In this document: in pieces, positions 1 through 64,000 of the stretch
How positions within the stretch are numbered: the first letter of the stretch is position 1
Layout of the letters: the number at the start of each line of letters is the position of its first letter
Origin: Octopus sinensis
Lineage: Eukaryota
DNA: 64,000 nucleotides
Direction of reading: 5' to 3'
Assembly: GCF_006345805.1 (NCBI RefSeq)
Contig: NC_043024.1
Location: forward strand, 14,446,001-14,510,000
Notes under the pieces: generated by a model
Databases searched by the model: none
What the model was told of the DNA's origin: nothing
Seen by the model: only the letters and a program-made list of their open reading frames with translations
Program-made: the position numbers and the translations under genes

Positions 1-129
1 TCACTGGCATGGATGATTTTACATCGTTGCAACAGGTAAACATCAGTCTTAAACAGATGGAAAAATACCCGCCTTCCTTGACCCTGAAGGTAGGTTGGTC
101 CTTCTTCAATTGACACTAATCAACAGTAA

Positions 130-748
130 GGTCTTCAGGCTGGTATATTCAGGCATACACAGATGACATCAACCTCATTGTGTCAAAGTTGGTACACCTA
201 CAGAGGTTAAGAAAAGCCATCAAGGAATGTGAGGCAGTAGCAGGCACAAAAGTTAACTGGGATAAGTCAATCTGCTTGCAACACAGTACTTGGAGAGATA
301 AGACAATACCTCCCAAAAACATCTTAGTGCCTTGGATTGAGGGGTCGGTTAAAATGCTCTAGGGATCGGTATAAATGCTCTAGGGATCGGTATAAATGCT
401 CTAGGGGTTTGGTTTTGACCAGACCTCTCAATAGAGAAGAACTGGAGTGAGGTGATGAGCAGGGTAACCCACCTAACTCAGACCTGGTCTGAGGGCAATA
501 ACCTGAAGGGGAGGACATAGGTCGCAGGAGTGTTTTCTGCTTCTGTGATTACATATTGCCTAACTATCGTGCCTTGCCCCCATTCGTGGTTGGTCAAGTT
601 GGAGCAGCTGCTTTTCGACTTTTAGTGGAGGGGTAGAAGACCTCTTGTAAAGCGCTGTCTGCTGCCAGCACCTTCTAAATGGTGGGCTAGAGATGCCTTG
701 GCTGTAGCTGCACAGACATGTGCTGAGGCTGAGGCATCTATGGCTCTA
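130..748 (+). mobile_element. Decayed L1/Tx1-clade LINE reverse transcriptase C-terminal fragment
   Basis: AYTDDINL, KVNWDKS, LKGR, LLF.F.WRG, GGL.MP motifs with stops; 21-bp unit repeated about 3 times at 340-403. Confidence 0.65.
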
Positions 749-779
749 CCTGTTTCTTTTTCCGATAGACTACATTGGG

Positions 780-852
780 ATGAATTTCAAGTTTCAAAAC
801 GTTGCTTACATTTTACTCAGCCTCATAATATACTCAATGGCATTCCTTTATG
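780..852 (+). CDS. First coding exon, signal peptide [24 protein letters not shown]
   Basis: Acceptor tttctttttccgatag ends 768; ATG at 780; basic residue then hydrophobic core; donor G|gtattt at 853 in phase 1, matching exon 3590. Confidence 0.7.
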
Positions 853-3800
853 GTATTTCTTCCAATAAAGCCCCAGGCCCATCAGGAATTACTGCAGAGA
901 TGCTCAAAATATCTGGCAGTGTCGGCTATAACCTAGTCACCCGTATAGTCAACCAGGTGATACACGAAGGAGTCATACCCAATGACTGGTGTAGCAGCAT
1001 ACTAGTCAACTGCTACAAAGGTAAAGGTGATGCCCTGGATACAAATAATTACAGAGGTATCAAGCTGTTGGATCAGGTAATGAAGGTTACGGAGAGGGTC
1101 TTAGCCCAACTAATTAGAGAGAGAGTTAGTTTAGATGAGATGCAGTTTGGGTTTGTCCCAGGGAAAAGCACCATGATGCTATATTCCTGGTAAGGCAGCT
1201 GCAGGAGAAATACCTAGCCAAGGATAAGCCCCTGTACCTGGCTTTGTTGACATGGAGAAAGCCTTTGATAGGGTCCCCCGATCCCTCATCTGGTGGTCAA
1301 TGAGGGAACTAGGGATAGATGAATGGCTGGTGAGGGCTGTGCAAGCCATGTACAGAGATGCCGTAAGTAAGGTTAGAGTTGGCAACATGTACACAGAAGA
1401 ATTCAAAGTAGAGGTTGGGGTCCACCAGGGTTCAGTACTCAGCCCCCTCCTATTTATCATAGTCCTCCAGGCAATAACGGAGGAATTCAAGACCGGTTGC
1501 CCCTGGGAGCTCCTCTATGCTGACGACCTCGCTCTAATCGCTGAGTCACTATCAGAACTGGAGGAGAAGTTCCAGGTGTGGAAGGAGGGTTTAGAATCGA
1601 GGGGCCTTAGAGTCAACCTAGCTAAAACCAAAGTACTAATAAGTAGAAAGGTAGAAAACCCACAAATATCATCAGGAAGATGGCCCTGCTCGATCTGTAG
1701 AAAAGGTGTAGGTAGAGAAACTCTATAAGATGTACCCAGTGTAAGCTATGGACACATAAGAGGTGCAGCAATGTCAAAGGTAGGCTAACTGGGAAGATAG
1801 TTTTTGTATGTGGCAGGTGCTCTGGAGCACAGACCTCCGAAAATCTGCAGAAAACAACTTCTGTCACTTTCGGGGGGAAAAACTAGAAGTAGTTGATAGT
1901 TTCCGCTATCTAGGTGACCAAGTCAGTAGTGGGGGTGGGTGCGCTGAAAGTGTAACTGCTAGAATAAGAATAGCCTGGGCAAAGTTTAGGGAGCTCTTAC
2001 CTCTGCTGGTGACTAAAGGCCTCTCGCTCAGAGTAAAGGCAGACTGTATGATGCATGTGTACGAACAGCTATGCTACATGGCAGTGAAACATGGGCCGTG
2101 ACTGCTGAGGACATGCGTAAGCTCGTGAGGAACGAAGCCAGTATGCTCCGATGGATGTGTAATGTCAGTGTACTTACTCGACAGAGCGTTAGTACCTTGA
2201 GAGAAATGTTGTACCTAAGAAGCATCAGTTGTTGTGTGCAAGAGAGACGATTGCGCTGGTATGGTCATGTGGCGAGAATGGATGAAGAGAGGTGTGTGAG
2301 AAAGTGCCAATCCCTAGCAGTTGAGGGAACCCGTGGAAGAGGTAGACCCAGGAAAACCTGGGACGAGGTGGTGAAGCACGACCTTCGGACGTTAGGTCTC
2401 ACCATGGAAATGACTAGAGACCGAGACCTATGGAAGTATGCTGTGCGTGAGAAGACCCGGCAAGACTAGTGAAGCCATAATCCGTGGCCCCTACCTGGAC
2501 GTAGTCAGTCCACCTGTGCATACCTTCCTTCTTGTGACACTTGTGAAGACCTGTTGAGGCAAGTGAGAATAGAATCGAATCGTATCAAATCAAATCGAAA
2601 TAGATGAACATCAATGGAATTTGTATCCTTGTGGTACCAGTGCCGGTGGCACATAAGAAAACCATCCGAACGTGACCGTAGCCAGTACCGCAATGACTGG
2701 CCTCCGTGCTGAGGGCACGTAACAAACACCATCCGAGCGTGGCCGTCCGCCAGCCTCGTCTAGCACCTGTGTCGGTGACACATAAGAAAACACCATCCGA
2801 GCGTGGCCGTCTGCCAGCCTCGTCTGGCACCTGTGTCGGTGGCACATAAAAAACACCATCCGAGCGTGGCCGTCTGCCAGCCTCGTCTGGCACCTGTGTC
2901 GGTGGCACATAAAAAACACCATCCGAGCGTGGCCGTCTGCCAGCCTCGTCTGGCACCTGTGTCGGTGGCACATAAAAAACACCATCCGAGCGTGGCCGTC
3001 TGCCAGCCTCGTCTGGCACCTGTGTCGGTGGCACATAAAATCACCCACTACACTCTCGGAGTGGTTGGCGTTAGGAAGGGCATCCAGCTGTAGAAACACT
3101 GCCACATCTGACTGGCCTGGTGCAGCCTTCGGGCTTCCCAGACCCCAGTTGAACCGTCCAACCCATGCTAGCATGGAAAGCGGACGTTAAACGATGATGA
3201 TGATGATGATGAACTCCAGGATTAATCTTTTCTTGTCTATGTAACAATTGATGACAACAATCAGCTTTTCTGATGTGGAGAGTTAGAGAGCAACACTGCA
3301 GATACTGAACTGTAAAAGTTATATTATGAATGAGCCATGGTTTTCATTTGTAGTACTTGGCATTTTATCTCTTCTACTAAATTGTTTAAGAAATCACGAA
3401 TGTTATTAACTTGCTTTTCTCCCCTAAAAATCTTGTATTTATCCAAAAAAATGTTACTAATATCTCTACTAAATACAGCAGCAAGCCACATCCTGCCATT
3501 AAGTCAATGAATTTAGCTGCTATTGAGATTTTACCTCATGAATTTCAAATGTGACATTTTAATAAATCCCTTTTTAATTCTTGTTTTAGTTGAAAAGTGC
3601 AGATTAATGGATGGAATGGCAAATGGGAAATTGATCCCAGATTCTGATATCTTCATCCCCACTAAGGAATCTCCAGAAGTGCTACGGCCTTCTGGAATAG
3701 GTTGGAAAATAAAGCCATTTACTTTAGCAAAACTTGAAGTTAAAATTGATAACAACATTTTGAAATATGGAGCAGTCGTTATTTTGCGGAAGCATAAAAA

Positions 3801-6800
3801 TGTAGCTCAATTTCTCATAAGTTACGAGACAGAGCATAGAAATGTAATATGGGTAAGTGACATAAATATTTACTTTTATATTAGTTTAACCCTTTAACAT
3901 TCAGATATTTTCTGTCAAACGTAATCCTTATTCTTTCACATTGTTTTAAATTAATTATGCATTATCTTGTGGCTTTGAGATTTTGATGATGTGATTGTTT
4001 ATTTTGAGAATGACGCTGTAGTAATGGAAGGCATTCAATTTGATACTATTCTGATTTAGCTATCTTTGTACTTGTTGTGATGGGACATCTGAGATATCAT
4101 TGTATATTTTAATTAAACTCTGAATAATGAAAAAGAAGAAATAGCACATTCCATTCGGCAAAACATAATCCAAATTTCATTAGAGAATAAAGTCTAAAAT
4201 ATTTAACGTGATGGCACAGATGTGGCCGTGTGGTAAAATCTTGCTTTGAAACCATAAGGTTTCAGGTCAGACCCAGTGAAAAGATGTTAGAGCAATTGCT
4301 GGACAGCCTTGACGTTGGCTCAATTGGACTACTGAAGACCAGACTACAGACAAGAGTGTTGAGCCAATTAAAGTGCTCAGAGGGGGGAGTTAACCCTGTA
4401 CTGCTTATACTGAGGTCTCTTCATTAAATGCAAGCTTTTTCTTTGTTTAGGAAAACAAACAGAATGAATTGGTTTGGTTCTAATTTATTTCTCTGGTGGA
4501 TATTTTGTTGAACTTGACGAGGTATTCACAAAGTCTAAATACAAGACAAGACACTAGGTATTTACTTCACTCTGTAAAGCTGTGTTCTCTTAATATCATA
4601 TCTGGTTCTTTTTTGCAATAGGGTTTCAGAGCAACTGAAAATGGTACCATACCACAAGGAACAAATGCAGACCAGATTCTGATTCGCTTTCGACCGGTAA
4701 ACTCACAGGATGCAATGACTGTCACTCTGTCAATTATTGGCTGTTTCCAAACAATAAGTAAGTTAATCATATTTAATTCTATTTGATGTGCTTCAATGTG
4801 TTACTGCTGTGTTTTGTGTCTGTATGTGTTTGTTTTGTTTGCTTGTTTTTTCTTTTATCTCACATATATGTATGTATTTATATGTATGTATATATATATG
4901 TGTGTGTATATTATTATCGAGATGGTGACTGCACTCCAGAAATAAGACGGCGGATAGTACCAGGCAGAGAGGCTATGGTCAGCATGAGCAGGGTCGGGAA
5001 GAGTAGAGACATCAGACTCACTACTAAATGCAGATTGGTGAACGTAATTGTCTTCCCAATAGCAACATATGGATGCGAGACCTGGACACTAAAGAAAGCT
5101 GACCAGAAGAGAATTAATGCATTCGAGCTTTGGTATTGGAGAAGACTTTTACGAATTCCATGGACAGCGAGGCTCACCAATAGAGAAGTTCTTAAGCAGA
5201 TCAGGCTGAAAACGTCACTAGAAGCTAGGATCACCATATTTTGGTCATATTATGCAGAGAGAATCCCTGGAGAAGGACATCATGCTCAGAATGGTCAGTG
5301 GCAAGAGAAGAAGAGGCCGACCAAGAAACCGCTGGCTTGACACCATCAAGAGTGATACCGGAATGGACATAGCCAATCTTGAAGAAGCGGCCCAGGATAG
5401 AACTGACTGGAGGACACTGATCCAATGAGTAACCGAGAGTCGACTTCGACTGAGTGGATAGTTAGAGAGATATTATTAGCCCAGACACGGCATCCTGACT
5501 ACCAGCAATAGGCTCCCACAGGCTGTGTCTGATAGATCAGAAGACTGTGCAAGCAAGTTCTGCAAACCATTTTGCTTAGAATGGAAGAAGCAGTAGTCAA
5601 GGTGTCAGAAGATTTGACAACAGAAAAAAAAAAAAAACATTGAGTTTAACCAAAATAAAAGAAATTTAATTTAGAGGCAAATAAATATTTAGGAAATAAA
5701 TAGGCAGTTCTTTAGAGAGATCTTTAGAGAGTTCTTTCATTTATCTCTGAAGAGTGTAAATTCCTTTTGGTGAGGTCTTCTTTTATTCAGCAGTCTTCTC
5801 TATCGTTTTTGTTTTCTTATTTTTTTTTTCAAATTGACCCTGTTTTTACTTCCAAATACACTTTAGTCTCGTACCAACTTACATTTTACTCAGCCTCCTA
5901 ATTTTCTCAATGGCATTCCTTTATGGTATTTCTTCCTATAACTCCAGGATGAATCTTGTCTAAGTAACAATTGATGACAACAACCAGATTTTATGATGTG
6001 GAGAATTTGAGACCAACACTGCAGAAACTGAACTGTAAAAGTTATATTATGAATGAGCCATAGTTTTCATTTGTAGTACTTGGCATTTTATCTCTTCTAC
6101 TAATATGTTTAAGAAATCACGAATGTTATTAACTTGCTTTTCTCCCCTACAAATCTTGTATTTATCCAAAAAAATGTTACTAATATCTCTACTTAATACA
6201 GCAGCAAGCCACACCCTGCCATTAAGTCAATGAATTTAGCTGCTATTGAGATTTTACCTCATGAATTTCAAATGTGACATTTTAATAAATCCTTTTTTAA
6301 TTCTTGTTTTAGTTGAAAAGTGCAGATTAATGGATGGAATGGCAAATGGGAAATTGATCCCAGATTCTGATATCTTCCTCCCCACTAAGGAATCTCCAGA
6401 AGTGCTACGGCCATCTGGAATAGGTTGGAAAATAAAGCCATTTGCTGCTTCATCACAACTTGAAGTTAAAATTGATAACAACATTTTGAAATATGGAGCA
6501 GTAGTTATTTTACGGAAGCATAAAAATGTAGATATGTTTTTGATATTTTATCAGGAAGATGATTCAAACGTAATAAGGGTAAGTGATATAAATATTTACT
6601 TTTATAAAAGTTTAACCATTAAACATTCAGATATTTTCTGTCAAACGTAATCCTTATTCTTTCACATTGTTTAAAATTAATTATGCATTATCTTGTGGCT
6701 TTGAGATTTTGATGATGTGATTGTTTATTTTGAGAATGACACAGTAGTAACGGAAGGCATTCAATTTGATGCTATACTGTGTTAGATATCTTTGTACTTG

Positions 6801-9800
6801 TTATGATGGGACATCTGAAATATCATCGTATACTTTAATTGAACACTGAAAAATGGAAAAGAAGAAATAGCACATTCCATTTGGCAAAACATAATCCAAA
6901 TTTCATTAAAGAATAAAGTCTAAAATATTTAACGTTAAGGTGGCCGTGTGGTAAAATCTTGCTTTGAAACCATAAGGTTCCAGGTCAGACCCTGTGAAAA
7001 GATGATAGAGTCATTGCTGGACAACTTTGACGTTGGCTCAATTGGACCACTGAAGACCAATGGTTAAACCAGACTACAGACAAGAATGTTGAGCCAATTA
7101 AAGTGCTCGGAGGGTGGAGTTAACCCTATACTGCTTATACTGAGGTCTCTTCATTAAATGCAAGCTTTTTCTTTGTTTAGGAAAACAAACAGAATCAATT
7201 GCTTTGGTTCTAATTTATTTCTCTGGTGGATATTTTACTGAACTTGACGAGGTATTCACAAAGTCTAAATACAAGACGAGACACTAGGTATTTACTTCAC
7301 TCTGTAAAATGGTGTTCTCTTAATATCATGTTTGGTTCTTTTTTGCAATAGAGTTTCAATGCAACTGAAAATGGTACCTTACCACAAGGAACAAATGTAG
7401 ACCAGATTCGGATTCGCTTTCTATCGGTAAACTCAGAGGAAGCAATGACTGTCACTATGTCAATTATTGCCTGTTTCCAAACAATAAGTAAGTTAATCAT
7501 ATTTAATTCTATTTGATGTGCTTCAATGTGTTACTGCTGTGTTTTGTGTCTGTATGTGTTTGTTTTGTTTGTTTCTTTTTTCTTTTACCTCACATATATA
7601 TATGTATTTATATGTGTGTATATATTATTACTGTACATGCAGCCTCTTGACTACCACCAACAGGCTCCCACAGGCTGTGTCCAATAGCTCAGAATTCTGT
7701 GCAGGAAAGCTCTGCAAACCATTTTGCTTAGGACGGAAGAAACAGTAGTCAAAGAAGACAGAAGAATTGACCCTGTTTTTACTTCCAAATACACTTTAGT
7801 CTCATACCAACTTCATACTCTGCATTCTTTATGTTGCCAAGTTCACGCTGTTTTTGCAGCAAGGTGGGAACCTTCCACCTTACAAAGACACCACTCTACA
7901 CATAAACCAACTCACATTCATCGTCACATCAAACTGGCTTATTACCATTTTCCTTGACACCTAATACTGTGTCAACTGTTCCTCATGCCTGGCACCATGG
8001 CACTTGTTGAGAGCCCCACATCGACCGCATGGCACTGAATACTACAAAAACAATTTACATCAGCTTCCAGCACGAACTCCCAACACAATTTAACTTACCA
8101 CATGTCAATGAGTAGGCTTTATAGTTCACCCAAACAATAAAAAGAATGCCAAAATCCTACTGCCTATGCTTTAAGCAGTAACATATCCACAGTAAATGTT
8201 TTTGTCCTGCCTTGGAAAACCAGAGATCGGTGTTCTAATATGTGTCGTATGAAGGAGAAATTATCTCAATATTATTTTTTGCTCATAACAATATGTTATT
8301 TTTGTATGTCTGGAATTATATGAATACAGAAACACATGCATATGTATTTCACACAGAACATTAAAAAATTTGTTGTATTTGGTCAATATTCTCTTTCATA
8401 ATCAAAAACTGCACATAACTTTAATATTTAATTTCTTTGGACTTAAACACAAACATTGAAAAAAATGAATGACTGAATTTTGAAAAATGCAATTGTAGAA
8501 ACATCTCTGCCATTTTAATGCCATTTTAGAAATTACACAAAATGAGTAAACATAGTTTCTAGTGCTACATTTTGTATCTGCCTAAATGTAAAATGAGTTA
8601 TCTATTTTGCATTTCCAGCACCATCAAGCCCAACACCATATTTAGGATTGAGTCCAACAGGTTAGTAAATATTACCTTGAACTAAAACAATTTATATGCT
8701 ACCATTTCAATTCATTGTGTATATGTGTATCAGTACAAATGCATGGACATCTATATATCTTCATGTCAATATGGGGGGATATCAGAATCTGGGATAAGTA
8801 AGTTAATCACCTTTAATTCTATTTGATGTGCTTCAATGTGTTACTGCTGTGTTTTGTGTCTGTTTGTGTTTGTTTTGTTTGCTTCTTTTCTTTTTTCTTT
8901 TACCTCACATATATATATGTATTTATATGTGTGTATATATTATTATCCCACATGCAGCCTCCTGATTACCACCAACAGGCTCCCACAGGCTGTGTCCAAT
9001 AGCTCAGAATTCTGTGCAGGAAAGTTCTGCAAACCATCTTTCTTAGAACGGAAGAAACAGTAGTCAAAGAAGACAGAAGGTTTGACAATAAAGAAAAACC
9101 GTTGAGTTTAACTAAAATAAAAGAAATTTAATTTAGAGGCAAATAAATGTTTAGGGAATAAATAGTGAGTTCTTTAGAGAGATCTTTAGAGAGTTCTTTC
9201 ATTTATCTCTGAAGAGTGTAGATTCCTTTTGCTGAGCTCTTCTTTTATTCAGAAGTCTTTTTTACCTTTTTTGCTCCCTTCTTTTTTTTTTTTTTTGACT
9301 TGACTCTGTTTTTACTTCCAAATACACTTTAGTCTGGTACCAACTTCATACTCTGCATTCTTTATGTTGCCAAGTTCACACTATTTTTACAGCAAGGTGG
9401 AAACCTTCCACCTTACAAAGACACCACTGTACACATAAACCAACTCACATTCACAGTCACATCCAACTGACTTATTACTGTTTTCCTTGACACCCAATAC
9501 TGTGTCAAGTGTTCCTCATGTCTGGCACCATGGCACTTGTTGACAGCCTCACTTCGACCGCATGGCACTGAATACTACATAAACAATTCACATTGGCTTC
9601 CAGCACGAACTCCCAACACAATTTAACTTACCACATATCAAAGAGTAGGCTTTATACTTTGCCCAAACAGTAAAATAGAATGCCAAAATCCTACTGCCTA
9701 TGCTTTAAACAGCAACATAACCACAGTAAATGTTTTTGTCCTGCCTTGGAAAACCAGAGATTAGTGTTCTAATATGCGTCGTACAAAGGAGAAATTATCT

Positions 9801-12800
9801 CAATATCATTTTTTGCTCATAACAATATGTTATTTTTGTATGTGTGTTATTACATGAATACAGAAACACAATCATAAGCATTTCACTCACAACATGAAAA
9901 AAAACTGCTGTATTTGGTCAATACTCTCTTTCATAATCAAAAACTGCACATAACTTAAATATTTAATTTCTTTGGACTTAAACACTGTTAGAAAGAAAAT
10001 GAAAGACTGAAATTTGAAAAAGGCAATTGTGGAAACATCTCTACCATTTTAGAAATTACGCAAAATGAGTAAACATAGTTTCTAGTGCTATAATTTGTAT
10101 CTGCCTAAATGTAAAATGAGTTATCTACTTTGCATTTCCAGCAACATCAAGCCCAACACCATATTTAGGACCGAGTCCAACAGGTTAGTAATTATCAACA
10201 TGAATTCAAACCTTTTATATGCTAACATTTCAATTCATTGTTTATGTTTATGTATCAGTACAAATGCATGGACAAATCTTGTATTTACCAAAACAATATT
10301 TTACTAATGTCTCTACTAAATACAGCAGCAAGCCACACCCTGCCATTAAGTCAAGGAATTTAGCTGCTATTGAGATTTTACCTCATGAATTTCAAATGTG
10401 AGATTTTAATAAATCCATTTTAATTCTTGTTTTAGTTGAAAAGTGCAGATTTATGGATGGAATGGCAAATGGGAAATTGATCCCAGATTCTGATATCTTC
10501 CTCCCCACTAAGGAATCTCCAGAAGTGCTACGGCCATCTGGAATAGGTTGGAAAATAAAGCCATTTGCTGCTTCATCACAACTTGAAGTTAAAATTGATA
10601 ACAACATTTTGAAATATGGAGCAGTAGTTATTTTACGGAAGCATAAAAATGTAGATATGTTTTTGATATTTTATCAGGAAGATGATTCAAACGTAATAAG
10701 GGTAAGTGATATAAATATTTACTTTTATAAAAGTTTAACCATTAAACATTCAGATATTTTCTGTCAAATGTAATCCTTATTCTTTCACATTGTTTAAAAT
10801 TAATTATGCATTATCTTGTGGCTTTGAGATTTTGATGATGTGATTGTTTATTTTGAGAATGACACTGTAGTAACGGAAGGCATTCAATTTGATGCTATAC
10901 TGTGTTAGATATCTTTGTACTTGTTATGATGGGACATCTGAAATATCATCGTATACTTTAATTGAACACTGAAAAATGGAAAAGAAGAAATAGCACATTC
11001 CATTTGGCAAAACATAATCCAAATTTCATTAGAGAATAAAGTCTAAAATATTTAACGTTAAGGTGGCCGTGTGGTAAAATCTTGCTTTGAAACCATAAGG
11101 TTCCAGGTCAGACCATGTGAAAAGATGATAGAGTCATTGCTGGACAACTTTGACGTTGGCTCAATTGGACCACTGAAGACCAATGGTTAAACCAGACTAC
11201 AGACAAGAATGTTGAGCCAATTAAAGTGCTCGGAGGGTGGAGTTAACCCTGTACTGCTTATACTGAGGTCTCTTCATTAAATGCAAGCTTTTTCTTTGTT
11301 TAGGAAAACAAACAGAATGAATTGCTTTGGTTCTAATTTATTTCTCTGGTGGATATTTTACTAAACTTGACGAGGTATTCACAAAGTCTAAATACAAGAC
11401 GAGACACTAGGTATTTACTTCACTCTGTAAAATGGTGTTCTCTTAATATCATGTTTGGTTCTTTTTTGCAATAGGGTTTCAATGCAACTGAAAATGGTAC
11501 CTTACCACAAGGAACAAATGTAGACCAGATTCGGATTCGCTTTCGACCGGTAAACTCAGAGGAAGCAATGACTGTCACTCTGTCAATTATTGCCTGTTTC
11601 CAAACAATAAGTAAGTTAATCATATTTAATTCTATTTCATGTGCTTCAATGTGTTACTGCTGTGTTTTGTGTCTCTATGTGTTTGTTTTGTTTGTTTCTT
11701 TTTTCTTTTATCTCACACATGTATGTATATATATATATGTTGTGTGTATATCATTATCGAGATGGTGACTGCACTCCAGAAATAAGACGGCGGATAGTAC
11801 CAGGCAGAGAGGCTATGGTCAGCATGAGCAGGGTCTGGAAGAGTAGAGACATCAGTCTCACTACTAAATGCAGATTGGTGAACGTAATTGTCTTCCCAAT
11901 AGCAACATATGGATGCGAGACCTGGACACTAAAGAAAGCTGACCAGAAGAGAATTAATGCATTCGAGCTTTGGTATTGGAGAAGACTTTTACGAATTCCA
12001 TGGACAGCGAGGCTCACCAATAGAGAAGTTCTTAAGCAGATCAGGCTGAAAACGTCACTAGAAGCTAGGATCACCATATTTTGGTCATATTATGCAGAAA
12101 GATTCCCTGGAGAAGGACATCATGCTCAGAATGGTCAGTGGCAAGAGAAGAAGAGGCCGACCAAGAAACCGCTGGCTTGACACCATCAAGAGTGATACCG
12201 GAATGGACATAGCCAATCTGGAAGAAGCGGCCCAGGATAGAACTGACTGGAGGACACTGATCCAATGAGTAACCGAGAGTCAACTTCGACTGAGTGGATA
12301 GTTAGAGAGATATTATTAGCCCAGACACGGCATCCTGACTACCAGCAATAGGCTCCCACAGGCTGTGTCTGATAGATCAGAAGACTGTGCAAGCAAGTTC
12401 TGCAAACCATTTTGCTTAGAATGGAAGAAGCAGTAGTCAAGGAGTCAGAAGATTTGACAAAGGAAAAAAAAAAAACATTGAGTTTAACCAAAATAAAAGA
12501 AATTTAAGTTAGAGGCAAATAAATATTTAGGAAATAAATAGGCAGTTCTTTAGAGAGATCTTTAGAGAGTTCTTTCATTTATCTCTGAAGAGTGTAAATT
12601 CCTTTTGGTGAGCTCTTCTTTTATTCAGCAGTCTTCTCTATCGTTTTTGTTTTCTTATTTTTTTTTTTTCAAATTGACCCTGTTTTTACTTCCAAATACA
12701 CTTTAATCTCGTACCAACTTACATTTTACTCAGCCTCCTAATTTTCTCAATGGCATTCCTTTATGGTATTTCTTCCTATAACTCCAGGATGAATCTTGTC

Positions 12801-15800
12801 TAAGTAACAATTGATGACAACAACCAGATTTTATGATGTGGAGAGTTAGAGAGCAACACTGCAGAAACTGAACTGTAAAAGTTATATTATGAATGAGCCA
12901 TAGTTTTCATTTGTAGTACTTGGCATTTTATCTCTTCTACTAATATGTTTAAGAAATCACGAATGTTATTAACTTGCTTTTCTCCCCTACAAATCTTGTA
13001 TTTATCCAAAAAAATGTTACTAATATCTCTACTTAATACAGCAGCAAGCCACACCCTGCCATTAAGTCAAGGAATTTAGCTGCTATTGAGATTTTACCTC
13101 ATGAATTTCAAATGTGACATTTTAATAAATCCTTTTTTAATTCTTGTTTTAGTTGAAAAGTGCAGATTTATGGATGGAATGGCAAATGGGAAATTGATCC
13201 CAGATTCTGATATCTTCCTCCCCACTAAGGAATCTCCAGAAGTGCTACGGCCATCTGGAATAGGTTGGAAAATAAAGCCATTTGCTGCTTCATCACAACT
13301 TGAAGTTAAAATTGATAACAACATTTTGAAATATGGAGCAGTAGTTATTTTACGGAAGCATAAAAATGTAGATATGTTTTTGATATTTTATCAGGAAGAT
13401 GATTCAAACGTAATAAGGGTAAGTGATATAAATATTTACTTTTATAAAAGTTTAACCATTAAACATTCAGATATTTTTTGTCAAACGTAATCCTTATTCT
13501 TTCACATTGTTTAAAATTAATTATGCATTATCTTGTGGCTTTGAGATTTTGATGATGTGATTGTTTATTTTGAGAATGACACTGTAGTAACGGAAGGCAT
13601 TCAATTTGATGCTATACTGTGTTAGATATCTTTGTACTTGTTATGATGGGACATCTGAAATATCATCGTATACTTTAATTGAACACTGAAAAATGGAAAA
13701 GAAGAAATAGCACATTCCATTTGGCAAAACATAATCCAAATTTCATTAGAGAATAAAGTCTAAAATATTTAACGTTAAGGTGGCCGTGTGGTAAAATCTT
13801 GCTTTGAAACCATAAGGTTCCAGGTCAGACCATGTGAAAAGATGATAGAGTCATTGCTGGACAACTTTGACGTTGGCTCAATTGGACCACTGAAGACCAA
13901 TGGTTAAACCAGACTACAGACAAGAATGTTGAGCCAATTAAAGTGCTCGGAGGGTGGAGTTAACCCTGTACTGCTTATACTGAGGTCTCTTCATTAAATG
14001 CAAGCTTTTTCTTGTTTAGGAAAACAAACAGAATGAATTGCTTTGGTTCTAATTTATTTCTCTGGTGGATATTTTACTAAACTTGACGAGGTATTCACAA
14101 AGTCTAAATACAAGACGAGACACTAGGTATTTACTTCACTCTGTAAAATGGTGTTCTCTTAATATCATGTTTGGTTCTTTTTTGCAATAGGGTTTCAATG
14201 CAACTGAAAATGGTACCTTACCACAAGGAACAAATGTAGACCAGATTCGGATTCGCTTTCGACCGGTAAACTCAGAGGAAGCAATGACTGTCACTCTGTC
14301 AATTATTGCCTGTTTCCAAACAATAAGTAAGTTAATCATATTTAATTCTATTTCATGTGCTTCAATGTGTTACTGCTGTGTTTTGTGTCTCTATGTGTTT
14401 GTTTTATTTGCTTGTTTTTTCTTTTACCTCACATATATGTATGTATTTATATGTATGTACATATATATGTGTGTGTATATTATTATCGAGATGGTGACTG
14501 CACTCCAGAAATAAGACGGCGGATAGTACCAGGCAGAGAGGCTATGGTCAGCATATGGTCAGCAAGAACTCCCAACACAATTTAACTTACCACATGTCAA
14601 TGAGTAGGCTTTATAGTTCACCCAAACAATAAAAAGAATGTCTAAATCACACTTCCTGTGCTGTAAGCAGTAACATACCCACAGTAAATGTTTTTGTCCT
14701 GTCTTGGAAAACCAGAGATTAATGTTCTAATATGCGTCGTACGAAGGAGAAATTATCTCAATATTATTTTTTGCTCATAACAATATGTTATTTTTGTATG
14801 TCTGGAATTATATGAATACAGAAACACATGCATATGTATTTCACACAGAACATTAAAAAATTTGTTGTATTTGGTCAATATTCTCTTTCATAATCAAAAA
14901 CTCCACATAACTGTAGCATTTAATTTCTTTGGACTTAAACATGAACATTGAAAGAAATGCAAAACTGAAATTTGAAAAAGGCAATTGTAGAAACATCTCT
15001 GCAATTTTAATGCCATTTTAGAAATTACACAAAATGAGTAAACATAGTTTCTAGTGCTACATTTTGTATCTGCCTAAATGTAAAATGAGTTATCTACTTT
15101 GCATTTCCAGCACCATCAAGCCCAACACCATATTTAGGATCGAGTCCAACAGGTTAGTAAATATTGCCTTGAATTCAAATCATTTATATGCTAACATTTC
15201 AATTCATTGTTTATGTTTGTGTATCAGTACAAATGCATGGACAAATCTTGTATTTACCAAAACAATATTTTACTAATGTCTCTACTAAATACAGCAGCAA
15301 GCCACGCCCTGCCATTAAGTCAATGAATTTAGCTGCTATTGAGATTTTACCTCATGAATTTCAAATGTGTGTGTGTATGTATCAGTACAAATGCATGGAC
15401 ATCTATCTATCTTCATGTCAATATGGTGGGGAATATGAATATTAGGTTATATGATTCTGTAAATGTGTGGAGATATTTCACCATATATTTATGTATTGTA
15501 TATGCGTGTGCTTTGATATGTATGGAGATACTCTCCCAATTTCTCTTTCCTCCCACTACATCATCATTATCATCTCATCGTTTAACGTCTATTTTCCATG
15601 CTAGCACGGGTTGGACTGTTCGACCGGGGTCTGGGAAGCCAGGAGGCTGCAACCAGGCTCCAGTCTGATCTGGCAGAGTTTCTACAGCTGGATGCCCTTC
15701 CTAACGCCAACCACTCCATGAGTGTAGTGGGTGCTTTTTACGTGCCACCGGCACAGGTGCCAGGGGTGTCTGGCAGTGGCCACGATCGGTTGGTGTCGAG

Positions 15801-16166
15801 GAAAGCAGTCGAGGCGGTGCTGGCATCGGCCACGTTCGGATATATATATATATAAGGGTTGACTGAAATTGGTCAGTTGGAGAGCTGTACCAGGTGCAGT
15901 TTTATTAGGCTTGGTTTCTGTGGCTGGATGCCAACCACTCCAAGAGATTGGTGAGCACCTTTTATTTGTCACTAGCATGGGTGGTTTTACATCATGACAC
16001 TGGAGTGGTTGTGTGGTAAGTAGCTTGTTTACCAACCACATGGTTCCGGGTTCAGTCCCACTGCATGGCACCTTGGGCAAGTGTATTCTGCTATAGCCTC
16101 AAGCCGACCAAAGCCTTGTGAGTGGATTTGGTAGGCAGAAACTGAAAGAAGCCCTTCGTATATATG

Positions 16167-16197
<31 letters not shown>

Positions 16198-16411
16198 GTG
16201 TGTGTCTGTGTTTGTCCCCCCAGCATCGCTTGACAACCGATGCTGGTGTGTTTATGTCCCCATCACTTAGCAGTTCGGCAAAAGAGACTGATAGAATAAG
16301 TATTAAGCATACAAAGAATAAGTCCCGGGGTCGAGTTGCTTAACTAAAGGCGATGCTCCAGCATGGCTGCAGTCAAATGACTGAAACAAGTAAAAGAGTA
16401 AAAGAGTATAT

Positions 16412-16487
<76 letters not shown>

Positions 16488-17309
16488 GAGAGAGACACAC
16501 ACACACACATACTGAGTGTGTGTATGTCTGTGAAAGTAAGGAAAACTAATACAGAGATAGGTTGAAAGATAGATGACAGACAGACTGAACAAATATAATC
16601 ATTCCATCATCATCATTTAACATCTGTTTTTCCAAGCTGGCATGGGTTATAGAGGTTGACTGAAATTGGTCAGTTGGAGAGCTGCACCAGGCACAGTTTG
16701 ATTTGACTTAGTTTCTATGGCTGGATGCCAACCACTCTAAGATAGTTGTGGGCACCTTTTATTTGTCACTAGCATGGGTGGTTTTGCATCATGACAAATG
16801 GAAAAATACCTTTGCATAATCAACTTACCTGTATTCAACCTTCCTGGGCATGTTACATGGCAACAGTTGAAAATCAACAACAATGAAAAAAAGAACAGTT
16901 AAGCAGATTTGTCGATGGACAGATGATCTTCCTCTCACCAAAATCCACCCATTTCTGGTTAAGGTGATATTTTGCACTGAGGCTTTCAAACAAGAACCCA
17001 CAGAAAAGCAGGATTTGTTATGGCTGAATGGGGATCCCTTAGTTTTAATCAGTGAACAATTGTCTAAACAAGTGGATGAGGTATATAAACACTCACACAA
17101 TATACATATATTCTACACATTATATATATATATATATACTTATGTAGGACTGGTTGTGTGGTAAGTAGCTAGCTTACTAACCACGTGGTTCCAAGTTCAG
17201 TCCCACTGCGTGGTACCTTGGGCAAGTGTCTTCTACTATAGCCTCGGGCCAACCAAAGCCTTGTGAGTGGATTTGGTAGATGAAAACTGAAAGAAGCCCG
17301 TTATATATA

Positions 17310-17359
<50 letters not shown>

Positions 17360-19422
17360 TGTATGTATGTATGTATGTGTGTGTGTATATGTTTGTGTGT
17401 CTGTGTTTGTCCCCCCACCATCGCTCGACAACCGATGCTGGTGTGTTTACATCCCCGTAACTTAGCTGTTCGGCAAAAAGAGATCGATAGAATACGTACT
17501 AGGCTTACAAAGAATAAATCCTGGAGTCGATTTGCTCGACTAAAAGGCAGTGCTCCAGCATAACCACAGTCAAATGACTGCAAAATTAAGAGTAAAAAGA
17601 GTAAAAGAGTATATGCATGCATGTATGTATGTGTTTGTGTGTGTATACATATATGTATTTATAAAGATAATTTAAATATGGATATCTTCTATTGACATTC
17701 AATAATTTATTTATATCACAATATTACATTAAATACTATGAATATAATACTGTTTACATCTCGCTCACAGATTTATTATTGCTTTATGAATATAATATAT
17801 ATCATAAAATAACATATTTCGTTTTTGGATTTGGTTTGCAAGATTCTTTATATGAGTTCGTGTGTTGAAGCATATTCTGTTGTGTCTGGGGAGAGTCATT
17901 TTCTTTTTGTGCCTTATAATCTAACACACTCACCGGTAAAATTTCCCCTTTTTTCTTATTTTTATTTTCCTAAAATTTTTGTTGCGTCTTGCAACATTTT
18001 CAATAGTTTTGAATATTGAAAAGAAATTTTACTGGTGAGTGTGTTAGATTATAAGACACAAAAAGAAAATGACTCTCCCCATAATTATTTAAATAATTAT
18101 AAAATTATTTAAATAACTAGCAGTATCGCCTGGCGTTGCTCGGGTTTGTAAGAGAAATAACTATATAAGCATTTTTAGAGAGTTACTTCCCTTATATAAA
18201 CCGAGCAAAAAATGCATTAAAAATCCGTGAAAATGATGGTAATTTTTTTTTTAAATCGTAGACTCATTGTAGACGTGCGCTAATACTGAGAAGGGCTCGA
18301 TATGAATCACGACTATAAGATACCCGCTTTTGGTTAAAGTGCACCGCAAAATGTGGGAGTAGTTAGGAATCTAGATCAGAGGAGACAGACTCTCACACAA
18401 CTTAAATTTTATATATAAAGATTATAAAAACTGTAAAAGTTCAACATATTGTTTCGGTTTATATATGTTTTCATATATACATAGTCACAGTTCAATTATA
18501 TATAAGCCACTTCAGGATAAATCTTCCATTAAAATGTTTTTGTTGTTATTCAATAGTAATTGATGTAAGATTTAATAATTAACACTCAGGCTCATAACAC
18601 AGACATTTGAATTAATTTTTATACAATCTAGCTGTCCTTTCCAGATGGGATTTCGTCTTTCTGAACCAATTTACCCTGAAGTAGCTTGTATATAATTGAA
18701 CTGTGACTATGTATATCAGCAAACATATATATAAGCCGAAACAATTTGTTGAACTTTACAGTTTTTATAATTCATCATCATCATCATCGTTTAACGTCTA
18801 TTTTCCATGCTAGCATGGGTTGGACGGTTTGACCAGAGTCTGGGAAGCCAGGAGGCTGCACCAGGCCCAGTCTGGTCTGGCAGAGTTTCTACAGCTGGAT
18901 GCCCTTCCTAACGCCAACCACTCCAGGAGTGTAGTGGGTGCTTTTTACGTGCCACCGGCACAGGTGCCAGACGAGGCTAGCAACAGCCATGATCGGATGG
19001 TGCTTTTTACGGGTCACCGGCACGGAGGCCAGTCAGGGTGGCGCTGGCAACGGTCATGTTCGGATGGTTCTATATAATTATTTATATAATATTATGTTAT
19101 TATATTTATAATATTTATATATTATATATATTATTATATAATAATAATATTAGGGAGTAAATCCAATCTTACAGGGAAAAATTAGATTTAGGATTAAATC
19201 CAATTTTATAGTATAAATATATATTATATTAAATTAGAGATAAAACCACTATTAGGCAAATCAAACAGTGAAAATCATAAGCCAATACATACAAAAAAAT
19301 TAATTAAAAAATATAAAATATAAATATAAAAAATATAAAATATGAAATTCCAAATTAAAATATTTAAATTAAAGTTAAAATTTTAAAAATTATTTAAATA
19401 CTTTAAACATATAAATTTTAAA

Positions 19423-19474
<52 letters not shown>

Positions 19475-19846
19475 ATTATTATTATTATTTTATTTATTTA
19501 TTTATTTATTTATTTATTATTTTTTATTTTATTTTAATTTTTTTTTGTTTGTAAATTATATAACTATCAAAAAGTATTAAAAGTTTAATATAAGATATAT
19601 AGTATACTATATATCTTATATTAAACTTTTAATACTTTTGGGTAGTTATATAATTAAAAACAAAAAAAAAATTAATAAATAAATAAATAAAATAATTAAA
19701 TAATAATAATAATAATAAAAATATAAATATAAAAAATATAAATATAAATATAAAAAATATAAAATATGAAATTCCAAATTAAAATATTTAAATTAAAGTT
19801 AAAATTTTAAAAATTATTTAAATACTTTAAACATATAAATTTTAAA

Positions 19847-19900
<54 letters not shown>

Positions 19901-20123
19901 ATTATTATTATTATTTTATTATTTTATTTATTTATTTATTTATTTTTTATTTTATTTTAATTTTTTTTTGTTTGTAAATTATATAACTATCAAAAAGTAT
20001 TAAAAGTTTAATATAAGATATATAGTATACTATATATCTTATATTAAACTTTTAATACTTTTGGGTAGTTATATAATTTAAAAACAAAAAAAAAAATTAA
20101 TAAATAAATAAATAAAATAATTA

Positions 20124-20155
<32 letters not shown>

Positions 20156-20607
20156 TATAAATATAAATATATTTAAAATTTATAAGTTTAAAATAATTAA
20201 ATAATTTTTAAAATTTTAACTTTAATTTAAATATTTTAATTAGGAATTTCATATTTTATATTTTTTATATTTATATTTTATATTTTTAAATTAATTTTAT
20301 GTTTTGGCTTATGATTTTCACTGTTTGATTTGCCTAATAGTGGTTTTATCTCTAATTTAATATAATATATTATTATATAGTATGTATATATTATATATTA
20401 TAATATTTATATGATATTATGTTATGTTTTATGATATGTATTATATACATAATATTTAATGTAAGATTGTAATATAAATAAATTATTGGATTGTCCATAG
20501 AATATCTGAATTATACCAATATTTATATGGTATCCAACTGACGTACCAGTGAATTGGATGTTTAATACACACCTTTGAAGGATCTCCTTTCCTCAGTTTC
20601 TAACTTC

Positions 20608-20638
<31 letters not shown>

Positions 20639-20650
20639 TATATATAGATG

Positions 20651-20690
<40 letters not shown>

Positions 20691-21156
20691 AATATATATA
20701 TTTGCGAAGACGTGTTGGGGCAAGCGAAATCGAAATCGAATTGAACCAGCCAGGATCCCTGGTCTGGTGGTATGTAAAAAGCACTATCCGACTCGTGGCC
20801 GATGCCAGCACTGCCTCGACTGGCTTCCGTGCCGGTGGCACATAAAATCCACCAATCCGACCATGGCCGTTGCCAGCCTCGCCTGGCACCTGTGCGGGTG
20901 GCACGTAAAAAGCACCCACTACACTCACGGAGTGGTTGGCGTTAGGAAGGGCATCCAGCTGTAGAAACATTGCCAGATAAGACAGGAGCCTGGTGCAGCC
21001 TTCTGGCTTCCCAGATCCCCGGTCGAACCGTCCAACCCATGCTAGTATGGAGAACGGACGTTAAACGATGATGATGATGATGATGATGATATATATATAT
21101 CATTATCAGCATCATCATTATTTAACATCTGCTTTCATGCTGGCATGGGTTGATGT

Positions 21157-21220
<64 letters not shown>

Positions 21221-21265
21221 ACATATATGTATATGTACATATATATACATATATGCATGTATACA

Positions 21266-21306
<41 letters not shown>

Positions 21307-24300
21307 ACAAACACATACATACTTACATATGTACACATATATTCATATATACACTCACACAGCAACAAAACCAGCAAAAATATTTTGGAATTAAAAAAAA
21401 CTTACATTTTCAGTGGTTCTCTTTTTGTTAATTGACATGAATGTTGGCTGGAATGGTTGAGATGGTATAGATTGGTATATATACTGGTATACAAAGAGGA
21501 GCTGGTATATATATACAGAACTTAACTAAAAGAGATAAAAAAAGAGCCAATATATTTTGTTAATGCATTCCACACACATCAAATGTCAATTTTAATATCT
21601 AACCAGTTAGCACTTCATGAATGGCACAAAGTGAAAGTAAATGATAAGAAGCAAATTTGGAAAAGGCAATAGGGGGAAAATGTATGTCACATTTGTGCCA
21701 TTTTGAAAATTAACAAAAGAAAGAAATCAAGGGTTTTAAGTCACATCATTAGGGAGGAAACGATTGACTGGGAGTCTGCTTGAGTTATGAATGTGTATTT
21801 TGTTTTGTCTTAAATGCAGCATGGAATAAAATATCTATTTTCAATTTCCAGCATCAACCGTATCAATGCCATATTCAGAATCCACAGTAACAGGTTTGTA
21901 CATATTATCACGAATTAAAAAGACTTATATCATTTAATTCATCAGGTGGGTGTGTGTATATGTGTGTGTTTGTGACTGTATGTAAATGAAAAGTGACTGC
22001 AAAAGTAAATGATAAGAAGCAAATTTGGAAAAGGCAATAGTGGCGACATGTATGTCAAATTAACACCATATTGAAAATTACCGAAAGAAAAGAATCATGA
22101 TGTTTCAGCCTCATCATTAGTAGGGAAACGATTGACTGAGAGTTTGCTGCAATTATGAATGTGTATTTTATCAGGTCATTTAGAATAGAATGTCTGATTT
22201 TGAACTGAAAGTTTATTTTACTTTATCTCAACGAAAAGCAATGAAGTTAATCAAAGTATGCGCCTAAATTATCAACATAATTTTGCCATTTTATCAGTAG
22301 CTCATTGATGCCAGCAGCAAAAGATTCTGGAGAGCAAGAAGTGATGATGAAATCACAAAAGGCTGTTTTTGCATCTTATTCAGATTTGCAAAAAGTTGCC
22401 TGGAAAACAAGAGAGTCAGTTGGTCCAAGGACTGGAGAATATGGTGGATGACAGAGTACTTCCATGTTCAGTTCCTGTAACCTGAGTAGTGATCTTTGTG
22501 CAAAATGTGGTCAAGCATTGTCTTGCAAGAGAATTGGCCTGTCTCTATCAACCAATGTTGGTTGTTTAATGGCAAGTGAACTCATCATTTCATCTAGTTG
22601 GTTGATGTATACATCTGCTGTAGTGGATAACACCAGGGCTGGACCACCAAACAGACACCATTAGCTCTGATGAAAGTAGCATTAATTTCCTTAGGTTGTT
22701 CAGTTCTCCTCAATTGATCAATAGGCCAGTTGGGTAAACCTGTCTCTAAATGTACCTATAATGACTACTGGACACAAATGGAAACAAAGTTGGCTCTGAT
22801 AAAGGCAAAATATGTAATGACCATCACTGTTAACTTCTTTCTGATATAATTTGGGAAAGGCATGAGTGGAAACATGTATGTCACATTTGTGCCATTTTGA
22901 AAATTACTAAAAGAAAGGAACCAAGGTTTTTCAGCCAGATCAGTGGGGAAGAAACGATTGAGTGAGAGTCTGTTTGAGTTATAAATGTGTATTTTATTTT
23001 GTCTTAAATGCAGTATGGAATAAGATATCTATTTTCAATTTCCAGCATCATCCGTATCAATACCATATCCAGAATCCACAGTAACAGGTTCGTACATATT
23101 ATCATGAATTTAATTCATCAGGTGAATATGTGTTTGTATGTGTGTGTAGGTGTGTGTGTGTATGTAAGAACTACTTGTATAAAATATTATACAATATGGT
23201 GTTGAATATATCAACACCATATTCAGAATCTACAGCAACAGGTTTGTTCATATTCTCATGGATTAAAAAGACTTTGTAATTTATCAGGTGGGGGCATGTG
23301 TGTGGCGTGTGTGTATGAGAGTGTTTTTGACTGTATAACATGTGTGTGTGTGTGTATTGTGTGTATGCATTTTGTATGTGTACATTTTTGTGTGAGTGTA
23401 AATTGCAAGTTTGTGCATGCGCGTGTATTTATGTCAGAACTCCTAGTATAATATATTGAGAAAATCAGAAATTCAACAAGTAGGTGCAGGAGTGGTTGTG
23501 TGGTAAGTAGCTTGCTAACCAACCACATGGTTCCGGGTTCAGTCCCACTGCATGGTATCTTGGTAAGTCTCTTCTACTATAGCCTCAGGCCAACCAAAGC
23601 CTTGTGAGTGGATTTGGTAGACGTAAACCAAAAGAACCCCATCGTATATATATGTGTGGTATAATATATATATGTGTGTGGTGTGTGTGTGTGTAAATAT
23701 ATGTGAGTATATGTTTATTTGTCTTTGTTTGCTCTGATAAAGGCAAAATATGTAATGACCATCACTGTTGACTTCTTTCTGTTATAATTTGAGAAATGCA
23801 ATAGTGGAAAAATGTATGTCACATTTGTGCCATTTTGAAAATTACCAAAAGAAAGGAACCAAGGCTTTTCAGCCAGATCAGTGGTGAAGAAACGATTGAG
23901 TGAGACTTTGCTTGAGTTTTAGATGTGTATTTTATTGTCTTAAATGCAGTATGGAATAAGATATCCATTTTCAATTTCCAGCATCATCCGTATCAATGCC
24001 ATATTCAGAATCCACAGTAACAGGTTTGTACCTATTGTTATGAATTAAAAACACTTTGTGTGATAAAATTTAATTCATCAAGTGTGTTTGTGACTGTATG
24101 TAAATGATAAGTGACTGTAAAAGCAAATTATAAGAAGAAGCAAATTTGGAAAAGGCAATAGTGGAAACGTGCCAGTGGCACGTGAAGAAAAACATTCAAG
24201 CAAGGTCATTGCCAGTACCGCCTGAGTGGCCTTCGTGCCGGGGGCACGTAAAAGTACCCACTACATTATTGGAGTGGTTGGCGTTAGGAAGGGCATCCAG

Positions 24301-26078
24301 CTGTAGAAACTTTGCCAGATAAAGATTGGAGCCTAGTGCAGCCATCAGGTTCGCCAGTCCTCAGTCAGATCGTCCAACCCATGCTAGCATGGAAAGCGGG
24401 CGTTAAATGATGATGATGATGTATGTATGTATGTCACATTAACACCATATTGAAAATTACTGAAAGTAAAGAATCATGATGTTTCAGCCTCATCATTAGG
24501 AGGGAAACGATTGACTGAGAGTTTGCTGCAATTATGAATGTGTATTTTATCAGGTCATTAAGAATAGAATGTCTGATTTTGAGGTGAAATTTTATTTTAC
24601 TTTATCTCAATGAAAAGCAATGAAGGTAATCAAAGTTTGCACCTAAATTATCAATACAATTTTGCCATTTTATCAGTAGCTTATTAATGCCAGCAGCAAA
24701 GGATTCTGGAGAGCAAGATGTGATGATGAAATCACAAAAGGCTGTTTTTGCATCTTATTCAGATTTGCAAAAAGTTGTCTAATGCCTGGAAAACAGGATT
24801 GTCAGTTGATGCAAGGTCTGGAGAATATGGTGGATGACAGAGTACTTCCATGTTCAGTTCCTGTAACCTGAGTAGTGTTCTTTGTGCAAAATGTGGTCAA
24901 GCATTGTCTTGCAAGAGAATTGGCCTGTCTCTATCAACCAATGTTGGTTGTTTAATTGCAAGTGAACTCATCATTTCATCTAGTTGGTTGATGTATACAT
25001 CTGCTGTAATTGACTTACCAGGCCTCATGAAGCTGTAGTGGATAACACCAGGGCTGGACCACCAAACAGACACCATTAGCTCTGATGAAAGTAGCATTAA
25101 TTTCCTTAGGTTGTTCAGTTCTCTTCAATTGATCAATAGTCCAGTTGGGTAAACCTGTCTCTAAATGTACCTATAATGACTACTGGACACAAATGGAAAC
25201 AAAGTTGGCTCTGATAAAGGTAAAATATGTAATGACCATCACTGTTAATTCCTTTCTGATATAATTTGGGAAAGGGATAAGTGGAAACATGTATGTCACA
25301 TTTGTGCCATTTTGAAAATTACCAAAAGAAAGGAACCAATGTTTTTCAGCCAGATCAGTGGGGAAGAAACGATTGAGTGAGAGTCTGCTTGAGTTATAAA
25401 TGTGTATTTTATTTTGTCTTAAATGCAGTATGGAATAAGATATCTATTTTCAATTTCCAGCATCATCCGTATCAATACCATATTCAGAATCCACAGTAAC
25501 AGGTTTGTACATATTAGCATGAATTTAATTCATCAGGTGAATATGTGTTTGTATGTGTGTGTAGGTGTGTGTGTGTATGTAAGAATTACTTGTATAAAAT
25601 ATTATACAATATGGTGTTGAATATATCAACACCATATTCAGAATCTACAGCAACAGGTTTGTTCATATTCTCATGGATTAAAAAGACTTTGTAATTTATC
25701 AGGTGGGGGCATGTGTGTGCGTGTGTGTATGAGAGTGTTTTTGACTGTATATACATGTGTGTGTGTGTGTATTTGTGTGTATGCATTTTTGTATGTGTAC
25801 ATTTTTGTGTGAGTGTAAATTTGCAAGTTTGTGCATGCGCGTGTATTTATGTCAGAACTCCTAGTATAATATATTGAGAAAATCAAAAATTCAACAAGTA
25901 GGTGCAGGAGTGGTTGTGTGGTAAGTAGCTTGCTAACCAACCACATGGTTCCGGGTTCAGTCCCACTGCATGGTATCTTGGTAAGTCTCTTCTACTATAG
26001 CCTCAGGCCAACCAAAGCCTTGTGAGTGGATTTGGTAGACGTAAACCAAAAGAACCCCATCGTATATATATGTGTGTG

Positions 26079-26113
<35 letters not shown>

Positions 26114-26838
26114 AAATATATGTGAGTATATGTTTATTTGTCTTTGTTTGCTCTGATAAAGGCAAAATATGTAATGACCATCACTGTTGACTTCTTTCTG
26201 TTATAATTTGAGAAATGCAATAGTGGAAAAATGTATGTCAGATTTGTGCCATTTTGAAAATTACCAAAAGAAAGGAACCAAGGTTTTTAAGCCAGATCAG
26301 TGGAGAAGAAACGATTGAGTGAGACTTTGCTTGAGTTTTAGATGTGTATTTTATTGTCTTAAATGCAGTATGGAATAAGGTATCTATTTTCAATTTCCAG
26401 CATCATCCGTATCAATACCATATTCAGAATCCACAGTAACAGGTTTGTACATATTATCATGAATTAAAAACACTCTGTGTGATATCATTTAATTCATTAG
26501 GTGAATGTATGTGTGCATGTGTATGTATGCATGTGTGTGTGTATGTGTGTGTTTGTGTTTGCATGTACATTTGTGTATATGTGTGTGCACACATGCATGT
26601 ATGTGTTGTTTTTCTGTGTGTCGATTTTTTTTCCACCATCTTCCTTTTCTCTTGGACTCTCCTGTCTCCTTTTCTGAAGAAGAGCTTTGGTTGAAACGTA
26701 AAACTACCTTTCTTCCCTTCCCTGAGCATCTCTTAATACTTTACGTACCACGTACACGTTCGACTTGTTTTTTTTTGTGCTTGTTTTATGTTTTTGGGGA
26801 TTTACTATATATATAATATATATATATATATATGTGTG

Positions 26839-26872
<34 letters not shown>

Positions 26873-26873
26873 C

Positions 26874-26906
<33 letters not shown>

Positions 26907-26947
26907 TATTTAGATATATATATATATATATTTAGATATATAATATA

Positions 26948-26989
<42 letters not shown>

Positions 26990-27010
26990 GATATATATAT
27001 ATATAATTAT

Positions 27011-27045
<35 letters not shown>

Positions 27046-29954
27046 ATATATATATATATAGTAAATCCCCAAAAACATAAAACAAGCACAAAAAAAAACA
27101 AGTCGAAGACGTGGTACGTATAAAGTATTAAGAGATGCTCAGGGAAGGGAAGAAAGGTAGTTTTACGTTTCAACCAAAGCTCTTCTTCAGAAAAAGGAGA
27201 CAGGAGAGTCCAAGAGAAAAGGAAGATGGTGGAAAAAATATATATATATATATTTAGATATATATATAATATATTCGCGGTTCGCCCGCCCTCCCCCACC
27301 CCCACCACCCATACCGGAGAACACTCTGTTTACACCATCCCCTCTACCACCGCCACCACTACGTGTGTCTGTTCCTCCTACCCCTCCTCCTCAATATACT
27401 TTCTCACTATATATTTACCCCTGCCTCTCTCCCCCTGGACAGAAGCAGCTAGCGCCGCAGCTCATCAAACGTCCCACTTAACCTGTTATCTTATGTTCCT
27501 CCTGTTTGAAATGTGTCACTGCCTCAACCGGCTATCTCCTTCCAGCCCCCTCCCCCACTCGTGATATCCTACGTTTTACTTCCTACTTTTCATTCTGTCT
27601 AGAACCTGCCACCAACCCTACCTGTCATCGTTTCTCTTTACCCCAAACCTTCCCCACTGGTGCTCCCCTATATTACATGCACCCCCCCACTCTCTCTCCC
27701 TCTCTTCTCTCTGCCGGAACCTGCCGCAATGCAACGAAAAAGGCAATAACCGATCGTGGCCGATGCCAGACCCCTCTGGCACCTGTGCAGGTGGCACGTA
27801 AAAAGCACCCACTACACTCGCGGAGTGGTTGGCGTTAGGAAGGGCATCCAGCTGTAGAAACACTGCCAGATCAGACTGGAGCCTGGGGCAGCCCCTGGCT
27901 CCCCAGACCCCGGTCAAACCGTCCAACCCGTGCTAGCGCGGAAAACGGACGTTAAACGATGATGATGATGATGATGATATATATATATTGAGTATAGTCA
28001 CATTTATTGACAATTATAATTCCTGTTTTTGGTGAAACATTTCAACCTATTGTTTATATTAATTTTGTGTATACACATTAGCTAATTGCTAAATTATCCA
28101 TCAATTTGGATGGCGAAAACATAAATACTAATGGAGAAACAGATCCAGAAAAAAATCAAACACCAGACAGACTTAACTGATAAAACAACAGAAATTGCCA
28201 AAACTGGCATCAGTCTTAAGAATTCTTCGTTGGCATTTTTCAGACAATTATGGTCCCTGTTGGTGTATATGTTTTCATTCATGTGCCCCAACTACAGCAT
28301 GAGACCATTTTAGTCTTTATTTCTAGCAATATAAGTGTTTTTCAACATCCTAATCACAGTTAGTGACATAAATATATATACATACATACATACATACGTA
28401 CATACATATATATATCTATACATCGCCGTGATAGATCGTTAGCCACTACACACATTTTTTTCTCTCCTTGTTTTTTCTGTGTCCCTTTCTATGGAAGAGC
28501 GTAGGCTCGAAACGTAAAAGACTTTTTCTATTTCTATTCCTGAGCGCTATACTAATACATCTGTTTGTTTTGTACTCCACCTGCCTTCGTCTTTTGTGTT
28601 TTTTATGTAAACTCTCCCTACATATATATAGGCACATGTAGGCTCAGGCATGGCTATGTGGTAAGTAGCTTGCTTACCAACCACATGGTTCCAGGTTCAG
28701 TATCACTGCATGGCACCTAGGGCATGTGTCTTCTACTATAGCCTCGGGCCGACAAAAAGCCTTTTGAGTGGATTTGATTGACAGAAACTGAAAGAAGTGC
28801 ATCGTATATACATGTATATATTTGTGTGTCAGTGTTTGTCCTCCACCATCGTTTGACAACCGAGCAAAAAAGACCGATAGAATAAGTACTAGGCTTGCAA
28901 AGAATAAGTCCTGGGGACAATTTGTTCAACTAAAAGCAGTGTTGTGGCATGGCTGCAGTCAAATAACAAAAACAAGTAAAAGAATATATATATATATATA
29001 ACCTGTCTATATAACCTATATATGTAACCTGCCTTCTTCTGTTCTCTACTCTACTTGAACGGTTCCATCATCTCCTCCTCCTTCCTCACACAATAGCCAT
29101 TCCTCCAGTACTCTGCTTCTTATAACCAGAAATGGTTCTGATGAAAGTAGCATTAATTTCCTTAGGTTTTTCAGTTCTCTTCAATTGGCCAATAGACCAG
29201 TTGGGTAAACCTGTCTCTAAATGTACCTATAATGACTACTGGACACAACTGGTAGCAAAGTTGGCTCTGACAAAGGCAAAATATGTAATGACCATCACTG
29301 TTAACTTCTTTCTGATATAATTTGGGAAAGGCATAAGTGGAAAAGTGTATGTCACATTTGTGCCATTTTGAAAATTACCAACAGAAAGGAACCAAGGTTT
29401 TTAAGCCAGATCAGTGGAGAAGAAACGATTGAGTGAGAGTCTGCTTGAGTTATAAATGTGTATTTTATTTTGTCTTAAATGCAGTATGGAATAAGATATC
29501 TATTTTCAATTTCCAGCACCATCCGTATCAATACCATATTCAGAATCCACAGTAACAGGTTCGTACATATTATCATAAATTAAAAACACTCTGTGTGATA
29601 TCATTTAATTCATTAGGTGAATGTATGTGTGCATGTGTATGTATGCATGTGTGTGTGTATGTGTGTGTTTGTGTTTGCATGTACATTTGTGTATATGTGT
29701 GTGCAGGTGTGTATATGTGTGTGCAGGTGTGTACATGTGTGCGCACACACATGCATGTAAGTGTTTTTTTTTTGTGTGTCAATTTTTTTCCTCCATCTTC
29801 CTTTTCTATTGGACTTTCATCTGTTTCTGAAGAAGAGCTTTGATCAAAATGTAAATCACCTTTCTTTCCTTCCCTGAGTACCTGCTAATACTTTACACTT
29901 ACCGTGTCCGCGAGTTGTTGTTTATTTGTTTGTTCTTTGTGTTTTTGAATTTAC

Positions 29955-29997
<43 letters not shown>

Positions 29998-31056
29998 GAG
30001 ATATGTTACAAAAAGAAAATAGAAACTACACATGGTAATGTAAGGGGAAAGTAAGAAGAAAAATAAGTGAAAATGCACATTGGAAATCAAAAAAAGTAAA
30101 GGTTTTTTATGCAAAGTAACGAAAGATATATACAATTAGGAATAAAAGTAATAAAAGTCATTACTGTGAATTGTTAAAGAGATTCAAAAGCATACCAGTT
30201 TCGTGAATTTACTAATCATTGCTTTGAATACAACTATTCATTGCTTTATTGAGTATAATCACATTTATCGACAATTATAATTCCTGTTTTTGGTGAAATA
30301 TTGCAACCTGCTGTTTATATTAATCTTGTGTATACAACACATTAGCAAATAGCCAAATCACCCATCAACTTGGATGAAGAAAACATAAATACTAATAGAG
30401 AAACAGGTCCAGAAAAATCTGAATACCAAGTGGACTTAATTGATAAGACAATGGAAATTACCAAGACTGTCGTCAAGAATTCTTAGTCGACATTTTTCAG
30501 ACATTTATGGTCCCTGTTAGTGTATGTTTTCATTCATGTACCTTCACTACAGCATTAGAGCATTTTAACCTTTATTTCTAGCAATGTAAGTGTTTCTTGA
30601 CATCCTAACCACATTTAATGATAATAATATATATGTATATAGGCGCAGGAGTGGCTGTGTGGTAAGTAGCTTGTCTACCAACCACATGCTTCCGGGTTCA
30701 GTCCCACTGCGTGGCACCTTGGGCAAGTGTCTTCTACTATAGCCTCGGGCCGACCAAAGCCTTGTGAGTGGATTTGGTAGTTGGAAACTGAAAGAAACCT
30801 GTTGTATATATGTATATATATATATGTGTGTGTTTGTGTGTCTGTATTTGTCCCCTATAATTGCTTGACAACCGATGCTGGTGTGTTTATGTCCCCATTA
30901 CTTAGTTGTTCGGCAAAGGAGAACGATAGAATAAGTACTGGGCTTACAAAAGAATAAGTCCTGATTAAAGGTGGTGCTCCAGCATGGCCACAGTCAAATG
31001 ACTGAAACAAGTAAAAGAATAAAAGAGTTATATATATATGTATATATATATATATG

Positions 31057-31109
<53 letters not shown>

Positions 31110-32244
31110 CCTGTCTATAACTAATTTAGAGACGAACTACCATTCCACAACTCAGTCAATGAAGAACCTGTCCAGAACCATGCTGTGAGACATATACCAT
31201 GCAAAATACTAATCTAAAATTTTAGTATTTTATAGAGATTGAACAGTAAGATTATTACAATCATATAATATAGAAGAGCAAATACTTTCAAAATCTCAGC
31301 GAATACCATACAAAGAAACATTCATCGTAAAAATATTAACCTAAAATCAAATAAAGTATAAATTGAACAATAAAAATTAATAAAGTAATATCTTTATATA
31401 TAAAAGTGAAGTTGTGTGAGTGTCTGTCTCCTACGATTTAGATTGTTAACTACTCCCACATTTTGCGGTGCAGTTTAACCAAAAGCGGGTATCTTATAGT
31501 CGTGATTCATACCCCTTCTGGGTATTAGCGCACGTCTACGATGAGTCTACGATTTTAAAAATAATTTACCATCATTTTTTTCCATTTTAATGCATTTTTC
31601 CGCTATTATATAAGGGAAGTAACTCTCTAAAAATGTCTACGATGAGTCAACGATTTAAAAAAAATTTACCATAATTTTTTTTCCATTTTTAATGCATTTT
31701 TTTGCTATTTTTTGGCTATAATGCTCTAAAAATGCTTTATAGTTACTTCCCTTACAAACCCGAGCAACGCCGGGCGATACTGCTAGTAATCTATAAAAGT
31801 AAGTACTTGTACATTGACTACGCACGTTTCATGGCTGCATTAGGACTATATAATATAGTTTATGGTTGTTCGTCTCTACATTAGTTATATACATATATTA
31901 TATATTATATTATAAAGTTCAGTCAAATATTATTATACTGAATTTTACCTGTAAGGTTGGAATAATAATTTATTCCTTAATAATAGTATTATTATTATAT
32001 ATAACCTGTCTATATAACCTATATATGTAACCTGTCTTCTTCTGTTCTCTATTCGACTTGAATGTTTCCATCTTCCATCTCCGCTTACCTCCCCCATACA
32101 ATAGCCATTTCTCCTGTGCTTTGCTTGTTATTACCAGGAAAGGCTCTGAAGAATGCAGCATTAATTTTGTTCAGTTTTCCGAGCCAAATTTACTCCTATA
32201 AGAAAAAATATATAATGACCTTTATTTTTAACTTGTTTCTGGTA

Positions 32245-32291
<47 letters not shown>

Positions 32292-35200
32292 AGGAGTGGA
32301 GGTGCCAAGGCCCAGTTGTTAGGGCAGCGGACTCGCGGTCGGAGGATCGCGGTTTCGATTCCCAGACCGGGCGTTGTGTGTGTTAATTGAGCGAAAACAC
32401 CTAAAAGCTCTACGAGGTTCTGGCAGGGGTGGGGTGGGGTGGCGACCCCTGTTGTACTCTTTCACCACATCTTTCTCTCACTCTATTTTCCTGTTTCTTG
32501 AGTAATGCTGTAATGGACTGGCATCCCATCCAGCTGGGAGGGGGGAACACATCTGCCACAGAAACCAGGAAACCAGGCCCATGAGCCTGGCTAGGCTTGA
32601 AAAGGGCGACATTTACGTTTTATAAGGTAAGGAAGAAAATGGAGAAGAGCTTCAATTGACAGACATCAGCAAGATTTATTTATTATAATCATAGAAATAT
32701 ATAAATAAATAAATACAACTCCACCCTTACAGCTGTTTCTATTTTGGGCGTCCAGTATGCTAAAGCTGACATATCATACAAAAATTGAATTGACTCCCTG
32801 ATGAAGCTTTGGAGTTCAATTTTTGTATGATATATCCACTTTAGCATACTGGACCCACAAAGTAGAAACATCTGTAAGACTGGAGTTGTATTTATTCATT
32901 TATTCCTATGATTATAATAAAAATATCTTATTTGATGTTTATCAATTGAATCTCTTCTCCATTTTCTTCCTTGCCTTATGTAAATTCTGGATAAACTTTT
33001 GTTTACCTCTACCTGTATCTATTATTCAATTGTACTATTGCCTTGCAAAAGTAAGCCTTTGAATATTAATTAGGTATCCCTCCAGTAGTATACTGGATAT
33101 TTATTATCCCTTAGATGGTTGTCTTACCTCTAACTCATATATACTCTATGTGTGTGTATATATATATATATAACAAAGTGGAGTTGTAGGGTACCACACG
33201 AGTGGAATTATATATGAAAGAAGGTTTGAAAATACAATTTTAAAAGATGTTTATTTACTTTACCGGTTTCACTCTTTGGAAAAAGATTGTCAAAAGTAAC
33301 ATGTAAAAGTTTGGTTGTGTTAATTATTGGTTGTTACAAAATGCTACATTACATATATACAGTCTTTGGTAACAAGAACATGTTAAGGATATAAGAAAGT
33401 TTAACAAGTTCCCTAAAATATTGGGCACAAAAAATTACAACATAAATATACATTCTCAAGAAAATGTTAAAGATAGTTACCAGACGGAATCATTAAAAAG
33501 TTCAGTGGGATATTGGTATTGTACAATACCAATATCCCACTGAACTTTTTATAATTATATATATTTATATTTGTGGAGGAACTTGTGGAAGAATTAGACC
33601 GAGGAAGACATGGGATGAGGTGGTGAAGCATGATCTTTGAATGTTGGGTCTTATCAAGACGACAAGTGACTGAGACCTTTATTTGTATGCCATACTTGAG
33701 AAGACCCATCAAGCCAAGTGAAATTGTAGTTATGCCCAATCCTGGTGTCATGTAACAGGCGACCACGCTGGAAGCACGTACAAAGCATACTTCAAATATT
33801 GGGCCACAGGGAGGTGATAAATGACCAAGGCTTAGAAAAGACTCATGAAGCAAAGTGAAATCACAGTTGCAGCCTATACTAGAGTCACATTACTGGCATC
33901 CAGGCCAGTGCCATATACGAAGCAACTGTTACTGTCTTGGAGTGGTTGGCATTAGGAAGGGCATCCAGCTGTAGAAACCATGCCAAATCAGATTGTAACT
34001 TGGTGCAGCTCTCCAGCTTAACATTTTTGATAGATAGATAGATGGACGGACGGATAAAGAGTGAAACAGATGTGGATCATAACTAAAAAAGATGAGAAAA
34101 GAGTCAATATATTCTGTTAATGCATTCCACACACATCAAATGTCAGTTTTGATATCTAATCTGTTAGCATTTCAACAAAAGCACAAAGTGAAAGTAAATT
34201 ATAAGAAACAAATTTGGAAAAGGCAATAGGGGGAAAATGTATGTCACATTTGTGCCATTTTGAAAATTACCAAAAGAAAGGAACCAAGGTTTTTCAGCCA
34301 GATCAGTGGTGAAGAAACATTTGACTGGGAGTCTGCTTGAGTTATGAATGTGTATTTTATTTTGTCTTAAATGCAGTATGGAATAAAATATCTATTTTCA
34401 ATTTCCAGCATCAACCGTATCAATACCATATTCAGAATCCACAATAACAGGTTTGTTCATATTATTATGAATTAAAAACACATTGTGTGATAAAATTTAA
34501 TTCATCAGGTGTGTTTGTGACTGTATGTAAATGATAAGTGACTGTAAAAGCAAATTATAAGAAGAAGCAAATTTGGAAAAGGCAATAGTGGAAACGTGCC
34601 AGTGGCACGTGAGAAAAACATTCAAGCAAGGTCATTGCCAGTACCGCCTGAGTGGCCTTCGTGCCGGTGGCACGTAAAAGTACCCACTACATTCTTGGAG
34701 TGGTTGGCGTTAGGAAGGGCATCCAGCTGTAGAAACTTTGCCAGATAAAGATTGGAGCCTAGTGCAGCCATCAGGTTCGCCAGTCCTCAGTCAGATCGTC
34801 CAACCCATGCTAGCATGGAAAGCGAACATTAAACAATGATGATGATGCTGATCTATGTCACATTAACGCCATATCTAATCTGTTAGCACTTCAAGAAAGG
34901 CACAAAGTGAAAGTAAATCATAAGAAGCAAATTTGGAAAAGGCAATAGGGGGAAAGTGTATGTCACATTTGTGCCATTTTGAAAATTACCAAAAGAAAGG
35001 AACCAAGGTTTTTCAGCCAGATCAGTGGGGAGGAAACAATTGACTGAGAGTCTGCTTGAGTTATGGATGTGTATTTTATTTTGTCTTAAATGCAGTATGG
35101 AATAAGATATCCATTTTCAATTTCCAGCATCATCCGTATCAATGCCATATTCGGAATCCACAGTAACAGGTTTGTACATATTGTTATGAATTATAAACAC

Positions 35201-36396
35201 TTTGTGTGATACCATTTAATTCGTCAGGTGAATGTGTGCATATGGGTGTGTGCATATATATGTGTTTGTGACTGACTATGTGCATGTATGTGTATGACTG
35301 TGTGTAAGAACCACTTGTATAAAATATTGAGAAAATCAGAAATTCAATATTCTATGGAATAAAATAACCTATTTTCAATTTCCAGCACCGACTGTATCAA
35401 TACCATATTCAGAATCTACAGTAACAGGTTTGTTCATATTATTATGAATTAAAAACACATTGTGTGATATCATTTAATTTATCAGGTGAATGTGTGTATG
35501 TGTGTGTGTGTTTGTGTATGTGTGTTTGTGTCTGTTTGAGAACGTGTGTATATGTGTGTCAGAACTACTTGTATAAAATATAATTATAACTTATTTATAA
35601 ATAAGTATAACTTATTTATAACTAATTGTATAAACTTTATACTTGTATAAAATATAAGGTGGCAAACTGGCAGAAACGTTAGCACGCCAGGCAAAATGTT
35701 TAGCGGTACTTCATCTGCCATTACGTTCTGAGTTCAAATTCCACCGAGGTCAACTTTGTCTTTCATCCTTTCGGGGTCGATAAATTAAGTACCAGTTATG
35801 CACTGGGGTTGATGTAATCGACTTAATCCCTTTGTCTGTCCTTGTTTGTCCCCTCTATGTTTAGCCCCTTGTGGGCAATAGAGAAATAAGAACTACTTGT
35901 ATAAAATATTGAGGAAATCAGAATTCAGCTATTGACAATAAGTTAAAAAAAATAACTTGGGCATTTTGTATTAACTTAAATATTTTGATAAGACTGTTCA
36001 ATAATTCTGTATATATATTTTTATCATCACCATTTTCTCTACACTTACCATGCTTTTATTATATGTTAGGGGAGTTGTCACTGTTGGAATTACTATTTCA
36101 CCTATTAAACTATTTATTATAGGTTGCACTAGTTGTCACCATCTGAAATGAGATATAGAGACACGAGTCTTTTACTCCTTTACTTGTTTCAGTCATTTGA
36201 CTGTGGCCATGCTGGAACACCGCCTTAAGTCGAGCAAATCGACCCTGGGACTTATTCTTTGTAAGCCTAGTACTTATTCTATCAGTCTCTTTTGCCGAAC
36301 CACTAAGTTATAGGGACGTAAACACACCAGCATCGGTTGTCAAGCAATGCTAGGTGAACAAGCACAGACACACACACAAACACACACACACACACA

Positions 36397-36483
<87 letters not shown>

Positions 36484-38070
36484 TATAGATATATACGACA
36501 GGCTTCTTTGAGTTTCCGTCTACCAAATCCACTCACAAGGCTTTGGTTGGTCCGAGGCTATAGTAGGAGACACTTGCCCAAGATGCCATGCAGTGGGACT
36601 GAACCCGGAACCATGTGGTTGGTAAGCAAGCTACTTACCACACAGCCACTCCTGCACCTCTTCAAAATTACACCAAAGTCCCTAATTTTTTCCCCTCTTT
36701 GTCCTTTCCAGTTGTTTTCTGCACATGGTGGATATCCTATCAATAACAATTTTACTGTATATATGCATATGAATGGATATATTTTATATTCCTCTATACG
36801 TTGGATAAGCAGATTTTACGAAGCATGATGTACTTCAAAATACTCCACTAAACTCACTACTCTATAATGGAAGGCAAGGTTTATGATATCGGAAGAATAT
36901 AATCTTCTTCCATCATCTTCTTGTTCTTCGTGTAGTTCAGGCTTCCGGCAGGCGAAGAGAGAAGACTTCAAGTACAAATGCTATTTACAACTGGTTTATT
37001 TACAAGATTTATAGAATAGGTGTAGTGTGCTGCTCTCAGCTACCATCTTTAGCTGTGTGTATTGTGTAGTAGCTCCGTTAGTGCAGGCGCATTGCCTCTG
37101 GAGATACAACATGTAGACAGGTCCAGCCAACGGTGGTGTTCAGCCAGCGCTGCTGTGAAGGTGGCACCAAAACAGAGAGATTTGAATCGAGTTTTCCCAT
37201 AATATATATTTCTATATTTCTTTACTACCCACAAGGGGCTAAACATAGAGGGGACAAACAAAGGGATTAAGTCGATTATATCGACCCCAGTGCGTAACTG
37301 GTACTTAATTTATCGACCCCGAAAGGATGAAAGGCAAAGTCGACCTCGGCGGAATTTGAACCCAGAACACGTGACAGCAGACGAAATACAGCTACGCATT
37401 TCGCTCGGCGTGCTAACGATTCTGCCAGCTCACCGCCTTATATTTCCCATAATATAGTTTTCCATCGCGAGCCTTGTTGTGATCTCGCGCATGGCAGATG
37501 GATGCAGGTGAGGTCTTGCTCCACTCTCAGAGATAGCAATGGCTTCCACGAGATCTCATCCAATATGGCGCTACCTGCTTGTGCTACTACAACTCCAATA
37601 AATACAAACTCTCGACGATCTGAATGACTTCCAGTGACTTCCACAAATTCTCAACAACTCCTATGACCTTTCTCTCATCTCAGCCAATGCGCTACTTTGT
37701 GTAAGACTTCAATTAGTTCATTCTTCCAATTCCACAGGCGTGTCAATGACTCTCGCCACAACATCTCCCCTTTTGAAATTGACTTCCATTGGAAATTAAT
37801 ATTATTATTATTGTTGTTATTGTTATTTATTTTTTCTTACACAGTACCTCCTTTTTTGAAATTTTCTTCCTTGGGAAGTTTAATATATCTTCTGTTTAGA
37901 CACTACTTCCAACCGTTCTCTCTGTTTCCTCTTTCTTGGGCTCCCTGTTTTGGCGTTGTAACATCAAAGGTGTCGTAGAGCACTTCCATGTGTATCTCTT
38001 TTCATTTTTCCGTATATCTATTTATTAGCTGGTTTAAATGTCTTTTGCATATATATATGTACACACACAC

Positions 38071-38105
<35 letters not shown>

Positions 38106-41100
38106 TAATATTTGTGGAGAGAATCTGTGGAATTAATAGACCCAGGAAGACATAGGACGAGGTGGTGAAATATGATCTTTGAATGTTGGGCCTCATGGAG
38201 ACAATGACGAGTGACAGAGACTTTTGGTAGTATGCCATGCATGGAAAGGCCCATCAAGCCAAGTAAAATCGTAGTTGTGGCCAATGCCAGTGTCATATAG
38301 GACACACCCTTCGAACACTGGGTTTCATTCAGAGATAGAGAGATGGATGGATGGATGGATGGTGAGCTAGGCACAGGTATAGATCATAGCTAAAAGCGAT
38401 AAGAAAAGAGTCAATATATTTTGTTAATGCATTCCATACACATCAAATGTCAATTTTGATATCTAACCTGTTAGTACTTCAACAAAAGCACAAAGTGAAA
38501 GTAAATGATAAGAAGCAAATTTGGAAAAGGCAATAGGGGGAAAATGTATGTCACATTTGTGCCATTTTGAAAATTAACAAAAGTAATCAAAGTTTTTAAG
38601 TCACATCATTAGGGAGGAAACAATTGACTGAGAGTCTGCTTGAGTTATGGATGTGTATTTTATTTTGTCTTAAAAGCAGTATGGAATAAGGTATCTATTT
38701 TCAATTTCCAGCATCATCCGTATCAGTACCATATTCAGAATCCACAGTAACAGGTTCGTACATATTATCATGAATTAAAAACACTTTGTGTGATACCATT
38801 TAATTCATCAGGTGAATGTGTGTGCATGTGTATGTGTGTTTGTGCACGTGTTGTTTGTATCTGTTCATGGACGTGTTGGTATGTGTGTGCATCATGTGTG
38901 TGTGTGTGTATGTTTAAGCACAACTTGCATAAGATATTTAAGAAAATCAGAAATTCAGTGATTGACAATAATCAAAAACAACTAAGTGTTTTGTATATTC
39001 ACAGGTTAAATACTTTGGTAAAACTCTTCAATAATCCTGTATATATGCGCAGGAGTGGCTGTGTGGTAAGTAGCTTGCTTACCAACCACATGGTTCCGGG
39101 TTCAATCCCACTGCATGGCACCTTGGGCAAGTGTCTTCTACTATAGCCCTAGGCTGACCAATGCCTTGTGAATGGATTTGGTAGACGGAAACTGAAAGAA
39201 GCCTGTCGTATATATGTTTGTGTGTCTATGTTTGTCCCCCTAGCATCGCTTGACAACCGATGCTGGTGTGTTTACGTCACTTAGCGGTTCGGCAAAAGGG
39301 ACTGATAGAATAAGTACTGGGCTTACAAGGAATAAGTCCCGGGGTCGATTTGCTCGACTAAAGGCGGTGCTCCAGCATGGCTGCAGTCAAATGACTGAAA
39401 CAAGTAAAAAGAAAAAGAAAATAAAGAAAGAATTCTGTATATATTTTTTGATCCTCACCATTTTCTCTACACTTACCTTGCTATTATTATATGTTAGGTG
39501 AGTCATCGCAGCTGGAATTACTATTTCACCTATTAAACTATTATAGGTTGCACTAGTGTCTCCATAATGCCATGATGGACCGTGAAGTCTGGTGTAGCAT
39601 GGTAAATTCCATTGTCTCGACCACGGTCGAACAATGATGAATGATGAGTGTCTCCATCTGAAATAAGATGTGGAAACACTACCCTCAAAATAACACCAGA
39701 ACCCCATATCCTTTTCCCCCTCCTTTCCTTACCGTTTCCACAGCTGGTGGATGTTCTTCTGAAAAGTATGCCATTTGCAGTACCAAGGATATGGCATGAA
39801 CCAACAAACCACTATACAGATTGTTAAATCTGCTTAACTAACATCAGAGGTTTCTCTAAGAAAAACAAATCCAAGATTATTTATCCAGATTACCCTTCAG
39901 CCTTAAAACGAATTGCTCATGCTGCTGAAAATTTTCCAATTCCAGAATCTCCTTCATCTTTTGGCAAAGATAGTTTAAGCAAAGAAAGTACTGCATCTAC
40001 TTTAGTTGAAGGCATGTCAAGTGGTCACTGTGATGAACCAGGATCTTCAAAAAAAGTTCCTCATTTATTAAGTCAACTTGAGTTAGTGGCCGTTGCCAGC
40101 ACCGCCTCGACTGGCTTCTGTGCCGGTGGCACATAAAAAGCACCATCCGAACGTGGCCGGCTTCCGTGCCGGTGGCACGTTAAAAGCACCAGCCGATCGT
40201 GGCTGATGCCAGACTCCCCTGGCACGTAAAAAGCACCCACTACACTCGTGGAGTGGTTGGCATTAGGAAGGGCATCCAGCTGTAGAAACACTGCCAGATC
40301 AGACCGGAGCCTGGTGCAGCCCCTGGCTTCCCAGATCCCCGGTCGAACCGTCCAACCCGTGTTAGCGCGGAAAACGGACATTAAACGATGATGATGATGA
40401 TGATGACTTGGGTTTAACAAAACAAAAGTCCGAACTACTGGGCCCCAGGTTGAAACAATGGAATATTTTACATGATGGTGTAAAATGCCAAAAATGGCAT
40501 ACAGAGTTGCATGAATTTTTTTACAGAGAATGACGGTATTTGTTGGTTTTGTTGTGATGTTGAAGGACTCCTATGTGAGACAGAGTATGGCCATAATCCC
40601 AAAGATTGGAGAATCTTCGTAGATTCCAGCAAAGCAAGCCTAATAACTGTTTTGCTGCATAATGGTAATCAAAAACCTTCAATACCACTGGCACATGCTG
40701 TGGGATTAAAGGAAACTTATGAATCAATGGATAAAATTTTGCACTTGATTAAATATTCTGAGCACAAGTTGAATATATGCAGGGACTTGAAAGTTATTGG
40801 TTTGCTTCTTGGGTTGCAAATGGGGTATACAAAGCATCAGTGCTTTGTGTGCCTTTGGAACAACAGAGATGACCTTGTTCTTATAGTTGAGTCACTACCA
40901 GAACTAGTGAAGAAATTTCAGGTGTGGAAGTAAGGTCTAGAATCGAAGGGCCTTAGAGTTAAGCTAGCAAAAGCCAAAGTCTTAATAAGAAGGAAAGCAG
41001 ACAAATCGCAATCCCTTCAAGTAGATGGCCCTATGTAGGAAAGGCATCAGTAGAATTTCCATAAGGTGTACTTGATGTAAGTTATGGACACATAAGGGAT

Positions 41101-44100
41101 GTGGAGGTAGATGCTCCAAGAATGTAGCTGTGAGAATAAGAATAAACTTGGCAAAGTTCCGAGACCTCCTACCACATATACAAACACATATGTATATATA
41201 CATGTTGGGTTTCTTTTAGTTTCTGTATATTAAATCCACTCACATGGTTTGGGTCAGGTTACAGCTATAGTGAAAGACACTTGCCCAGGGTACTATGCAG
41301 TGGGATTGAACACAAGACCACATGGCTGGGAAACAAGCTTCTTAACCACACAGCCACACTAGCACATACACACACACACACACACAAATATATACATATG
41401 AATACACATACATTTGTGCATGTGTGTGTATGTGTGTATTTACTTAGCAAGACATACTCTTTTACTCTTTTACTCTTTTACTTGTTTCAGTCATTTGACT
41501 GTGGCCATGCCGGAGCACCGCCTTTAGTCAAGCAAATCGGCCCCAGGACTTATTCTTTGTAAGCCTAGTACTTATCCTATCGGTCTCTTTTGCCCAACCG
41601 CTAAGTTACAGGGATGTAAGCACATCAGCATCGGTTTTCAAGCGATGTTGGAGGGTACAAACGCACACACAAACATACACACACACACATACATATATAT
41701 TATACATATATACGACAGGCTTCTTTCAGTTTCCGTCTACCAAATCCACTCACAAGGCTTTGGTCAGCTCAAGGCTATAGTAGAAGACACTTGCCCAAGG
41801 TGTCACACAGTGGGACTGAACCTGGCACCATGTGGTTTGTAAGCAAGCTACTTACCGCACAGCCACTCCTACATGTGAAAAATAGTTGTATTAGTTTAAT
41901 GCTCCATAAAACAAAATCATTTAACATGTTCAACCATCAATGTTGAGGGTTAAGGACCAATACAAATGAGGACATTTAGAAAGGCCACAGAAGTAACAGG
42001 TATCATATTAGTGGAAGGTTTAAAATTACAAGAAAATAGAAGAGTGAGAGAGGTTTCCTGCGCAATAGGACAGAAGTAGTAAGCTCTGATGTTGATGATT
42101 GTATATTTTGTTTTATACTAAATAAGTCATCTTTTCTTAATTTCAGCAACATCTTCAGCAGCACCATCTAAACCAACAGGTTTGTGAATGTTATAATTAA
42201 CTATTACACTTTTAAGGCCCCCTTTTAATTCAGTCAATGTAGTAAGAAGTGTAAAAAGAGGGAAAATGCACAGAAATTTTATATTGGAAAAAACATGTTT
42301 ATGAAATAAAATATTTTACATAACCAACTGGTTTTGCTTATGCTAATCATGAATTAGTGGTTAGTAATAATTTTTATAATTTCATGCTTTCAGTATAACA
42401 AATCTCAAAATGTTTCCCTGTATATAAATGTAATGGAACAACTTTTGTTCAACAACAGTTAAATAAAAAGACTACATTTACTGAAAACATCAACTGTGTC
42501 TTACTATGAACATATAACCAGTTTTGGACTATGTAAATATTGGGTTGTCCGGAAAGTTTGTGCCGATTTATGGTAGCTTACCTTTCGACTTATTTTAGAA
42601 CATGGTTCAGTCCATAAAGTAGGATTTAACAACACCTCCATTTAGAGCACAGTTTAAGCTATCTTTTCATGGAAGAAGGTTTACGTTCCTATAACTTTAA
42701 AATGGAAGATAAGAAAGTTCATTTTCGGCACTTGATGCTTTGGGAACCAGACAAAAATTGCTGCAGCTCGGCTGGGATGTGTTACCCCACCCTCCATATT
42801 CACCAGATATTGCTCCTTCGGATTTCCACTTATTCAGGTCTCTGCAGAATAGTCTTAATGGTAAAAATTTCAATTCTTTGGATGACGTAAAAAGATACCT
42901 TTATGAATTCTTTGCCATGAATCCACCCCAATTTTGGAGACAAAAGGGTATTTTCAAGTTAAAGGAAAGATGGCGACGCATTGTGCAACAAAATGGTTCA
43001 TATTTGGTTGATTAAAAATGTAATGGCAAATATTTATTGACCTTTTTCTTTCCTTTAAAAATCGGCATGAACTTTCCAAACAACCCAATATTTTAGTTCA
43101 TAAATACATATCTTTTTAATTTGCACATATATAACATTTACTTTCCCCAAAAAGGTAATTATCTCACCTACTTCTAATAATAATAATCACTGATTGTCTC
43201 TCCTAAAATCTATTTACCTTCCTATTATTCATTTACAAAATATCTATTCTCCTAACATGGAATGTAAACTTATACTGATAGCATGAAGTTATATCATTAT
43301 CACTAACGACTTAGTCAAGATCATCATAAGCAAAACCAGTCAACTATGTAAATAATTTACTCTTTACTCTTTACTCTTTTACTTGTTTCGGTCATTTGAC
43401 TGCGGCCATGCTGGAGCACCGCCTTTAATTGAGCAACTCGACCCCGGGACTTATTCTTTGTAAGCCCAGTACTTATTCTATCAGTCTCTTTTGCTGAACC
43501 GCTAAGTGACGGGGACATAAACACACCAGGATCGGTTGTCAAGCAATGTTGGGGGGACAAACACAAACACACACACACACACACATACAACGGCTTCTTT
43601 CTGTTTCCATCTACCAAATCCACTCACAAGGCTTTGGTCTGCCCGAGGCTGTAGTAGAGGACACTTGCCCAAGGTGCCACGCAGTGGAAATGAACCCAGA
43701 ACCATGTGGTTGGTAAGCAAGCTACTTACCACACAGCCACTCCTGCATCTATGGATTGATGTCTAAATTGATGTGTAAATTGACAGGTGTGACGAACCAC
43801 TACAAATCAAATGTTTCCATACAAAGTGATAGCCCTTGATTTTGAGAAGCCAAGGTTTCTATCCTTATACCATCCTTAATGAAACAGTGAAAGAAGATTG
43901 TTTTATTGTCAGTTACTTATGTTTTGTACAACTTTTAACAAATCATATTTTATCTTTTCAGGTTTTGCAACAACATCGAGATATTTTACAACACCAATAG
44001 GTTTGGAAATATTTTATTATTATATTTTAAAACTTGATTTTCTGTTAAACCTGTGTTAATGTAAGTAGCTTAGGTCTGTATGGGTATGTACTCCAAAGTA

Positions 44101-46130
44101 AGTACTCCTCATCTTGCAGAATTACTCTTTTACTTGTTTCAGTCATTTGACTGCGTCTATGCTGGAGCACCGCCTTTATTCAAGCAAATCGACTCCTATT
44201 ACTTATTCTATCGGTCTCTTTTGCCGAACTGCTAAGTTACGGGGACATAAACACACCAGCATCAGTTGTCAAGCGATGTTGTGGGGACAAACACTGACAC
44301 ACAAACACACACATATACATTATGTGTATATATATATATCTGTGTGTGTGTGTGTGTGTGCGCCTTTCTGTCTGGGTTTTTTTCGCACATACATCGCTTG
44401 AAAACTGGTGTTGGTGTGTTTGCATCCCCATAATTTAGCATTCTGGCAAAAGAGACTGATAGCATAAAGTTTAAAAAATAAGTATTGGGGTCAATTCGTT
44501 TGGCTAAAAAAATATTCATGGTAGTGCCGTAGCATGGCCACAGTCTAATGACTGATAGGACTCAAAGATAACAGATAGGCATTCTTACCTACACACACTT
44601 ATGGATATACATCCATCATTACCACCACCATCACCAATTAATATCTGTCCAACCGATGTCGGCATGGGTTGGACCAGTTTGACAGGAGCTGATAAGCTGG
44701 TAAGACCATGGGCCACACCAGGCTCTGTATGTATATATGCCCATTTTCGCGGGGTTCTACTGTTCTTCTCTATCTATCTCTCTCTCTCCCTTTCTCACGT
44801 TGTCTGCCATTCCCCCCCTTCCATTGCTAAGAGCATTTCTAAGCCAGCCCGTCAGTTCAACCTTCGTATATCCCGTGCACCCGCCCTTGCCCACCCCCCC
44901 ACCAATACCGGATATTTCTATATTTTTGCTCCATCTATACCGGATGTCGCTTCTCCCACCCACCACCATTATAGGGGTCTACTCTTCGAACACCCCCTCT
45001 TCAATACGCTATTTCACCATGCATTACCCCTCTCTTGATATCCTACGTTCTACTTGCCTAGAACCTGTCATCATATTTCTCTGAACCACCCCTCCCCACT
45101 GGTGCTCCCCTATATATTTCTGCCTCCCCCCCCCACATAAAAGCCCATCCGAACGTGGCCGATGCCAGACCCCTCTGGCACCTGTGCAGGTGGCACGTAA
45201 AAAACACCCACTACTACACTCGCGGAGTGGTTGGGCGTTAGGAAGGGCATCCCGCTGTAGACACAACACTGCAGACTAGACTGGAGCCTGGGGCAGTCCC
45301 GAGCTCCCCAGACCCGGTCGAAAAAAACGTCCAACCCGTGCTAGCGCGGAAAACGGACGTTAAACGATGATTATGATGATGATGATGATGGGCTTCTTTC
45401 AGTTTCCGCCTACCAAATCCACTCACAAGGCTTTGGTTGGCCCGAGGCTATAGTAGAAGACACTTGCCCAAGGTGCCATGCAGTGGGACTGAACCTGGAA
45501 CCATGTGGTTGGTAAGCAAGCTACTTACCACACAGCCACTCCTGTGCCAATGTATGTATGTATGTACGTACAGTGCATCCCAAAATTAAGGCAACTAACA
45601 TTTTTCAATTTTACCTGAGCAAAATATTATTACATTTCAGGTCTGAGTGTTGCAATGCCATGGTAACAGAAACACAATTATGACACTACCACATTTATTC
45701 GACATGACCACCTTTGTTTCAAATCACAGCCCAGGTGCAAATGCTTCACACATTGTATGCAGCTATTCTTGTGAAATTGAAGTGCATTCCTGGTGTTGTT
45801 TTGCCTTCAGAGCATTGAGCAAAGCATGAGGAATGCTTAAGACCCTCATCTCCAAAATGGACCAAAAAGAAAAATCCAATGATTTGAGATCAGGGCTTCT
45901 TGAGGGCTATATATCCTTTTTTACTCTTTTACTCTTTCACTTGTTTCAGTCATTTGACTGTGGCCATGCTGGAGCACCGCCTTTAGTCGAGCAAATCGAC
46001 CCCGTGGACTTATTCTTTGTAAGCCTAGTACTTATTCTATCGGTCTCTTTTGCCGAACCGCTAAGTAACGGGGATGTAAACACACCAGCATCGGTTGTCA
46101 AGTGATGCTAGGGGGACAAACACAGACACA

Positions 46131-46170
<40 letters not shown>

Positions 46171-46453
46171 AATGACTGAAACAAGTAAAGATTATACATC
46201 TTTTTCAGACACATCCAATTCAGTCAGTAGTAGAACCAGTATGCTCTTTTTACTTTTTTACTTGTTTCAGTCATTTGACTGTGGCTATGCTGGAGCACCA
46301 CCTTTAGTCGACCAAATCGATCCCAGGACTTATTCTTTGTAAGCCTAGTACTTATTCTATCGGTCTCTTTTGCCAAACCGCTAAGTTACAGGGACTTAAA
46401 CACACCAGCATTGGTTGTCAAGCAATGTTGGAGGGACAAACACAGACACACAA

Positions 46454-46501
<48 letters not shown>

Positions 46502-48093
46502 GTATATATATATATACACACACATATATACAACGGGCTTCTTTCAGTTTCTGTTTACCAAATCCACTCACAAGGCATTGGTCGGCCCGAGGCTATAGCA
46601 GAAGACACTTGCCCAAGGTGCCACAAAGTGGGACTGAACCCAGAACCATGTGGTCAGTAAGCAAGCTACTTTCCACACAGCCACTCCTACGCCTTGAAGT
46701 ATCTTGAAGTTTTTTGACAATTTTCCACACAGTTATTTGAATTTATTTAGTCTAAAACAAAAATAAGACACACTCAGCTTTTATAATGATGCATAATTTT
46801 TGCATCTTATCACATTTTGATGAAATGCGTCCTGCACAAGGATATAGTTTAGGACTCATGATCAGAGATGCACATATCATCAGCCAATATGGGATATGTT
46901 CAACTGGTTAAGGTCAAACAATGGACAAGCAAATCTGTGGTATTGAGCAGAATATTTGCTGTAGCCCATCTTTTATACCAAGACAAAACAATGTACATGA
47001 TAACACTTCCAATCAATTAAGATCAGAAGCCACGAGAGCCACTGCCTGGTACTGCATCAGGGCATTTATTATTATTATTAACTTGGGAAATCAATTTTCT
47101 AAAATGCCATGAAGGCTCTTTAGAGGTAGTGGATAACTTTTGTTATTTAGGGGACCTAATTAGCTGTTTGGGAAGACGCATGGAAAATGTAGTCATTAGT
47201 AGAAGAACAGGATGGGGGAAATTCAGAGAGCTTTTACATCTGTTGGCAATCAAAAGTCTCTCCAAGTGAAAGGAAGATCGTATGATGCATGTATATAAGC
47301 AACAATGCTACATGGTAGTGAGATGTGGGACCTGAATGCAAAAGACATGTGAAGGATGGAGAGGAACGAAGCTAGTATGCTCTGTTGGATGTGCAACATC
47401 AGTGTACATGTGCAACAGAGTGCTACTGTTTTGAGTGGCTAAACTGGTGCAGAAGAATGCATAGCCATATGATGCACATTGATGTAGACAGTTGCATACA
47501 GGGGCACTGATCATCTTGTGTAAGACGGATACTTAGGAAGACTTAGGAAGACATGGGCCGATCTCTGGACACTAAACCTTACAAAGAAAATGACTAAAGA
47601 CCAAGATATTTGGTGCACTGCTATACTCAAGAAGACCCATCCACCATAGCAGAATTGGTGCCAGTGTTGGTGTCACATTAAAAGAACTGGTGTTGGTGCC
47701 AAATTAAAAACAGTGGTGCTGGTGCCACTTGAAAGCACTCAGTACACTTGTTGTTAGGAAGGACATCTATCCATAAAAACCATGCCAGAACAGAGAATGG
47801 AGCCTAGTGCAACCCCTGGCCTTGCCAGCTCTGGCCAAACCATTCAACCCATGCCAGCATGGAAAATGGACGTTAAATGAAGATGATGGTGATGATGATG
47901 CTGATATGTGTGTTTGTGTTTGTGCATGTACGTACACAATTACACAATATATATATATATGTGTGTGTGTATGTATATATATGTGTGTGTGTATATGTAT
48001 GTATATATATGTGTGTGTGTGTGTGTATATATATATGTGTATATATATATATGCATATATATATATGTATATGCATATATGTATATGCATATA

Positions 48094-48150
<57 letters not shown>

Positions 48151-48168
48151 ATGTATATCATCATCATC

Positions 48169-48220
<52 letters not shown>

Positions 48221-51200
48221 ATTAGGGAATATAACTCCAAATTTACAAGGAAAAATTCAATTTAGTATTAAATCAAATTTCACAATATAAATATATATTA
48301 TATATAAATTAGAGAAAAACCACTGTTATGCAATTCAAACAATGATAGCTATAAACCATATCATATAGAAAAAATAAAATATATTATAAAACATACATCT
48401 AAATCGCAAAAAGTATATAATAAGGAATAAACATTATATAACAATGATCTGAATATGTTTTATAATATATCTTTTAATATGTTTTAATATAATATATTGT
48501 GATCTAGATATATGTATTATAATATATTTTATTTTTTTATATGATATGGTTTATGTCTATCATTGTTTAAATTGCATAATATGGGTTTTCTCTAATTTAT
48601 ATATATATATAATTGAGAAACAATTCAGTTGGTTCATCAGCTTTCATTTAACAAAAATGAGAACCTTAATAGCATATATATATATACATTATAATTCAAT
48701 ACATATAAGATAAGAATACAATTATAAAAACCATGATATAAATTATTGAAATCATTAAATTCATTCCTTACAGCTGTTTCAGCCTATGGATAAAAGTAGT
48801 TTTTTTCCAGTGCCTATAGTTATCAATTATATTAAGGTTGTAGGTATTTAAAAATTGGGTACTTATATATAACCATAGGCCTCGTCAGAGATTATAAAGA
48901 GCTTTAAAAATATTAATACATAAAACAGGATACACATATAATATGGGTGGCTAACTTGCAATTATACAACCTAAAGGACGTGAAACCTTGGGTAATTCTA
49001 TGTCCAAGATATAAAATCTTTGTTGTAATACACACACACATACACACACATACAAACAATCATATAGAGAGGAAGGATGAGGGCTTTTGTTGATTGCAAG
49101 ACTATTTCATTTGATTTGTTATTTCACACATTTTTTATTCATGTAAACAGTAATAATTAACATATTTTGTTTTATAATATACATTTTCTGAAATCATTTA
49201 TTTTATATTTTTCAGTTCATTTCTGTGAACTTGTTGAAGGAATGAATTCAACATCACATATCCCTGATAGGCAAATTGTTCTAAGTACTGGAGAAAATCC
49301 AGATGTCATTCGACCAAATAATAATGGTTGGAGCATTGATGTAATGAAAATTCCAACTGCATCTGTGGAGATTAAACTTGGATACATTCTCACAAAAGGT
49401 GCAATATTGAGATTGCCTAAACATGATAATGTTTATCAATATGAAGTGACAACACTTACATCTAACATGACAAAGTTAGATACTAAGGTAAGTAGGAACA
49501 ACTATTGAATTATTTATACAATAGAATATAGAACCCACCCACATATACTCTCTTTACTCTTTTACTTGTTTCAGTCATTTGACTGTGGCCATGCTGGAGC
49601 ACTGCTTTTTAGTCAAGCAAATCGACCCCAGGACTTATTCTTTGTAAGCCTGGTCTCTATTTGCCAAACCGCTAAGTTATGGGGGTCATTAACACACCAG
49701 CATTGATTGTCAAGCGATGTTGGGGAACAAACACAGACACACAAACATATACACATACATATATATATATATATATATATGCACATATATACGACGGGCT
49801 TCTTTAAATTTCTGTCTACTAAATCCATTCACAAGGCTTTGATACCCGAGGCTATAGTAGAAGACACTTGCCCAAGCTGCCACACAATGCGATTGAACCC
49901 AGAACCATGTGGTTCATAAGCAAGCTACTTACTACACAGACACTCGTACACACATATTTTGAAATTTTCCCTCCTACAGCAGTTGATACGAAATCAATCA
50001 AGTATTGAGTCTCCTGTATTTGCTTAAAACAGTGTTTTCATGAATTATGCATTAATAATACTTTTCAAATATTGCAATTGGTGGAGACTAGTGTTCTTAT
50101 TTATGAATATCCATACAGCTGATAACCGAATCACTGCATCTCTGACAGCAACAGTGACAAAAAGTGCTGCCCATAAAGTTCTTAAGGAAGGAAACACTCC
50201 GTCGGTTACGACGACGAGGGTTCCGGTTGATCCGAATCAACGGAACAGCCTTCTCGTGAAATTAACATGTAAGTGGTTGAGCACTCCACAGACACGTGTA
50301 CCCTTAACGTAGTTCTCGGGGATATTCAGCGTGACACAGAGAGTGACAAGGCCGGCCCTTTGAAATACAGGTACAACAGAAGCAGGAAGTAAGAGTGAGA
50401 GAAAGTTGTGGTGAAAGAGTACAGCAGGGATCACCACCATCCCTGCTGGAGCCGCGTGGAGCTTTAGGTGTTTTCGCTCAATAAACACTCACAACGCCCG
50501 GTCTGGGAATCGAAACCGCGATCCTATGACCGCGAGTCCGCTGCCCTAACCACTGCCCATAAAGTGGTGCACAACAAATATCATAAAGGAATTTGCTCAA
50601 AGTCCAGCTTTGAGATGGCCAGAAAACAGAAGTGATGTCCCAGCAAGTGCAAGAGTCTACAGGAATATTTGAGATGAACTGACTGTTGTTGATGACCTCA
50701 TCTTCAAAGCTGCCCAAGTTGTGGTTCCTGCAACACTACAAATAGAAATTTTGAACAGAATTCATGATGCTCATTTCAGAGCGACAAAGTGCATACTCAG
50801 AGCCAAAGATGTTATCTTCTGGCTTGGAATGACTGTTCAAATTGAAGAATTTGTATCAAAATATTCAATGAGAACAGAAAGAGTAATCTGAAACAACCGT
50901 TGAAGAGCCATGAAATTCCTGGTTGACCGTGGACTGAAGTCGGAACCAACTTGTTTGTGTACAAAAACATTGACTACCTGATGTGTGTGGACTATTTCTG
51001 AAAGTACCCTGCAATTGTGAAATTGTTTGACTTATCAGGTAAAATGACAATCACAGCAGTGAAATTTCTCTTTGTCAGACACAGCATCCCAGATGAGCTC
51101 ATGACATATAACGGACTGCTGTTCATGATGTGCAGAGTTCCATACCTTTGGTCTAGAATGGGCCTTCAGACACACAACATCAAGTCTGACATACCCACTA

Positions 51201-54200
51201 TCAAATGGACAAGCTGAGTGTACAGTTCAGATAGTAAAAAATCTGTTCAAGAAAGCAGAAGCTAGTGGCCGAGATGTCTACTTAGCTCTACTTAAGTACA
51301 GAAATACACCGCTTGACATGGTCAATCTATCACCAGCTCAGATGCTAATGAGCAGGCACCTGAAGAGTTGCTTACCTGTAACTGATGCTTTGCTGAAACC
51401 TTAGGACCAGAAACAGCTACAGGGTCAGCTGAAAGTCCATCAAGACCAGGAAAAGTACTTCTATGACAGAGGTAGCAGAGAGTTACCTTTCTTGACTCCT
51501 GGACAGCAAGTCAGGATTCAAGAAAATCAGTCATGGATGACAGGAGTTGTCAAATCAGTTGATGATGCACCAAGATCCTTACAACATAATGATGTCAAAT
51601 GGAAAACAGTATCGACAAAATCGCCGTCATCTGTGGACAGCTGCTGGGAATCCAACAGCTCAACCAAATGGTGAATGTGAAGAGACTATAAACTGTGATA
51701 CAGATGAGTCTGAGACTACGGACACTATCTGTAATCAAACTGTAAGATCCGGATGAAAAATCAACATAGGCGTAGGAGTGGCTGTGTGGTAAGTAGCTTA
51801 CTTACCAACCACATGGTTTCAGGTTCAGTCGCACTGTGTGGCACCTTGGACGAGTGTCTTCTACAATAGCTTCGGGCCGACCAAAGCCTTGTGAGTGGAT
51901 TTGGTAGGCGGAAACTGAAAGAAGCCCGTCATATATATGTGTGTGTATATATATATATGTATGTGTGTGTGAATATGTTTGTGTGTCTGTGTTTGTCCCC
52001 CCAACATCGATTGACAACCGATGCTGGTGTGCTTACGTCCCCGTAACTTAGCGGTTCGGCAAAAGAGATCAAATAGAATAAGTACTAGGCTTACAAAGAA
52101 TAAGTCCTGGGGTATCGATTTGCTCGACTAAAAGGTGGTGCTCCAGCATGGCCACAGTCAAATGACTGAAACAGTAAAAGAGTAAAAAGAGTAAATTATT
52201 TACAAACAATTCAAGTATCGAAATATATACAAATTTGGTGATAAAATAGGATGAAAATATTACAGTGCAGGTTAGTTCTAGATAAGGAGTTAGGGCTTTA
52301 CATTTCAGAGAAGAAGAGGATGTGTGGCTTATATATTGGCTAGTGAAGATTGGGTCTAGATTGCTTCCAAGGATATCTAAGAGGTGGAGAATTGTCCAGG
52401 AGATTTAATATTGCATTTTGGTTGAGATACATAAATAAGTATAAAGGGTGTCACATGCCATGAGATCATCATAATAGCCCTGGTGGAAGCCCGGTTCATA
52501 ATCTTGCAACAGAGGGAACCCCAGGAAAGGCATCAATGGACCAGAACTTTGAACGTTACTTTATTGTAAGATGATACAGTGTATTTGAGATAATTTGGCT
52601 GCTATTTCTAACTGATCAAGAGACCAGCAAAGGTTCTATCATTGGCTTATTGATGCTACCAATGAGAAATGTGGTATTTTTCAGAAACATTTTGTAAATA
52701 TATGATACTCTCTTTTCTCTCTTTTACTCTCTTTTACTTGTTTCAGTCATTTGACTGCGGCCATGCTGGAGCACCGCCTTTAGTCGAGCAAATTAACCCC
52801 GGAACTTATTCTTTGTAAGCTTAGTACTTATTCTATCGGTCTCTTTTGCCGAACCGCTAAGTGACGGGGATGTAAACACACCAGCATCGGTTGTCAAGCA
52901 ATGCTAGGGGGACAAACACAGACATACAAACACATACACACACACATATATATATATACATACATATATACGACAGGCTTCTTTCAGTTTCCATCTACCA
53001 AATCCACTCACAAGGCATTGGTCGGCCCGGGGCTATAGCAGAAGACACTTGCCCAAGATGCCACGCAGTGGGACTGAACCCAGAACCATATGGTTGGTTA
53101 GCAAGCTACTTACCACACAGCCACTCCTGTGCCTATATATATATATCTTATATGAATTTTGAAAATTGCTGACTTCTATTGCTGCACAGAACATATAACA
53201 TACATATCATCTCTCACCTGGTTTATAGTAAACATTCTTTATATAAGTTGTTTAGATTTTTTGATACCAAAATATGGAATTCACAGTCAATAGTCATTAA
53301 GAAGCTCCAGATCATAACAACCAGGCGCAGGAGTGGCTGTGTGGTAAGTAGCTTGCTTACCAACCAAGTGGTTCCGGGTTTATTCACACTGCATGGATAC
53401 TTGGGCAAGTGTCTTCTACTATAGCCTCAGGCCGACCAAAGCCTTGTGAGTGGATATGCAGACAGAAACTGAAAGAAGCCCATCGTATATACATATATAC
53501 AATGGGCTTCTTTCAGTTTTTATATATATATATGTGTATGTATGTGTATGTGCATATATTTGTGTGTGTCCCCAACATCGCTTTACAACTGATGCTGGTG
53601 TGTTTCTGTCCCTGTAACTTAGCAGTTTGGCAAAAGAGACCATTAGAATAAGTACTAGGTTTACAAAAAATAAGTCCTTGGGTCGATTTGCTCAACTAAA
53701 GGTGGTGCTCTAGCATGGCCACAGTCATATATATATATGTGTGTGTATGTTTGTGTCTCTGTGTTTGTCCCCCCAACATTGCTTAACAACTGATGCTGGT
53801 GTGTTTACGTCCCTGTAACAAGTAAAAAAGTATAGAGTAAAGAGAGCTCCATGGCTCAGAATATTTTTTTCTAAAGGTATTATATTTTATTGAAAATTGA
53901 AAACTATATTTATTTGTTTACATTGAGAATAATAGGTTTCTTATGGCTTTACAGACCCGTCTTGCTAATTCAAGTGTTTCCATTCCAAGTGGAACAGAAG
54001 CCAGATCGATTTTGATTAAATTTAAACCTTCAAGTTATAAAAACATGAAAATCACTTTGTCCTTGAAAGGTTGCCTAATGAAAGGTATGTATATATTAAT
54101 GGGTATGTATATTCATTGGGTTAACATAGCTCAAAGTAGAGCTGAATCATTTTCTTTTGATATATTCTAAGATTTTACGACATGCAATAAAACAAGAAAT

Positions 54201-57200
54201 ACACTAAAAGAAATCTGGGTTTTCAATTCTCTGAATTTGATTCACTTTGCTTCCACTAAGATTGTTTTTGATGGAGATGTGAACCTCACAAATGCCCCTT
54301 TCATCTTAAATTATAAGATTATATACCTTTTCAATATTATGATAGACTATTTATGAAAATATTCTTTGACTGATTGGGGATTGGAACCTCAATGGAAATT
54401 AAGCCTGACAAGTGAAGAGATATTGTAGTAGTTTTAATTAACAAGACAATAAGATTTGTACTTTGTATACTAAGCTAAAAATTGCACCAATTAATGATAA
54501 ATTGTTTCTGAGGCATACAAGCCAGAGCTGAATTAAGTTTTGAAGTTGAAATACCAATGTAAAGCTAGGTGGAGAGGGCTGGAAGAGTTAAGTATTGTCT
54601 GAGGCTTCAGCAGGTAAGCTAATACTGCATTGAGTTGTTCAGAATTCTACACAGTAAAAATAAATTATGTTAGGTTAGGATACTGAATAATAAATGGTTT
54701 AAATTCAAAATTGTATATTGAAATTCTAGAGCAGTTATAGTGTTATGCTTTTAAGCAAATATAAATGAATCTTCTTGCATTTTACTTCATGTTTCCAATA
54801 TTAACCATAAATAATGTACAAGTGTCAGCTGAGAAGTTCATAGGCTGACCAAGATACTCACACACAATGTGACCAAATGAGGTTTGTCTTTTCAACATAG
54901 TCCCTCTTGCAGTCGATACATCTCTTCCATCGGTATTGCAGTGCTTGGATCTCATTAATAAAGAAGCTTTTATCCTGCTGGTCACAAAAAGTCATCAACA
55001 GCAGATATGATGTTATCATCACTGTCGCAGTACTTCTCAGCCAAATGTTTTTACATGCTGGGGGACAGATAATAGTCAGAGGGGAGCAAACTAAAAGAAT
55101 AGGGACAACAGTGATCAATCAGTTAAAAAACCCCAGTTATGTACAGCAGCCATTGAAACCTAGGACTTGTGTACCAGAGGATTATCACAATGAAACAAGA
55201 CCACTTTTGTCAGTTTTCTAGGGAGTTTGGTTTTGATAGCCTTTTCTAACTACCTCAACAAGTTGGCATAATACTCTCAATTGATGAGAGTATTATACTC
55301 CTTTGAAGATAGTTCATAAACACAATGCCTTTTGCATCCCAAAAACTGAGGCCATTGACTTTCCTGTTGATGAAGCAACACTGGCCTTCTTTGGAGCAGG
55401 TGAAGAGACATGTCTTCATTGCATGGTCTGTCTTTGCTTCTGGCTCAAAGTGATGAAGCCAACACTCATCCTGGCTTAGAAACCGTTCTGGGAAACCTGC
55501 TGGATCTGCTTCAAGCAATGTCAGATTTTCCTCCATCATGCCAAGTTCATTGTGCAGAACATTCTCAACCCTCTCATGGGGTATGCTAATAGTATTGGCT
55601 GTTTGGTTTATAGTCAATCATCTGTCATCCATCACCATGTGGTGAATATGATCAATGTTTTCCTCGGTGGTGACAGCTGCAGGACGTCCAGATCTTGAGT
55701 CATCTTCAAGACTCTTCCTTCACCTTCTAAATTCAGCTGCTTACTTTTCTACTGTTGATAAAGCTGGAGCATCGTCCCCTAATGTAGCAACCATGTCGGT
55801 TATGAATGTCGTTGGAGGCTAAACCCTTAATCTGTAGGTATGTGATAACACCACGATGCCAAATTTTGTCCATTTTCAAGAGAAGGCACTACAAATTACT
55901 TTTGAAGTCTTCTTTGAACAGTGAGATATCAGTTTGTTATTTCTTTATTGCCCACAAGGGGACAAACAAGGACAGACAAAGGGATTAAGTCAATTACTTC
56001 GACCCCAGTGTGTAACTGGTACTTAATTTATTGACTCCGAAAGGATGAAAGGTAAAGTCAACCTTGGCGGAATTTGAACTCAGAACATAACGGCAGGTGA
56101 AATACCGCTAAGCTTTTGCCCGGCATGCTAACGTTTCTGCCAGCTCACCGCCATAAACTGATATCTCACCGTGAGATATCAGTTTATGTGAAAAGAAACA
56201 ATACAGTTATTAATAAGAAGAGTTGGAATTAATCTAAGTAAGATTTCACATCTCTAGCATCACTCCTTCATAGTCAGCCTATGAACTTTTCAGCCCACCC
56301 TCATAACACTCTCTATCACCAGAATGCTATTTTCGTCTTTTTGTTCTCTCTTTTTCACTTAATCTGACAATTTAAATATATTTTAAGTTCAATTTTCTTT
56401 TAATTTAAAATCATACATTTTTTAGGAAAAAGTACTTGTAATTGATTATTGTTCAAAAGGTCTTACATTTAAATCATTTAAAAAGTACATTAATAAGAAG
56501 GAACTTCGTTTTCTATATTAAGTAGCTTATAAAAATGTCATCTCTGCAATGAAAATATCAACATATTAAACAAAAATATCATAAAATGATAAACCTCTTT
56601 GTTACTAGCAAAATTATAATTATTAGAGAAAAAAAACATTTATAAACCTTGATAAACCTAATTTAAAGAAAATCTCAGTATGTCCTCAATAATTTAAAAG
56701 AAATAATATTCAACTTGCAGAAATGATTTAACGTTGAGAATATTGATGATCTATAAATTATTATTTTAATGATTTAAAATTTTAAAATTAGTAATTGTTA
56801 ATTCTTATTCAATTTTACTAAAGTAATGCAATCATATAAAATTTTTTAAAATTTTCTAAATATTTTTTTTAAAATGGATAAATAAATCAAACTGCCATGT
56901 TGCCAATTGATTAATCTGAAACTGAAGATAAAGAGAATAATGTTCAACTTTCCATTGATTATTTTTTTAGTTATTCCTGTTGATTTTGAAACACCTTACC
57001 AAGGTATGGAACCATTTCATGCAAATAAAAATTCATGTAATTAAAAGTAAATTAAACATATACACATAAACGTGTATTTTTCTTTTAAACTTCATCTTTA
57101 TAGATTAGATAAATCTCATCCATTACACTCTTTCTATTTACTAGATGTTAATCTCGGTAGCAAGTGCATCCATCCACTGAAAATTTCTTTGAGAGTTCAT

Positions 57201-58809
57201 TAAGTGGCTTTACTTTCATTCCACCTTCTTACAAACCTACTTTATTCACCACTTTCTTCTCATTTTCAGATCTCATACAAAATGCTTGGATAAATCTTTC
57301 TTCCTTAGAATCACATTCCTCTCAACTCTGTCACTTTCCAATCATCTGAGTTACAACTGAGATTAATGATGTTGAGATGTCTGTTAAATACTTTGATGGG
57401 AATTAATATAAATTCTGAAATAGCGAAATATGACTATTTTTACAATGTCATCATTCTAAAAATAGTGACTTGACTACTTTGTTATTCACTTTTTAAAGAA
57501 TATATAAGGGAAAATATTTTTTCCTAAGGTTTTGAAGACAGTTATAGGATATAATAAATATTTCAAATATCTTCATTAAAGTATTTGATTCAATGTTCCT
57601 AGTTTCCCCACACAGTACAGGCAAAAACAAAGCTTATAATACCTGGAGAACTTCACCTGCTCTCCAAAACTGGGTGGTGGTTATCCAGTGAGGCAAATTT
57701 CTGCAAGACCACCCCTTGGACTGCACAAGCATGCCTTCATGTGTTGCCTTCAAGCTTTTCTGTCTCTCTTGTTGGTTCTTCTGGTTCCTCACCGAAAAAC
57801 AAACCCTCACCAGCTTCACAGAATTCTCTCCTTCTACACTTCTCAATAACAATAATAGTTCCATAGACAGCATTCCTGAAAAGAAAGCTTTCATCTTTGC
57901 TGTCCATTTTCTGTCCAACTCCACACTACACACCTCTGGCAAATTTCCAAATTATCACCTTTCACCCCACCAGGCTTATCATATTGCAAACACATGTGTC
58001 AAGTTTGAAAATACCAATGGTTTCTTGAGATTAACAACGCCACCAACTCTGATGAGGTTCTTTCCATTAAACTCAAATATTGCAACACAGAACATGCTCC
58101 TATACTCACTAAACTCATCAGTCTTTCACTTTCTACCAAAATCTATCCTGATTTTTGCATACACACAACAGTGTGTCCCATTTCTAAGAAAGCATCCCTC
58201 TAATCCTGCCAACCACATTGGACAGAATTTGAGGAAAAATTGGTAGGTAAACTTTTGACCAGTTTCATCCTCTAATTTTAACTGCTATTGTCACGATAAC
58301 CATTGCTGTTTCACACTTTCTTTCCTCGGGTTTTCCGTACACATATGCCATCATTTAAGCATTCATAACTGCGTTTCCTTTCCTACAATTGCTAGTGAAC
58401 ATTTTGCTAATGATTCATCTCTCTGGAATTGCCTCCATTCAACAAGATTTAATCTACAATAGTTAAACTTACTTAATCATGTTCAGTCTTTTTTTTTCCA
58501 GCAGTGAAATGTATGATCGCCATCGGTCAATATGCTTCTCCATTCAATTCATCATCTACTTTTTTTTATAGGACAAAATAAAATCTAAAAAATAAACTAT
58601 GCTTTTGAAACCATTCACACTATTTACCAATTTCTCTTGAGTGATTGATAAGAAAACACTCACTTACTAAATACTTATGTTAATACAAAAGAGTCAAAAT
58701 TTATTAAACTATTACACATACATAAATATATATATAATGTATGTGTGTATATATATACATACATACATATATAAAATGTATGTGTATTTATATAAATGTA
58801 TGTATATAT

Positions 58810-58856
<47 letters not shown>

Positions 58857-59463
58857 TAATACTAAGTAATTAAGGGTTTAGCAACGATTTGCCTCACCAC
58901 ACACCGAATTTAGAAATAGCAGTCAAAGAGTTATAGCTATTCTTTCTACTAAAAGGGAGATCTCAGTAAAACCACAGCACTTAAATTCGGTGTGTGGTGA
59001 GGCAAATCGTTGCTAAACCCTTAATTACTTAGTATTACTTAAACTTTCCTCGAATGAGGCTTTTACATGCCGAAATCTACTTGGTGAAATTAATGATTAT
59101 TCCAAATTAATTAATTTCACCCTATATTATTACTGATAACCATATATATATATATATTATATATATATATATATATAAGTAATACTAAGTAATAAGGGTT
59201 TAGCAACGATTTGCCTCACCACACACCGAATTTAGAAATAGCAGTCAAAGAGTTATAGCTATTCTTTCTACTAAAAGGGAGATCTCAGTAAAACCACAGC
59301 ACTTAAATTCGGTGTGTGGTGAGGCAAATCGTTGCTAAACCCTTAATTACTTAGTATTACTTAAACTTTCCTCGAATGAGGCTTTTACATGCCGAAATCT
59401 ACTTGGTGAAATTAATGATTATTCCAAATTAATTAATTTCACCCTATATTATTACTGATAACC

Positions 59464-59494
<31 letters not shown>

Positions 59495-62400
59495 TAAAGA
59501 TATATAAACTCTTTTAAAATATCTAAATAGATAAACTGTTTAAAATTATCAATTATTTCTTTAAATATTCAAATAATCTTTATATTTTTAATTTTGAATA
59601 TATTGAAAAAAAAAAAAAAATAATGGACTAGATTTTCTGTCTATATTAAACATCCCCAATATATGTTTGGTTTTATGATACACTCCAACTTTAAATTTTC
59701 ACTAAGTTTTCTGCTGTTTACTTATATTCTAAACATTAAGTAAAATAAATAAACCACTTAAAATCATTGTTGATTGATATAAACACAAAAAGAATAAATC
59801 AATTACTTCTAAAAATAGGTGTACATTGGAAGAATTGTTATTTTGTTTCTGTATTTACTTCTGGATTATTTGGTTCCTTTCTTGTGTTTACTTCTAGACT
59901 ATTTCGGTACAGTTCATAGTGAATACGGTATGTATACTTTTCTAATTAATTCATTTTGGAAATGCATTTCTCTTTTCAATGTTTGTGTTTGTTTTTGATG
60001 AAATATGTAATATTGACACTCAATTTTTTTCTTGGTCTAAGATTATAACCCAGCTGCACTATCTAATTTTGTTAGGCGTAGAAGTGACTGTGTGGTAAGT
60101 AGCTTGCTTACGAACTACATGGTTCAGGGTTCAGTCCCATATGTGACACCTTGGGCAAGTGTCTTCTACTAAAGCCTCAGACTAACCAAAGCCTTGTGAG
60201 TGGATTTGGTAGACGGAAACTGAAAGAAGCCCATCGGATATATGTATATATGTATGTGTGTGTATATGTTTGTGTGTCTGTTTTTGCCCCCCCCCCAACG
60301 TCATTTGACAACCAATGCTGGTGCATTTACACCCCCGTTGCTTAGCGGTTCGGCAAAAGGGACCGATAGAATAAGTATTAGGCTTACAAAGAATAAGTCC
60401 TGGGGTCAATTTGCTCAACTAAAAGGTGGTGCTCCAGCATGGCCACAGTCAAATGACTGAAACAAGTGAAAGAGTAAAAGAATAACTGTGACTGTAATCA
60501 TATGTTACAGTTCGATACAAAACTCAACCTCGTATTTACTCATTTTTGCCAGCTGAGTGGACTGGAGCAACGTGAAATGAAGTGTTTTGCTCAAGAACAC
60601 AATGCATCACCCGGTCCAGGAATCGAAACCACAATCTTACGATCATGATGCTGACACCCTAACCACTAAGCCATGTGCCTCCACTTCGAGGGGAAAGATA
60701 CTCTTAATATGGTGAGATCTGGGATGATAAACGAGTCTGGTATCTGTGGAAGAGTTGGTAGACAGCTCAACAGTAAAAAGAAGCAGGAACAGTTATAGTA
60801 GCAATGCAGTTGACACACAGAGTTATTATCAAAGATACTCAGTGACCAGTTGTTGATATATTAAAACATGTGTACGAGACATATGCTCATTTCAAACACT
60901 ACTCAGCTATATGTTAACCCTTTCGATACCAACCTGGCTGAATCTGGCTCTGTAGTACAAATGTCGTAGGGTGACCTGCTGTGCTTGAGGAGATTGTGGT
61001 AGTGTTACTTGTGCCGGTGGTATGTAAAAAACACCATCCGAATGTGGCCGATGCCAGCGCCGCCTTGACTGGCTTCCGTACCGGTGGCCCGTAAAAGAGC
61101 ACCAACTGATCGTGGCCACTGCCAGCCTCCCCTGGCACCTGTGCAGGTGGCATGTAAAAAGCACCCACTACACTCACGGAGTGGTTGGCATTAGGAAGGG
61201 CATCCAGCTGTAGAAACACTGCCAGATCAGACTGGAGCCTGGTGCAGACTCCTGGCTTCCCAGACCCCTTCGAACCGTCCAACCCATGCTAGCACGGAAA
61301 AAGGACGTTAAACGATGATGATGATGAATACTAGCTTAACGACAACTAAGTTATTTCATAACTTCTTTGTTATAATTAAAATTAATTGAAAGAAACACAG
61401 AGCATCTCAAAATTAATATGGTAACAAAAGAGTTAATGCTTCTAAATAAAATACATTGTTATATATAGCTATATACACAAAAGGTTTAGCTTAATGGACA
61501 ATGAATGTTTTGATATTTGAAGCCAGCTTATATACAGGTAGTCTTTTTTTTTTAACATTTTTCCATCAAGACATATTATGGCTGATGATAAAATGCAATT
61601 TTTCTGTAACCTGTTGAACATTTCCATGTATTCTAATACTCTAATACTGAACTTACATATCAATCACAATATCATGAATATTAATATTATTATAATGATA
61701 TTATAATAGCTCTCTGACAAACAGCATTATCACGAAAAGAAAACTTGAAATTGTCATTTGCTGGAAAAACGGGGATGTTTTTCTTTCACTAAACCCTTGC
61801 TGTTTGGTTACTCTTTCACTCTTTTACTTGTTTCAGTCATTTGAAACGCCTTTAGTTGAGCAAATCGAACCTAGGACTTATTCTTTGTAAGCCTAATACT
61901 TATCTTATTGGTCTCTTTTGCCAAACCGTTAAGTTATGGGGACGTAAACACACCAGCATTGGTTGTCAAGCGATGTTGGGGGCACATATACAGACACAAA
62001 CATATACACACACACATATATACAACGGGCTTCTTTCAGTTTCCATCTACCAAATCCACTCACAAGGCTTTGGTCAGCCCAAGGCTATAGTAGAAGACAC
62101 TTGCCCAAGGTGACACACAGTGGGACTGAACCCGGAACCATGTGGTTTGTAAGCAAGCTACTTACCACACAGCCACTCCTACACCTAATTAAATCTTCTA
62201 TAAGACTTAAAGCGTAAATCTAAAGCATTGAATTTTTCTACGAATGTTAGCAGTGTAAAATAGTTTATAATAAAATGGTTTGCTTCCCCTTTTCAGTTAC
62301 AAAAAAGATTAAATCACCTGTGTCTTCAGAAGGTAAGTAAATTTAACACTACAATTATTATAACAAAGGTCTTCACTGTTTATATTTATCTATTCTATCA

Positions 62401-63620
62401 TATATAGTGAAGGCGCATGGCCCAGTGGTTAGAGCATCGAACTTACAATCGTGAGGTTGTGAGCTCGAATCCCCGACCGGGCTGCGTGTTGTGTTCTTGA
62501 GCAAGACACTTTATTTCATGTTGCTCCAGTTCACTTAGCTGTAGAAATGAGTTGCGATGTCACAGGTGCCAAGCTGTATCAGTCTTTGCCTTTCTGTTGG
62601 TGTGGAGAGGGGAGGCGGCTATGCATGAGCGACTGCTGGTCTTCCCTAAACAACCTTGCCAGGGCTTGTGCCTCGGAGGGTAACTTTCTAGGTATAACCC
62701 CATGGTTTGTGTCATGACCGAAGGGGGTCTCAGAATTCTGTCATAGAATTTTAACTATTTTTTTAAGAAGATTTGTAGCTGTGTGGTAAAAAGATTGCTT
62801 CTCAACCATGTGGTTCCAGGTTTAATAATAATCAACTTTATGGGACAAATATATAAAAGTTTAACAATAAAAAAAACTTATTATTTAGTTTGATTTTACA
62901 TTAAACGCTCTTAAAGTTTTACTTTACAAATCAGGAAAAAAATCTCTCAATAAATATAAATTCGATTTTTTAAAAACTTTCATTCATCATTATCATCATC
63001 ATCATCGTTTAATGTCCGCTTTCCATGCTAGCATGCGTTGGACAATTTGATTGAGGACTGGCGAACCAGATGGCTGCACCAGGCTCCAATCTGATCTGGC
63101 AGAGTTCCTACAGCTGCATGCCCTTCCTAATGCCAACCACTCTGAGAGTGTAGTGGGCGATTTGACATGCCACCGGCACGAGGGCCAGTCAATCAGTACT
63201 GGCAACAGCCACGCTCACATGGTACTTTTTCTGTGCCACTTGCACAGGAGGCAGTCCAGTGGCACGGACAACAACTTCCTTTGAATGTTTTTTCACATGC
63301 CACCAGGACAAGTGCTAGAAAGGCAACACAGGTGACAATCACACTCGATTGGTGCTTTGTCCATGCTACCGGCACGGAGGCCAGCTTGTTGCTCTGGCAA
63401 CAATCTCACTCATATGGTACTCTTAGCGCTCCACTAGCACGGATGCCAGTCATCGAATTTGATTTCGATTTTGATATTATTTATTAATCAAATCTTCTCC
63501 AAGATTAAAGTATATACATGCCATATATTGAAGAACCCTATTAGCTATTAACGATACAAAAATGATATATAATACATATGAATTGCCATTTTCTTGCAGG
63601 ACCAGCTGTTACTCCATCAG
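780..63620 (+). CDS. Multi-exon gene (3' end beyond window): predicted secreted or cell-surface mucin-like protein with 5 discoidin (F5/8 type C)-like domains and ~20 symmetric micro-exons
   Basis: 31 exons located by eye with AG acceptors and GT (one GC) donors. Phases chain without stops: signal exon ends phase 1, A exons 1-0, B exons 0-1, micro-exons 1-1. About 2848 nt of CDS. Confidence 0.8.
868..3211 (+). mobile_element. 5'-truncated RTE-clade LINE (frameshifted RT, Cys-rich finger, 3'UTR, (GAT)n tail)
   Basis: [51 protein letters not shown]; ends cgttaaac(gat)n. Confidence 0.95.
2724..3040 (+). repeat. 63-bp minisatellite, about 5 units, in RTE 3'UTR
   Basis: Unit aaacaccatccgagcgtggccgtctgccagcctcgtctggcacctgtgtcggtggcacataaa. 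Confidence 0.95.
3590..3852 (+). CDS. Domain 1 exon A ([21 protein letters not shown]...NVIW), N-part of discoidin-like domain
   Basis: ttgttttag acceptor, gtaagt donor, 263 nt, phase 1-0; C..GM..IPDS.I..R..GW pattern. Confidence 0.9.
4622..4757 (+). CDS. Domain 1 exon B ([45 protein letters not shown])
   Basis: ttttttgcaatag acceptor, gtaagt donor, 136 nt, phase 0-1; IR.P..M.V.L.IIGC resembles the discoidin C-terminus. Confidence 0.9.
4918..5470 (+). mobile_element. BovB-like RTE LINE 3' fragment
   Basis: EIRRRI...[10 protein letters not shown]...[17 protein letters not shown]; atattatta on both sides; empty site at 7621. Confidence 0.9.
6313..6578 (+). CDS. Domain 2 exon A
   Basis: Paralogous to 3590..3852; 266 nt; same splice sites. 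Confidence 0.9.
7352..7487 (+). CDS. Domain 2 exon B ([45 protein letters not shown])
   Basis: 136 nt, tag/gtaagt, open frame. Confidence 0.9.
8619..8660 (+). CDS. 42-nt micro-exon, type 1 ([14 protein letters not shown])
   Basis: ttttgcatttccag acceptor, G|gttagt donor, phase 1-1. Confidence 0.85.
10142..10183 (+). CDS. 42-nt micro-exon, type 1 ([14 protein letters not shown])
   Basis: Same splice context as 8619. Confidence 0.85.
10436..10701 (+). CDS. Domain 3 exon A
   Basis: 266 nt; near-identical to 6313..6578. Confidence 0.9.
11475..11610 (+). CDS. Domain 3 exon B
   Basis: 136 nt, tag/gtaagt. Confidence 0.9.
11758..12310 (+). mobile_element. Duplicate of the BovB-like fragment (truncated third copy at 14487-14553)
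   Basis: Near-identical to 4918..5470, same flanks. Confidence 0.9.
13153..13418 (+). CDS. Domain 4 exon A
   Basis: 266 nt; offset 6840 from exon 6313. Confidence 0.88.
14191..14326 (+). CDS. Domain 4 exon B
   Basis: 136 nt, tag/gtaagt. Confidence 0.88.
15111..15152 (+). CDS. 42-nt micro-exon, type 1 ([14 protein letters not shown])
   Basis: tttgcatttccag / gttagt, phase 1-1. Confidence 0.85.
15560..15840 (-). mobile_element. RTE 3'-end short copy
   Basis: Reverse complement of the 3040-3211 tail. Confidence 0.85.
16001..16407 (+). mobile_element. tRNA-derived SINE family 1
   Basis: A/B-box head tggttgtgtggtaag...ggttcagtccc, central microsatellite, tail gactgaaacaagtaaaagag. Confidence 0.9.
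17146..17610 (+). mobile_element. SINE family 1
   Basis: As 16001. Confidence 0.9.
18117..18421 (-). mobile_element. Non-autonomous Helitron
   Basis: On minus: 5' TC, subterminal hairpin, 3' CTAG; homologous to 31391..31786. Confidence 0.8.
18421..18771. repeat. Fold-back element, ~100-bp imperfect inverted arms
   Basis: 18421-18520 is the reverse complement of 18670-18771. Confidence 0.85.
18773..19070 (-). mobile_element. RTE 3'-end short copy
   Basis: (cat)n cgtttaacg... matches RTE tail. Confidence 0.85.
19150..20375. repeat. Very AT-rich long palindrome with internal duplication
   Basis: Outer arms about 19215-19285 and 20300-20372; hairpin centres tagtatacta at about 19600 and 20022. 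Confidence 0.9.
20700..21090 (+). mobile_element. RTE 3'-end short copy
   Basis: Matches 2545-3211, (gat)n tail. Confidence 0.9.
21852..21893 (+). CDS. 42-nt micro-exon, type 2 copy 1 ([14 protein letters not shown])
   Basis: ttttcaatttccag / G|gtttgt. Confidence 0.82.
22170..22682 (-). mobile_element. Mariner transposase remnant
   Basis: PILLQDNA and [10 protein letters not shown] on minus strand. Confidence 0.8.
23046..23087 (+). CDS. 42-nt micro-exon, type 2 copy 2 ([14 protein letters not shown])
   Basis: Same acceptor, donor gttcgt. Confidence 0.8.
23982..24023 (+). CDS. 42-nt micro-exon, type 2 copy 3 ([14 protein letters not shown])
   Basis: Same splice context. Confidence 0.82.
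24549..25097 (-). mobile_element. Duplicated mariner remnant
   Basis: Paralogous to 22170..22682; [25 protein letters not shown]. Confidence 0.8.
25461..25502 (+). CDS. 42-nt micro-exon, type 2 copy 4 ([14 protein letters not shown])
   Basis: Same splice context. Confidence 0.82.
26401..26442 (+). CDS. 42-nt micro-exon, type 2 copy 5 ([14 protein letters not shown])
   Basis: Same splice context. Confidence 0.82.
26625..27240. repeat. Inverted repeat (~190-bp arms around microsatellite), probable Penelope-like element end
   Basis: 26625-26812 is the reverse complement of 27058-27240; single related copies at 28440-28620 and 29780-29955. Confidence 0.85.
27750..27978 (+). mobile_element. RTE 3'-end short copy (others at 24170-24420, 34598-34848, 40085-40405, 45140-45390, 47650-47900, 61010-61326)
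   Basis: cacccactacactc...ggagtggttggcgttaggaagggcatccagctgtag...(gat)n. Confidence 0.88.
28640..28984 (+). mobile_element. SINE family 1
   Basis: As 16001, internally shortened. Confidence 0.85.
29517..29558 (+). CDS. 42-nt micro-exon, type 2 copy 6 ([14 protein letters not shown])
   Basis: Same acceptor, donor gttcgt. Confidence 0.8.
30182..30229 (-). ncRNA. Minimal type I hammerhead-like motif with variant core
   Basis: AUUCAAAGCA-AUGAUUA-GUAAAUUCAC-GAAAC-UG-GUA-UGCUUUUGAAU. Confidence 0.5.
30641..31027 (+). mobile_element. SINE family 1
   Basis: Well-preserved head ggcgcaggagtggctgtgtggtaag. Confidence 0.92.
31391..31786 (+). mobile_element. Non-autonomous Helitron
   Basis: A|TC start; cccgagcaacgccggg hairpin; CTAG|T end; no TSD. 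Confidence 0.85.
32300..32612 (+). mobile_element. tRNA-derived SINE family 3 (related heads at 50185-50558 -, 60540-60683 -, 62410-62730 +)
   Basis: ggcccagttgttagggcagcggactcgcggtcggaggatcgcggtttcgattccc tRNA-like head plus unrelated body. Confidence 0.8.
32678..32922. repeat. ~245-bp imperfect hairpin containing a degenerate hammerhead core
   Basis: Arms pair around loop cctgatgaagcttt; gaaacatctgta on + and gaaacagctgta on -. Confidence 0.8.
34409..34450 (+). CDS. 42-nt micro-exon, type 2 copy 7 ([14 protein letters not shown])
   Basis: Same splice context. Confidence 0.82.
35128..35169 (+). CDS. 42-nt micro-exon, type 2 copy 8 ([14 protein letters not shown])
   Basis: Same splice context. 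Confidence 0.82.
35386..35427 (+). CDS. 42-nt micro-exon, type 2 copy 9 ([14 protein letters not shown])
   Basis: Same splice context, short upstream intron. Confidence 0.8.
35657..35892 (+). mobile_element. tRNA-derived SINE family 2 (also 37205-37440 -, 55935-56152 -, 63668-63830 +)
   Basis: ggtggcaaactggcagaaacgttagc...gagttcaaattcc...ggggtcgataaattaagtaccag. Confidence 0.88.
36168..36657 (-). mobile_element. SINE family 1
   Basis: Reverse complement of family consensus. Confidence 0.9.
38712..38753 (+). CDS. 42-nt micro-exon, type 2 copy 10 ([14 protein letters not shown])
   Basis: Same acceptor, donor gttcgt. Confidence 0.8.
39046..39412 (+). mobile_element. SINE family 1
   Basis: As 16001. 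Confidence 0.9.
39740..40868 (+). mobile_element. Decayed DNA transposon transposase (tentatively Chapaev3-like), interrupted by an RTE tail and followed by an RTE RT fragment (40869-41170)
   Basis: [59 protein letters not shown]; family name recalled, not searched. Confidence 0.6.
41455..41872 (-). mobile_element. SINE family 1
   Basis: Reverse complement of consensus. Confidence 0.88.
42147..42179 (+). CDS. 33-nt micro-exon ([11 protein letters not shown])
   Basis: cttttcttaatttcag / G|gtttgt, phase 1-1, S/T/P-rich. Confidence 0.75.
42540..43088 (+). mobile_element. Internally deleted mariner with TIRs and TA target duplication
   Basis: ta|ttgggttgtccggaaagtttgtgccgattt ... aaatcggcatgaactttccaaacaacccaa|ta; HFRHLMLWE joined to [21 protein letters not shown]. 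Confidence 0.93.
43358..43747 (-). mobile_element. SINE family 1
   Basis: Reverse complement of consensus. Confidence 0.9.
43962..44000 (+). CDS. 39-nt micro-exon ([13 protein letters not shown])
   Basis: ttttatcttttcag / G|gtttgg, phase 1-1. Confidence 0.7.
   Translation, partial: VLQQHRDILQHQ
46209..46238 (+). CDS. Possible 30-nt micro-exon ([10 protein letters not shown])
   Basis: ctttttcag / A|gtatgc, phase 1-1; squeezed between two SINEs; weaker donor. Confidence 0.45.
46245..46693 (-). mobile_element. SINE family 1 (partial copies at 44122-44330, 45390-45547, 45918-46170)
   Basis: Reverse complement of consensus. Confidence 0.88.
47110..47640 (+). mobile_element. Highly decayed RTE 3' coding remnant
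   Basis: MLHGSE.W and RNEASML.WMCN similar to ORF 2071..2469. Confidence 0.7.
48222..48602. repeat. AT-rich fold-back element of the same family as 19150..20375
   Basis: Shared start ttaggga..tccaa..ttaca.ggaaaaatt; arms about 48300-48410 and 48495-48602. Confidence 0.8.
48766..48891 (-). ncRNA. Type I hammerhead ribozyme motif (Penelope-like element type)
   Basis: UCU-CUGACGA-GGCCUAUGG-[83 nt]-CCAUAGGCU-GAAAC-AGCU-GUA/AGG: full core, 9-bp stem II, palindromic loop III. Confidence 0.7.
49216..49487 (+). CDS. Domain 5 exon A ([38 protein letters not shown]...DTK)
   Basis: atttttcag / gtaagt, 272 nt, phase 1-0; aligns by eye with A exons (C..GM, IPD, E.P.V.RP, GW, GA.L.L.KH.NV). Confidence 0.9.
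49547..49950 (-). mobile_element. SINE family 1
   Basis: Reverse complement of consensus. Confidence 0.85.
50560..51760 (+). mobile_element. Ty3/gypsy LTR retrotransposon integrase remnant
   Basis: [54 protein letters not shown] with stops and frameshifts. Confidence 0.88.
51768..52192 (+). mobile_element. SINE family 1
   Basis: As 16001. Confidence 0.9.
52708..53133 (-). mobile_element. SINE family 1
   Basis: Reverse complement of consensus. Confidence 0.9.
53323..53845 (+). mobile_element. SINE family 1 with internal rearrangement
   Basis: Head and tail present, part of body repeated. Confidence 0.82.
53955..54084 (+). CDS. Domain 5 exon B ([43 protein letters not shown])
   Basis: ctttacag / G|gtatgt, 130 nt, phase 0-1; homologous to B exons (IP.GT.A..ILI.F.P..M..TLS..GC). 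Confidence 0.88.
54819..56303 (-). mobile_element. Decayed mariner with TIRs, nested SINE family 2
   Basis: TIR core gctga.aagttcataggctgac at both ends, TA flanks; [16 protein letters not shown] and FWDAKGIV on minus. Confidence 0.88.
56971..57003 (+). CDS. 33-nt micro-exon ([11 protein letters not shown])
   Basis: atttttttag / G|gtatgg, phase 1-1. Confidence 0.65.
57640..58430 (+). mobile_element. Probable decayed non-LTR retrotransposon ORF2 remnant
   Basis: KA.IFA.HF.SNSTL motif and downstream FA.D-like remnant; many disruptions. Confidence 0.4.
58854..59464. repeat. Two tandem ~320-bp units, each with a 59-bp inverted repeat
   Basis: 58854-58912 is the exact reverse complement of 58982-59040; unit repeats from 59177. 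Confidence 0.92.
59898..59927 (+). CDS. 30-nt micro-exon ([10 protein letters not shown])
   Basis: tttacttctag / G|gtatgt, phase 1-1. Confidence 0.6.
60074..60480 (+). mobile_element. SINE family 1
   Basis: As 16001. Confidence 0.88.
61810..62184 (-). mobile_element. SINE family 1
   Basis: Reverse complement of consensus. Confidence 0.85.
62297..62332 (+). CDS. 36-nt micro-exon ([12 protein letters not shown])
   Basis: ttccccttttcag / G|gtaagt, phase 1-1. Confidence 0.75.
62982..63475 (-). mobile_element. RTE 3'UTR copy with decayed minisatellite
   Basis: (cat)n tail plus degenerate repeat units. Confidence 0.82.
63600..63620 (+). CDS. 21-nt micro-exon (GPAVTPS) with GC donor
   Basis: ttttcttgcag / CAG|gcaagt, phase 1-1. 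Confidence 0.6.
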
Positions 63621-64000
63621 GCAAGTACAATTCTACTGTTTGTTTAGTTATTAAAATGAAAGTATTTGAGGTGGTGAGCTGGCAGAATCGTTAGCATGCT
63701 GGACAAAATGCTTAGTGGTATTTCATCTATCGTTCTGTTCTGAGTTCAAATTCCGCTAAGGTCAACTTTACTTTTCATTCTTTTGGGGTCGATGAAATAA
63801 GTACCAGTTGAATACTGCATTGACACCCACATTTCAGTACCATGTAGCATACATGTTTATACAATAAGATTGATAGCATATGATAGAGGAATTCAAATCT
63901 AACATCTGTAATGTACATGACATTGACAATCAAATAAATACTATGCTTGCTCATATTTCTTTGCTTTTGTTTTTCTTTTTCATTCAACATATTATATAAT

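What the first reader, a model, noticed from the sequence alone, without database searches (positions are those of the whole stretch)
3590..14326. Duplicated domains diverge almost only by amino-acid-changing substitutions
Seen by codon comparison: exon B1 vs B3 differs at 7 codons, all non-synonymous (R/N, I/L, A/V, L/R, Q/E, D/E, G/A), none synonymous. B2 vs B3 differs at 4 codons, all non-synonymous. A1 vs A2 differences cluster in two patches (TLAK vs [21 protein letters not shown] vs [16 protein letters not shown]) while the rest of the exon and the introns are nearly identical. R to N creates a new N-A-T sequon. Inference: diversifying selection on a binding surface, as in pathogen- or gamete-recognition proteins, or patchy gene conversion.
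Basis: partly seen in the sequence, partly recalled or inferred. Interest (0 to 1): 0.75.

Follow-up and report, generated by a model that had tools for sequence, protein, structure and literature searches.

The report
Octopus mucin domains diversifying one face
These are tandemly copied exons for a predicted discoidin-fold domain in what is likely one giant octopus mucin gene; overall they change about as fast as their introns, but amino-acid changes pile up on one predicted outer face, likely because selection keeps the copies different while gene conversion blends the rest.

Summary
The exons and most quoted differences are real; the headline is overstated. The window holds 4 of 8 near-identical two-exon domain copies plus a diverged ninth, predicted to fold as a discoidin (F5/8 type C) sandwich. 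They lie in a SCO-spondin-like mucin locus of an octopus genome. Exon A1 vs A2 has 6 purely synonymous codons among 20 that differ, and the A-B introns differ by 6.3%. Over all 8 copies dN/dS is 1.1-1.4 and not above 1. What survives is local: codons 73-91 carry about 3.5 times the intron density of amino-acid changes. Neutral simulations with gene conversion reached that peak in 5 of 4,374 runs (relaxed) and 0 of 4,788 (partly constrained); a pairwise old-duplication model gave up to 3.6%. Variable residues from three separate segments map to the outer face of the five-stranded sheet (13 of 17 vs 1 of 10 on the other sheet). Best reading: selection for divergence on that face under gene conversion (about 0.6). 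Ligand and tissue are untested. A new example of a known pattern.

The parts
3590..3852 (+). Exon A of unit u3 (class I), phase 1 to 0, first 87 codons of the domain
   Evidence: AG/GT ends, open frame
3805..3852 (+). Class I form of the main variable patch (alignment codons 73-88; predicted strand beta4, turn, start of beta5)
3853..4621 (+). A-B intron of u3, used as neutral baseline; 6.2-6.3% different from the class II introns
4622..4757 (+). Exon B of u3, phase 0 to 1
6313..6578 (+). Exon A of u4 (class II, one extra codon); small patch at 6441-6458, main patch at 6531-6578
   Evidence: a 354-nt contig of RNA-guessed run X20 joins this exon to exon B
7352..7487 (+). Exon B of u4; new N-x-T sequon at its third codon
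8619..8660 (+). 42-nt Pro/Thr/Ser linker exon, phase 1-1 (copies at 10142-10183 and 15111-15152)
   Evidence: the same peptide is in the O. vulgaris model P0001
10436..10701 (+). Exon A of u5 (class II)
11475..11610 (+). Exon B of u5
13153..13418 (+). Exon A of u6 (coding sequence identical to u5)
14191..14326 (+). Exon B of u6
21852..38753 (+). Ten 42-nt Ser/Thr/Pro-rich linker exons of a second type (starts 21852, 23046, 23982, 25461, 26401, 29517, 34409, 35128, 35386, 38712); splicing inferred from AG/GT ends
49216..49487 (+). Exon A of a diverged ninth domain unit (38% identical to A1)
   Evidence: encodes part of P0009, O. sinensis LOC118768321
53955..54084 (+). Exon B of the ninth unit (46% identical to B1)

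Best explanation
[quoted passage not shown] Shown: 8 intact copies, four patch types, mosaic ancestry, a local excess of amino-acid change. Predicted: the fold and the face, from a model of the ninth unit. Inferred: that the whole 14.29-14.83 Mb locus is one gene; that the protein polymerises into mucus; that the face binds a partner, so one chain would carry several specificities. My guess at the partner (no call tests it): a microbial or parasite surface molecule about 0.4, a mucus or adhesion partner including neighbouring domains about 0.35, a reproductive partner about 0.15, other 0.1.
For: Peak: 22.5 non-synonymous variants in codons 73-91, 0.51-0.53 per site vs 0.14 in the intron; scan-corrected P=0.0003-0.0007. 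Forward simulations with duplication and conversion reached it in 5 of 4,374 accepted relaxed runs and 0 of 4,788 accepted partly constrained runs. M2a vs M1a LRT 12.8-15.3; 5 of 167 null runs with conversion reached 14.2. Fold: pLDDT 76.7, neuropilin b domain Z 10.7, rmsd 3.5 over 123 residues. Face: 13 of 17 outward positions of the five-stranded sheet vary, vs 1 of 10 on the three-stranded sheet, P=0.0013. Leaving out the main patch, 7 of 9 vary, with 8 non-synonymous and 0 synonymous variants, 0.47 vs 0.15 non-coding, P=0.006. In strand beta4 the core positions 72, 75, 77 are invariant and 79 is Tyr/Phe while 73, 74, 76, 78, 80 vary. Recombination: PHI-like P=0.0005. The patch in more distant organism E reads almost like copy u7, which argues against a mutation hotspot (read by hand). 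Raised divergence around a selected site under conversion is the pattern described in PMC3924837 (passages).
Against: Whole-domain omega is not above 1. Synonymous variants are also raised in the patch (0.44-0.54 per site), so dN/dS inside it is about 0.9-1.2. A pairwise neutral model with an old duplication gave such an exon peak in 0.2-3.6% of runs and somewhere in the unit in up to 8.2%, and u7's upstream intron is only about 80% identical to the others, so old tracts exist; u7 also shows peaks in non-coding DNA. Under a fully relaxed null the total N count and N/S ratio are ordinary (P 0.46-0.68 and 0.16-0.20). Inward strand positions are not below the non-coding rate (0.17 vs 0.15). The face assignment comes from a 32-41% identical paralogue, hydrophobicity in distant homologues and published strand order, not from coordinates, and I had seen the variable sites before classifying. 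Known discoidin ligands bind the top loops, not this face (PMC4332414). Only 7 distinct sequences; simulation settings are my own.
Confidence: 0.6

Rival explanations
1. Relaxed constraint plus conversion mosaic: the exposed residues evolve neutrally, and the patch is an old tract that conversion has missed by chance (or one taken from a lost, older copy).
For: Overall omega about 1.2 and N density equal to the intron's; synonymous sites raised in the same patch; old non-coding tracts in u7; up to 3.6% (exon) or 8.2% (anywhere) in the pairwise neutral model.
Against: 5 of 4,374 relaxed multi-copy runs reached the peak; excess on the same predicted face outside the patch and across a 775-nt intron, P=0.006; no further donor copy among the 10 exon A matches in the genome (a lower bound).
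Confidence: 0.3
2. Local mutation hotspot or multi-nucleotide mutation events at the 3' end of exon A, with no selection.
For: Several codons differ at 2-3 positions (74, 76, 78, 81, 84); both S and N are raised.
Against: By hand, organism E and u7 differ at only 3 of 48 nt in codons 73-88, below the roughly 7-12% seen elsewhere for E's contigs; in/out alternation along the strand.
Confidence: 0.06
3. Assembly artefact: the classes are alleles or errors placed in tandem.
For: u5 and u6 have identical coding sequence, so the exact copy number could be wrong; no laid contig spans the stretch.
Against: Run X1 holds both a 0-difference and a 26-difference contig over 6473-6651; organism B (X2) holds four patch types and organism D (X8) both main types; introns differ by 6%.
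Confidence: 0.04

Closest known systems
Invertebrate gel-forming mucins related to SCO-spondin and hemolectin (Lang et al. 2016, PMC4948705; passages read)
   Same: [quoted passage not shown] The O. bimaculoides match to the third VWD is named SCO-spondin.
   Different: Here at least 9 discoidin-like units, too diverged for Pfam, 8 of them near-identical; no further VWD found after them, unlike the 3+2 hemolectin layout; no cystine knot found.
Oyster sperm bindin F-lectin repeats (review PMC5712786; passages read)
   Same: Tandem jelly-roll domains in a mollusc, each split by an intron, diversified by recombination and selected surface sites.
   Different: Bindin's selected sites ring the fucose pocket; here the F-type lectin motif is absent in 8 of 8 copies, the variable sites map to a sheet face, and the host protein is a mucin.
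Abalone VERL repeats (PMC2704960; passages read)
   Same: A repeat array homogenised by conversion or unequal crossing-over, with selected parts escaping.
   Different: In VERL whole repeats 1 and 2 escape; here a part of each repeat does. Different fold (VERL's ZP-N fold is recalled); no known partner here.
Divergence peaks under gene conversion, e.g. red/green opsin exon 5 (PMC3924837; passages read)
   Same: A narrow peak of divergence in an exon flanked by less diverged introns.
   Different: Between domains of one gene, not two genes; no functional residue is known here.

Membership tests
Discoidin / F5/8 type C domain | Eight-stranded jelly-roll sandwich | tested here: met
   Model of the ninth unit P0009, pLDDT 76.7; neuropilin b domain Z 10.7, rmsd 3.5, 123 aligned, tied with DOC and CBM32 domains of the same fold; Foldseek best E 2e-4. 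The close copies themselves were not folded.
Discoidin / F5/8 type C domain | Cysteine pair at the N- and C-termini | tested here: met
   Exactly two Cys, at 3 and 128/129, in 8 of 8 copies; the bond itself is inferred from PMC4332414
Discoidin / F5/8 type C domain | Sequence match to Pfam F5_F8_type_C | tested here: not met
   No Pfam family for 5 of 5 exon pieces or for P0001 and P0009. ESM Atlas feature hits at 0.92 include PF00754 clusters. So it is discoidin-like by fold, not a PF00754 member.
F-type lectin | Fucose-binding motif H-x24-R-x-D-x4-R/K | tested here: not met
   Absent in 8 of 8 copies with spacing 24-28 allowed; motif from PMC5712786
Gel-forming mucin, SCO-spondin-like | Three N-terminal VWD-C8-TIL units | tested here: met
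   Same-strand Pfam hits upstream: VWD at 14296370, 14326001/14333259, 14352970; C8 and TIL after each, some exon pieces below the cut-off
Gel-forming mucin, SCO-spondin-like | PTS-rich region | tested here: met
   Many Pro/Thr/Ser linker exons; 1,182-codon frame at 14708822 with 66% P/T/S after residue 170
Gel-forming mucin, SCO-spondin-like | LDLa upstream, TSP1/TIL/VWC downstream | tested here: met
   LDLa at 14374020; three TSP1, TIL and a sub-threshold VWC at 14.795-14.828 Mb
Gel-forming mucin, SCO-spondin-like | C-terminal cystine knot | tested here: inconclusive
   None of the 9 PF00007 matches at E up to 1 lies at this locus; split exons could hide it
Gel-forming mucin, SCO-spondin-like | All parts in one transcript; secretion, glycosylation, gel formation | not testable with these tools
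   Only the A-to-B junction is seen, in one contig of an RNA-guessed run of organism E; NCBI models the ninth unit as a separate short gene
Repeat arrays under diversifying selection (bindin/VERL type) | omega above 1 at a subset of sites, robust to recombination | tested here: inconclusive
   LRT 14.2, reached by 5 of 167 null runs with conversion; peak and face tests favour it; patch-internal dN/dS is about 1
Repeat arrays under diversifying selection (bindin/VERL type) | A known co-evolving binding partner | not testable with these tools
   No partner or tissue data

The most novel reading that the evidence does not exclude
One octopus mucin chain carries a repertoire of discoidin-like domains with different specificities, built on the five-stranded sheet face instead of the usual top loops, diversified by positive selection, reshuffled between repeats by gene conversion, and tuned by a glycan gained only in class II copies: a built-in variable recognition array in mucus.
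Probability: 0.25. Interest if true: 0.62.

Novelty: new member of a known kind. Interest (0 to 1): 0.36.

Why it matters
If selection is real, it points to a functional surface on a lophotrochozoan mucin domain that Pfam does not model, and gives a small testable set of natural variants (class I, class II, u7, u8) for finding what invertebrate mucus proteins recognise. The evolutionary pattern itself is known from bindin, VERL and opsins. If the neutral rival holds, it is an ordinary young repeat array and a warning that zero synonymous changes among 4-8 is expected by chance.

Tried and rejected
Pfam on the domain exons: nothing. Second homologue search with P0001 residues 74-190: 0 of 56 candidates scored. 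Single-sequence fold of P0009 was unusable, pLDDT 48.9; the alignment-based model was used. Hits P0003, P0006, P0007, P0008 and other non-animal rows were set aside as matches to the duplicated N-terminal part or chance; I checked only P0003's sequence and the names. A possible micro-exon near 4451 was rejected: the X20 contig length fits a direct A-to-B join (22-247 on exon A, plus 39, 9 and 59 nt = 354) and P0001 joins directly. The second filter (dispersion at most 1.6) was set below the observed 2.23 and is ignored. The null was over-diverged (0.094 vs 0.054 non-coding); its 2 of 86 is pooled's 3 of 81. Sequencing runs: no RNA holder listed; X20 is only guessed to be RNA. Earlier findings: none by place or sequence. 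Literature: no paper with octopus + mucin + discoidin; searches listed none on this gene or on selection in these domains, judged from listings; subscription journals are not searched. PMC11431876 reports SCO-spondin-like proteins in O. vulgaris skin mucus (passages); its supplement could not be read, so whether they are this gene is open. No complex prediction was run, as no partner is proposed.
Full report
What is there. The window is G000:C28:14446001-14510000. An O. sinensis protein model encoded in it lies on a contig of the same length, and the closest outside protein is an O. vulgaris model, P0001. The finding covers four copies of a module made of exon A (263 or 266 nt), an intron of about 775 nt and exon B (136 nt). 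Genome searches gave 10 exon A and 9 exon B matches: 8 close copies (u1, u2 just upstream; u3-u6 in the window; u7, u8 about 200 kb downstream), a diverged ninth unit at window 49216-54084, and one exon A match on contig C2. All 8 close copies have open frames, GT-AG ends and one in-frame 3-nt indel only. The module is phase 1-1, as are the 42-nt Pro/Thr/Ser linker exons between units. A 354-nt contig from RNA-guessed run X20 (organism E) joins exon A to exon B, and that run has no cover in the unique intron.

Gene context. On the same strand upstream lie EGF, three VWD-C8-TIL units and LDLa; downstream lie a 1,182-codon PTS frame, three TSP1, TIL and a weak VWC. The third VWD exon is 98% identical to an O. 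bimaculoides protein named SCO-spondin. This matches the invertebrate mucin-like proteins of Lang et al. (PMC4948705, passages). That all of it is one gene is inferred from strand, order and phase. Distant domain homologues occur in a chiton mucin-2-like protein and in flatworm repeat proteins.

Fold. Pfam finds nothing. The ESM Atlas gives F5/8 type C clusters at 0.92. An alignment-based model of the ninth unit (pLDDT 76.7) matches neuropilin b domains (Z 10.7, rmsd 3.5, 123 aligned) and other discoidin, DOC and CBM32 domains. A shared fold shows no function, and the F-type lectin motif is absent in 8 of 8 copies.

The exon B counts and the sequon are right, but 0 synonymous of 8 has P=0.07 and of 4 has P=0.28. 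Exon A1 vs A2 has 6 purely synonymous codons of 20 differing, and the introns differ by 6.3%. Across 8 copies there are 12.5 synonymous and 46.5 non-synonymous variants, ratio 1.1-1.4 per site, P at least 0.17; N density 0.16 equals the intron's 0.14. One-ratio omega is 1.24-1.26, LRT against 1 is 0.5. The title claim fails.

The local signal. Codons 73-91 hold 22.5 N variants (0.51-0.53 per site) and 5.5 S variants (0.44-0.54 per site); outside the two patches N density is 0.08, below the intron (P=0.012-0.02). Scan-corrected permutation P is 0.0003-0.0007. The copies are mosaics: 91 informative sites, 29% of pairs incompatible, PHI-like P=0.0005. I therefore calibrated against conversion. 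A pairwise neutral model gave the exon peak in 0 of 2,118 accepted runs without conversion, 0-0.3% for a duplication age of 0.15 and 0.2-3.6% for 0.3-0.6, up to 8.2% anywhere in the unit; u7's upstream intron at about 80% identity shows such ages are possible. Seven-copy forward simulations reached the peak in 5 of 4,374 accepted runs (of 7,630 run) with fully relaxed exons and 0 of 4,788 accepted (of 8,999) with 44% of codons constrained; runs were accepted if non-coding divergence matched. u6 was left out of these and of the codon models as identical to u5 in coding sequence. M2a beats M1a (LRT 12.8-15.3, nominal P 0.0005-0.002), but 5 of 167 null runs with conversion reached 14.2, so the honest P is about 0.03.

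Where the changes fall. Using the model's strands, the published sheet order (beta1-2-7-4-5 and beta6-3-8; PMC4332414 and PMC5947257, passages) and hydrophobicity in six distant homologues to call in or out, 13 of 17 outward positions of the five-stranded sheet vary, against 1 of 10 on the three-stranded sheet (P=0.0013). Without the main patch it is 7 of 9, with 8 N and 0 S variants, 0.47 per site vs 0.15 non-coding (P=0.006). Three separate segments, one across the intron, would meet on one face. Limits: no coordinates were available, the template is 32-41% identical, the rule misplaces some positions (80, 86, 91 were called inward), inward positions are not below the non-coding rate (0.17), and I had seen the variable sites first.

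Relatives. Organism B holds four patch types and organism D both main types, with class II nearly unchanged, so the classes are not errors of this assembly and predate those splits. In the more distant organism E the one patch type seen is close to u7. Counting by hand from that state, the class I branch has about 11 N and 1 S change in codons 73-88; that ratio alone is not significant (P about 0.2), but the density is far above half the intron divergence. If class I is older than E's split, part of this is old divergence kept through conversion, which still suggests something protects it.

Mechanism and verdict. Most likely (0.6): duplication of a symmetric exon module, continued conversion or unequal crossing-over, purifying selection on part of the domain, and selection for difference on one exposed face, which drags linked synonymous sites up, as described for opsins (PMC3924837, passages). 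Rival (0.3): relaxed surface plus a chance old tract. The partner is a guess; O. vulgaris skin mucus contains SCO-spondin-like proteins (PMC11431876, passages; supplement unread), not tied to this gene. The pattern parallels oyster bindin and abalone VERL. My searches listed no report on this array. New member of a known kind; interest 0.36.

Noticed in passing
L010 (G000:C2:31303625-31303843): A second locus with the same discoidin-like exon A (34% identity), near VWD matches at C2:31278003 and a cystine-knot match at C2:31353981: likely a paralogous mucin gene.
   Followed up: partly
P0002 (Macrostomum lignano): A 5,655-aa protein of about 30 almost identical repeats of a related domain plus Thr-rich linker, and chiton P0004 with several near-identical copies: the same domain family forms homogenised arrays in other lophotrochozoans. 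No Pfam model covers the domain in P0001, P0004, P0009, P0010 or P0012.
   Followed up: partly
window 4920-5460 and 11760-12300: A reverse-transcriptase-like LINE fragment (read by eye frames) sits after exon B in u1, u2, u3 and u5 and was duplicated with the unit; u3 and u5 share 97.8% identity over 2.87 kb downstream although their exons are of different classes.
   Followed up: partly
G000:C28:14509570-14652057 (beyond the window's right end): Dozens of further tandemly duplicated 21-36 nt linker exons; one uses a GC donor (window 63600-63620).
   Followed up: no
window 880-2470: 5'-truncated, frameshifted LINE-type reverse transcriptase remnant upstream of u3 (by eye).
   Followed up: no
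window 50600-51700: Decayed integrase-like retrotransposon fragment in the intron of the ninth unit (by eye; label recalled).
   Followed up: no
window 19080-20400 and 58850-59470: An AT-rich self-complementary stretch with an internal duplication, and a near-exact duplication of about 300 nt flanked by TA runs; possibly repeats or assembly duplications.
   Followed up: no
L066:6826-7707 and L070:247-1500: C2H2 zinc-finger-like open frames just past the mucin locus (by eye).
   Followed up: no

What the first reader, a model, noticed from the sequence alone, without database searches (positions are those of the whole stretch)
21852..38753. Mucin-like repeat built as one micro-exon per repeat, amplified with its introns
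Seen: ten 42-nt exons (21852, 23046, 23982, 25461, 26401, 29517, 34409, 35128, 35386, 38712) encode variants of [14 protein letters not shown] over 17 kb. None has a stop or indel and all keep the acceptor and donor, while the surrounding cassettes are broken by SINEs, mariner and fold-backs. Known: vertebrate gel-forming and membrane mucins usually encode their PTS repeats in one large exon. Inference: a 140-aa glycosylated stalk whose length can change in 14-aa steps by exon skipping or cassette gain and loss.
Basis: partly seen in the sequence, partly recalled or inferred. Interest (0 to 1): 0.85.

Follow-up and report, generated by a model that had tools for sequence, protein, structure and literature searches.

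The report
Octopus mucin built from tiny exons
Ten tiny look-alike exon candidates are part of a set of over a hundred in one giant octopus mucus-type gene, where each likely adds one short, probably sugar-coated repeat to the protein; this one-exon-per-repeat design is already known from chicken and blood-fluke mucins, and whether splicing varies the length here is untested.

Summary
The ten 42-nt exon candidates are real: AG..GT, phase 1/1, no stops. They are one block of a much larger set. The host is a giant octopus SCO-spondin-like, gel-forming mucin: three VWD units with TIL and LDLa, then about 112 Ser/Thr/Pro micro-exons interleaved with two-exon discoidin-fold domains, plus an ordinary giant PTS region. 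An O. vulgaris predicted protein already strings seven such repeats in frame.

These ten exons are no more conserved than their upstream introns (pi 0.064 vs 0.08-0.10; pN/pS 0.9), and two acceptor-less copies and two exon-less flanks exist. Pooled over 99 copies, frame and splice sites look constrained but residues do not. There is no direct RNA junction evidence, so exon skipping is untested.

One exon per mucin repeat is published for chicken Muc13, which also proposed splicing control of length, and for schistosome SmPoMuc. This scan reported the same design in another genome (e1-8670757). Verdict: new member of a known kind, notable for its scale.

The parts
21852..21893 (+). D1, 42-nt phase-1/1 micro-exon ([14 protein letters not shown])
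23046..23087 (+). D2 micro-exon ([14 protein letters not shown])
   Evidence: same peptide twice in the O. vulgaris model P0113
23982..24023 (+). D3 micro-exon
25461..25502 (+). D4 micro-exon
26401..26442 (+). D5 micro-exon
29517..29558 (+). D6 micro-exon
34409..34450 (+). D7 micro-exon
35128..35169 (+). D8 micro-exon
35386..35427 (+). D9 micro-exon, most divergent; only about 32 nt of homologous upstream flank
38712..38753 (+). D10 micro-exon
23209..23241 (+). broken copy: 3' part of exon and donor kept, acceptor lost
25624..25656 (+). second copy of the same broken exon, inside the duplicated block
22022..22171 (+). orphan upstream flank without an exon (repeated at 24427-24550)
   Evidence: 78% identity to the cassette flank
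22048..26513 (+). 2.4-kb tandem duplication, 95% identical, that copied D2+broken copy+D3 to D4+broken copy+D5
8619..8660 (+). M1, diverged 42-nt micro-exon ([13 protein letters not shown])
   Evidence: present in P0113
10142..10183 (+). M2 micro-exon
15111..15152 (+). M3 micro-exon, directly 5' of the D block
3590..4757 (+). discoidin-like module 1: exon A 3590-3852 + exon B 4622-4757
6313..7487 (+). discoidin-like module 2: 6313-6578 + 7352-7487
10436..11610 (+). discoidin-like module 3: 10436-10701 + 11475-11610
13153..14326 (+). discoidin-like module 4: 13153-13418 + 14191-14326 (5' boundary of the spacer)
   Evidence: predicted fold
42147..42179 (+). 33-nt micro-exon ([10 protein letters not shown]), shortened relative of the 42-nt family
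43962..44000 (+). 39-nt micro-exon ([12 protein letters not shown])
49216..54084 (+). discoidin-like module 5: 49216-49487 + 53955-54084 (3' boundary of the spacer)
   Evidence: 100% identical to RefSeq XP_036370449.1 over the aligned parts
56971..57003 (+). 33-nt phase-1/1 micro-exon present in RefSeq isoform X1 and absent from X2
59898..59927 (+). candidate 30-nt phase-1/1 exon, not S/T/P-rich, unsupported by any model seen
62297..62332 (+). 36-nt micro-exon ([11 protein letters not shown])
63600..63620 (+). 21-nt micro-exon with GC donor, start of the next array
26627..27238 (.). fold-back insertion (94% inverted arms) between D5 and D6

Best explanation
The ten 42-nt units are in-frame, phase-1/1 exon candidates with intact splice sites that are likely spliced into the mRNA of one giant octopus VWD-type (SCO-spondin-like, gel-forming) mucin, where they would form part of a Ser/Thr/Pro-rich, probably O-glycosylated spacer between two predicted discoidin-fold domains. 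Shown in DNA: every module of the gene's central region begins and ends in intron phase 1, so any exon-plus-intron cassette can be copied or lost without shifting the frame. Cassettes were copied in tandem at several scales: single exons, 2-3-exon blocks and whole domain modules. Inferred: unequal crossing-over or conversion drives the turnover, selection keeps length, frame, splice dinucleotides and S/T/P composition but not exact residues, and most copies are included together to build the repeat. Occasional skipping is possible but was not shown.
For: The window's 29 candidate exons (28 AG..GT, 1 AG..GC) join into 915 codons with 0 stops. Phase and strand control over -80 to +232 kb: 97 phase-1 plus-strand S/T/P hits (about 81 distinct donors by my count) vs 3 and 3 in phases 0 and 2 and 1-2 on the minus strand. 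Pooled 99 copies in 11 families: 0.0053 indels per site in exons vs 0.034 and 0.054 in flanks (p=1.5e-4), 0 stops vs 4.0 expected (p=0.017), 3 variants at 44 splice positions; synonymous 0.328 vs non-synonymous 0.318 per site. An intron-only search found only 4-5 further dead cassettes. Pfam VWD and TIL hits lie upstream. O. vulgaris model CAI9741631.1 joins the VWD units, LDLa, 13 upstream-family repeats, domains and seven D repeats. RefSeq models of O. sinensis and O. bimaculoides run from the LDLa exon into the first micro-exon peptide. The predicted domain has pLDDT 89.9 and its top matches are neuropilin b1, DDR2 and factor VIII C2. The C9 paralog has a Thr-rich phase-1 micro-exon candidate after 40 of 40 exon-B copies examined, mostly one per domain.
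Against: No spliced read across a D-exon junction was seen. Within the D family, exons are no more conserved than upstream introns and pN/pS is 0.90. The pooled test is biased: seeds were chosen for AG..GT and open frame, three acceptor-less copies were left out and 20 of 119 sequences fell in clusters under three (one of them a broken copy). The O. vulgaris model includes a retroelement-derived false exon (window 51607-51741), so it is at least partly ab initio. The RefSeq O. sinensis models seen cover only fragments and none includes a D exon. The gene's signal peptide and 3' end were not located.
Confidence: 0.8

Rival explanations
1. Regulated cassette splicing: the symmetric micro-exons are skipped in variable numbers, so one gene makes a ladder of spacer lengths between discoidin-like domains.
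For: All exons are symmetric and multiples of 3. The 42-nt families carry non-consensus donors (GTTTGT, GTTCGT, GTCAGT, GTTAGT), while 9 of 10 domain exons in the window have GTAAGT. RefSeq isoforms X1 and X2 differ by exactly one 33-nt micro-exon of this locus. Splicing-based polymorphism is reported for SmPoMuc and stated for FIM-C.1.
Against: No D-exon isoform data. The weak donors are inherited from one ancestor and are not independent. Downstream arrays alternate two exon types in regular higher-order units, which fits a constitutively built super-repeat. Both RefSeq isoforms end in an early terminal exon at 57974, so they may be minor or partial transcripts.
Confidence: 0.35
2. Most D cassettes are recent, neutral duplicates: only one or a few are used and the rest are intact only because they are young.
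For: Exon divergence equals upstream-flank divergence and pN/pS is about 0.9. Broken copies exist.
Against: Across families with 25-35% flank divergence, length, frame and AG/GT are kept while the flanks collect indels. Seven intact repeats appear in the sister-species model.
Confidence: 0.12
3. Mutually exclusive (Dscam-like) choice of one exon per cluster.
For: Clusters of near-identical tandem exons with conserved upstream flanks.
Against: No convincing antisense docking match for the upstream flanks over 664 kb (best E 0.36; downstream hits were TG microsatellites). Copies are nearly identical, so the choice would yield little diversity. Introns are long enough (216-4850 nt) for joint inclusion.
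Confidence: 0.04
4. Assembly artefact (haplotype or read duplication).
For: A highly repetitive region; the nearby giant PTS region is full of frameshifts.
Against: The closest blocks are 95% identical with indels and the others 83-94%. The sister-species model has its own array.
Confidence: 0.03

Closest known systems
Chicken (and zebrafish) Muc13 (Lang et al. 2006, PMC1552070; passages and section 8 read)
   Same: PTS domain encoded one near-identical repeat per exon (at least 12 repeats of 20 aa); the authors propose length control by splicing.
   Different: Muc13 is a transmembrane SEA mucin with one short array. Here it is a VWD-type mucin with about 112 micro-exons in at least 11 families, interleaved with discoidin-like domains, plus a giant conventional PTS region.
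Schistosoma mansoni polymorphic mucins, SmPoMuc (Roger et al. 2008, PMC2576457; abstract, passages and section 22 read)
   Same: A 27-nt exon with its flanking introns repeated in about 1-kb genomic units (up to 20); introns as conserved as exons; repeat-number variation; a lophotrochozoan.
   Different: A small multigene family with shown transcript polymorphism and exon repetition. Here it is one giant gene with irregular cassettes broken by mobile elements, and no transcript data.
Lophotrochozoan gel-forming mucins / hemolectin / SCO-spondin-like proteins with F5_F8 domains (Lang et al. 2016, PMC4948705; passages read)
   Same: Three VWD units followed by F5/8-type-C-like domains and PTS. 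The exon-A profile also hits mucin-2-like proteins of Liolophura and Lineus and a VWD protein of Macrostomum.
   Different: The domains are too degenerate for Pfam F5_F8_type_C (0 hits). The exon structure of these mucins' PTS was not discussed in the passages read.
Chicken MUC2 (Jiang et al. 2013, PMC3549977; passages read)
   Same: A gel-forming mucin whose PTS cassettes span many exons (32-44), with one in-frame splice variant shown.
   Different: Longer 69-aa repeats and CysD domains rather than discoidin-like domains.

Membership tests
Gel-forming mucin (VWD-C8-TIL type) | Three N-terminal VWD(-C8-TIL) units | tested here: met
   Pfam VWD on 5 and TIL on 2 of 7 upstream exon translations (one VWD hit below cut-off); the close O. 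bimaculoides relative P0092 lists VWD, C8, TIL and LDLa; P0113 maps three units at -155 to -80 kb
Gel-forming mucin (VWD-C8-TIL type) | Large PTS-rich region | tested here: met
   112 micro-exons = 1376 aa, S+T+P about 60%; giant TTSIP-type region at about +232 to +265 kb
Gel-forming mucin (VWD-C8-TIL type) | VWD units and PTS region in one transcript | tested here: inconclusive
   Joined only in predicted models (P0113; LDLa to first micro-exon in P0114 and P0092); no RNA seen
Gel-forming mucin (VWD-C8-TIL type) | Signal peptide and C-terminal VWD/cystine knot | tested here: inconclusive
   A motif scan to +464 kb found a TIL-like and a TSP1 exon downstream but no fourth VWD or cystine knot; the gene ends were not defined
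Gel-forming mucin (VWD-C8-TIL type) | O-glycosylation and polymerisation | not testable with these tools
   inferred from composition only
One-exon-per-repeat mucin design (Muc13 / SmPoMuc type) | Each repeat unit is one symmetric exon duplicated with its introns | tested here: met
One-exon-per-repeat mucin design (Muc13 / SmPoMuc type) | Exons present in mRNA; repeat number varies among transcripts | tested here: inconclusive
   uninformative; only predicted models
F5/8 type C (discoidin) domain | Discoidin beta-sandwich fold closed by terminal cysteines | tested here: met
   AF2 pLDDT 89.9; Foldseek top hits neuropilin b1, DDR2, factor VIII C2, E about 1e-4, TM up to 0.6; Pfam model not matched by sequence
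Dscam-type mutually exclusive exon cluster | Docking/selector complementarity | tested here: not met
   no significant antisense match in a limited blastn test of four flank queries

The most novel reading that the evidence does not exclude
This mucin uses more than 100 frame-neutral micro-exons as a splicing-controlled molecular ruler: tissue- or stage-specific skipping sets the glycosylated distance between discoidin-like binding domains and so tunes mucus mesh or avidity. It would be the largest such array in a gel-forming mucin, sitting in the same gene as a conventional giant PTS exon, so the two modes of repeat evolution could be compared side by side.
Probability: 0.25. Interest if true: 0.65.

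Novelty: new member of a known kind. Interest (0 to 1): 0.36.

Why it matters
The design is known, but this locus is an unusually large example: about 112 symmetric micro-exons over about 370 kb plus a giant PTS region in what appears to be one gene, with a paralog on another contig built the same way. It offers a direct test of the 2006 proposal that splicing controls mucin-domain length, because copy-specific SNPs let long reads be assigned to individual exons. It also explains why public annotation breaks this gene into fragments. Without RNA evidence of regulated skipping it is a good example rather than a new principle.

Tried and rejected
RNA: no RNA holder was listed for 21500-30000 (the RNA labels are guesses and shares of 0.04-0.17 probably come from dispersed repeats). 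Laying four runs on 34300-54200 was swamped by dispersed repeats and showed no exon junction among the listed rows (15 joints shown, 1203 not shown). No read evidence was obtained on a repeat-free stretch, so splicing of the D exons stays open.

Proteomics: six peptides or accessions were absent from the stored, cut supplements of the O. vulgaris skin-mucus and ink proteomes. The supplement of PMC11431876 could not be read. None of this is evidence on expression.

Sequence searches: Pfam on five domain exons and a PDB search with the exon-A profile gave 0 hits. Lang et al. 2007 was not held. The wide structural search was not run. The scan's earlier notes had nothing near this place or for this sequence.

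Rejected ideas: exon-over-flank conservation as proof for the ten exons; docking sites; the cassette as a dispersed transposon (15 of 16 genome matches lie in the window and 1 at the gene's first micro-exon); a membrane stalk (no transmembrane segment was looked for or seen; the host is VWD-type). In one search, 44 'other' hits were mostly dispersed repeats picked up by queries whose flank is a mobile element; I set these aside by eye.
Full report
Observation. All ten positions hold a 42-nt unit flanked by ttccAG and GT, open in phase 1, encoding variants of [14 protein letters not shown]. A pattern count gave 13 on the + strand, 0 on the - strand and 0 in 30 of 30 shuffles. The three extra units are diverged relatives at 8619, 10142 and 15111. 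A fold-back sits between D5 and D6; the mariner-like remnant I located lies beyond the array at 42537-43090.

How the array grew. Each exon shares about -200 to +110 nt of flank with the others at 83-94% identity, and a 2.4-kb block (D2, broken copy, D3) was duplicated at 95% identity. A genome search with one cassette gave 16 matches, 15 in the window and one at the gene's first micro-exon 67 kb upstream, so the unit is locus-specific. Flanks of the D, M and upstream families and of late copies still align at about 66-80% in blocks, indicating one ancestral cassette.

Host gene. The array lies between two-exon modules (exon A 263-272 nt, exon B 130-136 nt; together phase 1/1). Five modules lie in the window and four more within 464 kb. 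The window's 29 candidate exons join into 915 codons without a stop. In 664 kb of the contig I found VWD and TIL exons at -150 to -80 kb and a TSP1 exon at +376 kb, a Thr/Ser/Pro repeat region of about 33 kb at +232 to +265 kb whose frames are broken in this assembly, and 112 intact micro-exon candidates of 21-60 nt (110 GT, 2 GC donors; 1376 aa, about 60% S/T/P). Of these, 103 lie before the giant region and 9 after it. Ten further homologues were found, 8 visibly damaged. The phase and strand control gave 97 phase-1 plus-strand hits vs 1-3 in each of the five other classes. An AlphaFold model of one module (pLDDT 89.9) matches discoidin domains. The exon-A profile found 78 proteins, including mucin-2-like proteins of a chiton and a nemertean and a Pfam F5_F8 stretch in a hemichordate protein. 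A paralog on contig C9 repeats a domain followed by a Thr-rich phase-1 micro-exon about 40 times, so the micro-exon linker is a family trait that this locus amplified on its own.

Public models. RefSeq O. sinensis proteins on a contig of the same length match exons 49216 and 53955 at 100%; their two isoforms differ by the 33-nt exon 56971-57003. That such isoforms usually rest on RNA-seq is recalled, not checked. RefSeq SCO-spondin-like models of O. sinensis and O. bimaculoides continue from the LDLa exon into the first micro-exon peptide. The O. vulgaris predicted protein CAI9741631.1 (2480 aa) strings the VWD units, 13 upstream-family repeats, seven domains and seven D repeats, three of them variants not found intact here. 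It also contains a false exon from a retroelement remnant, so it shows that the array exists in a sister species, not that it is spliced.

Selection. Pooling 99 of 119 sequences in 11 families (20 in clusters under three dropped; three acceptor-less copies not included) gives 2 exon indels in 375 sites vs 41 in 990 flank sites (p=1.5e-4), 0 stops vs 4.0 expected (p=0.017) and 3 variants in 44 splice positions, with equal synonymous and non-synonymous rates. These figures are inflated by how the seeds were chosen; an intron-only search recovered only 4-5 extra dead cassettes, so the bias is probably moderate. The pattern fits mucin repeats, where frame and composition matter and exact residues do not.

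Mechanism. Shown: symmetric phase-1 modules, tandem cassette duplication, some cassette death, and different repeat sets in the two species' sequences. Inferred: splicing into one mucin mRNA; O-glycosylation of a spacer of up to 178 aa (M3, ten D exons, 42147, 43962) between discoidin-like domains; turnover by unequal crossing-over or conversion. Untested: regulated skipping. RNA contigs were uninformative, so I hold mostly joint inclusion as the main reading and regulated skipping as the chief rival.

Comparison with what is known. But chicken Muc13 has one exon per repeat, and its authors already proposed splicing control of length (PMC1552070, passages and section 8). SmPoMuc genes repeat a 27-nt exon with its introns up to 20 times and show transcript polymorphism (PMC2576457, abstract, passages and section 22). 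Chicken MUC2 spreads PTS cassettes over many exons (PMC3549977, passages), and FIM-C.1 is said to be polymorphic through alternative splicing (PMC7177656, passage). VWD mucins with F5_F8 domains are characteristic of lophotrochozoans (PMC4948705, passages). O. vulgaris skin mucus contains SCO-spondin-like and mucin proteins (PMC11431876, passages), but I could not tie them to this gene. Eight literature searches (listings only unless cited above) returned no paper on this octopus array; the library lacks most subscription journals. The scan's own notes describe the same design in another genome and a micro-exon cluster elsewhere in this one; the SmPoMuc lead came from there and I checked the paper.

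Verdict. Real feature, larger than reported, with the interpretation partly right. It is a new and large member of a known design. Interest 0.36; up to about 0.65 if regulated, tissue-specific skipping is shown.

Noticed in passing
L051-L067 (G000:C9:75.09-75.24 Mb): Paralogous giant gene with about 40 tandem discoidin-like modules, nearly all followed by one 30-48-nt Thr-rich phase-1 micro-exon candidate; neighbouring copies are most alike.
   Followed up: partly
L068-L070 (G000:C2:30.79-30.81 and 31.30 Mb): Further loci with the same domain; five near-identical exon-A copies at a period of about 2.1 kb.
   Followed up: partly
G000:C28 about 14.678-14.711 Mb (L047-L050, L071): Giant TTSIP/SATTSIP repeat region of about 33 kb; the Thr-rich frame switches repeatedly, probably from assembly errors in the repeat.
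   Followed up: partly
G000:C28 14.564-14.583 Mb (L036-L038): Higher-order unit of two different 36-nt micro-exons repeated five times at a period of about 3.2 kb with near-identical spacing.
   Followed up: partly
upstream family, L025-L029: Most 42-nt upstream-family exons have an in-frame internal AG 12 nt downstream of the acceptor, a possible alternative acceptor giving a 30-nt exon; one natural 33-nt variant exists.
   Followed up: no
window 56971-57003 and 57974: RefSeq isoforms include or skip a 33-nt micro-exon and stop in an early terminal exon, fragmenting the gene model.
   Followed up: partly
window 50640-51740: Retroelement (integrase-like, label recalled) remnant in the intron between exons A5 and B5, wrongly absorbed into O. 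vulgaris and O. bimaculoides protein models (P0113, P0010).
   Followed up: partly
window 19293-20171 and 58819-59496: AT-rich tandem duplications (periods 423 and 322 nt, 96-98% identical) that look like hairpin-type units.
   Followed up: no
window 63600-63620: 21-nt micro-exon with a GC donor; 2 of 5 copies in its family have GC, the others GT.
   Followed up: partly
window 39500-40900: Degenerate open-frame fragments resembling a DNA-transposon protein, interrupted by a dispersed repeat; not identified.
   Followed up: no
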